NCBI GenBank assembly: GCA_032718475.1
Contig: JAUCBJ010007166.1
Coordinates: 74,525 to 138,524, forward strand
Reading direction: 5' to 3'
Source of the DNA: Nemertoderma westbladi
Lineage: Eukaryota; Animalia; Xenacoelomorpha
DNA length: 64,000 nucleotides
Positions 1 to 64,000 of the stretch are shown here, piece after piece. The first letter of the stretch is position 1. Each line of letters begins with the position of its first letter. The translations under genes and the position numbers were made by a program. Below the pieces are notes generated by a model. That model made no database searches. It was not told the origin of the DNA and saw only the letters and a list, made by a program, of their open reading frames with translations.

Positions 1-1349
1 ATGTCCGTACTTATTAAAGTACAATAAAGCCACTACTATATTCAAGTATTATTGGTAGGCAGAGTATTAGGAATGCAAAGTTCAGATCCTCGTGTCTCGG
101 CTAAGCCAAGCTCTGGGTAGACCTTGGAAACGACTTGCCTCTTCACACTGACATTGCTTCGTGCGATATTGCTCTTCTACCTTATATTAAATAATACATA
201 TAGTAGCGTGATGTCCCTCTAACAGTAGCGTAAAAACGCAAATAAATCTGTTAAACTTTTTGACCATCTGTAATTCTAGTCGATTAAGATATCGCGGCAC
301 CCACCGATATACTTGAAAGACAAATTCTAGAATCAATGGTTAACGTCCCCAGACAAGTTCTGGAATAAATCGGTGCCCATCTTAAATATTAATTAATATT
401 TATTAAAATCTGTAAAATTCAGATCCGTTAACAATTCTAGTCGATTAAGATATCGTAGCACTTCCCGATACTCTTAAAAGACAAATTTCATAGAATTAAG
501 GATCCTATGTCCCCAGACCTGCTCTGGAATCAAATTGTGTCAATTTTAACATCAAATAATAAAATTCACGGGAATAAATTTAAATTCATATTTTTAAATG
601 AATTTCATAAATTGTCATTTTGTACAATTTATAACATTCCCAAAATTCCATTAATTAATAGATCATGGGAGCGGAGATTCATCCTATTGAGTGCATTAGA
701 GTGCGAGAATCTCCAACATATAGTCAATAGCCGATAAAATTAACAAAATCATGCATAAAGAGGATATTGACAATTAAAGAATTATTATTAAATAGCATCC
801 CAGATCTGTATGCATGAGAATTACCCTAATTCTACCGCTAGCATTCCATAATGTCACCATAGCAACACCCACGCTAGAATTAGAAGCAAGTTAAAAGAAC
901 AATAGAAAGCTTGTCCCATTGCCTAGCATAGAGAACATAGCACACTGTTAGTATCCAAGGATACACAGTAATCAACGTGACATTCTGGAAGGCACTGACT
1001 AACGGACAAATGGCCTGTGTGTGTGCAGTTATTGACAGTTGTGTGGAATTTGTGCGTTTATAGGTGAATGTTACTGCTAAAGTATGTTTACAGTAGCTAG
1101 TCGCAATTGTAAAAATAGCCCGACTCTCCTATAGAAAGAACCTAAGTGGATCCAAGCCTTTGGGACGGACAGTGGAGTGACTTGTGCCGGTTATCGTTGT
1201 CGTGCTGTTGCTACATGTTGGCGTAAACACCGCGACGACGGTACATCGGCGCTGAGAATCCCACTGTCCGGGGGCAAAGATAAATAGGCAGCGACGCCCG
1301 CTCGCTTAAATACAAACTTATTTGATATTAATAAACTCAGATAGCAGAT

Positions 1350-2799
1350 ATGACGGAGTTGATAGAAGATGATCTTGGTATTAGGGAGCGATATACTCTA
1401 CCTTTGCAAGCATTTGTGGATAGCTTAATACGCGGTGAAGCCGATCCAACCATTACGGAGGACGATGGTCGTTATATCGAACCGCCGATGTCCCAAGAGC
1501 AACTTGCGCGTGAATTGGACTATCGAAAATCCACCTCTCGCTATACGCATCGTAATAGTACGTATATGGACTTCCTAACTACCGGCCATCCTATCGATTT
1601 ACATGATACGGACGATGTAGACACCGAAAGGGAAATGGTTCTATTTAAATATCATACCCAGCGGCGTCGTAACGATAAACCGAGATTAGATCACGAAAAT
1701 TCTATTCGTAACAGACTGGGAAGATGAACCAATATGCCTAGAATCTGAGGAGATTCAGCCTATCGCGCCCCGGACCAGCGACAACGATTACATCATAGAA
1801 TGGTATCAAGGCCCACAGTGTCTCACTGCGTACGATTATCGCCATGCCAACTATGTTTCTAGGCAACGTTGTCGGTTATGCGCATCGAGAGACCACGATA
1901 CGCCCATGGACACCAACGTCCGCTGTTCCTATTTCCAAGAACAACCGACTATGGAAATTTATTGCGCATATTGCAGACTCAATAACCTGCATATCTTTGC
2001 GGTTTGCCCTCAATTTATGACTCAATGTCACCATTGTCAACTAAAGGGACATGCTAGTTTCGACTGCCCTTTTAATCACGATTTGGAAAGCGTAGATGAA
2101 ATGATCACACTGCGTTACATCAGAGCTTGGGAAGCGAACGCTGATTTACATTGTGATTCGCGCCATCGCTATTATCCCGGACGCGCTTACGAAGGAGTTT
2201 ATGCGTTCCATCCTTATTTATTCGCTTCTGTTGAACAGGAATCACGCATATCGAGTTACGAGCTACTGAAGCGCGTCGGAGAATGTATTTCAACTAAATT
2301 CGTACGCAAATTTCTCAGGAGTGTTAATCCTAGCGACCTTCATTCCTATAACTTAATCAATTATATCCGTCAGGATCCGGACTATGGAGACTTGTTTGTT
2401 AACTCACATCCCGAGTTGCAGGAAGTACATCGAAGGCCTTACGAATACCGAGCCCGCGAACGCGAGTTGGAAAGGACCATTAAACCCCGGAAGTTTCTAA
2501 CTGCCTATGGTCCACCCACGGCCCTCATTCAGACCACTCGAAAAGGACCCGTAAGAGCGGCTGTCTTGAAACGAGCTCTCAAAGCCGTTAGACCCCTCTC
2601 ACCTGACGTTGATGTCAATCAACCCGGTACTTCGACTGGCGGATACACCGACCATAATCCTACACCCTCTGATGCAATCATATTGCACCCTTCACCCAGG
2701 AGTTATAGCCCTCCTTGTAAAGTGGCTCGCCCCAAAGAGAAAAGGACTCTTGCTAGCTTTAAAAAACTGCGTAAACGCTGTCCGCGCAAGAAAGACTAA
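1350..2799 (+). CDS. Accessory 3' ORF of the LTR element (CCHC zinc-knuckle protein with basic C-terminus), split by a 1-nt frameshift near 1718-1720
   Basis: ORFs 1350-1727 and 1906-2799 join if one G of CTGGGAAGATGA is removed (NRLEDEP..., compare NRLERED in the minus copy). The frame of 1906 is open back to ~1720. Motifs CRLCASRDH, CAYCRLNNLHIFAVC, CHHCQLKGHASFDC; C-terminal KKLRKRCPRKKD. Confidence 0.6.
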
Positions 2800-2877
2800 C
2801 TGTTTAGAGTATTTACGTATATTAGAAACTGTGATTTTGTATATTTTATAGACTCAAATCCCATTTTCTGGGAGCGG

Positions 2878-4152
2878 TGTAAAAGCTTCTGTGGGATATA
2901 ACTGGCCCCTTTGCTTCGCAATCCAGTTTCCCCCCAGGCGCTGGAATACTCTAAAAAGGTTCTCTAACTGTATAAATATTCCCCTCGCCCTCAAGGTACC
3001 GTTACAGGTGTTTTAACGGACATAAAAGTCATTTTGCTATATACGTGTTTTAGCGGACATGGTAAGACAAAAAACCTGCAATGCGGCAAATACCTTTCAT
3101 AGCTTAGCCGTGATGATTCATATTACGACATCTAACAGCTGGTTGCTGACATGGAAACAGCCATTGGACGCATGGTTCTTTGTTTGGCTTGAGCCAATCA
3201 GAGCGATTTTTCCTGTCGACGTGTAGCTTTTCGGTCGATCATAAGGAGTGTGTTCAGTCTTACTGTTTTTTCTTGATACTTTGTTGTTATTGCTGTCTAG
3301 GCCAGGAACAATGGCTCTAGAATCAATTCGTTTCATACTTTTAGAAGAAACATTGGTAGGCTAAAATTATAGAGCGTATGACTGTTATCTAATCAATTCA
3401 ATGCAATTCTTAACAATTTCATTCACAATTCAATACTTTGTTGTTATTACTGTTCAACATACATTATTATACTGCTATTTACTGTTGTGTTTGGTTGAAT
3501 ATTATTTGGAGAACATATATAAAGAACCCAAATTTCCCAATTTTCTTGATACACTACAGGTTAGAGAGACGGGTTATATATAGCGATTGCGACTTATATT
3601 GTTGTGGTTTGTAGTGAATTTAATGCTATTTGATAAGCACTACATTGGTCCGTTGCTATTCCCTTTATATATTATAAAATTCATTGACGGTCGGCAAATT
3701 AGTGAGCAGTATTGTGTGTTACCAGTAGTGTGCATGATTGTGATTGATAACTAAGCATTTCCTAAAGAATGCGCCTCATACGTGAATCATAAGCCTTACC
3801 GACTTACCGTTGTGATTAGTATAAGTCATATCTCTGTTTACTTAGATAGAGCGCCACGTCCTAAAGGAACTGTTAATATTTCCCGAAAGTAAATAATATT
3901 AGTCAGAAATTAATTATTAACGATCAATCGAATAATACAATACAGTAAGCTTCACTGCAATAATAATTTAAGCCGACAGAATCCAGTCTCCCGGGATTAT
4001 CCAGCGGGTGAATGGACGCGCACTAGGCTGGCTTCTGCTAATGTTGTGTTTATTGGTATTAAATATTTGTCTTCTTCTAAAGTATATTATAAACCAAAAG
4101 ACATATAAATTTTGGCAGGTTAAACTGCTAAAGGTCTTCAAAAGCGCGTACA
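2878..4152 (+). repeat. 3' LTR of + strand copy (1275 bp, diverged subfamily)
   Basis: Begins TGTAAAAGCTT after the PPT and ends AAAGCGCGTACA; both ends are homologous to the 1202-bp LTRs, the middle is diverged. Confidence 0.88.
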
Positions 4153-4919
4153 GTTACTAGGGCAGTAGGCAGGTAGGGGCATCACTTGCAATTTTACATT
4201 CGTAGGAAACCTTCTGTTTAATTACTGAAATACATTTGATTCTAGCTTGCTTGTAGGCTGGGAATGAAGAAAGTGTTTTTATATATATAAATTATAAATA
4301 TAATATAGGCCTAACTATAATATATAATACAAACAGACAAATACAATAATACACAAATACCTATATATTATTCTATAGTATGAACTATAAACGTTACATA
4401 CCCCAAGAAGATGCATGCACAGTGGTATCTATACAGCTATATGATATATGTACTGCTTACTGTATGTACAGTATGTAGTTAGAGGCATATAATGATAGAA
4501 AGCACAACAACAAAGCCGTTGAAATTTCAGCTCACAGTGCAGTTTTCAGTTATATCAGTTATCATCAAACCATCTAAACTGTTATGAAATGTGCAATGTT
4601 TCCCTATCGGGAAATTTCTGATATCATTGTGAGAGAAATCCATGGTAAATTTCCGTATAGGGAAATATATGCATGTTTCCCTATAGGGAAACAGGCAAAG
4701 TTAATTTTCGCCTGTCTGTAAAACCGCCAGGGTAGTAGTTTGCTGCCTTGGGGCAGTACTGTAGTTATATTGAAGATAGGGTAGAGGTGAATGACCTAGT
4801 ATATCTCACTTAATGCGCTATGTCCTCAGTGAATGCGCCATAGCGATTATGCAAAAATTTCCCTATTGGGCTAATTTCCCAGACTGCAAAGGATGACAAT
4901 TTGCGTTCCTGATGGCGAT

Positions 4920-5390
4920 GTCTATCTCATAATTCCCTAACGTAATCAATTTTCCAATTATCCCAAATAAGTTGGCTGCTTTCTCTTGGTAACGTAAACG
5001 ATTGATAATGATTGTTCTGGTCAACTCTAAATTTTCTGCACGTGCTGATAATGTTGGAAGAGCACATAGTCATGGCCCACAAGAAAGTGACTAGGAGTAA
5101 GTAGATTGTAGTTTTCATCATTGTTAGATGACAGGAAAGTCAATGGGCGACTGTTAACAGCAAGCAGCCTTGCAAGATATTAACAGTTTCTGCATTTTGT
5201 CGTATTGCAGAGTGGCTCTACCCATCGCTTTGGGGAGGTTGGATTTGATTAGACCTACACATCTCTCAATAAAGCCATAAGCCGATGGATATCTGGCAAT
5301 ATTAAACAGCCAAGTGACACTTAAGTCACCAAATTCACGTTTAACCAAATCGTGGATAAGAAACTTATTGTAAATGCGAAGTTGAGACAA
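4920..5390 (-). pseudogene. Decayed BEL/Pao integrase fragment
   Basis: VTWLFNIARYPSAYGFIERCVGLIKSNLPKAMGRATL, then in shifted frames VNSRPLT...LLTPSHFLVG and WDNWKIDYVREL. These match the Pao integrase core end and C-terminal (DUF5641-type) motifs; frameshifted. Confidence 0.75.
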
Positions 5391-5870
5391 TGAAAGTTTA
5401 AATCAATTAACACATTTATTTATGATTCCTTGAATAACACTATTGTCTTGCATGATATATCAATAAAAATGGTGTTTTGAACTTAAATTTAGCAAAATAA
5501 GTAATCTAAAATAGCCAAGTTCATACTTGCATTAACAGAATTATAATAATTATTACCCACAAACCAAGGACAACTGAAGCGAGGACTGGCACATGGTAAA
5601 TCCAGACTTCGCTAGCAAAGGCCATGATGTTTATGTCAGTATGTTACCGGTAACCAGTTGACTTGAACTGATTAACATACTCATCCTGGGGTAGGACCTA
5701 AAAAATTATTTAGAATCTATTTTTGGTAATAGTTTTTCAATTACATGTTGCTTTCATGTATTGTTTTCTATTTCCCCGGTAACTTGTAGGTCGAGATTTT
5801 GACTGGCCATTCATTTGGTTAGGGTAGTGGGAAACCATCCAATTGCACGTTTTTTGAATGTAATTATACC

Positions 5871-7072
5871 TGTTCGCGCTTTCAGACCTTTGGCAGTTTA
5901 ACCCGCCAAATTAAGATGTCTTCTAGATATTAAATCGCTTTTTAGCCTATGACAAGTATTTGATTCACTACACTAGTCGAAACCAATCCGTGCGCGACCA
6001 TTCACCCGCTGGATATTCCCGGGAGATTGGGTTCGACGGTTTAATTTTATTGCTATGTAAGCTTAATGTATTATTCGACTGACAGTATTATATAATCTCT
6101 GACAATATTATTTACCTTCGGGAATATTAACAGTTCCTTTAGGACGTGGCGCTTTATCTATATAAACAGAGTTATGACTTAAACTACTCACAACGATATG
6201 GCTTAATTATAATTCACATATATGGCGCATTCTTTAGGAATTGCTTCTTTAACAGACTCGCTCATACGCAATGCTGCACAATACTGCACACTAATCTGCC
6301 AATCTTCACTGATTTTAGTCACATATAAAAGGAACACAGACTGACTCATGTAGGGTCTATCAAATAACATTAGATTCACTTCAAACCACTTTAACATAAG
6401 TCACAATCGTTATTGGTAACCTTTCTCTCTTACCTTCGGTATATCAAGAATATTGGGTGTCGGGGTTATTTCTCGTTATTCCAATATAATAATTCATCAA
6501 CAAATATAATGAATAACCGACAACAAATAGCAGTATGCAGTATTCACAGATCAATCGTGCCAGTTTGTTTTGATATTTACAGAGTTTAAAGCCAGGTTGT
6601 TTGATGCGTAATTGCAGCCAGTTAAAGGATATATGTCCTTGTAATTAAACCTACTAGTGTTGAGCTAAAAAGCATAAAACATAAAACACTACAAAGCCGT
6701 TCTTTCGTGGCTTTGAAAAACTCGTGACTACTGCTCTATACGAGGATACCAACTCCCTTATTCCACGAAGCTCCCGTTCAACACAGAGAAAGAGCAGTGA
6801 GATAGGAAATTTTCAGTTCAGTACTCTGTGATAGGTCAAAATCAAGGCTAACTCAAATTCTATTGGGAGATACAAAACAAGGCTATGACGCAACCTCCCT
6901 AGGCTTGTTGGCCGATTAAACAGAGCCCAGATGCCTGCGTACAGCAAATCAGCCAATAAGCTGGTAACTTGCACTATTTTTAGCTGTAGATCACTTTGAG
7001 AGTATTCTTAGCGACTGGGGGGGAACTGGCCAACAAGGCAAACGAATCAGTTATCCCACAAAAGCTTTTACA
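5871..7072 (-). repeat. 3' LTR (1202 bp)
   Basis: Direct repeat of 17426-18627 (offset 11555, no differences seen by eye, identical small ORFs in the track); minus-strand AATAAA at 6046-6051. Confidence 0.95.
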
Positions 7073-7082
7073 CCGCTCCCAG
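7073..7082 (-). promoter_or_regulatory. Polypurine tract (plus-strand primer)
   Basis: Minus strand reads CTGGGAGCGG immediately before the TGT of the 3' LTR; the same motif is at 2868-2877. Confidence 0.8.
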
Positions 7083-7150
7083 AAAATGGGATTTAAGTCT
7101 ATAAAATATACAAAAGCACAGTTTCTAAAATATAAAAATACTCTAAACAG

Positions 7151-8692
7151 TTAGTCTTTCTTGCGCGGACGGCGTTTACGCAGTTTCTTGAGGCTAGCAA
7201 GAGTCCTTTTCTCTTTGGGGAGAGCCACTTTACGAGGAGGGCTGTAGCTCCTAGGCGAAGGGTGCAATATGATTGCATTAGAAGGTTTGGGTTTACGGTC
7301 GGTGTCTCGTCCATTTCGATATGCTTCTCCTCGAGCTGATTTTCCTCCGCTTGTCATGGGATACGTTCGTCCAAAACTCTCGCAGAGAATAGGGTTTTCT
7401 AAGCTTGATATCTTCTTTGAGATTCGAGGTTTCCCAATCGAACTGAGATAAGGCCAATTCGTTTATCGATTGGACTTACTGTTATAACTTACGTTTATCT
7501 GAACAAACGCAGGTTTCTTTGTTGATCTTTATAGAATAGCGTTTAACTCGTTTCGTACAACGCTCTCCTTCACCTTGATGAAGGGTTGTATTGCGTTAAA
7601 CGGGACGACCATACGGTTGGATAGTGATATTAGGTGTCTGCGTCATAATCCGGCTAGGTAAGATGGGCGGCTAGATAGAAATCACTGTCGGAGTGTTACC
7701 GATTAATTGTTAGGGTAGCACTAGATCTTGAACAGTGAATACCGTCCGCGAGGATCCGCGACACCACCAGGATCGCAGGTCTGAGGTCCAACTAAGGAAT
7801 GAGGAGGTTTGACCGAGTATTCCGGGACTCTGATCGTAGGTTTACTCTAGGATCGTTAGAGCCGAGTGAGCATAGGTGATACGTCAAACAAGTTTCGCTC
7901 GAAACTCCAGTAAATATAACGAACACAACTGTGTTTAACACAACGTTTCCGTGGATGTTTATGTCTTTCCGTTTATTGGCTGGGTCTAGGGCATTTACCG
8001 TAATAATACCCAAAAACGTACGTTTTGTAGGGGAAACGCGAGTGATCTTTCTCCAGCTTACAATATTCCTCCATCCGTTCGAAGCTATTCGGTACAACAG
8101 GTAGCGGTCGATCGGCGGTAAGATACATCATAGGGGAATCGAGCCGTTTGAGTTCTACCATGCGGTCATGATGTATACCTTGAGGATATCGAGTTTCTAG
8201 ATTTTGTTGACTGGCAATATTGAGATATGTTTCTATCAGGAATTCCAGATAATCGTTGAAGTCGCTGCGTTTATCCGGCTCCTCAACGTCTTCTCTTTCG
8301 AGTCTGTTTCGAATAGAATTCTCGTGTTCCATTCTCGGTTTATCGTTCCGCCTCCGCTGGGTAGGATATTTCAATCGTACCATTTCCCTTTTGGTGTCGA
8401 CATTGTCCGTATCGTGTAGATCGATAGGATGACCAGTAGTTAAGAAGCCCATATACGTACCATTACGCTGCGTATATCGAGCAGCGAATTTTCTATAGTC
8501 CAACTCACGCGTGAGCTGCTCTTGGGACATTGGCGGTTCGATATAACGACCATCGTCCTCCGCAGCAGTTGGACTAACGTCGCCGCGTATTAAGCTATCA
8601 ACAAACGCTTGTAAAGTAGAGTATATCGCTCCCCGATACCAAGACCATCTTCTATCAACTCCGTCATATCTGCTATATATGAGTTTATCCAT
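7151..8692 (-). pseudogene. Accessory 3' ORF of the minus-strand element (239-aa ORF plus disrupted continuation to a basic C-terminus)
   Basis: 7973-8692 shares LQAFVDSLIRG...ENSIRNRL with ORF 1350-1727; 7151-7357 shares AIILHPSPRSYSPP...KKLRKRRPRKKD with the end of ORF 1906-2799; the middle is unrelated and contains stops. Confidence 0.6.
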
Positions 8693-10325
8693 ATTATAAT
8701 GAGTTTATATTTAGGCGAGCGGGCGTCGCTGCCTACCTCAATCAACCCCCGGACAGTACGAGATCCTCAGCGCCGATGTGTCGTCGTCGCTGTACTTTCG
8801 CCAACGACGTAGCCGCACAACGACAACGACAACCGGCACAAGTCACTCGACTGTCCGTCCCAAAGTCTTAGATGTACTTCAGGTTTTCCTTGGAGAGTTA
8901 GGTTACTTTTACGATTGCGACTGGCTACTGTAAACACACCTTAGCAGTAACATTCACCTATAAACTCACAAATACCACACACACAACTTGTCACAAATTA
9001 CACACATTCGGGCCATTTGTCCGTTAGTCAATGCCTTCCAGAATGTCACTGTATTAGTATGTATCCTGGGATACTAGTAGTGCGCTATTTATTCCCTATG
9101 CTATTCAATGGGACAAGCTTTCTATTGTTCTTTTAACTCAATTCTAATTCTAGCGTGGTTGTTGCTATGGTGACATTATGCAAAGCTAGCGGTAGAATTA
9201 GGGTAGTTCCAATGCATACAGATCTGGGATGTTATTTAATAGTATTCTTTAATAGTCAATGTTCTGTTTTATACATGACTTTATGAATTTTATCGGCTAT
9301 TGACTATGTTTGGGAGACTTTCACACACTCATACGCATGATAAGATAAATCTCCGCTCCCTTGATCTATTAATTAATGAAATTTTGGGAACTTTATAAAT
9401 TGCGTAAAAATGGCAATTTATTAAATTCATTAAAAGGCATGAATTTAAATTTATTCCCTGAAATTTTATTATTTGACAACTAAATGGACATATTTTGATT
9501 CTAGAACATGTCTGGGGACACAAGATCCTTAATTCTATGACAATTGTCTTTTTAAGAATATCGGTAAATGCTACGATATCTTAATTGACTAGAATTATTG
9601 CAGGATCTGAATTTTACAGATTTTGATTTATTAGATTTTGCAAATATTAATTAATTAATATTTGAGATGGGCACCGATTTATTCCAGAACTTGTCTGGGG
9701 ACGTTAACCACTGATTCTAGAATTTGTCTTTCAAGTATATCGGTGGGTGCCGCGATATCTTAATCGACTAGAATTACAGATGGTCAAAGGGTTTAACAGA
9801 TTTATTTTGCGTTATACGCTACTGTTAAAGGGACATCACGCTACTATATGTATTATTTAATATACGGTATGAGAGCAATATCGCACGAAGCAATGTCAGT
9901 GTGAAGAGGCAAGTCGTTTCCAAGGTCTACCCAGAGCTTGGTTTAGCCGAGACACGAGGATCTGAACTTTGCATTCCTAATACTCTGCCTACCAATAATA
10001 CTTAAATATAGTAGTGGCTTTATTGTACTTTAATAAGTACGGACATTTCATCTTACTGTAGTCACGTATTTATAATATGATACGGACAGTAAGGAAAGAG
10101 GAAAAGAATTATTTCTTGCCGTCGCATTAAATATAATATATACGTAATTAAGTAATAAACGCGAATATATATTGCACTAATCTACTAAATAATCGCTAAA
10201 ATAACATTCTACTGAATAAAATTAAAGAAAACGATTATAATAAAATTACATAGTAATACATACATAAATATAAAAATAATAAAATAATATAAAATAATAG
10301 AGTCACACACCCACTCCATATGTTG

Positions 10326-13300
10326 TTACGTTATGGAGTCCCTAGATGTTTGAAGGATTAGGGAGGTGGTCGTGGGAAGAGAATCTTGCCTTCCACAGTT
10401 TCCGGAGAGTCCTCCATTCCCTTCCGATAAACACAAACGACCGACTGGGTGATTGAGTCGCTGCATCCTGAATACAATTCCAGGTTTCCTCTTCGTCCTG
10501 GAATAGTGACGATAGAAACATCGCTCAAAGTATATGACGGCGTCACAAAGCCGATTCCAGGAGCTATAGTGGTCCGTCGCTCTCTGCAGGAGAGGTGAGA
10601 GTCCCTGCGAGACATCTGATGTTCCAGAGCTCCAATCGCTCTCTCTGATCTTCATGAAGGATCCACTCGCGGTGGGGAGGTCCAGATCCACGGCGTCGTC
10701 CCTGGCAATATGTAATACCGACAGATCTGTCCCGGGTTCAAATAACTCCGCTCCACCCGTCCTGGTTTTAGGTTTAACTTTCTCCGCTCCCTTGGCTGGT
10801 CTAATCTCAGTCGGAGTAAGATGGGGAGGCCATTCATCCTCCTTACTCAGGAAGTCGGGTTCACCTAACCGGTCTGTAGTATCTGTCAGTTCTTGAGGAG
10901 TTGCTCCTCTGGAAGCGATGTCAGTTGGATTAAACTTCTTGGGGCAATATCTCCATTGATCTACATTGGAGCTAAGATTGTCATTATCTGAGGAGTGTGG
11001 TGTTCCCTCAGTTGGGTCGTCTCCCTCACTAGTATCATCTTCCCATTCACTCACCTGGCAGACGCGATCTTGAAGCAGTCTTTCCCTGAGCGTTCTACGG
11101 GAAGGTCCAGTAAGGTACCAACCTACTCTAGTTCTTACCGCATAGGTCTGTAGTGGCTGCGGTTGAGCAGGCCGTTTCTCTAATGTCTCCAGCGCCTCAT
11201 GCGCGTTTTGGCCGATGAGTATTTGCACTCCAGGATAATCAGTCTGGAATCGAGGTATGTTAAGATGTTGGATGCTCTCATCCTCGTCCCAATTATAAAG
11301 GTCTGCTTGAGTAGTAGCGAAGTTCTTTATAGCCACCATTTTCACTGACCTTATGCTGTGTTCTCCTAGTTCGTCCTGGGGGGTGGACAACGCTCCTACA
11401 TAATAATCAGCTGTTATTGTAGATTTCCAAACTTGCATAATGCCTGACATGTTGAGCTTAGTTTGGAACTTGGGTTGTCCAGCAAATATATCTTCGGCTA
11501 GCTCTTTATCGATGAATGTTCCTGTACTACCGGAGTCAAGGAGGGCGTTCACTACATAACTCCTCTCAGGTCCGTGAACCCTTACTTGCACCACAGGAAA
11601 CTCTCGGATCCCTACATTGGAAGATGGCTCTTTCCAAGATGGTTGTCGCTCAGAAGTAGTTAGAGTAAAGTCGTTATCTGGATCCTTTTCATAGGTGAGT
11701 GCTCGATACACTGCGGTATTTATCATGTAACAGGATTCGTTTTCGTCGGAGAACTCGTCTGTATAGAATCCTTCCATCTCAGATTGATCAGTGTCGTTCA
11801 CATCACTGAATTGGACATGTAGTTCGGACTCACTTACCTGACTCGGGCTGTTTCGTTCGAATTCCGTGTGCAACAAGATATGATGTTTTGCGCCGCACTT
11901 TGCACACCTTGCGTCGGAGTTACAGGTTCGCCGTTGGTGTCCTCGTCTGAGGCAATTATAACACAACCGCTTATCCCACATGACTTCACGTCTATCCTTT
12001 AGTGATTTCCTCAGGAATTTATCACACGCATTTAAACGGTGGGGCCCGTCGCACAGCACACATTTGGGCTTGATGTTACTTACTTTAACATGTGCTGTGT
12101 GGTGCACACTTGTTCTTTCCTCGGGCTTTCTCACCTGAATTCTTTTAGGAGACGTAGGAGGGGTTTTTTGTACCGGTTCCCTTCTGTCATTGGGTCGAGA
12201 CTTGGATTTACTTACCTGATCTTTAGGCATTTTATTGACATAAGATCTGTCAGTGTCTTTCCCGCTGTCCTCTCCTTGAGAAGTTTGGCTTTCACCGTCG
12301 TCGGTATAACATACTGGTATTACCCTTCTCCTAGAAACGGGTTTCTCACTTACCTTACTTTCCGCTGTCTTCTCTCTGGACTGCTTTATGAGCTGTAATT
12401 TCACCTCGCTATCCAGGAATGACATGAGATCAGCCATGGTAGGGTCTCGTTGTTGTTGTTCCATCATATATAACACCTTCTTGTCCCAGCGTGTACCTAC
12501 TCCACCCTTGGGCAAAGTAGATGCTAAGGCTCCTACAACCATAGAATTCTGGTATTCATGAGACTTACCTAACCAATCTAGTTGTCTACAGATCTCCTGA
12601 ATCTCATCGGAAAACTCTATAATCCCGCTGCTAAGAAACTTTCGGGGCGCCATTAATTTCGCATATAAATACCTAGCTATGTTAGTCCTATTACCATACC
12701 TGATGTTTAGTGTATCCCAAACTTGTCTTAATCCGTCTGGATGTCCAATAAACTTTAACGCCATTAACTTGGGAGATCCTTCCAAGCACTCGATGAGGTA
12801 TCTAAGCTTTTCTCCATTAGATAGTACAGAGTTCTGTATGTTATCTTTGTAATATTCATTAAAAGGTAACCATTTCATCTCATCTCCATTGAACTTGACG
12901 ATCTCTCCAACCTTTACCGCTTGCCGGGCTTCGGTTCTAGCCATTTGACGCGTAAAACTTTCTTGGGCCATCGTGCTATTTAATATCGAGTTATCGGTAT
13001 ATAAATTTCTCGGATTATGATCCGGTCTATAGGGAATATCACTATCAACAGGTCTATAATTACCCTTAATAGGGTTCACTATAGGAGTTTCTACTTCGCT
13101 AGCAGTATAGATGCTTGTAGGCTCCACACCTTGCGCATGAGATACTTCAGACCTAACGGGTTGACACATTGTTACAGAGGGTGGTGGTATACCCTTTTTT
13201 AAGTTTACTAATTTATCGCGTTCTAACGCGATACTTTGCTGCACCTTTTGCAACTCTAACCTACTTTCCCTTACTGTGCCCTTGAATTGCTGGACAGTCT

Positions 13301-14366
13301 CTTCCAACTCTCGGACCTGTTGGGAGGAGCGTATCCGATTCTCCTTCATCTCTCCAAGGAGAATATCCATCCCCCGCCGTCTCTCGTCTACCCAATCAAC
13401 CGCCGAAACGGGATCCGCCAACGTCGTAGCGGGCAGACGAGGGACAACGGGCGACAAATTTGGAATATTTCGCTCGGGGTCCAGGACTTGAACTGTCTCC
13501 TGGGCAGTTCTACGGGGCACAGGTAGCTTAGTGCTATGCAGAGGGAATTTAGAGGTAGTTTCAGGGAGCACAGGTGTGTCTATCACCGAAGGGGTGATTT
13601 CAAGAACAGGCCTAATTATTTCAGGCTCATCTACTATAGTAGGGAGTCTTTCTATTTTAATTATTTGGTCTGTGGGCTCTGTACTACCTAAGTTGGTGTT
13701 ATTTAGTTGCCTTCTAACAGCTGGAGGCAAATCAGGCAATTTCTGACGGTGGAATGTTCTTTTACGTCTACTTAGACGAGATCTATTTCCCTTGCCTTCA
13801 GTATCGGTGGTATCGCCTTCCTCAGATGATGTATATCCCTGTCTTTTGGGAGTAGATCGATTCATCATCTGCATATTACTAGCTGTTAACTGTTTATTTA
13901 TGCAGTCTTGATTCTCCTGAATGTTTTCCAATTCTAATTGGGTGGTTTCTTCAGCCGCTCTCCGTTCTGCTTCTACCACTGCCGCTGCCACTTTTGCCTC
14001 TGCCGCTGCCTCTGCCGCTGCCGCCTTTCTTTCTGCTTCTGCAGCTGCCACTGCTGCTGCTACTGCCGCTGCCTTTCTGTCTTCTATGCGTTTTTTCTTT
14101 ACTTGTTCTTCTTGTTCTCTAGCTATGCGGAGTTGTTCATCGAATTTAGCTTGGTTCGCCGCTAACCTATCCACATCAATCGCATCTAACACGAGTTTGG
14201 CTCCTTCGCTATTAGGGCTAAGTCCCTTTAACCTTCTCCTCAACTCTTCATCTCCCAAAAAACTGATAGTCTGACAGATAGATATCAATGGCATCCTTCT
14301 TATGCGGTTTCTCTGCCGTCGCTTCACTTTCCACTTGGGAAAAAGTAGCGTCCGTCGATTCTCCAT
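10326..14366 (-). CDS. BEL/Pao Gag-protease polyprotein, with RT/RNase H deleted and no integrase
   Basis: DUF1759-like KFNGDEMKWLPF...EKLRYLIECLEG; three Pao-type Zn knuckles (CVLCDGPHRLNAC, CYNCLRRGHQRRTC, CAKCGAKHHILLH); aspartic protease ALLDSGS; TRVGWYLTGP; then directly the RNase H tail WRYCPKKFNPTDIASRG and the linker YSSWNRL. Confidence 0.9.
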   Translation of the reverse strand: MENRRTLLFPKWKVKRRQRNRIRRMPLISICQTISFLGDEELRRRLKGLSPNSEGAKLVLDAIDVDRLAANQAKFDEQLRIAREQEEQVKKKRIEDRKAAAVAAAVAAAEAERKAAAAEAAAEAKVAAAVVEAERRAAEETTQLELENIQENQDCINKQLTASNMQMMNRSTPKRQGYTSSEEGDTTDTEGKGNRSRLSRRKRTFHRQKLPDLPPAVRRQLNNTNLGSTEPTDQIIKIERLPTIVDEPEIIRPVLEITPSVIDTPVLPETTSKFPLHSTKLPVPRRTAQETVQVLDPERNIPNLSPVVPRLPATTLADPVSAVDWVDERRRGMDILLGEMKENRIRSSQQVRELEETVQQFKGTVRESRLELQKVQQSIALERDKLVNLKKGIPPPSVTMCQPVRSEVSHAQGVEPTSIYTASEVETPIVNPIKGNYRPVDSDIPYRPDHNPRNLYTDNSILNSTMAQESFTRQMARTEARQAVKVGEIVKFNGDEMKWLPFNEYYKDNIQNSVLSNGEKLRYLIECLEGSPKLMALKFIGHPDGLRQVWDTLNIRYGNRTNIARYLYAKLMAPRKFLSSGIIEFSDEIQEICRQLDWLGKSHEYQNSMVVGALASTLPKGGVGTRWDKKVLYMMEQQQRDPTMADLMSFLDSEVKLQLIKQSREKTAESKVSEKPVSRRRVIPVCYTDDGESQTSQGEDSGKDTDRSYVNKMPKDQVSKSKSRPNDRREPVQKTPPTSPKRIQVRKPEERTSVHHTAHVKVSNIKPKCVLCDGPHRLNACDKFLRKSLKDRREVMWDKRLCYNCLRRGHQRRTCNSDARCAKCGAKHHILLHTEFERNSPSQVSESELHVQFSDVNDTDQSEMEGFYTDEFSDENESCYMINTAVYRALTYEKDPDNDFTLTTSERQPSWKEPSSNVGIREFPVVQVRVHGPERSYVVNALLDSGSTGTFIDKELAEDIFAGQPKFQTKLNMSGIMQVWKSTITADYYVGALSTPQDELGEHSIRSVKMVAIKNFATTQADLYNWDEDESIQHLNIPRFQTDYPGVQILIGQNAHEALETLEKRPAQPQPLQTYAVRTRVGWYLTGPSRRTLRERLLQDRVCQVSEWEDDTSEGDDPTEGTPHSSDNDNLSSNVDQWRYCPKKFNPTDIASRGATPQELTDTTDRLGEPDFLSKEDEWPPHLTPTEIRPAKGAEKVKPKTRTGGAELFEPGTDLSVLHIARDDAVDLDLPTASGSFMKIRESDWSSGTSDVSQGLSPLLQRATDHYSSWNRLCDAVIYFERCFYRHYSRTKRKPGIVFRMQRLNHPVGRLCLSEGNGGLSGNCGRQDSLPTTTSLILQTSRDSIT

Positions 14367-14444
14367 GGGTTGAGCGCTCCTCCAACTGAGCTTTCCACTG
14401 AGCTGCTCCTTGAACCTGGCGACTCACCCGTTGAAACCAAGTTT

Positions 14445-15242
14445 TTACGGCAACTTGCAACGACGTGTCTTGTTTTCTTTTAGAAGCCTCCTCAAAGATA
14501 AGATTAGCCTAATCCTCAAAACTCTTTCTCTAACTTGATAAAGCAGCGATCCCTGCTCTTGAGGTCCTTGAGGTTGTTGAAACAGTTTTCTCTCTACTCG
14601 CTCCATAGAGCTGAAGAATCCCTGGGCGTATCCGGCTGCGGACCTCTTCCATACAGCTGGATCGATGGTTTCCTTGGCTACTCCCATCCGGTGTATGTCT
14701 TCCCAGGCAGCTTCTAATAAATCAAACGGGAGTCCGGGTCCGGGGAAGTTCCATTGCGACTCGACAATAGACTTCAGTTCTTCACTCGTGTATCCCGCGT
14801 AACTATCTCTAGTTGACCGTTGACTTCTCGCCCAATCGATCTGGTGTTCTTCCACCGCGATCAATAACCCAGCGAGCACGGCTGCAGGAAGGATGAGAAG
14901 GGGATCCGTATAAACCGCATCCGTCATCTCTGCTCTGCGCTCGGGTGTCAGCTCTACAGTATCCTCACTACTGGAGCTGCTGGGCCGCTGAGGAATAAGT
15001 TCTTGACTAGCGGGTTGTTGCTGTTCCGCTGCCTTTTGGTCCCGCTTGACCTGAGCTCGAGTGCCTATGATAGACCTACGATGTTGGACCAGCCTAGGTT
15101 CTGTTATTACTACTGGAGGGATGACCTTCCTCACAGTGGGAGGTGAACTGAACTTACGACCAGACGGTTGTACATCTCTATCTGAGTCGCAGATAGTTAC
15201 ATCTAATAAACTGTCTGACAGGTTCTGCTTAGTATCAGACAT
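14445..15242 (-). CDS. Upstream ORF / probable N-terminal part of Gag
   Basis: 265-aa ORF in the same frame as 10326-14366, linked to it by a coding-like bridge in another frame (14248-~14510). Confidence 0.6.
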   Translation of the reverse strand: MSDTKQNLSDSLLDVTICDSDRDVQPSGRKFSSPPTVRKVIPPVVITEPRLVQHRRSIIGTRAQVKRDQKAAEQQQPASQELIPQRPSSSSSEDTVELTPERRAEMTDAVYTDPLLILPAAVLAGLLIAVEEHQIDWARSQRSTRDSYAGYTSEELKSIVESQWNFPGPGLPFDLLEAAWEDIHRMGVAKETIDPAVWKRSAAGYAQGFFSSMERVERKLFQQPQGPQEQGSLLYQVRERVLRIRLILSLRRLLKENKTRRCKLP

Positions 15243-16579
15243 GACTATGTATACCGTTGAATGTCTACTGCTGTATTACAGTCTGAGTAAGTCTAATAAC
15301 TGTTAGTAACTGTTAGTATTAACTGCTAGCCTAGTAATTAATTACCGATACTGCTACTCAGTGTAGCGTGATATATATAATATATTAGAATACCGGTATA
15401 CTTATAGTATATATAACTATATAAGTATTATTACAGACTATGTTTATCACAGAATACCGGTATAATTTTAGCACAAATATATATAAATATATAATAGGCC
15501 TATCGGAATACCGGTATACAGCTTACAGTTTGTAGTATATATAATTCTGGAATAGAATTAATTACAAGTACCGGTATAATTTCAGCCTAGATTTATAGAA
15601 ATAAGATAATAGGCCTATCGTAGATACCGGTATATCAATTATTTTAGAATAATTGAATTTGTGAACTTTAGGGTTACTTGGTTACTTTAACTTACTTTAT
15701 TACCGTTATTTAAGCAGTAATCCAACTGATATTGAGACCTAATGGTTTTATGGTAGGCCTACTATTTATAAATCGTTAGATTTGATTTATAATGTATTTA
15801 TACCCGTTTTAATGGGTTTAGTCAATGTTTGAAATAAATGTTATTATTTCTGGGGTAATCACTACACAAAGCGGTGCGCTTTTAGTGAAGTGTTACGTAT
15901 AGGACACTAAAACAAATAATTCTAATTTACCTAAGTTACTTAATACTACAAATTACGTACAATTCGGGTGAGATTACAATCTCTAAATAAACACAAAAAT
16001 TTACAAAAAAACACAAAATACGAATTTTTAGGGTAATTTTACAAGAAGTCTACAAACCAGCCTAACAAAGGGTTAGATATCCGGTTATTACAACGGACAG
16101 GGTACTACGGTATTTGAAATAATAAGTAGTAGTAAATACACTGCGTTGTCTAGATAGGAAAATACCACCGCCTGACGACCTATAGCCGTATCGCTATAGG
16201 TACTACGTTATGTATCACGGAGTGTTCCTACCTAGAAGTTAATAGAGCTAATCGAATGTGCCTATTAACCACTTTACAACACAAATATAATGCCTACACT
16301 AATTACTTTCGGAAAGCACTGTACACTAAACCCTAAATTAGGTACGAGTACTTGTACAACAAATAATCAGTAGTTAATTATACTTGAACAGCTAAAAGAA
16401 CCACGGCATCTGCTGGAGTGACCGATGCACAAAATCACCAGTCTTTACCTACGCCAAGCAGCCCGTGTAGTACCGGGGTTAATTTAACTATAGCGGTATG
16501 TATAACAAACACAATTACTGTAGGAACAAACTTGGGGAATGAATGTTGCGGATAATCGCATAAACTCTGAATAATAAAT

Positions 16580-17150
16580 ATTACGCTACGCGTACAAACT
16601 ACTCAAACAAAATACAGACCGAACACTGACAGACTACTATCAAGCCTAAACAAACTACGGTATATGCAGACTCCGAAATGATTAGGGAGTATGCGCTCTA
16701 ACCCAGTAGTGCGACTTATTCTTTAGTTGGGGGTTTACCTTACAGCGTTCGCTGCCCCTACTTCCTAACCGTACTTAATCAGACAAATGATCTACACACA
16801 CTGCAATCCGTTCAGACCTAATAACAGCCGGACAACTATCCAGCCTACAAATTATCTAAATAAAATTATACGCTACCCGTACAGACTTACACAAACAAAG
16901 TACAGACTAAACGATGGCAGACTACTCTCAAGCCTAAATAAACTACAGGACATGCAGACTCCGAAATGATTAGGGAGTATGCGCTCTAACCCAGTAGTGC
17001 GACTTATTCTTTAGTTGGGGGTTTACTTTACAGCAATGGCTACCCCAACTTCCCAACCGTTCTTTATCGGACAGGTGACCTACACACACTGCAACTCGTT
17101 CAGACTTAACAGCAATCAGACAACAGCTCAGCCTACAAATTGTCTGTACA
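16580..17150. repeat. Tandem duplication (~288-bp period) in the element's 5' UTR
   Basis: GCAGACTCCGAAATGATTAGGGAGTATGCGCTCTAACCCAGTAGTGCGACTTATTCTTTAGTTGGGGGTTTAC occurs at 16666 and 16954. Confidence 0.85.
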
Positions 17151-17413
17151 ATCTGATCAGGCTTACACGCCTTCTGTTCAATACTGGCCTACAAACAAAT
17201 AAAACTTGACAGAAATAAGTAAAAATCTCAATAAAAAACCAGGGCGGGCCCTCCCTGATTAATTATTAAGGCCTACCGGTATATAACTATCAAATCGAAT
17301 AATACTGCTGTACCTGTACTGCTGTAGGTACCGGTCCGGGTGGTTAGGTAGTCAGGCCTACTGGGTACCGGTTGCCGGTACTTCAGCTTTATTGCCTACT
17401 GCAATACAGAAGC

Positions 17414-17425
17414 TATATCCTTTAA
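17414..17425 (-). promoter_or_regulatory. Non-tRNA primer-binding site, complementary to an LTR-internal 12-mer (candidate self-priming site)
   Basis: Sense strand TTAAAGGATATA abuts the 5' LTR end, with no TGG. Its exact complement TATATCCTTTAA lies on the sense strand at 18177-18188. Confidence 0.6.
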
Positions 17426-18627
17426 TGTTCGCGCTTTCAGACCTTTGGCAGTTTAACCCGCCAAATTAAGATGTCTTCTAGATATTAAATCGCTTTTTAG
17501 CCTATGACAAGTATTTGATTCACTACACTAGTCGAAACCAATCCGTGCGCGACCATTCACCCGCTGGATATTCCCGGGAGATTGGGTTCGACGGTTTAAT
17601 TTTATTGCTATGTAAGCTTAATGTATTATTCGACTGACAGTATTATATAATCTCTGACAATATTATTTACCTTCGGGAATATTAACAGTTCCTTTAGGAC
17701 GTGGCGCTTTATCTATATAAACAGAGTTATGACTTAAACTACTCACAACGATATGGCTTAATTATAATTCACATATATGGCGCATTCTTTAGGAATTGCT
17801 TCTTTAACAGACTCGCTCATACGCAATGCTGCACAATACTGCACACTAATCTGCCAATCTTCACTGATTTTAGTCACATATAAAAGGAACACAGACTGAC
17901 TCATGTAGGGTCTATCAAATAACATTAGATTCACTTCAAACCACTTTAACATAAGTCACAATCGTTATTGGTAACCTTTCTCTCTTACCTTCGGTATATC
18001 AAGAATATTGGGTGTCGGGGTTATTTCTCGTTATTCCAATATAATAATTCATCAACAAATATAATGAATAACCGACAACAAATAGCAGTATGCAGTATTC
18101 ACAGATCAATCGTGCCAGTTTGTTTTGATATTTACAGAGTTTAAAGCCAGGTTGTTTGATGCGTAATTGCAGCCAGTTAAAGGATATATGTCCTTGTAAT
18201 TAAACCTACTAGTGTTGAGCTAAAAAGCATAAAACATAAAACACTACAAAGCCGTTCTTTCGTGGCTTTGAAAAACTCGTGACTACTGCTCTATACGAGG
18301 ATACCAACTCCCTTATTCCACGAAGCTCCCGTTCAACACAGAGAAAGAGCAGTGAGATAGGAAATTTTCAGTTCAGTACTCTGTGATAGGTCAAAATCAA
18401 GGCTAACTCAAATTCTATTGGGAGATACAAAACAAGGCTATGACGCAACCTCCCTAGGCTTGTTGGCCGATTAAACAGAGCCCAGATGCCTGCGTACAGC
18501 AAATCAGCCAATAAGCTGGTAACTTGCACTATTTTTAGCTGTAGATCACTTTGAGAGTATTCTTAGCGACTGGGGGGGAACTGGCCAACAAGGCAAACGA
18601 ATCAGTTATCCCACAAAAGCTTTTACA
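17426..18627 (-). repeat. 5' LTR (1202 bp)
   Basis: Direct repeat of 5871-7072; TGTAAAAGC...GCGCGAACA on the minus strand. Confidence 0.95.
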
Positions 18628-19013
18628 TACGCCTTATACTTTAATCATAAGCGGTATCGTTGCGTTTAGTATAAGTCCTAGTTCTGTTTAAATAGATAGA
18701 GCGCCACGTCCTAAAGGAACTGTTAATATTTCCCGAAAGCCAATAATATCTGTCAGAGATTAATTATTAACGATCTATCGAATAATACAGTAAGTTTACA
18801 CTGCAACCTTACACTGCAATAATAAAATTTAAGCATCCGAATTCAGCCTCCCGGGTGTAGATCCATCGGGTGAATGATCGCGCATGGGCTGACTTCGGCT
18901 AATGTTTTGTGTATTAGCATAAAATATTGTCGTATGCTAAAGGTGTTTTAATTAACTAAAAGACATATAAATTTTGGCAGGTTAAACTGCTAAAGGTCTT
19001 CAAAAGCGCGAAC
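18628..19013 (+). repeat. Partial LTR (3' ~390 bp) of the same family, opposite orientation
   Basis: Aligns by eye with ~3770-4152 and ends AAAAGCGCGAACA. Confidence 0.85.
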
Positions 19014-19326
19014 ACCCCCCCCCCCCCCCCCCCCCCCCCAGTGGTAATAGGGTTAATATTTCCTCAGTTTAAAAACAATTATATACGACCAGTAAATACT
19101 CTCACATTTGTATTGTCGGAATGGATGTTTTACAGCAGGTTGAGTCTACAATCGTGCGTTGCTAAGTTTTGATAAGGCGTTTCTGGCCTCATTTTGCTTG
19201 TTTACTAAAAATGCTTAGCCACTACACTTTACTGCTGCTTTAAAATCGAGCTATGTTCTGGCGTATTTTATGACTTCCAAATCCTGGACAGTCCATTCAA
19301 TGATGCCCACGCCTTCCCCTTACGTA

Positions 19327-19925
19327 CACCATGTCCTGGAATATAGTATTAATCAGGTACCTGCCCTGCCCAACCCAAAATTATTTTACAAATCTTAATA
19401 AGATTGCATGAAATTTGAAACAGAGATAGATCAAAACCCTTTCTATTCCCTGGGTGAGCCATAATTTTTATTTTCGCTTCATACTTTATCTACATGCGTT
19501 TAATAAAAGGTGTCTCCGCTGATATTGTACCAGTTACACCGCAATTACTATCCATCCTTATATATAGTGATTTGGTACCGATGGAAAGCCATGCATGGAT
19601 TCCAAATATGTATAAATATTTTAATTCAGTTGGGACATGTTGTTATGGGCACTCGAAAGTCATATGGTTTTGCACCTGCGCGAGGCTATTTTATTATATA
19701 AATATAGATAATAAATTTATTTTATTTAAATACACCATATTCTGGAACATATTGTTTATCCCATACGTACGCAGCGTACCTGAAATATTTATTTAATAAA
19801 TCATACTATTACACAGCTATTCATATATAAACAAAATGTTCCAGAATATGGTGTATTTATTTTTTAAATAGAATAAATTGCCTTAATGCAGGTACAAAAC
19901 CATGTAACTTTTGATCGCTCATATC
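19327..19925. mobile_element. Truncated MITE, same family as 50415-51263
   Basis: TA|CACCATGTCCTGGAATATAGT terminus plus an internal hairpin (TACACCATATTCTGGAACAT...ATGTTCCAGAATATGGTGTA). Confidence 0.7.
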
Positions 19926-20054
19926 CCCGTGTAACCCTAATCGTAACCATAATTCAAAGTAAAAGAAGTCATTCACATTATGAACTATACCATAATATTT
20001 GGAGCTTATATGTATGCTGAAACAATCAGACATTACTTGAGAACTGTCGAAGTT

Positions 20055-20705
20055 TACGTCACTCAAATGTTGTATATTGTCTGGTCGGAGTTGTGTGCAT
20101 TGTACTTGACACAGTGAACCCAGCGTAGCATTCTTGTGAATGTGCCATCCAGACATTTGGTGTTTTCCGAAGTTAGAGACGAAGGACTCCCATGGAGGAG
20201 TACTGGTATTACGGCTGCTCTAAATAGTCGTATCTTGAGATGCAGTTTTATTCTATGGGACTTCCATATCCTGAACTGGCTTTTCAATGCTGGTCATGCC
20301 TTACATATCTGAAGGTCTCTTAGCCTGACTTCCAGAAAAATGATCCGGAGGTAAGCAGAAGTCATCCACATGCTCAAACAAGGAGCTTATGTTCATACCA
20401 TCGAGATATTTCCTAAGGATTGTCAAAGTTCATTGTCAAAATTTTGGTCTTCTTCTTCTTGTAGTTTACAAAAGGACCAACACTAGAAGCAACCTGCTCC
20501 AAAGAGCAGGGGAGCGTTTGGGCTCTGTCTAGTTATTCTGACAGTATTTCTTTCCTTCCCATCACCCCATCTTTATTATGATGATCTAAGGACATGAGTA
20601 GAACTTTGTCAACCAGAATTATTAATAGGAATGTAGCAAGTGTGGCACCTGAAGGACACTCCCCATAAGACTTCGAATGGGTAAGTGTCACCATCAGCAG
20701 TAGAA
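20055..20705 (-). pseudogene. Decayed RTE-like LINE RT fragment
   Basis: RIWKSHRIKLHLKIRLFRAAVIPVLLHGS...LDGTFTRMLR, homologous to the copies at 38-39 kb and 42-44 kb. Confidence 0.8.
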
Positions 20706-21739
20706 ACGAGGTGAATTTAAAAGAGGTAAATTTAAGATCCTCAAGGGGAACACGGTGTAATCCATTGGTACAATGACTCGATTGTTCTTTTATACTGATG
20801 AAATAGTGGTACCAATACGTTAAGCTTGCTTACTCTGCCTTGCGCGAAGGCCCACAAACAATGTTCTTTGAAGCGCTATGATTTCAAAGCTGCAGGCCGG
20901 CGCACCCTGTTGCGATGTGGAACTCCTTGCATCCTAAGAACTCCAAGTTCGAAAGGGATCATCACAAGGATAATCGGAACGCGCCATACAACCTGGCTTC
21001 CTCAGAGGCTGATGAAAGAAAGGCTCGCGGGTGGGATTGGCTATAAGAGTGTCTGTCCCCGATAACGCTACAGAATTTTAATACAGTAGAATATTATTTA
21101 CACAGAATTAATTATATTTTCCAGTCTATCTGCATGCATACAGTAGTACCAATGCACCGGTTGTTCTCCTGCATAAATAATTTTAATAATATTCAGGAAT
21201 AATCGGTGCAGAACTAATAAAAGAAGCACATCTGTTATCACTAGGGATAATTTACATTTAATTTTTAGGAAATATACAGCCTTTTATTTTTTATTTTTTA
21301 CTTTTATTTTCTATCAATATTTCCATTTTCAAACAAAGTAACATACTCCAAGTCATAATATAATATATAAGAATATAATAATATATACTTTTTAAGATTA
21401 TGGTTCTCCTTTCTAAGCTACGAACTGTCATTGTCATCTTAAGGGCTACATTATAAGACTTGAAGTAAAATAGACAATTTGTTATTTTTGCCTTGTTATT
21501 CCTGGGAAATTTCGGAGAGGTATAAAATTTGAGACTAATTTTTAGATAAGTTTATAAAGGTGGGTGTATGTGTTGCAGATTATTGTAGGGGGGAGGACAG
21601 AGACTAGGAAGTGCTAATTCACAGTAATCACCAAGAACAGTAGTAAAATTATGAAAAGGTAAGATTTGTAAAGTGCTAAACAGAGGCGTAGCTATAGCTT
21701 TTGGCATTATCGAAGTTTTCGCTCTAAGGGTTTTCTTTA

Positions 21740-22307
21740 GGACTCTGATTGCCTGGTCGCTGATTTCATTTCTGAGTTCAGTTTTCGCTTTTACTGAAAT
21801 CTTGTTTGTCTGTATGTCTGTCTGTCGGTCTTTCTGACTATCCAACAATCTGTCCGTCAAATATAAGAAAAGGGCATACAATCAAGTTAAAAGTTTAGCT
21901 AGAGGGGTTTTCCAAGTTGTAGAATTCATTTCTAGTGTCAGTTTTAACATTTGATGACTTCCAAATTGTCTGTTTGGCAGTCAGTCTGTCGGTAATATTT
22001 TGACGGTCAGACTGAAAGGCATACAGACAGAAACGACAAGGCCAAATTTGAATATTGACATCTGAAATGAACTCACCGACCACGAAAACCCATGTAGGGA
22101 ATTTTTTTAGACAGATAGTTTGCTTTTTATTGACGGACAGACATACTGACGGGCACAGCGACAGTCATTCGGACAGACAGCGATATCTCGAAAACTAAGA
22201 CAGATCTTGCTAAACGGTTTTCAAATTTGGAATCTTGATAAAAATTTGTTCTAGATGAAAAAGAAAAAAATTTGAAATAAATTTAATGCCTGTACTACTC
22301 CCCTTAA
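21740..22307. repeat. Dispersed repeat with TCTG-rich modules (family also at 44140-44460 and 59280-60170), possible Kolobok-type non-autonomous element
   Basis: Shared GGTCGCTGATTTCATTTC...GTCAGTTTT and TCTGTCTGTC modules; ends CCCCTTAA. Confidence 0.5.
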
Positions 22308-24616
22308 TGACGTTTAATTTCAATCAAAGCTGTTAAGTCCCTTTATAAATATATCATTACGCTCAGTCAATTTAATGTAGATTGTTGTGCCTCCGCGCTC
22401 AAGCTTACCGTAGTGTCTAAGGAAGACTATTGGTTTCTGATAACCTTAAATTTTAAGTTGGGATAGGTCATTCTTTATTTTTGACACACAAAACAGACAG
22501 ACAAACAGATAGACAAACATTAAGACAGTTTCTGTAAGTGGTGCAACCTTTTATAAATTCGTTTTCTGGATTCAGCATTAAGATTTGATCTTAAAATCAA
22601 AAAGAAAAAAATTATTATTTTATACTATTTTTTCATACATTTGAATTTTCTGCAAATGAGATTATTATAAATTGGCCCCTTATTCTATATGACGGGTCAC
22701 ATGTTCCTTAAGAACTTCAAAATTGATAATTGGGTTAAGTGTATTAATTATTATGATGGATAAGGTTCATAGAAATGTAAGAAGATATCTTTCTGGAATT
22801 TATATACTGTTGTTGTCAAGGTAACTGGGTGCAGAGATCAAATTCTAAACGCCTGTAATTCAAGACGACAGAAGTTTCTAATCTAAAATTATTGTACTTC
22901 ATAAGTAAATAAAGTAAATAAATGACAATCAAACTATTTGATACTTAAATTTGTTTACAATCCCGTTTTAAATCCCGTAAAACGATAATTTTCCATTATG
23001 ACCTCCTGCTGGAAATTTGGCTACTATGTCATATTTATAACATTTACAACTGACACGCCTGGGTCATCATGTCCTTTGTTTCTAATAATTGTTAACCGAA
23101 ATTTAATATTCTGTAAAGTAAAAATCATGCTATTACAAAACTGTCTCTGATTGGACAGTTTTTTTTATTGGCACATAATGACCTTTATAAATATATTTCA
23201 CAAATTACGATATTTAATTAAAATAGATCATTGGCAAATTTAACATATTATTCAAAGTGACAAAACCGAATAGAAATTGTTTTATAGAATTAGTAAATAA
23301 TTATTCGAATATTTCATTATTTATACCTATTACCATGGCAACGAGAATTTCAGCCAATTCAAGTGTTAAATATTTGATATAATTTTATTTCCTTTACTCA
23401 CCTAAAAGAATACAAGAATACCAAATCTCAAGAACAAAATACCTCATCGTTGTAAAATTTGCACTCGGTAACCTTGGCAACAAGATAAAAATTCCAGAAA
23501 GTCATTTTATTACATTTCTTGTCATATCCACCTAACCAAACTAGCAATTAAGAAGTTTATAAGGAAATATTATGAAACAAGTGTCTTAAATAGGAAAAAG
23601 ATCGGCCCACGCTAATTTCAGCGCTCCGTTCGCATCCACGGCCTGTTATTTAGTTTTTTTTTCAGAACATAATATTAGAAAATATCGGCCTCCACATTTA
23701 CTTCCAAGCTCCGACCTAAGTGTTTGTTACTTGTATCCATGGTAGCTAGTGGATGGAAACTATTTATGCTTATATTATATTTTATACTCTAATTGATTGG
23801 TAGTTACTAAGGTACGAAATGCGGCATGCGAAACGATTACCGAGAGCGAACTCAATATATTTTATATAGCCCATCATTGCATTGTTATAATAAGCAATTT
23901 GTAATGGGGAAGTAACGCTTCGACTGGTATCTTTATTGGATTTTCGTTGGGCACGCACAGCTTTGCAAAGTCGGCAATAACGTCCATTTTTTTTTAAATC
24001 CTTTTTAATTTCTGTTGTGTGTATAAACAGAGTTAGTACTTTAAAATGGACTGACATAAACTCTCTTGAAAACACTTAGCATAATTCATGTTGTTTATGT
24101 TAATAATAGGTTACGTTGCTGTATGTAAATTTGATATTGAATATTTTTTACATCACATTGCATCAGCATGTATAAAAATATATACCATAAAAATTTTAAA
24201 GTCTTATTTTGCACAAAAGTAGGACCTCCTATAGAGGTATATTATTTTTACATTGATTCATTCCTATTTTATATTTTTAAATAATTGGAAAAATATATAT
24301 CCGTCATGTGAAATGACCAGATTGTTATATTGTCATACGTATTAGATATCAAATATATACTTTATCAGAGTTTGATTTTGTGACTGTAGCTTTCAGATGC
24401 GTAATAATGGCAATGAATGATGGAATCTCAACATATTAATTGTTCATTTACTTATGAATTTAAACGAATTGGAAATAACATATTACTATTATGTAGGTTA
24501 TTTGATACAAATATCGATGCTGTAGATGAATATTTATTTGTATACAGTTATTTATTTCATGAATTCCGCATTATTGCAATCGAACCATAATGCCAATTAT
24601 CTCAAGTCATTAGGTC

Positions 24617-27600
24617 CCTCCCCCCTGTTCCCTGTCCCCTGTTCCCTGTTCCCTGTTCCCTGCTCCCCGTTCCCTGTTCCCTGTTCCCTGTTCCCTGTTC
24701 CCTGTCCCCTGTTCCCTGTTCCCTGTTCCCTGTCCCCTGTCCCCTGTTCCCTGTTCCCTGTTCCCTGTTCCCTGTCCCCTGTCCCCTGTTTCCTGTCCCC
24801 TGTTCCCTGTTTCCTGTCCCCTGTCCCCTGTTCCCTGTTCCCTGTCCCCTGTCCCCTGTCCCCTGTCCCCTGTTCCCTGTCCCCTGTTCCCTGTTCCCTG
24901 TTCCCTGTCCCCTGTTCCCTGTTCCCTGTTCCCTGTTTCCTGTTCCCTGTTCCCTGTTCCCTGTCCCCTGCCCCCTGTCCCCTGTCCCCCGTTCCCTGTT
25001 CCCTGTTCCCTGTTCCCTGTTCCCTGTTCCCTGTTCCCTGTTCCCTGTTCCCTGTTCCCTGTTCCCTGTTCCCTGTTCCCTGTTCCCTGTTCGCTGTTCC
25101 CTATTCCCTGTTCCCTGTCCCCTGCCCCCTGTCCCCTGTCCCCTGTTCCCTGACCCCTGTTCCCTGTTCCCTGTCCCCTGTTCCCTGTTCCCTGTCCCTG
25201 TTCCCTGTTCCCTGTTCCCTGTTCCCTGTTCCCTGTTCCCTGTTCCCTGTCCCTGTTCCCTGTTCCCTGTTCCCTGTTCCCTGTTCCCTGTTCCCTGCCC
25301 CCTGTTCCCTGTTCCCTGTCCCCTGTTCCCTGTTCCCGGTCCCCTGTCCCCTGTTCCCGGTCCCCTGTTCCCTGACCCCTGTTCCCTGTTCCCTGTCCCC
25401 TGTTCCCTGTTCCCTGTCCCCTGCCCCCTGTTCCCTGTTCCCTGTTCCCTGTTCCCTGTCCCCTGTTCTCTGTCCCCGGTCCCCTGTTCCCTGCCCCCTG
25501 TCCCCTGTTCCCTGTCCCCTGTTCACTGCCCCCTGTTCCCTGTTACCTGTTCCCTGTCCCCTGTTCCCTGTTCCCGGTCCCCTGTTCCCTCCCCCCTGTT
25601 CCCTGTTCCCTGTCCCCTGTTCCCTGTTCCCTGTTCCCTGCCCCCTGTTCCCTGTTCCCTGTTCCCTGTTCCCTGTTCCCTGTTCCCTGTTCCCTGTTCC
25701 CTGTCCCCTGCCCCCTGTCCCCTGTTCCCTGTTCCCTGTTCCCTGTTCCCTGTCCCTGTTCCCTGTTCCCTGTTCCCTGTTCCCTGTTCCCTGTTCCCTG
25801 CCCCCTGTTCCCTGTTCCCTGTCCCCTGTTCCCTGTTCCCGGTCCCCTGTCCCCTGTTCCCGGTCCCCTGTTCCCTGACCCCTGTTCCCTGTTCCCTGTC
25901 CCCTGTTCCCTGTTCCCTGTCCCCTGCCCCCTGTTCCCTGTTCCCTGTTCCCTGTTCCCTGTCCCCTGTTCTCTGCCCCCTGTCCCCTGTCCCCTGTTCC
26001 CTGTCCCCTGTTCCCTGTCCCCTGTTCCATGTTCCCTGTCCCCTGTCCCGTGTCCCCTGTCCCCTGTTCCCTGTCCCCTGTTCCCTGTTCCCTGTCCCTG
26101 TTCCCTGTTCCCTGTTCCCTGTTCCCTGTTCCCTGTTCCCTGTTCCCTGTTCCCTGTTCCCTGTTCCCTGTTCCCTGTCCCCTGTTCCCTGTTCCCTGTT
26201 CCCTGCCCCCTGTTCCCTGTTCCCTGTTCCCTGTTCCCTGTTCCCTGTTCCCTGTTCCCTGTTCCCTGTCCCCTGCCCCCTGTCCCCTGTTCCCTGTTCC
26301 CTGTTCCCTGTTCCCTGTCCCTGTTCCCTGTTCCCTGTTCCCTGTTCCCTGTTCCCTGTTCCCTGTTCCCTGCCCCCTGTTCCCTGTTCCCTGTCCCCTG
26401 TTCCCTGTTCCCGGTCCCCTGTCCCCTGTTCCCGGTCCCCTGTTCCCTGACCCCTGTTCCCTGTTCCCTGTCCCCTGTTCCCTGTTCCCTGTCCCCTGCC
26501 CCCTGTTCCCTGTTCCCTGTTCCCTGTTCCCTGTCCCCTGTTCTCTGTCCCCGGTCCCCTGTTCCCTGTCCCCTGTTCCCTGTCCCCTGTTCACTGCCCC
26601 CTGTTCCCTGTTACCTGTTCCCTGTCCCCTGTTCCCTGTTCCCGGTCCCCTGTTCCCTCCCCCCTGTTCCCTGTCCCCTGTTCCCTGTTCCCTGTTCCCT
26701 GTTCCCTGTTCCCTGTTCCCTGTTCCATGTTCCCTGTTCCCTGTTCCCTGTTCCCTGTTCCCTGTTCCCTGTCCCCTGTCCCCTGTCCCCTGTTCCCTGT
26801 TCCCTGTTCCCTGTCCCTGTTCCCTGCCCCATGTTCCCTGTTCCCTGTTCCCTGTTCCCTGTTCCCTGTTCCCTGTTCCCTGTTCCCTGTCCCCTGTTCC
26901 CTATTCCCTGTCCCTGTTCCCTGTTCCCTGTTCCCTGTTCCCTGTTCCCTGTTCCCTGTTCCCTGTCCCCTGTCCCCTGTCCCCTGCCCCCTGCCCCCTG
27001 TTCCCTGTTCCCTGTTCCCTGTTCCCTGTCCCTGTTCCCTGTTCCCTGTTCCCTGTTCCCTGTTCCCTGTTCCCTGTTCCCTGTCCCCTGCCCCCTGTCC
27101 CCTGTTCCCTGTTCCCTGTTCCCTGTCCCTGTTCCCTGTTCCCTGCCCCCTGTTTCCTGTTCCCTGTTCCCTGTTCCCTGTTCCCTGTTCCCTGTTCCCT
27201 GTTCCCTGTTCCCTGTTCCCTGTTCCCTGTTCCCTGTTCCCTGTTCCCTGTCCCTGTTCCTGTTCCCTGTTCCCTGTTCCCTGTTCCCTGTCCCCTGCCC
27301 CCTGTCCCATGTTCCCTGTCCCCTGTTCCCTGTCCCCTGTTCCCTGACCCTGTTCCCTGTTCCCTGTCCCTGTTCCCTGTTCCCTGCCCCCTGCCCCCTG
27401 TTCCCTGTTCCCTGTTCCCTGTCCCTGTCCCATGTCCCCTGTTCCCTGTCCCCTGTTCCCTGTTCCCTGTTCCCTGTTCCCTGTTCCCTGTCCCCTGTCC
27501 CCTGTTCCCTGTCCCCTGTTCCCTGTTCCCTGTTCCCTGTCCCTGTTCCCTGTTCCCTGTTCCCTGTTCCCTGTTCCCTGTTCCCTGTTCCCTGTCCCCT

Positions 27601-28682
27601 GCCCCCTGTCCCCTGTCCCCTGTTCCCTGTCCCCTGTTCCCTGTCCCCTGTTCCATGTTCCCTGTCCCGTGTCCCCTGTCCCCTGTTCCCTGTCCCCTGT
27701 TCCCTGTTCCCTGTCCCTGTTCCCTGTTCCCTGTTCCCTGTTCCCTGTTCCCTGTTCCCTGTTCCCTGTTCCCTGTTCCCTGTTCCCTGTTCCCTGTTCC
27801 CTGTTCCCTGTCCCCTGTTCCCTGTTCCCTGTTCCCTGCCCCCTGTTCCCTGTTCCCTGTTCCCTGTTCCCTGTTCCCTGTTCCCTGTTCCCTGTTCCCT
27901 GTCCCCTGCCCCCTGTCCCCTGTTCCCTGTTCCCTGTTCCCTGTTCCCTGTCCCTGTTCCCTGTTCCCTGTTCCCTGTTCCCTGTTCCCTGTTCCCTGCC
28001 CCCTGTTCCCTGTTCCCTGTCCCCTGTTCCCTGTTCCCGGTCCCCTGTCCCCTGTTCCCGGTCCCCTGTTCCCTGACCCCTGTTCCCTGTTCCCTGTCCC
28101 CTGTTCCCTGTTCCCTGTCCCCTGCCCCCTGTTCCCTGTTCCCTGTTCCCTGTTCCCTGTCCCCTGTTCTCTGTCCCCGGTCCCCTGTTCCCTGCCCCCT
28201 GTCCCCTGTTCCCTGTCCCCTGTTCACTGCCCCCTGTTCCCTGTTACCTGTTCCCTGTCCCCTGTTCCCTGTTCCCGGTCCCCTGTTCCCTCCCCCCTGT
28301 TCCCTGTCCCCTGTTCCCTGTTCCCTGTTCCCTGTTCCCTGTTCCCTGTTCCATGTTCCCTGTTCCCTGTTCCCTGTTCCCTGTTCCCTGTTCCCTGTTC
28401 CCTGTCCCCTGTCCCCTGCCCCCTGTCCCCTGTCCCCTGTCCCCTGTTCCCTGTCCCCTGTCCCCTGTCCCCTGTCCCCTGTCCCCTGTCCCCTGTCCCC
28501 TGTCCCCTGTCCCCTGCCCCCTGCCCCCTGCCCCCTGTTCCCTGTCCCCTGTTCCCTGTCCCCTGTCCCCTGTCCCCTGTCCCCTGTCCCCTGTCCCCTG
28601 TCCCCTGTCCCCTGTCCCCTGTCCCCTGTCCCCTGTCCCCTGTCCCCTGTTCCCTGTCCCATGTTCCCTGTTCCCTGTCCCT

Positions 28683-28683
<1 letters not shown>
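24617..28683. repeat. Heptamer satellite (CCCTGTT/CCCTGTC)n, left array
   Basis: About 4 kb of 7-bp units, with occasional 6-bp units and recurring variants. Confidence 0.98.
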
Positions 28684-28721
<38 letters not shown>

Positions 28722-29091
28722 TTTAAACATATGTTTATTTGAAGTATTAATATTGCACTTTACAATATATATATATGAAGGTGAGTAAAGGGTAGGATTG
28801 GCAAACAAGCTAGAGCTTATATTAATGCCGCTCCTACCCGTACGCACAACATACATACCACTCACACATTATTCCACGCGCTCGGTGCATCATTTCTATA
28901 AGAAGAAGTTACGTTGATAAATTTAATTTAATTTTGTTAATTTGATAAAATCATATATAAGTTTATGGGAATTTCTTACTTGGCAATAGACTATAGTCAA
29001 ATTATATGTTTATTTACAATAGGAAACAAAAACAAAATATAATATATTTATATTTATTTCTAATAATTTTAGGAAATTATTAATTAAATTA

Positions 29092-32000
29092 TTAATACCC
29101 CAGTTCTGTGAAGCGCTGGGTTGATGTAATGTAGATTTCTAGTGCCTCTGAAATAGCTCTGAGTATGTCCAGGTCCTGTCCTTGCGGTCCATAAAGTAAG
29201 TTGTGTAGAGTATAGTTGATGTTAAGGCTGGAAAGTACGGTAGTCAGTGCTATCCTGTGGGAGTCGTGCAGAGTGCATTCCATTAAGTAGTGGTAGGTGT
29301 CCTCACGTTGGTGTCCACAAGCGCAACTGGAGTCTGTGGCTATGTGGTTACGGTACATGTCATATTTTAGTACGCTGCAGTTGCGACGTAGTCGCCCAAC
29401 TAGCCCATTGATAGCAACAGATCCTAACATGAAATATGGGTTTAATTTATTAACTTTATATCTGCCCTCCGTCAGTAAGATTTTCTTAAATATTTTTAGC
29501 GTTTCTGACTCAGTTACCTCATATGGAAGATCATTCCATAGAGAAACAGTTGAGCTTACAAACGAATTCTTTAGACATTCTGTGCGTGTTATCGGTAGTC
29601 TGTATTTATTCGTAGGTCTCAAATTATAAGGGTTGGCTTGATCAATACGCGGTGGAATGATTTCAGTTAGGTGATGTGGTAGGTGTCCTTTAGATCCCTT
29701 GTAAAAAATACTCAGTTTAATTAAGTCGCGGCGGTCCTGTAGTGTTTGTAAGCCCGATTCAGCGTACAGGTCCTCAGTGCGGCACGATATTGTAAGTTTA
29801 CATATAATTCTAATGGCCTCTTTATTTATTAGTTCAAGTCTTTCTTTTAGATATTGTGTACAACCATCCCATACGGGACAAGCATATTCGAGAATAGGCC
29901 GCACAAAGGAGGTGTATAGCACTGAAAGAGCCCTTTTGCTAAGCTTGTATTTAGCAGCTCGCAGAAGGTTTAGTCTAGTCTTTGCTTTGTCAATAATGTT
30001 ATTAATGTGGGAGTTCCACTTTAGGTTATTTTGAAGTGTCACACCAAGGTGCTTGTGGTGTTCGACTTCAGCGATGGGAGTATCATGTAGAAGTAGCTGT
30101 GTGTATCCTGTACGTGGTTCTTGTCGGTGCGTAATTGTCATAGCTTCAGTTTTTAGTGGGTTGTAATCTACTGACCACATATCCCCCCATTCGCCAATTC
30201 GTAGTAAGTCATCATTAAGTAGCCGGCAAGCTACTTGTGGGTCAGTAACCTCAATGTACAACGAGGTATCGTCGGCAAAAAGTCTAGTTGGGTTAACCGT
30301 GATATCAATAAGGTCGTTTATAAATATTAAGAAGAGTAGGGGACCAAGAACTGATCCTTGGGGGACCCCTGCAGTGATCGGTAGCCAAGGCGACATGTGG
30401 CCTTTGATCATAACGCATTGGCTATTGCCACTGAGGTATGATAAAAGCCACTCAAGTAAAGGGCCGCCAATTCCCATTCTACGGGCCTTAGTTATAAGGC
30501 CTGCATGGCTAATTTTGTCGAAGGCCTTAGTAATGTCAAGGAAAGCAATCTTGACTTCCTTTCCATTATCTAAGGCTGTAGATAATTCGTCAAAAAGTGT
30601 TATGAGTTGGTAAGTAGCAGAATCACCAGGTAAAAAGCCTGACTGATTTTTATTTATTTTTTTAATTACGTGGTGCAGTATATATTTACTGACAATCCTT
30701 TCGAATAATTTTCCTAAAGCGCTTGTTAGAGAAATAGGCCTATAATTACAGCAGTATATGTTGGGGCCCTTTTTATAAACAGGTGTGACACATCTTTTTT
30801 TCCAATTTGTGGGATGGTGTTTTGATTTCAGGACGAGATTAAATAAATTTTTTAACTTTTCGATTATGACTGGACCTCCCATTTTGAGCATCCTGTTGGA
30901 GATTACATCAACTGGACAACTTGCCTTAGCGGGGTTAATTGTTTTTAAGGCTTCCTTTACATCGTTAGATGTGATAGTAATTTCATTTAATATTTCAGAG
31001 ACGTCATCTAAATTCTGGGCATCATGATTTTGGCCGACATTGCTATTAGTTGGGGCGGTTGCCTGATCAGCAAAATAGATATTAAAGAGTTCTGCCTTGT
31101 CTGCTGATGAACTGGCATGGATATTTTTATAATTTACTGGGGGTATTTCGTTAATTTTATTAGTTTGTAAAATTTTTTTGGTGAGTGACCACCATTGTTT
31201 TGTACTATGTTGGGTTGATTCCACTTTTTCTGATAGAGAATTAAAGTATTCCCTTTTTGCTTGTCTACAGGAGGATATATAAGAGTTCCTACTCATTCGG
31301 AAGTTGGCCCAGGCTACTTCGGAATTTGACCTCTTGGCGATATTATGATATTTTTGTTTTTCTTTTAGTAGTCGTCTGGTGTCACTATCAAACCAGGGCT
31401 TGTCATTGGGGCGAATGGTGACCACCCTGTTCGGTATGTGCTTTGAAGCAATTTTCATAAAATTTTTTGTCCAAGTATCAATAATTCCGTCAATGTCGTC
31501 TGGTCTAATGTCGTTAACTTCTTCCGGTATCTTAGCTAGATCAGTCTGAGTAAGCTCCCGTCGGAAGGATGTATTATTAGCGTGGCTGAAATCCCACACC
31601 CGTCGTTTATATGCTGGATCCTGGGTCATTGTCAGCTTATATTTAAAATGAACTACCATATGGTCGCTGCTTCCATAAGGCGCCTCATGAAAGACATCAT
31701 AGACTGAGCCGGGAGTAGTTGTCATCACTGGGCTTAATAGAGTTTTAGTTGTCCTTGTCACCCGAGTTGGTTCGGTTATGTATTGCGTGAGTCCTTGTCT
31801 CTGTATCAAAAATCGTAGGTTTATTGACGATTGGTGTATAAGGTAATCTTCGTTTAAGTCGCCGAGTAGTAAAATGTGTTGGTATTCAAGTGCCCGGGCC
31901 TCATTCAACATTGCATTAAAACTCTCCCAGTAAAACGTTACATTTTCAGGCCTGTAGCCTACTCCTATTAAAAATTTTTTGTTGTTAGCCAGACATTCAA

Positions 32001-32547
32001 CCCATAGTACCTCCAACCGGGGGTCAATGTTTTCTAGTGTAATTTTGCGTTCGCATTTTATAAAATTGGAAATATATAGGCATACACCGCCTCCATGTCT
32101 GTTTCTATCATTACGAAGAGGATTTTGAAAACCAACTATTTTCAAATTGTCATCATTTATACTGGTTTCAAGCCAAGTCTCATTTATAGCCAGTATATCA
32201 ACCTCGCTAGAGAGATTTGGCTTTATAAACTCTTTATTTAAAATTAAGCTTCTAATATTTGTCTGAGCAACTCTAATTGGACGAATAAATTCATTTGGGC
32301 CTGGGTTAGGTTGGATATCCCCAGCAATAATTAACAACAGCCGTAATGCCATATGTGGTATTGTATTTTCATTTATAAATATAAATATAAAAATAGCAAA
32401 ATTATTATGTTGGCAATTTTGTTTGTATTTTTTGTGCATAAAGATCATGGAATTCTTCCAATAGAAATAAAGATTCTTAACCATACATACATAATCATCT
32501 ACACACACACACACACGCACCCATAATACATACTGGGCCCAGAACAT
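29092..32547 (-). CDS. LINE ORF2: 2A-like leader, APE endonuclease, reverse transcriptase, C-terminal Cys/His motif
   Basis: NIRSL, INETWL, GDLN, SDH (APE); YRPISL, FLDITKAFD, GVPQGSVLGP, FADD (RT); CACGHQREDTYHYLMEC. The real start codon is uncertain (32547 or Met at 32352). Confidence 0.95.
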   Translation of the reverse strand: MFWAQYVLWVRVCVCVDDYVCMVKNLYFYWKNSMIFMHKKYKQNCQHNNFAIFIFIFINENTIPHMALRLLLIIAGDIQPNPGPNEFIRPIRVAQTNIRSLILNKEFIKPNLSSEVDILAINETWLETSINDDNLKIVGFQNPLRNDRNRHGGGVCLYISNFIKCERKITLENIDPRLEVLWVECLANNKKFLIGVGYRPENVTFYWESFNAMLNEARALEYQHILLLGDLNEDYLIHQSSINLRFLIQRQGLTQYITEPTRVTRTTKTLLSPVMTTTPGSVYDVFHEAPYGSSDHMVVHFKYKLTMTQDPAYKRRVWDFSHANNTSFRRELTQTDLAKIPEEVNDIRPDDIDGIIDTWTKNFMKIASKHIPNRVVTIRPNDKPWFDSDTRRLLKEKQKYHNIAKRSNSEVAWANFRMSRNSYISSCRQAKREYFNSLSEKVESTQHSTKQWWSLTKKILQTNKINEIPPVNYKNIHASSSADKAELFNIYFADQATAPTNSNVGQNHDAQNLDDVSEILNEITITSNDVKEALKTINPAKASCPVDVISNRMLKMGGPVIIEKLKNLFNLVLKSKHHPTNWKKRCVTPVYKKGPNIYCCNYRPISLTSALGKLFERIVSKYILHHVIKKINKNQSGFLPGDSATYQLITLFDELSTALDNGKEVKIAFLDITKAFDKISHAGLITKARRMGIGGPLLEWLLSYLSGNSQCVMIKGHMSPWLPITAGVPQGSVLGPLLFLIFINDLIDITVNPTRLFADDTSLYIEVTDPQVACRLLNDDLLRIGEWGDMWSVDYNPLKTEAMTITHRQEPRTGYTQLLLHDTPIAEVEHHKHLGVTLQNNLKWNSHINNIIDKAKTRLNLLRAAKYKLSKRALSVLYTSFVRPILEYACPVWDGCTQYLKERLELINKEAIRIICKLTISCRTEDLYAESGLQTLQDRRDLIKLSIFYKGSKGHLPHHLTEIIPPRIDQANPYNLRPTNKYRLPITRTECLKNSFVSSTVSLWNDLPYEVTESETLKIFKKILLTEGRYKVNKLNPYFMLGSVAINGLVGRLRRNCSVLKYDMYRNHIATDSSCACGHQREDTYHYLMECTLHDSHRIALTTVLSSLNINYTLHNLLYGPQGQDLDILRAISEALEIYITSTQRFTELGY

Positions 32548-32896
32548 GAACCACCACCAGGATAGTGCCCTCCACCAGCCGTACCCGGTAAGCCTAATGT
32601 CAGTTCCTTACCTAGATTGAAAATAGGTGATATGAAATGAAGATGAGATCATGACTGAATATAAAGTATTATATTATATTATTTTGGTTACTACATTAAT
32701 TAGTACCGGTACCCTTTTATAAACAATATTTGTATTACATGTTACAAGTATTATGAGGATGAATTATGTCAATATGAATACAGTATATACCGATAAGACA
32801 AGTATTTGTGAATTACTTAGCTCCAAGCTGTAGTTCCCTCCAGGTTTAGTTTATTCGACTAATAAGTAACCATGACCGTAAATTGTCTCAAGTGAC

Positions 32897-34300
32897 CTAC
32901 CCAAATTCGATTAGCAGCTGCTCATTCGTCGGCTGAGTACATAAAGCGATTGGTTCCAGGTCTGGCTCTGGAGCTGTCTCACCCGCTTCCAGAGTAGCTC
33001 GGCCGCTCGAGTCCGTCCCAGGATGGCCGACCGGATCCGCCGCAACTCGGCCGCTCGAATCCGTCCCAGGATGGCCGACCGGATCCGCCACAACACGGCC
33101 GCTCGAATCCACCCCAGCTCGGCCGCTCGAATCCGCCCCAGCTCGGCCGCTCGAATCCGTCCCAGCTCGGCCGTTCGAATCCGTCCCAGGATGGCTGACC
33201 GAATTCGCCCCAGCTCGGCCGCTCGAATCCGTCCCAGGATGGCCGACCGGATCCGCCACAACACGGCCGCTCGAATCCGCCCCAGCTCGGCCGCTCGAAT
33301 CCGCCCCAGCTCGGCCGCTCGAATTCGCCCCAGCTCGGCCACTCGAATCCACAGCCGCTCGGCATGTCATCTCAATAAATTTGTCAATGTCGTTCACGAC
33401 TGACACAACAATTTTCTTACCATTGTTTCCGCAGATCCAAATCCGTCCGTCAATTGTCCAAGTAGACGACAGTTTACGTGCCTTAACATAGTCCAAACAG
33501 GTACTACGCAGGTTTCGTCGATATTGTGTTAGACACTCTGACAGATAGACGTTGCCACGGAAGTGCTCGTAACTAGTTTGCCTAGCATTATCCGCACCAT
33601 TGCGGGTTTTCTCTGCGGAGAGCTTCTTTTTACGAGTGATGAAATCGTAACGAGACAGATACGTTATAAACGAAACGACTAGGGTTCCCGCGTTTGTCGA
33701 ATGGACTCGGGATATATCATTAATGGTTTGCTCCTTACATTGCAGGTACTTCATAAGTTCCACTATGTACTTATAGTTGTTACCGCGTGAAGACAACTGC
33801 TGTTTCACTCCACGGCCACGAACTTCGATACAGTTCAATAATTGTTGCTGCTCGATACGGTCGTAATGGGATTGTACGTTAAGAATCTCCGCTCTGTTTT
33901 CTAGGGCTGTATTGCATGGACGTACAGGAGCTGACTGCAGATATTCGGAAAGATTTAGTGTTACTTGTTCAGTTACCTGACGAGCGATCTCACGTACGAG
34001 GTGAGAACTCGGACCCACCATTGTGTTACTTTGTTCGGTTTCATCATCATCTATTAGCACCTCTGGTACCGGTATGGGTTGCACATATTCTGTCACCAGT
34101 GCCGATGTAGGGCGATGGTCAGGCGTTGTACTAAGTACCGGTATATGTTGGGTGTCGGAGTCTGTATCGGATTGTGTTCCTGTGTTCGGTTTTTTAGAGA
34201 CTTGTGTTGATTGGGGTGAAGGGGCACTCAGGTTAGACCGGTTCCGTTTTTTCCTTTGTTGAGTCGAGCTTCTTGTTCTTGTCATAATTAATGATATCAA
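32897..34300 (-). CDS. LINE ORF1 protein
   Basis: 467 aa upstream of ORF2; basic N-terminus RKKRNR; VYLSECLT...WTIDGRI motif typical of CR1/L2-group ORF1; repetitive C-terminus. Confidence 0.85.
   Translation of the reverse strand: MISLIMTRTRSSTQQRKKRNRSNLSAPSPQSTQVSKKPNTGTQSDTDSDTQHIPVLSTTPDHRPTSALVTEYVQPIPVPEVLIDDDETEQSNTMVGPSSHLVREIARQVTEQVTLNLSEYLQSAPVRPCNTALENRAEILNVQSHYDRIEQQQLLNCIEVRGRGVKQQLSSRGNNYKYIVELMKYLQCKEQTINDISRVHSTNAGTLVVSFITYLSRYDFITRKKKLSAEKTRNGADNARQTSYEHFRGNVYLSECLTQYRRNLRSTCLDYVKARKLSSTWTIDGRIWICGNNGKKIVVSVVNDIDKFIEMTCRAAVDSSGRAGANSSGRAGADSSGRAGADSSGRVVADPVGHPGTDSSGRAGANSVSHPGTDSNGRAGTDSSGRAGADSSGRAGVDSSGRVVADPVGHPGTDSSGRVAADPVGHPGTDSSGRATLEAGETAPEPDLEPIALCTQPTNEQLLIEFG
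32997..33362. repeat. GC-rich coding minisatellite (24-bp unit) in ORF1
   Basis: Units like CTCGGCCGCTCGAATCCGCCCCAG, encoding GADSSGRA and DPVGHPGT repeats. Confidence 0.85.
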
Positions 34301-34430
34301 GTGTAATTAATGGGCGGACGTAGAACGAGGTTAAACGTTAATGCAGTATTGAGTTTATAAGGCGCAAGGCATACCGGGTGGTACGGCAGGCAGACTTATT
34401 ACCGGTAGCGGTACCAGATGCAGCAAGTGC

Positions 34431-37400
34431 TGTTTCCTGTTCCCTGTTCCCTGTTCCCTGTCCCCTGCCCCCTGTTCCCTGTCCCCTGTTCCCTGTTCCC
34501 TGTTCCCTGCTCCCCGTTCCCTGTTCCCTGTTCCCTGTTCCCTGTTCCCTGTCCCCTGCCCCCTGTCCCCTGTTCCCTGTTCCCTGACCCCTGTTCCCTG
34601 TTCCCTGTTCCCTGTTCCCTGTCCCCTGCCCCCTGTCCCCTGTTCCCTGTTCCCTGTTCCCTGTTCCCTGTCCCCTGTTCCCTGCCCCCTGTTCCCTGTC
34701 CCCTGTTCCCTGTTCCCTGTTCCCTGTTCCCTGCTCCCCGTTCCCTGTTCCCTGTTCCCTGTTCCCTGTTCCCTGTTCCCTGTTCGCTGTTCCCTATTCC
34801 CTGTTCCCTGTCCCCTGCCCCCTGTCCCCTGTCCCCTGTTCCCTGTTCCCTGTTCCCTGTTCCCTGACCCCTGTTCCCTGTTCCCTGTTCCCTGTTCCCT
34901 GTCCCCTGTTCCCTGTTCCCTGTTCCCTGTCCCCTGTCCCCTGTCCCCTGTTCCCTGTTCCCTGTTCCCTGTTTCCTGTCCCCTGTTCCCTGTCCCCTGT
35001 TCCCTGTTCCCTGTCCCCTGTCCCCTGTTCCCTGTTCCCTGTCCCCTGTCCCCTGTTCCCTGTTCCCTGTTCCCTGTCCCTGTTCCCTGTTCCCTTCCCC
35101 CTGTTCCCTGTTCCCTGTTCCCTGTTCCCTGTTCCCTGTTCCCTGTTCCCTGTTCCCTGTCCCCTGTTCCCTGTTCCCTGTTCCCTGTCCCTGTTCCCTG
35201 TTCCCTTCCCCCTGTTCCCTGTTCCCTGTTCCCTGTTCCCTGTCCCCTGTTCCCTGTTCCCTGCCCCCTGTTCCCTGTTCCCTGTTCCCTGCTCCCTGTT
35301 CCCTGTCCCCTGTCCCCTGTTCCCTGTCCCCTGTTCCCTGTTCCCTGTCCCTGTTCCCTGTTCCCTGTTCCCTGTTCCCTGTCCCCTGTCCCCTGCCCCC
35401 TGTCCCCTGTTCCCTGTTCCCTGTTCCCTGTTCCCTGTCCCTGTTCCCTGTTCCCTGTTCCCTGTTCCCTGTTCCCTGTTCCCTGCCCCCTGTTCCCTGT
35501 TCCCTGTTCCCTGTTCCCTGTCCCCTGTTCCCTATTCCCTATTCCCTGTCCCTGTTCCCTGTTCCCTGTTCCCTGTTCCCTGTCCCCTGCCCCCTGTTCC
35601 CTGTTCCCTGTTCCCTGTTCCCTGTTCCCTGTCCCCTGCCCCCTGTCCCCTGTTCCCTGTTCCCTGTCCCTGTTCCCTGTTCCCTGCCCCCTGTTCCCTG
35701 TTCCCTGTTCCCTGTTCCCTGACCCCTGTTCCCTGTTCCCTGTTCCCTGTTCCCTGTCCCCTGTTCCCTATTCCCTATTCCCTGTCCCTGTTCCCTGTTC
35801 CCTGTTCCCTGTTCCCTGTCCCCTGTCCCCTGCCCCCTGTTCCCTGTTCCCTGTTCCCTGTTCCCTGTCCCCTGCCCCCTGTCCCCTGTTCCCTGTTCCC
35901 TGTCCCTGTTCCCTGTTCCCTGCCCCCTGTTTCATGTTCCCTGTTCCCTGTTCCCTGTTCCCTGTCCCTGTTCCTGTTCCCTGTTCCCTGTTCCCTGTCC
36001 CCTGTCCCCTGCCCCCTGTCCCATGTTCCCTGTCCCCTGTTCCCTGTCCCCTGTTCCCTGTTCCCTGACCCTGTTCCCTGTTCCCTGTCCCTGTTCCCTG
36101 TTCCCTGCCCCCTGTTCCCTGTCCCCTGTTCCCTGTTCCCTGTCCCTGTCCCATGTCCCCTGTTCCCTGTTCCCTGTTCCCTGTCCCCTGTTCCCTGTTC
36201 CCTGTCCCCTGTTCCCTGTTCCCTGTCCCTGTTCCCTGTTCCCTGTTCCCTGTTCCCTGTCCCCTGCCCCCTGTCCCCTGTCCCCTGTCCCCTGTTCCCT
36301 GTCCCCTGTTCCCTGTCCCCTGTTCCATGTCCCCTGTCCCCTGTCCCCTGTCCCCTGCCCCCTGTTCCCTGTTCCCTGTTCCCTGTTCCCTGTTCCCTGT
36401 TCCCTGTTCCCTGTTCCCTGTCCCCTGCCCCCTGTTCCCTGTCCCCTGTTCCCTGTTCCCTGTCCCTGTTCCCTGCCCCCTGTTCCCTGTTCCCTGTTCC
36501 CTGTTCCCTGTTCCCTGCCCCCTGTTCCCTGTTCCCTGTCCCCTGTTCCCTGTTCCCGGTCCCCTGTCCCCTGTTCCCGGTCCCCTGTTCCCTGACCCCT
36601 GTTCCCTGTTCCCTGTTCCCTGTCCCCTGTTCCCTGTCCCCTGCCCCCTGTTCCCTGTTCCCTGTTCCCTGTCCCCTGTTCGCTGTTCCCGGTCCCCTGT
36701 TCCCTGCCCCCTGTTCCCTGTTCCCTGTCCCCTGTTCACTGCCCCCTGTTCCCTGTTACCTGTTCCCTGTCCCCTGTTCCCTGTTCCCGGTCCCCTGTTC
36801 CCTCCCCCCTGTTCCCTGTCCCCTGTTCCCTGTTCCCTGTTCCCTGTCCCCTGTTCCCTGTCCCTGTTCCCTGTTCCCTGTTCCCTGTTCCCTGTTCCCT
36901 GTTCCCTGTTCCCTGTCCCCTGTCCCCTGCCCCCTGTCCCCTGTCCCCTGTCCCCTGTTCCCTGTCCCCTGTTCCCTGTCCCCTGTCCCCTGCCCCCTGC
37001 CCCCTGCCCCCTGTCCCCTGTCCCCTGTTCCCTGTCCCCTGTTCCCTGTCCCCTGTCCCCTGTCCCCTGTCCCCTGTTCCCTGTCCCATGTTCCCTGTTC
37101 CCTGTCCCTGTTCCCTGTTCCCTATTCCCTGTTCCCTGTTCCCTGTTCCCTGTTCCCTGCCCCCTGTTCCCTGTTCCCTGTCCCCTGTCCCCTGCCCCCG
37201 TTCCCTGTTCCCTGTCCCCTGTCCCCTGCCCCCTGTCCCCTGTTCCCTGTCCCGTGTCCCCTGTCCCCTGTCCCCTGTTCCCTGTCCCCTGTTCCCTGTT
37301 CCCTGTTCCCTGTTCCCTGTTCCCTGTTCCCTGTCCCCTGTTCCCTGTTCCCGGTCCCCTGTTCCCTGCCCCATGTTCCCTGTTCCCTGTCCCCTGTTCC

Positions 37401-37900
37401 CTGCCCCCTGTTCCCTGTTCCCTGTCCCCTGTTCCCTGTTCCCGGTCCCCTGTTCCCTGCCCCCTGTTCCCTGTTCCCTGTCCCCTGTTCCCTGCCCCCT
37501 GTTCCCTGTTCCCTGTCCCCTGTTCCCTGTCCCCTGTTCCCTGTTCCCGGTCCCCTGTTCCCTGCCCCCTGTTCCCTGTCCCCTGTTCCCTGTTCCCTGT
37601 CAACTGTTCCCGGTCCCCTGTTCCCTGCCCCCTGTTCCCGGTCCCCTGTTCCCTGCCCCCTGTTCCCTGTCCCCCGTTCCCTGTCCCCTGTTCCCTGTTC
37701 CCTGTCCCCTGCCCCCTGTTCCCTGTTCCCTGTTCCCGGTCCCCTGTTCCCTGCCCCCTGTTCCCTGTTCCCTGTCCCCTGTTCCTTGCCCCCTGTTCCC
37801 TATTCCCTGTCCCCTGTTCCCTGCCCCCTGTTCCCTGTTTCCTGTTCCATGTTCCCTGTCCCCTGTTCCCCCTGTTCCCTGTTCCCTATCCCTGTCCCCG
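34431..37900. repeat. Heptamer satellite (CCCTGTT/CCCTGTC)n, right array
   Basis: About 3.5 kb continuation of the same satellite after the LINE 5' end. Confidence 0.98.
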
Positions 37901-37920
37901 TCACTGTCCTGGTCCTGCCG

Positions 37921-40090
37921 ACTACTAGGATCGGCATGATGCATTGCAGCTGCATTTTTAAGAATGCTGTGTCGGCTTGTCAACAAAAATTGCACCGCCA
38001 CAACTCCCTATCACCCATGACATTTGCTAGATCATCCGCATCTTCAAGGCCAGTGTCCTTTAAGATGCGTCTCAAGAAAGTCATGGGCTGTCCACCATGC
38101 TTATTCACTCCATGAGGCTGCCAAAGTACAAGATTATGCACTGGCTGGTCCTCACGGCGAAAGCAATGTCCTGCAAAGCGGAGGCGATTTTGTTCTAGTG
38201 TCAAGCTTGGGGGAACCAATGAGACACCTCCAATGTTATATATAGTGTCTGGTTGGAGATGTGTGCATTGTACTTGACACAATGAACCCGGCGTAGCATT
38301 CTTGTGAATGTGCCATCCAAAGATTTGGTGTCCTCGGCAGTTAGAGCCCAGCATGGACTCCCATAGAGGAGTACTGGAACTACTGCTGCTCTAAATAATC
38401 GGACCTTAAGTTTCCGATTAATTCTTGGTGACTTCCAAATCCTGGAAAGCCTATTCAAGGCTGCCCATGCCTTTCCCTTACGTATTCGAAGGTCTTCCCT
38501 CACCTGATTTCCGGATCCAGGATCCCAGGTAACAGAAGTCGTCCACATGCTCAAGCATACCATCCTTTGAGCTTATGCTCATCCGATCAGAGGCTTGCTG
38601 AGGACTTTCAAAGTTAACTGTCAAAATTTTGGTCTTTCTGGAGTTAATAAAAAGACCAACACTAGAAGCAGCATGTTCTAATGATTCTGAGAGTACTCCT
38701 AAGTCATCAGCAAAGTCAAAATCAGTTAGGTACTTGGCAGGATTTCCTCGACTTCTGGAGCCAGTAGGTGGAGTTATCATCACCCCATCATCATTATGAT
38801 GATCTAAGGACATGCGTAGAACATAGTCAACCACAATAATGAACAAGAATGGTGCAAGTGTGTCTCCTTGGAGGACGCCCCATATCACTTCAAATGGTTC
38901 TGTGTCACCGTCAACAGTAGACACAAATGTTGTCGAACCATCATATACTGATCTGATTGCTGCAATAATTTCATCAGGAATCCCATATAATGAAAGCATG
39001 CTGAACATACGTGAGCGAGAGACTGAATCAAAGGCCTTGAAGAAGTTAACAAAGATAACAGCCAGGATTCATCAATAGACCAATTCCACCATTGCCACTA
39101 TCATCTGCTGACGCGAGGGCGAGTCGCCAATCGCCCCCCATGTCCTTAATCAGAACCTCATCAGTCTGTCCAGTCTGCATTCGGTGCTCTTGAACACCCA
39201 CTGCACTAAGAGAAAGCTTATCTGCCAAGGCAGTCAGCTCACCTTGTCGCATTGGGGACCCGAGTGTTAGGGTGTTTACTGAGGCTAGTCTAGTGACTTG
39301 CCTCAGATTCACCAATGGCTTTGTTGGTCGGGGTGGAACATGAGAGTAGCCTCCAACTCCAGAATCCCTCTCCCCATCACAATCTGGCCTCCCTGGTGAC
39401 CCAGGGTTTGGGCCAGAAAGGTCATAAGGAAAGGGGCTCAAAGAATTGTTGGCTGCTCTCTCTCCAGTAGGGGGTGAGACAGGCAGCCGGTCAGGAGTTA
39501 ACTGACGCCTGTGAGGCCGATTGTGTCCGGTAATTCCACTGGCCTCTAGTGGCCGGACCTCCGCATCATTACTAATGTAATCCATAGTGGGGGTTGGGGG
39601 GTGCTTTTTTGCCGAGTCAGCTCTCGGGGCAAATACCACACCCTGGTTTGCCATTCCACAGGGTGGGTGTCGCAATGGAGTCAGATATGAGGCCCATCAC
39701 CCATATCTACTCTGGCGCACATGACCCACCATTGGCTGTTGCAGCTCATCTGCTGGGTCATGCCCTGTACCCTTGCTGCCAGGTGCAGGTCGCAGTGAAG
39801 TGCTCTCAGAGTGGACATGAGAACACTCTACTCCTGACCAGCCATTGGTAGATCACCATCTGCCTGGTCAGGCCATACACGCCTGCTGCCAAGTAAATGG
39901 GTCCTTAATCCAGGACCAAGGGCGCCCTTATCCCAGAACGAAGGGGGTCCTAGTTACAGGACCAGATTTGCCCTAGTAAGAGGGTCTATGCAGCTACAGG
40001 TGGCACCTACTTTATGCTGCATGGAGGTGGCAAGTTTTCTTGATCAATGACCTAGAATACCTGACCTGACAACAGCCGGGAACGGCTTAA
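37921..40090 (-). mobile_element. RTE-like LINE, internally deleted and frameshifted
   Basis: Endonuclease start (ASVNTLTL...VGVQEHR) fused at ~39060 to RT (FFKAFDSV, GVLQGDTLAPFLF, DFADDL, FCYLGS, RLRFAGH); short TAG-repeat tail at ~37921. The 5' limit is approximate. Confidence 0.8.
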
Positions 40091-40223
40091 GTTTAACATG
40101 CAACTTAATAATCTCTAATATAAATAATATATAAAGCGTACTAAAAAGCAAGGGAAACCGTAAGTTAATAGTTTAATTATTAGTAGTTAAAATTGATGTT
40201 AAATACATTTAATACAATAAGAT

Positions 40224-41117
40224 ATGTCAAAGATGGTTATGAGTTCTCCAATTAGACTTTATTTGACTTCTATATTCGCGCTCTTTATGAGCAATGCGTT
40301 GGTCGCCATCGTTGAATCACACAATCCTGATGGCGCGATTAACCCGGCGGACACGGCTCACGGCGGCGTTGCTATGGGAATACCGGACATCAACTGCGAC
40401 GACGGAATTCATGGGATCGCGGTTGACTGGTACTGCGACAAAGAGGCCTACAGTTGCGGCAAAACCTACGAGTCGAGCGGAGAAAGTTCCGAGGAATCAA
40501 GTGATGAGGAAATCGTCTCTCAAATAATTTGCGAAAATGAAACAAAAGACTCACTTCATAAATGTCTATCGGAGGAAATTTGTTACCATGGGTTACCGAT
40601 GAGTGGTCCCCATCGACCACTGTGGCCTCGCTATGGGGAATATGAATTCATCCCACCACAAAGATGGGTTCACACATTAGAACATGGGGCTGCTGTGTTT
40701 CTATACCATCCATGCGCTTCAAAACAACAGGTTGATGAATTGAAGGCAGTAGCTCGTTCTTGTCTTAGGAAACACATCATTACACCATCGAAATTGGTTT
40801 CTCGGCAACGACCCTATGTCATAGTGACTTTCGGTTGTAGATTGGAGATGAGGAAGGTCGAGTCAGGGCTAGCTCGTGATTATCTGCGTAGTTGCGCTGT
40901 TCGTGGCCCGACTAACGTGTTGGAAGAGACCGGAAAACCGTCGTTTTGTTTCCAGGCGCCAGAAGCTACACCAAAAGATGGTCAGTATAGTTTGGGTTTA
41001 CTGCAGCCAGCCTGTGAGGTTCCGGGAAGCGATATCAGCGATGCGAACATATGTCCTGAGGGTATCTATGACAACCAATGCGATGAGGGAATTCTAAAGA
41101 GTTCTTGCGACGTATAA
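40224..41117 (+). CDS. Secreted DUF3105 / TP53I13-like protein, single exon
   Basis: Hydrophobic N-terminus; PMSGPHRPLWPRYGEYEFIPPQRWVHTLEHGAAVFLYHPC and CLRKHIITP motifs; Cys-rich; AATAAA right after the stop. Confidence 0.85.
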   Translation: MSKMVMSSPIRLYLTSIFALFMSNALVAIVESHNPDGAINPADTAHGGVAMGIPDINCDDGIHGIAVDWYCDKEAYSCGKTYESSGESSEESSDEEIVSQIICENETKDSLHKCLSEEICYHGLPMSGPHRPLWPRYGEYEFIPPQRWVHTLEHGAAVFLYHPCASKQQVDELKAVARSCLRKHIITPSKLVSRQRPYVIVTFGCRLEMRKVESGLARDYLRSCAVRGPTNVLEETGKPSFCFQAPEATPKDGQYSLGLLQPACEVPGSDISDANICPEGIYDNQCDEGILKSSCDV

Positions 41118-42369
41118 TAAATATTATTTATGTTTGGGGTTCTTTGTAGTTTGTAGTTTGTGGGTCTGTAGTTTCCAAAAATGTGTTAAATATTACTTGT
41201 TGGTGCTGCTTTTTAAGGATAATTTTCAATTGAAATGCAACTAAATGTTAAAGCAAAAACAGTTGTTTTCTATGATGGATGGACGAATTGGTATTGAGAC
41301 ACCGTGGCAAGACGAAGCGGGCTAGACTTTAAAGTACTCCACAGACATGGTGCTTCCGTAGTATAAGCGCATTTGCACTTCAATTTCTCAAACATTTAAA
41401 ATTTATTGTTAATTTTAGCATATTGCTATGGAAACTCGCTAAAATTAATTTTGTATAATTTTAAAAAATAATTGTTCAATAAATGGTGTTTTTTATCATT
41501 AATTATCGCTTTTGTCTACATATTGCTGGGGCATCAAACCAGTATTATATCTGTATAATCTTGGTTTTTCAAGGTATCGATGTAATATCGAGGAAATATA
41601 CTCCAAACCAAGGCCATCCTAATATAAGACCTGCTCAGTACATTCTAGAATACCTTGATCAGCTGATATAAGAAGAACTTTTTGGAAATTATTTTTGAAA
41701 ATACTGAAACACCAGATTAAAGCAATTACTTGCAGTATTTTGATCATTTGCACCTGTAAATAGGATTTAAATCTTACAATGCATGGACCACGTATAGCAT
41801 GCTTAATGTTTGTCAGCAAAAAAATCTGAGAAAAACTACTAAAGATACACTTTTTAAGAGCGTGCCCGCCCATTAACAAGGATATTGGCCGCACTCGCTT
41901 CGTCAATCTATCAATGGGCAAGAACTACCTTTACAAAATTCCTGTCGATGCTTTATTTTTCTTGATCTGAAAGAACCAGATCAACCAATAACCTATACTG
42001 GCCAGTATTAGAGGGCCATCAATAGCCAGTATTACTGGTCATTGCTTTGGCCCCAGCACTAGTGCCTCCTATTGTGTCTCCATTCTTATGTGGCTACTCA
42101 GAGAGCGGAATAACCAAGTCAAAACGCCATTATTATAGAGTTATATATACTGCAAGGCTATTAACGCTTATATACGGATCTACAGACACACAGGTTAAGA
42201 TAGTGATACCCGTATCCTATAAACTCGCGTAATATTTTTGTTGCTCGCCCACACATACTAAATCTATCATTGTGGATGTCCATATTGTGCATGCGGTGGT
42301 GTAATTAGAGTTATTTATTTTAATGGATATTATAATATCGCATTGACGCAATAGTGTAAGTAATTTCTT

Positions 42370-44110
42370 CAACTTTTGTTCAATATAGCAACACCAAATT
42401 GATTGTTGTAAAGGTGCCGACAACGCCTGCAGCGGTTCGATTAAACCCACTGTGAATCTAAAGGAGGGCCTCAATGGTTGGAAGGCCCACTTCGAAAAGC
42501 TCCTCAATAATGACAGGGTATTGCCTGATAACTTTACAGAAGGAAAGTTCCCAAGAAGGGCAACCTAACACTCTAATGGAATCCCATTGATCCCGCTTGC
42601 TGCAAAGCTATACAATATAATTCTGTTAAATCGCATCAGGGATCCCCCACTGAGCGACTGCTCCGTGGAAATCAGAATGGGTTCCGTAAAGGTCGTGGGA
42701 CCATGGAGCCCATTTTGGCACATAGAAGGATAATTCAAGAGTCATCAAAAAAGAAAGACAGACATCTGGCTGTTATCTTGGTTGACTTCTTCAAGGCCTT
42801 TGATTCAGTCTCTCGCTCACGTATGTTCAGCATACTTTCATTATATGGGATTCCTGATGAAATTATTGCAACAATCAGATCAGTATAGGATGGTTCGACG
42901 ACATTTGTGTCTACTGTTGACGGTGACACAGAACCATTCGAAATGTTTTGGTGAATCTTCCAGGGAGACATACTTGCACCATTCTTGTTCATAATTGTTG
43001 TTGACTATGTTCTACGCATGTCCTTAGATCATTATAAAGATGATGGGGTGATGATAACTCCACCTACTGGCTCCAGAAGTCGAGGAAATCCTGCCAAGTA
43101 CCTAACTGATCTAGACTTTCCTAGAGGTTCCACCTTGGTGTAGTGGTCGCATTGAATTCACATCTCCCATAGGTCGTGGGTGCCATCCAGGGCGCATCTC
43201 TGCCTTGCATCCTGAAGTGGTAGCTAAATGAATACTGGAGTTTCCTCTGGGGAATAAAGTTCTGGGGGGACCGCACTGGAAATAAGTCGTCAGACTTTGT
43301 GCGTAATCCCTGGCCTAGTGGCCGAAGAAAATTTACTATTTTTACTTTGCTGGTGACTTAGGAGTACTCTCAGTATCACTAGAGGGAGTCCAACGGCTCC
43401 TCAGCTCATTATAACATGCTGCTTCTAGTGTTGGTCTTTTTATTAACTCCAGAAAGACCAAAATTTTGACAGTTAACTTTGAAAGTCCTCAGCAAGTCTC
43501 TGACCGGATGAGCATAAGCTCAAAGGATGGTATGCTTGAGCATGTGGACGACTTCTGTTACCTGGGATCATGGATCCGGAAGTCAGATGAGGACCTTCGA
43601 ATACGTAAGGGAAAGGCATGGGCAGCCTTGAATAGGCTTTCCAGGATTTGGAAGTCACATAGAATTAATCGGAAACTTAAGGTCCGATTATTTAGAGCAG
43701 CTGTAGTTCCAGTACTCCTCTATGGGAGTCCATGCTAGGCTCTAACTGCTGCGGACACCAAATATCTGGATGGCACATTCACAAGAATGCTACACCGGGT
43801 TCATTGTGTCAAGTACAATGCACGCATCTCCAACCAAACACTATATAACAATGGAGGTGTCTCATTGGTTCCCCCAAGCTTGACACTAGAACAAAATCGC
43901 CTCCGCTTTGCAGGACATTGCTTTCGCCGTGAAGACCAGCCTGTGCATAATCTTGTACTTTGGCAGCCTCATGGAGTGAATAAGGATGGTGGACCTGGAC
44001 AGCCCATGACTTTCTTGAGACGCATCTTAACGGATACTGGCCTTGAAGATGCGGATGATCTAGCAAATGTAATGGGTGATAGGGAGTTGTGGCGGCGCAA
44101 TTTTGTCGAC
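42370..44110 (+). pseudogene. Decayed RTE-like LINE (RT region)
   Basis: NQNGFRKGR, VDFFKAFDSV, FCYLGSW, RLRFAGHC with many stops; very similar to 37980-39060 in inverse orientation. Confidence 0.85.
43123..43340 (+). mobile_element. tRNA-derived SINE inserted in the RTE-like LINE
   Basis: ~220-bp insertion relative to the other RTE copy; A box TGGTGTAGTGG, degenerate B box GGGTGCCATCC, TTTAC-type tail, degenerate duplication of ACTTT(G/C)CT. Confidence 0.65.
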
Positions 44111-44539
44111 AATTTTGTTTGGGTAATTTCATCTCCCAAGTCAGTTTTACCAAGTCTGTCTGTCAGTCTGTCCGTCAAACAGACAATGAAAACAGCGGAT
44201 GTCCGTCTGTCTGTCAAATATGTCTGACAGAAAAACAGCTAGTTTGGATGACATCAAAAATCAAAACTGATATCGGAAATGAAATTAGCGCCCTCGGAAA
44301 CCTCAGTAGTGAAAAGCTTTCACTACTAAAGAAGACAGAACTGAGAAGTTAGCTTGTTATAAGTAATTAGTATATTTTGACGGACAGACGGACAGTCAGA
44401 CAGACAAGATTTGAACATTTGAGATTTCAATGCGAACTTCAAAAACATAAGTTCTGGATTAATTTGCCCGGATCCGGGACCAGAGCCAGAAAATTGGCCC
44501 GGAGCTCTGGAGCTCTGTTGCATCCCTAGTCGGGTTCAC

Positions 44540-44965
44540 TTCACTGTGTCAAGTACAATGCACACATCTCCAACCAGACATTATATAAAATTGGAGGTGT
44601 CTAATAGGTTCCCCCAAGCTTGATACTAGAACAAAGCCGCCTCCACATTGCAGGACATTGTTTTTACCGTGACATTGTTTTCACCGTTTTCACCTGTGCA
44701 CAATATTGTTCTTTGGCAGCCCCATGGAGAAAATAAGCCTGGTGGACAGCCCATGACTTTTTGTGAGACGCCTCCTAAACGACACTGGCCTTGAAGATGC
44801 GGATAATCTCGCGAAAGTCAAGGGGGATAGGGAATTGTGGCGGTGCAACTTTGTTGCTAACCCGGCAAAGCATTATTAATGCACCCTGCATTATTATTGG
44901 GACTGCCAATTAATTGCATCTCAATACGCAGTTTCAATGCAGCAGACCGATTAGTATTAGTAGTG
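44540..44965 (+). pseudogene. Second, more diverged RTE-like 3' end fragment
   Basis: Repeats 43795-44105 and ends in a TAGTATTAGTAG tail. Confidence 0.7.
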
Positions 44966-46730
44966 CTGTGGTAATGTGACTCTAAAAGGGTATTCATGCA
45001 TAAGCAAGCGTACAGGAACCATTTCCAGTGGGGGTGGGGCAGAGTATTAAACGCTTTGTTGAGTTGGAGGTGTAAAAAGTGTAAAAAATAATTTAATATG
45101 GTGGTTCACAATTATTAGTGAAAAGTTATTTACTAGTATGAAAAAATTATGCGTATGTGAATTTATTGTAAAAAAACTATGTAAATTTTGGGGAAGTGAC
45201 GCAATTGGGATTGAATTATGATTACATTTGTAACCCCCCCACCGCTCTCCAATGTAATGAATCTTTAACAGTCAACAAATTGATTGTAATAATCCTATGA
45301 GGAAATTTATAGCAAAAAAAAACTCACGAATAATATAATAATATAAATATAAACAAGAGGAACAATGAAAGGCGAGTGATGGACTGGAAATAATGGCACA
45401 AAAAAAGCAGAAATCATAGATTGTAAACTGGGCACCAACTCAATTTAAATCGATATTATAATTGTAATAAATAACATATAAACACACCGATAATCGGAGC
45501 CAGAAAATACAGCCAGCCTTTCTTTCATACAGAAGATAATAATCACATCACATACCTATTTGAAATATAACCAAGTTAATTTTTAGGTTAGAATAGGTTT
45601 AGATTGTTTTGTTGTGTATAGACTTTAGTTGCTCAGATCAAAACGCAAATGAATACAATAATGTAACCAGCCCAGCGTTAACACCGCTCTAACTAAATCA
45701 AGTACTGTTTTGATTTCGAGCTTATGACTTATGGTTAGGGTTATGATGAATTTTAAATTTGGTAACATCATTATTTTTATACAAAACTTTGAAATGTCAG
45801 AGGATAAAAATTAGATAATTGAAAACAAATTAAAATATGTAAAAATAAAATTTAAAAATTGTTTAGATATTAAAAAGGCTGTTATTGTAGTAGACAGATA
45901 TAGACCACCACGGCAGACAAAGTCAGACGGCAGAGTATTATATTGTAATGATAACTAAACACTACGCAACGCAGACACAAACAACCAAATGCATGGTTAA
46001 AGAATATAGACGCGACCACGCAGTAAACCAACGGACAGCAGGTAAAACAGAAGAGATGGTCTATAATAATAGAGTTACCCAGGCACCGGCGATAGAAAGG
46101 AAAGATAGTCCACCAACACTAACAGCCACCGCCACCCTGAGAGATAAGAAAAGAGTTTAAATAAGTTCGACAAACACCAAACAATTTAGAATAAGTAGAT
46201 TTGCAAAGATTATTAATAGGTAAATCAAAATAGACAAACAGGAGTTAATCTAAAACTAATCGCAATTCATCCGTCGCAATTTTTTTATTCTACTTATTCT
46301 TCGCTACTTAATTAAAATAAAACACACAGACCGAGTTTCAGCCAATAAAATAAATAAACCCTCTATAACTCATATAATATACACACTGGCATGTCGATTA
46401 AATTGTTGCATAAAATAAAACATGATGTAACATAAGATAAACTCCAACACCAGACGGTTCATCCGATTATTTTCCATAAATTCGATTCTTTCACAATAAA
46501 ATAATAATAATTGCGCTTCTCCCCATGTAATATAGATGGAACCCTATCTCGAGTCACCCAAAGTAGTTCCATACAGTGATGTACCGGTTACTTCTATATT
46601 TAGCAGTTTTAGGGACTATAGTTAGGTACCATTAGTAAAACAATAATTATTCATATAAGAAAACATAAATTTGTAAAATAACCGCGAAAAATGGATAACT
46701 TACCGGTATTTAGTATAACTTTATTCTATA

Positions 46731-46962
46731 GAAGAATTACTTTCTTTCACTAGAATTACTTTCTTTCACTAGAATTGCATTATTTTACTAGAATTAGTTT
46801 ATTTTACTAGAATTTGTTTATTTTACTAGAATTACTTTATTTTACTAGAATCACTTTATTTTACTAGAATTACTTTCTTTCACTAGAATTACTTTCTCTC
46901 ACTAGAATTACTTTCTTTTATTATAATAATTACTTTACTTCACTAGAATTAGTTTCTTTCAC
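46731..46962. repeat. 19-bp minisatellite (TAGAATTACTTTCTTTCAC)n, ~12 copies
   Basis: Tandem units visible directly. Confidence 0.9.
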
Positions 46963-47007
46963 AGTACTGAGTCTCATTAGTTTCCGAAATAACTTTTGCT
47001 CGTGCGA

Positions 47008-47080
47008 AAGGTAGCTCAGTCGACAGATCGGCGGAGTTTTGATATTATTTATTAGGTTCGAGACCCAACTGCGGCAGTAT
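47008..47080 (+). other. tRNA-like Pol III promoter remnant (SINE head or tRNA pseudogene)
   Basis: A box GTAGCTCAGTCG and B box GGTTCGAGACC; no convincing cloverleaf. Confidence 0.4.
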
Positions 47081-47989
47081 TATTTTACGTGTTGAGTAAT
47101 TTTGAAATTTGACTGGTTATATTGCCCGGGTTTATGTAGTAAGATAAGCTGAGTAACGCATTTCATGGCAGCGGAACCTCATGAAAAGGTTATTGTTGAA
47201 GTGTTTTTCGGCTAAACGATTCTGAAATTTTGAATAAAATAACCACCTATAAAATTCAATGTGGATTTATACTGTATCATAAATACAATAATACATAACA
47301 TAATTAATCAATTATATTTCACAACGAAGAACAAACATTCACCACAGCACATAATATTTATCACATTGCGTTGCCAAAAAAATTAAACGAAGGGAATTTT
47401 ACGAGGAAGAAAAAAACTGGGAAATATAACAAATTGCGACCAACATAATAACAAAAATAATTCCACTTGATTAAAGTCGAGGTAAATAAATAAATAATAA
47501 TATATATAATATAAATAATTATATAACAGGTAAATTCCGAGGATAACAATGGAATTTATGGATTATATAGCTGGTTCGGAGGCGGCGTGTTAATTAACAC
47601 AAAGTTAACTTGTAGTTGTCAGCTGAAACATTATCGACTGTTTGCACAGTCGTTAATGTCTAGCACAATCTGAACAATAGAAAGTTATATATAGTTTGAA
47701 TTTTAAAGGGTTTGGTAGAGGCGTAAATTCTTATAGCTGGTTTGGGATCCGCTGTAGTAAATTATAATACGTTCGTGGGGCGTCGCGCAGCACGCGAACT
47801 TGAGCAAGTTCGAAACAAGTTCGATTTGATCTGGAGTCAAGTTCGAGAGGTATTTGCCCGTAACTTTCAAAAATATTGGAACTTTTTCTCTAGTATGCCC
47901 ATACAAAATTTGGTTGAAAATTGGTTAAAATCTTCAAAAGTTATTTACGAATGAATTTTTAATTACAGACAGACAGACAGACAGAGTAA

Positions 47990-48695
47990 AAAAGTGTCTT
48001 TTGCGAAATTGCACATATCCTTCCATTCCATTCTTCACATTAGTGAAGAATCTTTCACATCAATAGAAAGCTTGCGTAGCAAGGATTTCAAATATGTAAC
48101 AATATCTGAATTTCGTTGAGAAACAGCTGAGATATAGGCATTCAAAGATTGCAAGAATTATTGTTCGCTGCATGCCATTTATTCTATTTAATAAATACAC
48201 GATGTTCTGGAACATTTCGTGAGAAATTGTATAGGCATACCGATGTTGCCAACCAACTCATAAAATAAACAACATATTCTAGAATTTTGTGTACTTATTA
48301 ATTCGAATAATGGCCTCCAGCGAAGTATATTTCTTGCAATCTTTGAACGCCTATTTCTCAGCTGTTTCTCAACGAAATTCAAACATTCTTACATAATTGG
48401 AATCCTTGCAACACAAGCTTATTAATGATATGAAAAAATTAGCACTAATGTGATTAATGTGAAGAATGGCCACGATAGGAGATGTGGAATTTCGCAAAAG
48501 ACACATTTTTAAAACGCATATAAAAAAAATTTATGGCCAAAATCGAAAATTTCGGCCTCATGGGGTCATCGACGGTGAGTGGAACTAGTTGTGTTTCAAA
48601 TTTCAAACAATATGATAAAGATTTGTAGAAAAATCTGGGGGGGGGGGGGGGGGTCCGTGTCATCTGAAAATGACACTATATTACGGTTCATGATG
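47990..48695. mobile_element. Hairpin MITE, related to 50415-51263
   Basis: Long internal inverted repeat (GAATTTCGTTGAGAAACAGCTGAGA...TCTCAGCTGTTTCTCAACGAAATTC); right end GACACTATATTACGGTTCATGATG|TA. Confidence 0.7.
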
Positions 48696-48833
48696 TATAA
48701 AGGTTACCACTAACTCAAACTATATATGTATAGTATAGGGGTTGAGCAGAACAACTGATTAACTTGAGCCCAAGAAAACAGAAACAGTGTATAATGTAAT
48801 TGAGAAAAAAGTTGCCCCCAAACCAAAATTAAA

Positions 48834-50010
48834 TTACTGGGAATTAGACCACTCTTCTAATATATAGGGTCCCTGAAGCCCGCCTTCACGGCGGTCTCCA
48901 AACCCAGTGGGTAGCGCGCTGTTAATAGGCGACAACGGGCTACCGACAACCGCCTGACACGGTCGCATCTGGGGCACAATGTCAACGGCCTGCGAGGCGC
49001 CGTTACTAAAATTATAATCGGTCGCGCCGTAGGAACTATAGGCAGCGGCGTGCGCCGTGGGGGACGAGGGGGTCGAGAGAGGGGGCTGCCTGGCCCCCCA
49101 GACCGGGGGATCGGCCTTGTCCCTCAGCCCTAAAGTCGAGGGGTAAATGGGACCGCATAAAAACATCGCAAAGATTAGCCAACCAGCCGCCCTTGTTATA
49201 GGGATTCGAGGCGCCTTTTCCAGTCCACGCACCTTTGATATCCTCATTTGTTGTCTGATTAGTGACTACGAGGAATGTATGGAAGCCACCCAGACCAACG
49301 ATACTCCAAACCGAGAAAAAACAAATAATTCCTAGGACTATACTCACAGGGGATTGCTGTATAGCATCCATGAAGCCGTCACTACGAGATAGAATGATTA
49401 TGTTAGTTAAAACGCAGGCGAATATATAGACAGCGAGTACGGAGAGACATATTATGAACCAGTAGAAGTATCGGTAGTTTCTCTTACCTACGCAGTTACC
49501 GATCCACGGGCAGTGGTGGTCGAAGTTGTCGACGCAGTTGTCACAAAGCGAGCAATGAGAAGCCCGTGGTGGTCGGAATATCTTGCATGTGAAGCAGTAC
49601 TTTAGCTTTACTGTCTGTCCGTTAACAGCAATTTCTTTTGTTCGAGGGGGAAGTTTATTATTAGAGTTGTTCGCGAATTCCAAGCGATTCTCGAGGTCTG
49701 TTCGACGTTCCGTGTCGGTTTCCTCTTCCGGGGTTGCGCGTCGGATTACTCCGGGGTCGCTGAACGCGGCCCGGAGGAGGTTCGATATAGTGAGGACGAA
49801 GAATACCACGCAGGGTATCGGGATCGCGGGGGACACGGTGGTCGCTAGGTAACGGCCGTCGAAGCCGAGGAATAGACCGGTTACTATGACGATGAGACCC
49901 AGGGTGAAGTAGAGCACGGACACCTGTTTGGCCATCATGATTCGGCCTCCGCAATGGAAACGGTTCCGGCCCGGGAATACTTCCCAGTTTCGTTGCGTTT
50001 CGACATTCAT
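48834..50010 (-). CDS. ZDHHC14: DHHC palmitoyltransferase, ZDHHC9/14/18 (Erf2) subfamily, intronless; apparent 1-nt frameshift at 49159-49163
   Basis: [69 protein letters not shown]. The conserved LCGP..PS tail lies in the next frame (ORF 48834-49247). The uncorrected ORF is 49036-50010. Confidence 0.92.
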
Positions 50011-50414
50011 TGTCCTGTGTCTGTCAGTCTGACGCCTGATTATGGATTATGGAAGTATGCTGGTGCAGTGGTATGGCACGTTCTGGCGTTGCGAACAGCT
50101 GAACAGTTTATACACTCTACAGCACAGCAGCACAGCTCAACCATCCGAGTGCAGGAAAGCAGGACTGACTCGTCCTAGTCCTGAAGAATAGACAGTTCTT
50201 CTGTCAGACTGCTACAGTGCTACCCTACATCAGTACATACCGGTATGACTGCTGTGCTGGCAGCAGCACAGCATCAATACTGCACAAGCTGATGGAAGTA
50301 GCTCTATTCACAGACAGCCAGATTCAGGTCTAAGCCTATGCAGCTATGGCTATGCCTAACTGTATTATCTGATTATGTATTAGGCCTACATTAGGTCTAG
50401 GTGTCACTGGACTA

Positions 50415-51263
50415 CACCCATGTCCTGGAATATAGTGGCGTTATTCAGGTACCTGCCCCCCCCCCCCCCCCACCCCCCAACCCCCAAATTTTTCTACACA
50501 ATCTTAATGAGATTGCATGAAATTTAAAATAGAGACAGTTTCACCTCCCTCCTCCTCCGTGGGTGAGCCAGAATTTTTATTTTTGATTTCAATCTTTAGC
50601 AGAAGTGTTTGAAAAAGGTGTCTCTGGCGATATTTCACAGGTCACTCACAGTTCAATCATTCTACAACCTTAGAAAGCTGCCCATGCAAGGATTCCAAAT
50701 CTGTAAACACATTTCAATTTGGTTGGGAAATAGCTGAGATATGGGCATTCGAATGTTGAATGTATTCTTCCCCCTGCAGGCTATTTATTCTGTATAATAA
50801 ATGTACCATATTCTAGAACATTTTGTTTATTACATACGTAGCTGGGCAACAATGCAATACCTCTTTAATTATACTATTACGTAGCTATTCATAAATAAAC
50901 AAAATGTTCTAGAATATGGTATTTTTATTTAATAGAATAAAATAGCCTCATGCAGATGGAAAACTATGAAACTTTTGACGCTCATATCTTAGCTATTTTT
51001 CAACGAAATTCAGATTATGTTACATATTTGGAATCCCTACATGGCCAGCTTTCCATCAATACCAAGAAATCACCTTTTTAAATGCTTGTAGCTAAAGATT
51101 GAAAGCAAAAATAAAAATTCTGGCTCACCCACGGAGGAGAAGGGAGGTGGAACTATCTGTATTTCAAATTTATCATGCAATCTCATTAAGTAATTAATTT
51201 GTAGAAAAGTTTGGGGGGGGGGGCAGGTACCTGAATAACGACACTATATTCCAGGGCATGGTG
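50415..51263. mobile_element. MITE with long TIRs and TA flanks (Tc1/mariner-type)
   Basis: TA|CACCCATGTCCTGGAATATAGTGGCGTTATTCAGGTACCTGCCCC ... GGGGCAGGTACCTGAATAACGACACTATATTCCAGGGCATGGTG|TA. Confidence 0.85.
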
Positions 51264-51449
51264 TAATAGGGTAGACTGGGGTTGTATGGCCATTTTTTAA
51301 CTTTTTTGAATCCCACCGGAGCACAGGTACATGAAACCATCATTGCCACCCCTAGGAAGAAACTAAACTACTGTACACATCTCAGCAATTTATTAAACTT
51401 TTGAAACCCATGGTAGTTTTCGAATTCAGGTCCCCAGGGGTGGTTTTTT

Positions 51450-51644
51450 AAAACGCTTATAAAAAAATTTAAAGGCGAAATCGAAAATTCCGGCTTCATG
51501 GTAACAACCACGGTGAGTTGAACTAGTTGTGTTTCAAATTTCAAGCAATATGATAAAGATTTGTAGAAAAATCTGGGGGGTGGGGGGGGGGGGGGGGGGG
51601 GGGGGGGGTTCGTGTCATATGACACTATATTACAGGTCATGGTG
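51450..51644. mobile_element. MITE right-end fragment (as 48510-48695)
   Basis: Near copy of the 48510-48695 terminus, including the poly-G run. Confidence 0.65.
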
Positions 51645-53289
51645 TATATACCGCTGAAGACGCCCTTATGGTAAACAACCCCCCATTTTCAATATATCCA
51701 CGTGGTAAACACCCTTTCTAAACAAGATTTCCCTAATATTTAATATGAATACGCCACGAAAAAACGTCGTTCAGGTCAATTCAAATTAACCACCACTTCT
51801 GCCAGTCTGGACTTCAGTTGATGTTTTATCGGTACACGGCACAGTCACGGTTCAATACCGATAGCGCCACCGAAAACAGAATCATCATTCATTCATCAAC
51901 GTAAACTAGAATTTGAAAACAAAAAAAATATTTGGAGTCCTTTAGAGGCCTGTGGGAGATGTTCAAGATTTTACCCCCTTAACTTTTTTCAAATTTCAAT
52001 TATTTGCTACGAAATTTGGTATGATGACATTTCGATAACTTTTCTTACTGCTGGCAAAGCCGGATTTTTCAATTTATGGGCCCATGTGAAGTGAAGTATA
52101 ACAAACTTCACTGCCGTTATATTTCACTTTGCAGTTTACCCCCATGTGAGGAATACCAGGTTTTCACTAAAACCACAGGTTTCAGAAGGGCTGATTCTAA
52201 CAAAAACAATGATCGAATAAGTATCTGAACTGGTTATAAGACAGAAATAGGCGCTATGAAACCCGTATATAAGGATAAATTTGGAAAAATATACAAATTC
52301 TTTATAAAATTCCAGTAGGATTTCGAATGAAAAGTGAAAACCTGGTATTCTTCACATGGGCGAATTCTCTGTTGGCTTTATTTTTCGCATTTTGAGTGTA
52401 ATCTAGATATAATTCGAACCGCCTTCATCTCCAGATCCCGAATCTGAAAACTGTTTTAAATTTCACCAAAAATTGCCACAGATATTATTAAAATACTAAG
52501 GTGTAAATTTTGAGACGTAAATCGCTAGGCCTATAATTCTAATGTTTTTTTTGTCTTTATGAGCTTTTAAAACTCTCCATCTTATTTGTTCATTACATGA
52601 ATATTCTAGAATTGAGTAAAAAAAACATTAGAATTATAACGTCATAATAACAATGTCAACAATTATTCAGCAATTATTGTAGACAATTTAAAAATTTAAT
52701 AATTTAGGACAAATTATGTGAAATAAGTGTGAGACTTTGCTCTTCGATTGTGAAATTTAGGTTCCAGAGTGTGAAAATTTCACAGAATTATGTGAAAAAA
52801 TATTTTCACCATGATAGAATCTGCCACAAACGAATGATGTTGCTACAAAATTTAAACCAATTTCAAATAATATATCCGATATTTCAATTCCCCCAGTCTG
52901 TAGGGAAGATTGGAATGCAATTGTAATTGGATATAGATGGGGTTATGGGAATAAGGTAGAGAGAGTAAGTAAAAAGTTTCATTGTAAATGTCAACATCAA
53001 ACTCAACATGTATATTAACAATAATATTCAATTGTTACACAATATGAAAAACTAATAAGTACAAACAATTATTAAGGCTCAGCATGATAGAAACAAATAC
53101 AGTAAATAATTGTAGGAAAAATACAATAAATTAATAACAATATTAGTGCATAAAGCTAATAGCGGGTCAGAGTAAAACGCGGATCCGGATCAGGATCCGG
53201 ATTCTATCATTTAACATTGTCCCTATGGAAGTCGACTGAATTTACATTTTTAGGGTGTAATCTGCGGATCCGCGCACTGCTAAATTTAC

Positions 53290-54850
53290 CGAATCCGTAA
53301 CCGAGTGTAAAATGCGGATTGGCCTTTTTTTCAGATCCGGAACGGAGTGTAAAGCGCGGATTCATGTTTTAGGCTAAATCCTGAACGGAGTGTAAAACGC
53401 GGATTCATTTTTCTACTGAATCCGGGATTGGGTGTAAAATACGGATTCAGGTTTATTACAAAGTTTTATTAAATCCGGGAAGGGGTGTAAAACGCGGATT
53501 CAAGTTAATTACCATGTTTTATTGGATCCGGGAAGGGGTGTAAAACGCGGATTCTAGTTAATTACCAAGTTTTATTGGATCCGGGAAGGGGTGTAAAACG
53601 CGGATTTACGTTAATTACTAAGTTTTATTGGATCCGGAATGGAGTGTAAAACACGGATTTACGTTAATTATCAAGTTTTATTGGATCCGGAATGGAGTGT
53701 AAAACACGGATTTACGTTAATTACTAAGTTTTATTGGATCCGGAATGGAGTGTAAAACACGGATTTACGTTAATTACCAAGTTTTATTGGATCCGGAATG
53801 GAGTGTAAAACGCGGATTTACGTTAATTACCAAGTTTTATTGGATCCGGGAAGGGGTGTAAAACGCGGATTTACGTTAATTACCAAGTTTTATTGGATCC
53901 GGAATGGAGTGTAAAACACGGATTTACGTTAATTACCAAGTTTTATTGGATCCGGAATGGAGTGTAAAACACGGATTTACGTTAATTACTCAAGTTTTAT
54001 TGGATCCGGAATGGAGTGTAAAACACGGATTTACGTTAATTACCAAGTTTTATTGGATCCGGAATGGAGTGTAAAACGCGGATTCAAGTTAATTACCAAG
54101 TTTTATTGGATCCGGGAAGGGGTGTAAAACGCGGATTCTAGTTAATTACCAAGTTTTATTGGATCCGGAATGGAGTGTAAAACACGGATTTACGTTAATT
54201 ACTAAGTTTTATTGGATCCGGAATGGAGTGTAAAACACGGATTTACGTTAATTATCAAGTTTTATTGGATCCGGAATGGAGTGTAAAACGCGGATTCAAG
54301 TTAATTACCATGTTTTATTGGATCCGGGAAGGGGTGTAAAACGCGGATTCTACGTTAATTACCAAGTTTTATTGGATCCGGAATGGAGTGTAAAACACGG
54401 ATTTACGTTAATTATCAAGTTTTATTGGATCCGGAATGGAGTGTAAAACGCGGATTCAAGTTAATTACCATGTTTTATTGGATCCGGGAAGGAGTGTAAA
54501 ACGCGGATTTACGTTAATTACCAAGTTTTATTGGATCCGGAATGGAGTGTAAAACACGGATTTACGTTAATTACCAAGTTTTATTGGATCCGGAATGGAG
54601 TGTAAAACACGGATTTACGTTAATTACCAAGTTTTATTGGATCCGGAATGGAGTGTAAAACACGGATTTACGTTAATTACCAAGTTTTATTGGATCCGGA
54701 ATGGAGTGTAAAACACGGATTTACGTTAATTACCAAGTTTTATTGGATCCGGAACGGAGTGTAAAACACGGATTTATGTTAATTACCAAGTTTTATTGGA
54801 TCCGGGAAGGGGTGTAAAACGCGGATTCAAGTTAATTAGTAAGTTTTAAT
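53290..54850 (+). repeat. 53-bp tandem array, left arm (~29 units)
   Basis: Unit GTTTTATTGGATCCGGAATGGAGTGTAAAACACGGATTTACGTTAATTACCAA. Confidence 0.95.
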
Positions 54851-55614
54851 GAACAATTTATAAAACGCATATGCAATAAAGACCCAGACCCTCATCTAGT
54901 TACAATTATTAATTAGTGCAATGTTTATTGTTCTTTAGTAACTTTTCTTGGCTTGCTGACTTTCCTGGTTTTTTTCTTCTCCGGACTCGGGGTGCACGAT
55001 GTTTGCGTAGTGAGTTCAAGCGGCTCAACAATGGCTGTATCATTGGTTGGACTCGGAATAACGAATCCCGTAAATGGAACCTTTACAAAGTCATCACTGT
55101 CATCCATGTTTAATAAGAAATTAAATAAGAAATTATACTGAACAGTTCAGCCTCCATAAATTAGGAAGGCAGCAAGCTTGCAAGGCCTTAAATAGAAGTA
55201 CGCTATGATGCAGTACAAACTACCGCCAGCTAGGCAGAACAGTGATTCTTGTTTGTAAGGGAGGTTGGGATGGATAAGCCAATCAGGGAACAGGACAGTA
55301 ATCCTACCATACAATTGTCTACAGAGCTGCTCTACCAGAGAGGTCACGTTCCCACGGTAGTATAGTTTTTCAGCTAATCAATATCTAATAATGTCTGACG
55401 GCCAAGCATCACCATCGCCCTTATTAATAATTCATTGGGAAGCATTGACCCCTATTAAGGTGTCCCCCAGAGCCGGATTAAGCTTATGTGTGGCCCCTAG
55501 ACATAGACAAATTATTAAGGTGTCTATTAACTATTAAGGTGTCCCCCATTAATGTTTGTGTCCCTCATTAATGTGTGTCCCTCATTAATAGTTGTGTCCC
55601 TCATTAACAAACTC

Positions 55615-56535
55615 AGTAATTAACGTAAATCCGCATTTTACACCCCTTCCCGGATCCAGTAACACTTTGTAATTAACCTGAATCAATCCGCGTTTTACAC
55701 CCCTTCCCGGATCTAGTAACACTTGGTAATTAACGTAAATCCGTGTTTTACACTCCATTCCGGATCCAACAAAACTTGGTAATTAACGAAAATCCGTGTT
55801 TTACACTCCATTCCGGATCCAACAAAACTTGGTAATTAACGAAAATCCGTGTTTTACACTCCATTCCGGATCCAATAAAACTTGGTAATTAACGAAAATC
55901 CGTGTTTTACACTCCATTCCGGATCCAATAAAACTTGGTAATTAACGAAAATCCGTGTTTTACACTCCATTCCGGATCCAATAAAACTTGGTAATTAACG
56001 AAAATCCGTGTTTTACACTCCATTCCGGATCCAATAAAACTTGGTAATTAACTTGAATCCGTGTTTTACACTCCATTCCGGATCCAACAAAACTTGGTAA
56101 TTAACGAAAATCCGTGTTTTACACTCCATTCCGGATCCAACAAAACTTGGTAATTAACGAAAATCCGTGTTTTACACTCCATTCCGGATCCAACAAAACT
56201 TGGTAATTAACGAATATCCGTGTTTTACACTCCTTTCCGGATCCAACAAAACTTGGTAATTAACGAAAATCCGCGTTTTACACTCCATTCTGGATCCAAC
56301 AAAATTTGGTAATTAACGAAAATCCGTATTTTACACTCCATTCCGGATCCAACAAAACTTGATAATTAACGAAAATCCGTGTTTTACACTCCATTCCGGA
56401 TCCATTAAAACTTGGTAATTAACGTAAATCCGTATTTTACACTCCATTCCGGATTCACAAAATATATGAATCCGCGTTTTACACTGCAATACGGATTGCG
56501 TATTTCAGAATCCGCATATTACACTCAGTTACGGA
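55615..56535 (-). repeat. 53-bp tandem array, right arm (~17 units, inverted)
   Basis: Reverse complement of the left-arm unit. Confidence 0.95.
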
Positions 56536-56898
56536 TTGTATGTAAATCCGGATCCGCCTTTTACACTCGCAAATCCGGGTCCTGATCCGTATCCGGATCC
56601 TGAATCCGGATCCGCGTTTTACACCTACCCGCTAATAGCATCATTTAACAAACTCCTAAATACAGCACAGCAAACGGAACACCGTATAAATTCAATTAAT
56701 TTGCATAATCCAATATAAATAAAACAATTAGTATAACAAAGAAACCCTCCCAGCGTATTATTTAATTATTTGACTGTTTACTGAAATCCATTACCGGTAA
56801 CAATAAAAAATGTTTGCAAATTTTTATCGGTATCGCTCTATTCGGCGATTATGACCCGTGTTTTTTTATATATAAACCATCCTCTCTGGATCTATGAG

Positions 56899-57949
56899 CT
56901 GCGCTCACTCAGTCCTCTCTGCGCTTGTCCAGTCCTCTCTGCGCTCGTTCAGTCCTCTCTGCGCTCGCTCACTCCTCTCTGCGCTCGCTCACTCCTCTCT
57001 GCGCTCGCTCAGTCCTCTCTGCGCTCGCTCACTCCTCTCTGCGCTCGTTCAGTCCTCTCTGCGCTCGCTCAGTCCTTTCTGCGCTCGCTCAGTCCTTTCT
57101 GCGCTCGCTCAGTCCTCTCTGCGCTCGCTCAGTCCTCTCTGCGCTCGCTCAGTCCTCTCTGCGCTCGCTCAGTCCTCTCTGCGCTCGCTCAGTGCTCTCT
57201 GCGCTCGATCAGTCCTCTCTGCACTCGCTCAGTCCTCTCTGCGCTCGATCAGTCCTCTCTGCGCTCGATCAGTCCTCTCTGCGCTCGCTCAGTCCTCTCT
57301 GCGCTCGTTCAGTCCTCTCTGCGCTCGCTCAGTCCTCTCTGCGCTCGCTCACTCCTCTCTGCGCTCGTTCAGTCCTCTCTGCGCTCGCTCTGTCCTCTCT
57401 GCGCTCGCTCAGTCCTCTCTGCGCTCGCTCAGTCCTCTCTGCGCTCGCTCAGTCCTCTCTGCACTCGCTCAGTCCTCTCTGCGCTCGCTCAGTCCTCTCT
57501 GCGCTCGCTCAGTCCTCTCTGCACTCGCTCAGTCCTCTCTGCGCTCGCTCAGTCCTCTCTGCGCTCGCTCAGTCCTCTCTGCGCTCGCTCAGTCCTCTCT
57601 GCGCTCGCTCAGTGCTCTCTGCGCTCGATCAGTCCTCTCTGCACTCGCTCAGTCCTCTCTGCGCTCGATCAGTCCTCTCTGCGCTCGCTCAGTCCTCTCT
57701 GCGCTCGCTCAGTCCTCTCTGCGCTCGCTCAGTCCTCTCTGCGCTCGATCACTCCTCTCTGCGCTCGTTCAGTCCTCTCTGCGCTCGCTCAGTCCCCTCT
57801 GCGCTCGCTCAGTCCTCTCTGCGCTCGCTCAGTCCTCTCTGCGCTCGCTCAGTCCTCTCTGCGCTCGCTCAGTCCTCTCTGCGCTCGCTCAGTCCTCTCT
57901 GCACTCGCTCACTCCTCTCTGCGCTCGCTCAGTCCTCTCTGCGCTCAGT
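56899..57949. repeat. 20-bp minisatellite (GCGCTCGCTCAGTCCTCTCT)n, ~52 copies
   Basis: Tandem units in exact 20-bp phase. Confidence 0.97.
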
Positions 57950-58431
57950 TCAGTTCATAAATAAACAAACGCTGAAAAGTGTTAATTTTCTCACAATGAT
58001 GTAACTAGTTAATCTTATTACAATACAATGGAATTTGTCTACATAATTCAGCAAATCTAACGAAAATTTTTTGACTCTTTGCGACAAAACGAGTAAAAAA
58101 TCAAAATAGAAATGAGTAAAAATCTTAAACCTGGATGAAGTGCATTAAGAAAGCTAAATAAATAAATATAAATGTAAACTATAATTAATAGGGATAACCT
58201 AGATCTATAATATTACATAATATAATATTCACACAATTACCTTATTTAATAAAGGCTGGAATAACCGAAAAAAATATATTAACTCTATGTCAAGGAATTC
58301 CTAATATACCATCAATAGGCCTAATAAAGTTACTAAATTTAATTAATTTATTTGATAAATAATAAATAGTACCAAAAACGACACATTCAAAAATTATCAA
58401 ATCTTATGAAAATAAATATAATTTGGCAATA

Positions 58432-60862
58432 TAATTATTTATTACTTGGGAAAAAAAGTAGAACTTTACTTTCACTATTTTCGAGGCATTTTATATACCG
58501 AGCGGTAGCGAGGTTAATATAGAGTCGAGGGAATATTGAACTACTTTTTTTCCCGTAATTTTATTCTCAAAATTCTAAATTTAATAAATCATTATTAATA
58601 TTACATTTAGCTGAAGCATTAATAGTGCAAATCAATATAATATAAAACTAAAAGTAATATTGTAAAATACGATACATTGAACATTGCGTTAGAGTATGCT
58701 ACGGCAAAGGCTACTGACCGGGCCCTAATCCCCAAAGAGTCCACCAGGGGATGGGCCAGCAGTTGCCAGGACAGACGCCGTTAATAAATTATTTAATTAT
58801 TAAAAATTATTTATTGGTAAAATTATTTAATAAAACAGAACATTATAATGTTACAAAATAATTTGAGCAGTAGTATTTTACCATATTGCTTCCATAGATT
58901 CTGCAATTCAAATTACTAAAGTAACCAATAGGATTGCATTGATTTACTTTTTTCCCGGCAAAAAAAAGTAAATTAAATTATTTTTGGTGGAATTTCTTAC
59001 ATTTTATTACATGTGTATCGAAGTAGAAAAGGTACGGAACTCAATACCCAATATTGGTTTATGTTGTTAAGCGGCTCCCTAGTTACGTAATAAATATTCG
59101 AGAACACTAAATTACTTAACATTGAATAAAGTAGAGCATCAGGACAGTAATTATGGAAGCAATATAGTAAATTACTACAGTTCAATTTAATTTGTAACAC
59201 TATATCGTTCTATCTTTTATTAAGGTGGGGGGGGGGGGGGGGGGGGGGGTTCACTAATTCAGAAACAAAGTCGATTTTTCAATTACAATACCCTCTAGTG
59301 CAGATTTTTATGAGGATTTCAAAACTTCAAACCGTCTGTTAATAGCTAATGTAGTTCAAAGGTTATGAGTGAGTAATGTTAACCTTACTCTGTGTAAGTG
59401 TCTGTGAAAAGTGTCTGTCTGGGATTGTGTTTCTGTCAGTTTGTCTGTCAAAATATAACAAAAGCTTTCATTTTAGCTAAAAGTTTTGTAATGGGGGTTT
59501 TCATGGTCGCTGATATCATTCCAAACGTCAATTTTCACTTTTAACGAAAACTATTATATCTTTATGTCTGTCTGTCAGGCGTCTGTCCGTCCGACAATCT
59601 GTCTGTCAAATTAATAAGGACATCATACCATCAAGCTAAAACTTTTTCGTTGTGGTTTTCCTGGTCGCTGATTTCAATTCCGATGTCAGTTTTCATATTT
59701 AGAGAAGTATATTATCTGTCTGTCGGTCTGTCTGTATGTCCGTCTGTCTGTCTGTCAAAATTTAAGGAAAGCATTCCACCAAGCTAAAAGTTTTGTTATG
59801 GGGGTTATCCTGGCTGCTGATTTCATTTCCGACGTCAGTTTTCACTTTTAACCAAACCTACTATGTCTGTCTGTCGGTTTTTCTGTCTGTCCAGCGATCT
59901 GTCTGTCAAAGTAATAGGAAAGCATACCAACTAGCTAAAAATTTTGTTATGGGGGTTTTCATGGTTGGTGATTTCATTTCCGATGTCAGTTTTCATGTAT
60001 TACGTCATCAACATTGTCTGTTTGTCTGTTAAGCTGTCGGTCATATTTTGACGGACAGACCGACATCAATTCAGACAGACATGACGCAGTCAAATGAGAA
60101 AACTGACTTCAGAAATGAAATCAGCGACCCGGAAAACCCTTGCAACAAAATTTGCAGCTGGGTTGTGTGCATTCTAACATTTGAATTAATTAAATTACCC
60201 TAACGATAAACTTTAAATGCGTTTTCTGAAGAATGCAAATTTTAAATTTCAAAATACAAAGGCTTTTCTAAAAATGAACGAATTCGTGTGAAATTTGGCA
60301 CAAATGATGACTGGGTGATGCTTAACACCTCCTATTACCGTTTTTTTAATTTTCTAGTTGAAATATTTAACAAAATGTTCAATTTTTGGCCAAAAATGGC
60401 GAAATCTGTCAAAAATCCGGCAAAAAAATCGGGTTTTTTTAATAATTTTTGAACAGAATCATTTATCAAAATTCTGGTAATAGGATCGATTCACGATGTC
60501 ATTGTGCACAAATGATGAAATTTTGGGCACTTGATGACAATCCCTTTAAAAGCCTTTGCATTTTAAAAAATAATAGCATAAATTATGTTAATAGATAATT
60601 AAAAATTTTTGAAACTTTTTTCCACATACATACACCCATATTTATACAAGTGTGCAAAACATCAATTAATTTGGATAAAATCCTGTCTCCTAAATAAGAG
60701 GTTGACATTTTTTAGTTAATTAGTGAACCCCCCTCAAGGAATTTTACCAATTTAAGAATAAAACTACGGGGAAAAAAAGGGGCCTTGCGCTCGGTAAATA
60801 AAATGCCCCAAGTATAGTGAAAAAAAGTTCTACTTTTTTACCATGTAATAAAAAATTATTGT
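58432..60862. mobile_element. Old inverted-repeat element with a nested insertion
   Basis: 58432-58575 is the diverged reverse complement of 60750-60862 (AAAAAAGTAGAACTTT...TACCGAGCG and CGCTCGGTA...AAAGTTCTACTTTTTT). Confidence 0.55.
59224..60733. mobile_element. Non-autonomous DNA element with GG ends and TTAA-like flanks (Kolobok-like)
   Basis: TIR GGGGGTTCACTAATT / AATTAGTGAACCCCC; flanks TTAA and TCAA; internal ~150-bp TCTG-rich repeats. Confidence 0.55.
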
Positions 60863-60977
60863 TACACTTAATCGACTATCACTCACTATGGTCGGCATGA
60901 CCATAGTATTAAATTACTTGTTCTAGAATAATGAATGCGAAAAATATTGTTCTAGCTAGATAGAGGAATGTAGAAGC

Positions 60978-61946
60978 TCAAACGCATCGCCATAGAAACA
61001 GACAGGAATCGTCCCCTCCGGCGCTGACCAGGTATTTATCGTTGTAGGTAAACCGAACGTTAGTAACGTGAGCCGAGTGTCCAACGAACTTATTGTACTT
61101 GGCGCCGCGTTCGACGCACGGAAACTCGAAGAGTTTAACCTGCCCGAAATCATCCCCGCTCGCTACGCTCTTCCCGTTGTGCGACACGTGGGCGGTGTTA
61201 ACGTCCGCGCTGGCGGCCTCCTTGGGCCAGACACCGAGAACCTCCTTACCCGCGACCGAGGTCCAGGAGGCCCAGACCAACCCCTGCAGGACAACCTCGT
61301 CTACTACCGGGGCCCCATCCGGCACGCTAAACACACTGTGAGTGTAAGTCCCCGTAGAAACCCGAATAAACTTCGAATCCGTAGAGAAATCTAAGGAAAG
61401 AACGTGACTGGGGATTCCTTTACAGTAGCCGGCGCGATGCAATGAACCCCCGCCCCGTTGTATATCGTAGATATCCACGGCTTTATCCTGCGAACCTGCG
61501 GCCAAGTAACGACCGTCCGGAGAGAAGCGAACATCGTTAATCCTACCGTCCCGCTCCCTCTTGCGACCCCAGACGACGAGACCCTGCGCCGCCGATAGGA
61601 CCAGCAACTCCCCGGTGCCCAGCCCCACAGCCACCAGTTCCCCGTCGGGGCTCCAGGCGGCGCTACGAGCCGGGGCGCCCACCTCCACCCGGGTTAACAT
61701 CCGCTTACCGGCCGCGTCCCAGACCCGGACCGAGCGGTCGTCCGACGCGCTCACGAACCAGTCCCGAGTCGCGTGCGTCGCGAGACCCCACATCTCGCCT
61801 TCGCAATGACCGTGTAACAACGTGGTGACATCCCCTTGTTTCTCTTTCACCTCGTAAATATCGGAATCTCGCGTTCCAACTATAATCTTACCGCGACATC
61901 GGGAAACCGATTTGACAACCTCGACTTCACCGTTCTCAGACACGAC
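60978..61946 (-). CDS. EML6: EML5/6-like WD40 protein, last coding exon
   Basis: [61 protein letters not shown]; acceptor TTTTCAG ending at 61947. EML5 and EML6 cannot be told apart here. Confidence 0.92.
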   Translation of the reverse strand, partial: VVSENGEVEVVKSVSRCRGKIIVGTRDSDIYEVKEKQGDVTTLLHGHCEGEMWGLATHATRDWFVSASDDRSVRVWDAAGKRMLTRVEVGAPARSAAWSPDGELVAVGLGTGELLVLSAAQGLVVWGRKRERDGRINDVRFSPDGRYLAAGSQDKAVDIYDIQRGGGSLHRAGYCKGIPSHVLSLDFSTDSKFIRVSTGTYTHSVFSVPDGAPVVDEVVLQGLVWASWTSVAGKEVLGVWPKEAASADVNTAHVSHNGKSVASGDDFGQVKLFEFPCVERGAKYNKFVGHSAHVTNVRFTYNDKYLVSAGGDDSCLFLWRCV

Positions 61947-62004
61947 CTGAAAATTGAGATTTAGTTTAAATGTAATAATATATGTCTTCAACTGAAGTAG
62001 GTAA

Positions 62005-62397
62005 ATGGCCCATACTGAAGAACACACAGGTTCCATCATGTAGATGAGTACAAAACAAAGACCAAGTAACATGAGTTAACTTTCCTTTATTGTTTTGATT
62101 CCCCCAACACGCCTCTGTAACCTGCTCCTTTACTAACCTGCTCCTTTAAATGGCAATGGGACCTAACGATCTTTGGGACCTATACAAAACAAAGAGGTAA
62201 AGTCGCGTTAGGTCCCAAAGAGCGTTAGGTCCCAGTGCCATTAAAATGAGCAGGTTAGTAAAGAAGCAGATTACAGAAGCGTGTTGGGGAACCAAAACAA
62301 TAAACGAAAGTTAACAGATGTGTTTTGTACAGGTCTTGATTATTTTGTCTTTGTTTTGTACTCACCCTCCCTGATGTACAAAGTAATATTGGGCATA
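62005..62397. mobile_element. Palindromic MITE-like sequence inside the EML intron
   Basis: GTTAACTTTCCTTTATTGTTTTG...GGGACCTAAC mirrored by GTTAGGTCCC...CAAAACAATAAACGAAAGTTAAC; outer GAGTACAAAACAAAGAC / GTCTTTGTTTTGTACTC. Confidence 0.75.
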
Positions 62398-62419
62398 TAA
62401 AAAAATTTATTTAACTGAC

Positions 62420-64000
62420 CTGAAACGATCGACTTCTCTTCATCTCTTGGTCCCAGAGCTTTACGGATCCGCCTTCCCCTTTCGTCTTCTCCTTACCTCC
62501 GGTAACAATGAGGCCGTCGTTGATCGTGGTGAACATACTGAACACGGGGCCGGAATGCGCCGCAGCCACAACCCGCTCCAGTTTAGCGTCTCGCCACGCG
62601 TAAACCTCGCCGCTCATCGCGCCCGTGAAGGTGAGCCCTTCGGCCCCAAACGCCACGGAGAGCATGGTGGGTAGCTTACCGCCCCGCGGGCAGACACCCT
62701 TACTCCCCGCGAGATGGCCGCCAACTAGCGACCAGAACTTAACGTGTTTAACCCCGACGGTCACCAAATTCGTGTCGGAATCGGGTCGGAACGCCGTCGC
62801 GAACACCCTCCGCTCGGAGCACCGCGCCGTGGCGACCCGCGTCCCGTCCTGCCAGCGCCACACCGCGAGGCTGTGGCTCTCGTCCAACCCAACCGAGGCG
62901 AGGAGACGCCCGCTACTGCTGAAATCAACGGAACAAACCCCTTTACTATGGAAACCGCGGATAACGGAGAGGGTCTGCTTGGAGTTGGCGTCCCAGACAT
63001 CGATCTGCGGGTTGGACAAACCGATTTGTCCAGAAGCGACAACTCCTTTGAACTTCGGATGCTGATTAACTGTGAGACATATTATATCGTCTGTGTGGTC
63101 TAAGTAGAAGGATTGAACGCCTTTCTCGATGTTATAGACAATGCCGGCGCCAGCCGCATGGAAGACGATATCAGCACCGTCGTTGATATAATGTAGATTG
63201 TTTCGGCAATCGAAGGCGCGATAACCGAATATAAACTCGAGCTCGAGGTTGGACACGGCGGTGGCTCGCCGTTTACGGGCGTCGGAGTCGTGGACACTCT
63301 TCACTTTGGGGACGACATTTACCGTCCGAGTGAACCCCCCTTCGTCCGGGAGCTGGTCGTCCGGAGGGGGTCCGGACGCGTCCCGGACGTTGGTCGCGTA
63401 GGTTTTAGTCGCGTAATCTATCGAGGTCTCCACGGCGACGTCGGAATCGTAGCCCTCCTCCTCGCTGTCCGTGTCGCTGTCGTCCGAGTCGCCGGTACCC
63501 TCAGCGGCCGCACGATGGCGCCACAACGCCAACGAGGTGTCGGCCCCGCCCACCGAACCCAACAAGGCGTCGTCGTGACTCCACCGTATGTTAGTCACGT
63601 GCGCGCTGTGACCCGGGTACTTCTTGAATTTCGCCAACTTCCCTTTGGCGGGGAAAGCGAAGAGTTTAACAAAACCGAAATCATCAGCGGTCGCCAGGGT
63701 CGTCCCATCGCCACTTAAATGGGCCGCATTCACATCCGTGACGTCACTCTTTACCGGCCAAATCCCCTCGCACTGGTTACCCAACACGGCAGTCCAACTA
63801 TCCCATTGAATCTTATCAATCTCACTCGCTTTCAACGTCTGTCTGCTCCCTCTCGGCGCCTCGAAGAACAACTGCTCCTTAGCACCGGAGTTTACCATCA
63901 ACAACTTACCGCGGGAGTCCCAGTCCACGTGGGTGATGTAGCTACTCGCCCCCTTACAGATACCCACGCGTTCGCCCTTCAACACAGAGTAAATATCGAC
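62420..64000 (-). CDS. EML6: EML5/6-like protein, long penultimate exon (continues beyond window)
   Basis: Frame open to the window edge ([28 protein letters not shown]); HELP motif [20 protein letters not shown]; acidic [18 protein letters not shown] linker; donor CAG|GTCAGT at 62420/62419. Confidence 0.93.

What the first reader, a model, noticed from the sequence alone, without database searches (positions are those of the whole stretch)
17414..18188. BEL/Pao-type LTR element with no tRNA PBS but a perfect Tf1-style self-priming arrangement
Seen: directly after the 5' LTR end (...GCGCGAACA) the sense strand reads TTAAAGGATATA (17425->17414), without the TGG expected for a tRNA CCA end. Inside the LTR, 440 nt from its start, the sense strand reads TATATCCTTTAA (18188->18177; also 6633->6622), the exact 12-nt complement. 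Annealed, the 3' end of that 12-mer pairs with the base immediately next to the LTR, so extension would begin exactly at the terminal TG. Known: the S. pombe Tf1/sushi group (Ty3/gypsy) primes reverse transcription this way, using the first ~11 nt of its own RNA released by RNase H; BEL/Pao elements are generally described as tRNA-primed. Inference: transcription starts at or near 18188 (an AATAAA lies downstream at 17601-17606) and this family self-primes. I know of no such report for BEL/Pao. No clear TATA box is visible upstream of the predicted start.
Basis: partly seen in the sequence, partly recalled or inferred. Interest (0 to 1): 0.9.

Follow-up and report, generated by a model that had tools for sequence, protein, structure and literature searches.

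The report
BEL/Pao retrotransposon with self-made primer
A cut-down BEL/Pao jumping gene in an animal genome has, where a host tRNA normally lands to start DNA copying, 12 letters that pair with a stretch of its own terminal repeat, and a sister family keeps the pairing with different letters, so these elements likely start copying with a piece of their own RNA, which is not how this group is described.

Summary
Observation confirmed. The element (18627->5871, minus strand) is an internally deleted BEL/Pao copy with identical 1202-bp LTRs. The 12 nt after the 5' LTR lack TGG and are the exact complement of LTR positions 440-451 (chance about 2-4e-4 for a fixed 12-mer). A prediction noted before the test held: contigs running on from the sister LTR's end (4152) pair with that LTR's aligned 12-mer (3377-3388) at 11 of 12 positions plus one G.U, which means four two-sided changes against family A. 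In 7 of 7 distant BEL/Pao families with clean LTR ends, the PBS is non-tRNA and pairs (11-15 nt) with a predicted splice junction in the element's own LTR. Tf1-like self-priming is the likely function, but nothing biochemical is shown. ICTV describes the family as tRNA-primed; nine completed paper searches found no report of BEL/Pao self-priming. This scan noted the same thing earlier in other genomes. New variant of a known kind.

The parts
17426..18627 (-). 5' LTR of element A (1202 bp, TG...CA)
   Evidence: self-BLAST, 100% identical to 5871-7072
18177..18188 (-). candidate self-primer, LTR positions 440-451
   Evidence: exact complement of 17425-17414
17414..17425 (-). primer-binding site, directly after the LTR, no TGG
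   Evidence: sister-family counterpart
17399..17406 (-). 8-nt leader motif shared with the sister family's leader; marks those contigs as internal sequence and not as flanks
   Evidence: window sequence compared by eye with loose ends
17429..17552 (-). predicted U5 closing stem (17552-17547 with 17434-17429), 6 bp, ending 3 nt before the LTR end
   Evidence: in the MFE fold of the last 190 nt of LTRs A, B and C, with one two-sided change in B
17601..17606 (-). AATAAA, candidate poly(A) signal
18220..18240 (-). candidate 3' splice site (pyrimidine tract plus AG ending at 18220), aligned with B 3344
   Evidence: consensus scan and alignment only; no RNA evidence
17713..17988 (-). candidate intron downstream of the 12-mer (donor at 17988 aligned with B 3560; AG at 17713 aligned by eye with B 3845)
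   Evidence: the A acceptor failed the pyrimidine filter; an X5 contig runs unspliced across the donor
14445..15275 (-). extra ORF (276 aa stop to stop) upstream of gag, no Pfam match
10326..14423 (-). gag (DUF1759, three Cys/His knuckles) - protease - short RNase H C-terminal piece; RT, most of RNase H and integrase absent
7973..8704 (-). extra ORF (243 aa) downstream of the pol remnant, shared with element B, no Pfam match
7073..7080 (-). polypurine-tract-like 8-mer before the 3' LTR; the same motif precedes LTR B (2870-2877)
5871..7072 (-). 3' LTR of element A, with the second copy of the 12-mer at 6633-6622
2878..4152 (+). 3' LTR of sister family B (1275 bp; 30-94% identical to A in 50-column windows)
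3377..3388 (+). family B's aligned 12-mer, differing from A's at 5 of 12 positions; pairs with the B-type PBS seen in public contigs
   Evidence: gap-free alignment over the 28 nt upstream
18628..19014 (+). distal half of a third related LTR (C), directly flanking element A
   Evidence: 81% identical to B 3769-4152

Best explanation
This is a non-autonomous BEL/Pao LTR element whose primer-binding site pairs with a 12-nt stretch of its own LTR, and it likely starts reverse transcription with that stretch of its own RNA in place of a tRNA. Shown: the pairing, its position flush with the LTR end, the absence of a TGG site, and matched changes in a sister family. Inferred from Tf1: the transcript folds back, RNase H (here from an intact helper element, since this copy has none) cuts at the 3' end of the duplex near 18177/18176, and RT extends from there across U5 and R. 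Plus-strand synthesis would then copy the primer into the new PBS, which would explain why PBS and LTR change together. Whether the primer is the RNA's very 5' end is open; I favour an internal primer with a 5' overhang (about 60:40).
For: Exact 12/12 complement at a pre-specified place, chance 2-4e-4. Prediction recorded first and then met: 3 X5 contigs behind B's LTR end pair with 3377-3388 at 11 of 12 positions, the twelfth G.U; of the 5 positions where the A and B 12-mers differ, 4 are compensated on both sides. A second form with one extra T (1 contig each in X4 and X5) pairs 8 WC plus 1 G.U from the LTR edge. Of the 8 loose-end rows shown behind the LTR end, 3 were leader-like, 5 were unrelated flanks, and none carried A's PBS (7 rows of the table not shown). 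Two X3 contigs skip 86-95 nt next to the 12-mer and rejoin at 18178, so the 12-mer marks a conservation edge. Distant relatives: 7 of 7 families with clean CA ends have non-TGG sites that pair 11-15 nt, with no G.U, to a GT-AG junction in their own LTR; 2 of 56 mismatched LTR/PBS pairs reach 11. Blind scan: 12 of 37 families against 35 of 1332 mismatched pairs at 11 nt, 8 of 37 against 9 of 1332 at 12 nt. Pure Watson-Crick pairing fits a site that is recopied from its primer better than a structural helix (inference).
Against: No RNA, strong-stop or cleavage data. The B-type PBS contigs are short and not physically linked to the 12-mer about 765 nt upstream; the best row is a 3-contig majority (agreement 0.84) from a run under another organism label. 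The loop between primer and LTR end is 751 nt against 87-278 nt in the seven relatives. The folding prediction is unstable: pair probabilities 0.76-1.0 with 60 nt of internal sequence, 0 with 150 nt. The leader-side helix of Tf1's three-helix structure is not above shuffles (36 of 60). One 3'-flank control reached 11 nt with a G.U in the spliced test and another reached 10 contiguous. The seven families lie in another branch of BEL/Pao, and six or all seven may come from one host group.
Confidence: 0.65

Rival explanations
1. Still self-primed, but not by fold-back of the 5' end: the 12-mer lies in U3, or in a separate short LTR transcript, and the primer comes from the 3' LTR copy, from the second packaged RNA or from a small RNA cut by the host.
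For: Unknown start site; the A and B LTRs are most alike in their distal 550 nt, where a promoter could lie; long primer-to-PBS distance; relatives keep an intron that has to be spliced to form the pairing segment yet survives in the LTR, and locus L074 has it in one LTR only.
Against: No conserved TATA or initiator seen in the distal part of A, B and C (by eye); a cut in the 3' U3 would destroy template that is needed after strand transfer, unless a second RNA is used.
Confidence: 0.15
2. The duplex is a structural or regulatory helix (packaging, dimer switch, masking the PBS, splicing or translation control), and priming uses something else.
For: Covariation proves selection on pairing, not priming; other LTR helices also covary (U5 stem); B's window copy pairs through one G.U.
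Against: The helix sits flush with (A, B) or within 5 nt of (seven relatives) the LTR end, exactly where minus-strand synthesis must start; no alternative PBS is visible; 0 G.U in 89 bp over seven families.
Confidence: 0.13
3. The site binds an internal fragment of a host tRNA (half-tRNA priming), and the LTR copy is incidental.
For: Half-tRNA primers occur in some Ty1/copia lineages (PMC6317226, passages); host tRNAs could not be searched because no genome is held.
Against: A and B sites differ at 4 of 12 positions and the relatives' sites differ freely, each tracking its own LTR; a fixed tRNA primer would hold the site constant.
Confidence: 0.04
4. Chance match, or a rearrangement junction at 17425 in one damaged copy.
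For: This copy is internally deleted and has no target-site duplication, so it has been rearranged somewhere.
Against: Chance 2-4e-4; the boundary and leader recur in the sister family in two studies; contigs cover the leader in all four runs laid.
Confidence: 0.03

Closest known systems
Tf1/Tf2 (Schizosaccharomyces pombe), Tj1, Tosmo1-3 and the Tf1/sushi group of Ty3/gypsy chromoviruses
   Same: No tRNA site; PBS after the 5' LTR complementary to an 11-12-nt stretch of the element's own LTR (bioRxiv 10.1101/2022.12.06.519325 and PMC4600332, passages). A U5-side helix next to the PBS is predicted here too.
   Different: Different superfamily (BEL/Pao gag). In Tf1 the primer is the mRNA 5' end and a three-helix structure is required; here the start site is unknown, the leader-side helix is not supported, and the loop is 751 nt. 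In distant BEL/Pao relatives the pairing segment forms only across a predicted splice junction.
Belpaoviridae / BEL-Pao LTR retrotransposons (ICTV profile PMC8742986, whole text)
   Same: TG...CA LTRs at the top of the 0.2-1.2 kb range, polypurine tract, DUF1759 gag with Cys/His knuckles, protease, RNase H remnant; homologs carry PF05380, PF03564 and PF18701.
   Different: ICTV gives an 18-nt PBS complementary to the 3' end of tRNA-Arg or tRNA-Gly and host-tRNA priming; this element has none. It also lacks RT and integrase and carries two extra ORFs.
TAR (Houba, Osr-1) Ty1/copia and Tcn1 elements of plants
   Same: Self-priming predicted from sequence complementarity alone (PMC6317226, passages); TAR shows that the arrangement arose outside Ty3/gypsy.
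   Different: Plant copia or gypsy elements; no splice-built primer is mentioned in the passages seen.

Membership tests
BEL/Pao (Belpaoviridae) | LTRs of 0.2-1.2 kb, TG...CA | tested here: met
   1202 bp, identical pair
BEL/Pao (Belpaoviridae) | BEL/Pao-type gag and protease | tested here: met
   DUF1759 E 3.3e-13, above cut-off; Asp_protease_2 below cut-off; 24 of 26 homologs carry DUF1759 or lie in PF05380 polyproteins with it, the rest carry PF05380; nested among BEL/Pao proteins on a long branch (no outgroup from other superfamilies)
BEL/Pao (Belpaoviridae) | pol order PR-RT-RH-IN and RT phylogeny | tested here: inconclusive
   RT and IN are deleted; only residues 1151-1201 match a BEL RT-RH profile (E 1.8e-10), downstream of PR as expected
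BEL/Pao (Belpaoviridae) | polypurine tract before the 3' LTR | tested here: met
   7080-7073, same motif before LTR B
BEL/Pao (Belpaoviridae) | 18-nt PBS for tRNA-Arg or tRNA-Gly 3' end (ICTV description) | tested here: not met
   no TGG after the LTR in A, in B-type contigs or in 7 of 7 relatives. It is therefore filed as a BEL/Pao-lineage element that departs from the family description
BEL/Pao (Belpaoviridae) | target-site duplication | tested here: not met
   flanks differ; this copy looks recombined
Tf1/sushi group (membership) | Ty3/gypsy chromovirus proteins | tested here: not met
   gag is BEL/Pao-type; not a member
Tf1-type self-priming (works like) | PBS complementary to own LTR, adjacent to the LTR end | tested here: met
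   12/12, offset 0
Tf1-type self-priming (works like) | pairing kept across families through compensatory changes | tested here: met
   4 two-sided changes plus 1 G.U between A and B; halves not on one contig
Tf1-type self-priming (works like) | [quoted passage not shown] | not testable with these tools
   no raw RNA reads listed; contigs cannot show starts
Tf1-type self-priming (works like) | three-duplex 'pretzel' structure | tested here: inconclusive
   U5-side 6-bp stem in A, B, C with one two-sided change, but 8 of 60 shuffles do as well in A; leader-side helix 36 of 60
Tf1-type self-priming (works like) | RNase H cut of the RNA duplex releases the primer | not testable with these tools
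   needs biochemistry; this copy encodes no intact RNase H

The most novel reading that the evidence does not exclude
A broad part of the BEL/Pao superfamily has given up tRNA priming for an internal self-primer that is not the RNA's 5' end. In many families the host spliceosome assembles it across an intron in the LTR, which makes splicing a switch for replication. The family in this window is an intron-free form that carries the primer ready-made.
Probability: 0.45. Interest if true: 0.85.

Novelty: new variant of a known kind. Interest (0 to 1): 0.68.

Why it matters
The family's official description says reverse transcription is primed by a host tRNA and that replication is poorly understood (PMC8742986). 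If these elements self-prime, the mechanism has arisen in all three LTR superfamilies, and RNase H cleavage of an RNA duplex would be a general ability and not a Tf1 oddity. Such elements would escape control by 3' tRNA fragments and be missed by annotation tools that require a tRNA PBS. A primer built by splicing, as in the relatives, would tie transposition to host splicing. The claim is cheap to test: map the start site and sequence the RNA on strong-stop DNA.

Tried and rejected
No whole genome is held, so host tRNAs and genomic copy counts could not be examined. No RNA holder was listed among 9 runs; X5 is only guessed to be RNA and is kept as contigs, so it says nothing on the start site. 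ARAGORN found no tRNA in the window and Rfam nothing at E<=1 in 16500-19100, so there is no sign of an element-encoded tRNA-like primer nearby. Viral contigs gave no BEL/Pao locus in two scans. No close protein relative exists in the databases: best identities 23-47% over partial alignments, so the named clade (Sinbad, Suzu and so on) is not assigned; the tree places it on a long branch outside the clade used for the locus scan (46 reference proteins chosen from 62 with an RT domain). A splice junction as the source of the primer in A was tested and rejected: best spliced match 7 nt, contiguous match 12. One search showed no variant inside either 12-mer among the 40 rows printed, but 121 rows were hidden, so invariance is not claimed. 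Dropped before the 7-of-7 count: of 52 families (78 loci), four with a repeat but no clean CA end (L063 group, L066, L072, L075 group), tandem or collapsed contigs (L060/L061, L077, L019 group) and all with no readable LTR end. Of nine further loci with a known LTR start, 3 gave a spliced 11-13-nt match, 1 a contiguous 12-nt match and 5 nothing. In one search, 25 of 37 families showed no spliced match; many of those contigs lack a full LTR. Whole-transcript folding was rejected as evidence because it flips with the length folded.

Full report
Anatomy. The window is animal DNA (inferred from its gene and repeat content); no genome is held for it. Self-comparison shows two identical 1202-bp repeats, 18627-17426 and 7072-5871, on the minus strand, starting TG and ending CA, with a purine-rich 8-mer before the downstream one. 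Between them lie about 2 kb of non-coding leader, a 276-aa ORF, a 1365-aa ORF and a 243-aa ORF. The long ORF has DUF1759 (E 3.3e-13), three Cys/His knuckles and a protease-like stretch. Its 26 homologs are BEL/Pao-type proteins at low identity, and a wider search found nothing closer. After the protease only residues 1151-1201 match a BEL RT-RNase H profile; RT and integrase are absent. So element A is an internally deleted, non-autonomous BEL/Pao copy. It has no target-site duplication, and its right flank is the distal half of another related LTR (C, 18628-19014), so it has probably recombined. A sister element B ends in a 3' LTR at 2878-4152 on the plus strand. A tree puts A's gag-protease on a long branch within BEL/Pao; the named clade is not settled.

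Observation. The 12 bases after the 5' LTR (17425-17414) lack TGG and are the exact complement of LTR positions 440-451 (18188-18177). The duplex ends at the LTR edge and cannot be extended on either side. The expected count by chance is 3.0-3.9e-4 for Markov orders 0-2 and 1.8e-3 for order 3; 11 of 72,190 control 12-mers had a complement in the LTR. Duplex energy is -11.6 kcal/mol.

Covariation in the host. The A and B LTRs align without gaps over the 28 nt before the 12-mer, which fixes B's counterpart at 3377-3388; it differs from A's at 5 of 12 positions. I noted the prediction first, then laid four public runs on B's LTR end at 90% likeness. Eight loose-end rows behind the end were shown (7 rows of that table were hidden). 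Five are unrelated flanks, as expected for 3' and solo LTRs. One row (3 contigs of run X5, agreement 0.84) is complementary to B's 12-mer at 11 of 12 positions; at the twelfth it keeps T opposite B's G, a wobble pair. Two rows (one contig each in X4 and X5, different studies) show the same site with one extra T and pair 8 WC plus 1 G.U from the LTR edge. All three run on into the 8-nt motif that A's leader has at 17406-17399, so they are internal sequence. A's own site was not seen behind a B-type end. Four of the five differences between the A and B 12-mers are thus answered on the PBS side; by chance about (1/3)^4 for those letters (my estimate). Limits: the contigs are short and do not link the two halves, and X5 bears another organism label. 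Laying runs on A's LTR showed one X4 contig beginning at 17426, flanks at 17425, cover of the leader in all four runs, and two X3 contigs that skip 86-95 nt beside the 12-mer and rejoin at 18178.

Relatives. Earlier notes of this scan reported self-complementary sites in BEL/Pao elements of other genomes, several formed across an LTR intron. I treated that as a lead. A scan of metagenome contigs with an alignment of 12 related polyproteins returned 78 loci (the best 80 of 529 were kept), in 52 families. Seven families have clean LTR ends. None has TGG. In 7 of 7 the site pairs 11-15 nt, without G.U, starting 0-5 nt after the LTR, with the junction of a canonical GT-AG intron (76-366 nt) in the same LTR; 2 of 56 mismatched LTR/PBS pairs reached 11, and one 3'-flank control reached 11 with a G.U. 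Locus L074 has that intron in its 3' LTR and lacks it in its 5' LTR, which is DNA evidence that the intron is real, unless the contig is a chimera of copies. A blind scan of 37 families gave 12 own matches at 11 nt against 35 of 1332 mismatched pairs, and 8 against 9 of 1332 at 12 nt. These families are not close kin of A, and by their record names six or all seven may share one host group; the blind scan adds loci from other record series, with unverified LTR ends. In A itself no splice is needed (best spliced match 7 nt).

Mechanism. In Tf1 the mRNA's 5' end pairs with the PBS inside a three-helix structure and RT's RNase H cuts the primer free (bioRxiv 10.1101/2022.12.06.519325 and PMC5341516, passages; the original Levin papers were seen only as citations). 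The same logic fits here, with enzymes from a helper element. It also explains the covariation: plus-strand synthesis recopies the primer into the PBS (established for LTR elements; recalled), so an LTR mutation passes to the PBS. A cut is needed only at the primer's 3' end, so the start site need not be 18188. Against that start: no TATA upstream in A or B, a pyrimidine-rich AG at 18220 aligned with one at B 3344, and relatives whose upstream exon would be only 4-9 nt long if the primer were terminal. None of this is RNA evidence. Of Tf1's flanking helices, a 6-bp U5 stem appears in the folds of A, B and C with one two-sided change in B, though 8 of 60 shuffles score as well in A; the leader-side helix is not above chance. 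Folding the whole loop is unstable. I put fold-back self-priming at 0.65, self-priming from another LTR-derived RNA at 0.15, a non-priming helix at 0.13, a tRNA fragment at 0.04 and chance or rearrangement at 0.03.

Literature. The ICTV profile (PMC8742986, whole text) describes an 18-nt tRNA-Arg or tRNA-Gly PBS and calls replication poorly understood. Self-priming is reported for Tf1/sushi and Tcn1 gypsy elements and predicted for TAR copia elements (PMC6317226, PMC4600332, PMC6934838, PMC5443660, passages). Term searches in four BEL/Pao surveys found no mention of PBS, tRNA or priming (PMC554778, PMC3118150, PMC6238403, PMC8556966); PMC8220671 and PMC3601003 (passages) gave nothing on BEL/Pao priming. 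Nine completed searches listed no paper that reports it; most hits were seen as listings only. The library lacks most subscription papers, Repbase Reports and GyDB pages, and no supplements were opened, so an earlier remark may exist.

Verdict. It works like Tf1 but is not a member of that group; it is of BEL/Pao lineage but departs from the family's described priming. New variant of a known kind, interest 0.68.

Noticed in passing
window 1330-2799 (+) and 8704-7150 (-): Elements A and B carry extra coding sequence between the pol remnant and the 3' LTR. B's 369-aa frame is Cys/His-rich; Pfam found nothing and the Atlas gave only weak CCHC zinc-knuckle look-alikes (best 0.86). A's copy is shorter and split.
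   Followed up: partly
window 15275-14445 (-): A 276-aa ORF upstream of gag with no Pfam match; unusual for BEL/Pao.
   Followed up: no
window 5866-5870 and 18628-18632: No target-site duplication; element A abuts the distal half of LTR C, whose proximal half is not on A's other side. Public contigs show LTR C running on uninterrupted there (loose ends at 18627 and 18633).
   Followed up: partly
window 19015-19039: A run of about 25 C directly follows the CA end of LTR C.
   Followed up: no
window 16566-17145: A 290-bp tandem duplication (84% identical) in A's long non-coding leader.
   Followed up: no
window 17720-17670 (-), 3845-3895 (+), 18690-18740 (+): The most conserved block of the three LTRs (about 94% A against B), upstream of the poly(A) signal; function unknown, no Rfam match in A or C.
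   Followed up: no
window 17463-17442 (-) and counterparts in B and C: A conserved 8-9-bp hairpin in U5 with G.U to Watson-Crick exchanges among A, B and C.
   Followed up: partly
L074 1-214 and 6769-7265; L077: L074 has a 117-nt GT-AG intron in one LTR and not in the other; L077 shows both a spliced and a contiguous match to its site.
   Followed up: partly
window 24500-28700 and 34400-37900: Two long arrays of a 7/14-bp satellite with extreme strand bias; further arrays near 53400-56500 (53-bp period, inverted blocks) and 56800-58000.
   Followed up: no
window 29092-34306 (-) and 38478-39696 (-): A long frame that reads like a LINE endonuclease-RT (1171 aa) with an upstream ORF, and fragments of a second LINE-like RT; named from motifs by eye.
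   Followed up: no
window 49036-50046, 60978-64000 (-), 40221-41117 (+): Long uninterrupted host-like frames (a DHHC palmitoyltransferase-like and a WD-repeat EML-like protein, named by eye), which suggests intron-poor genes or processed copies.
   Followed up: no
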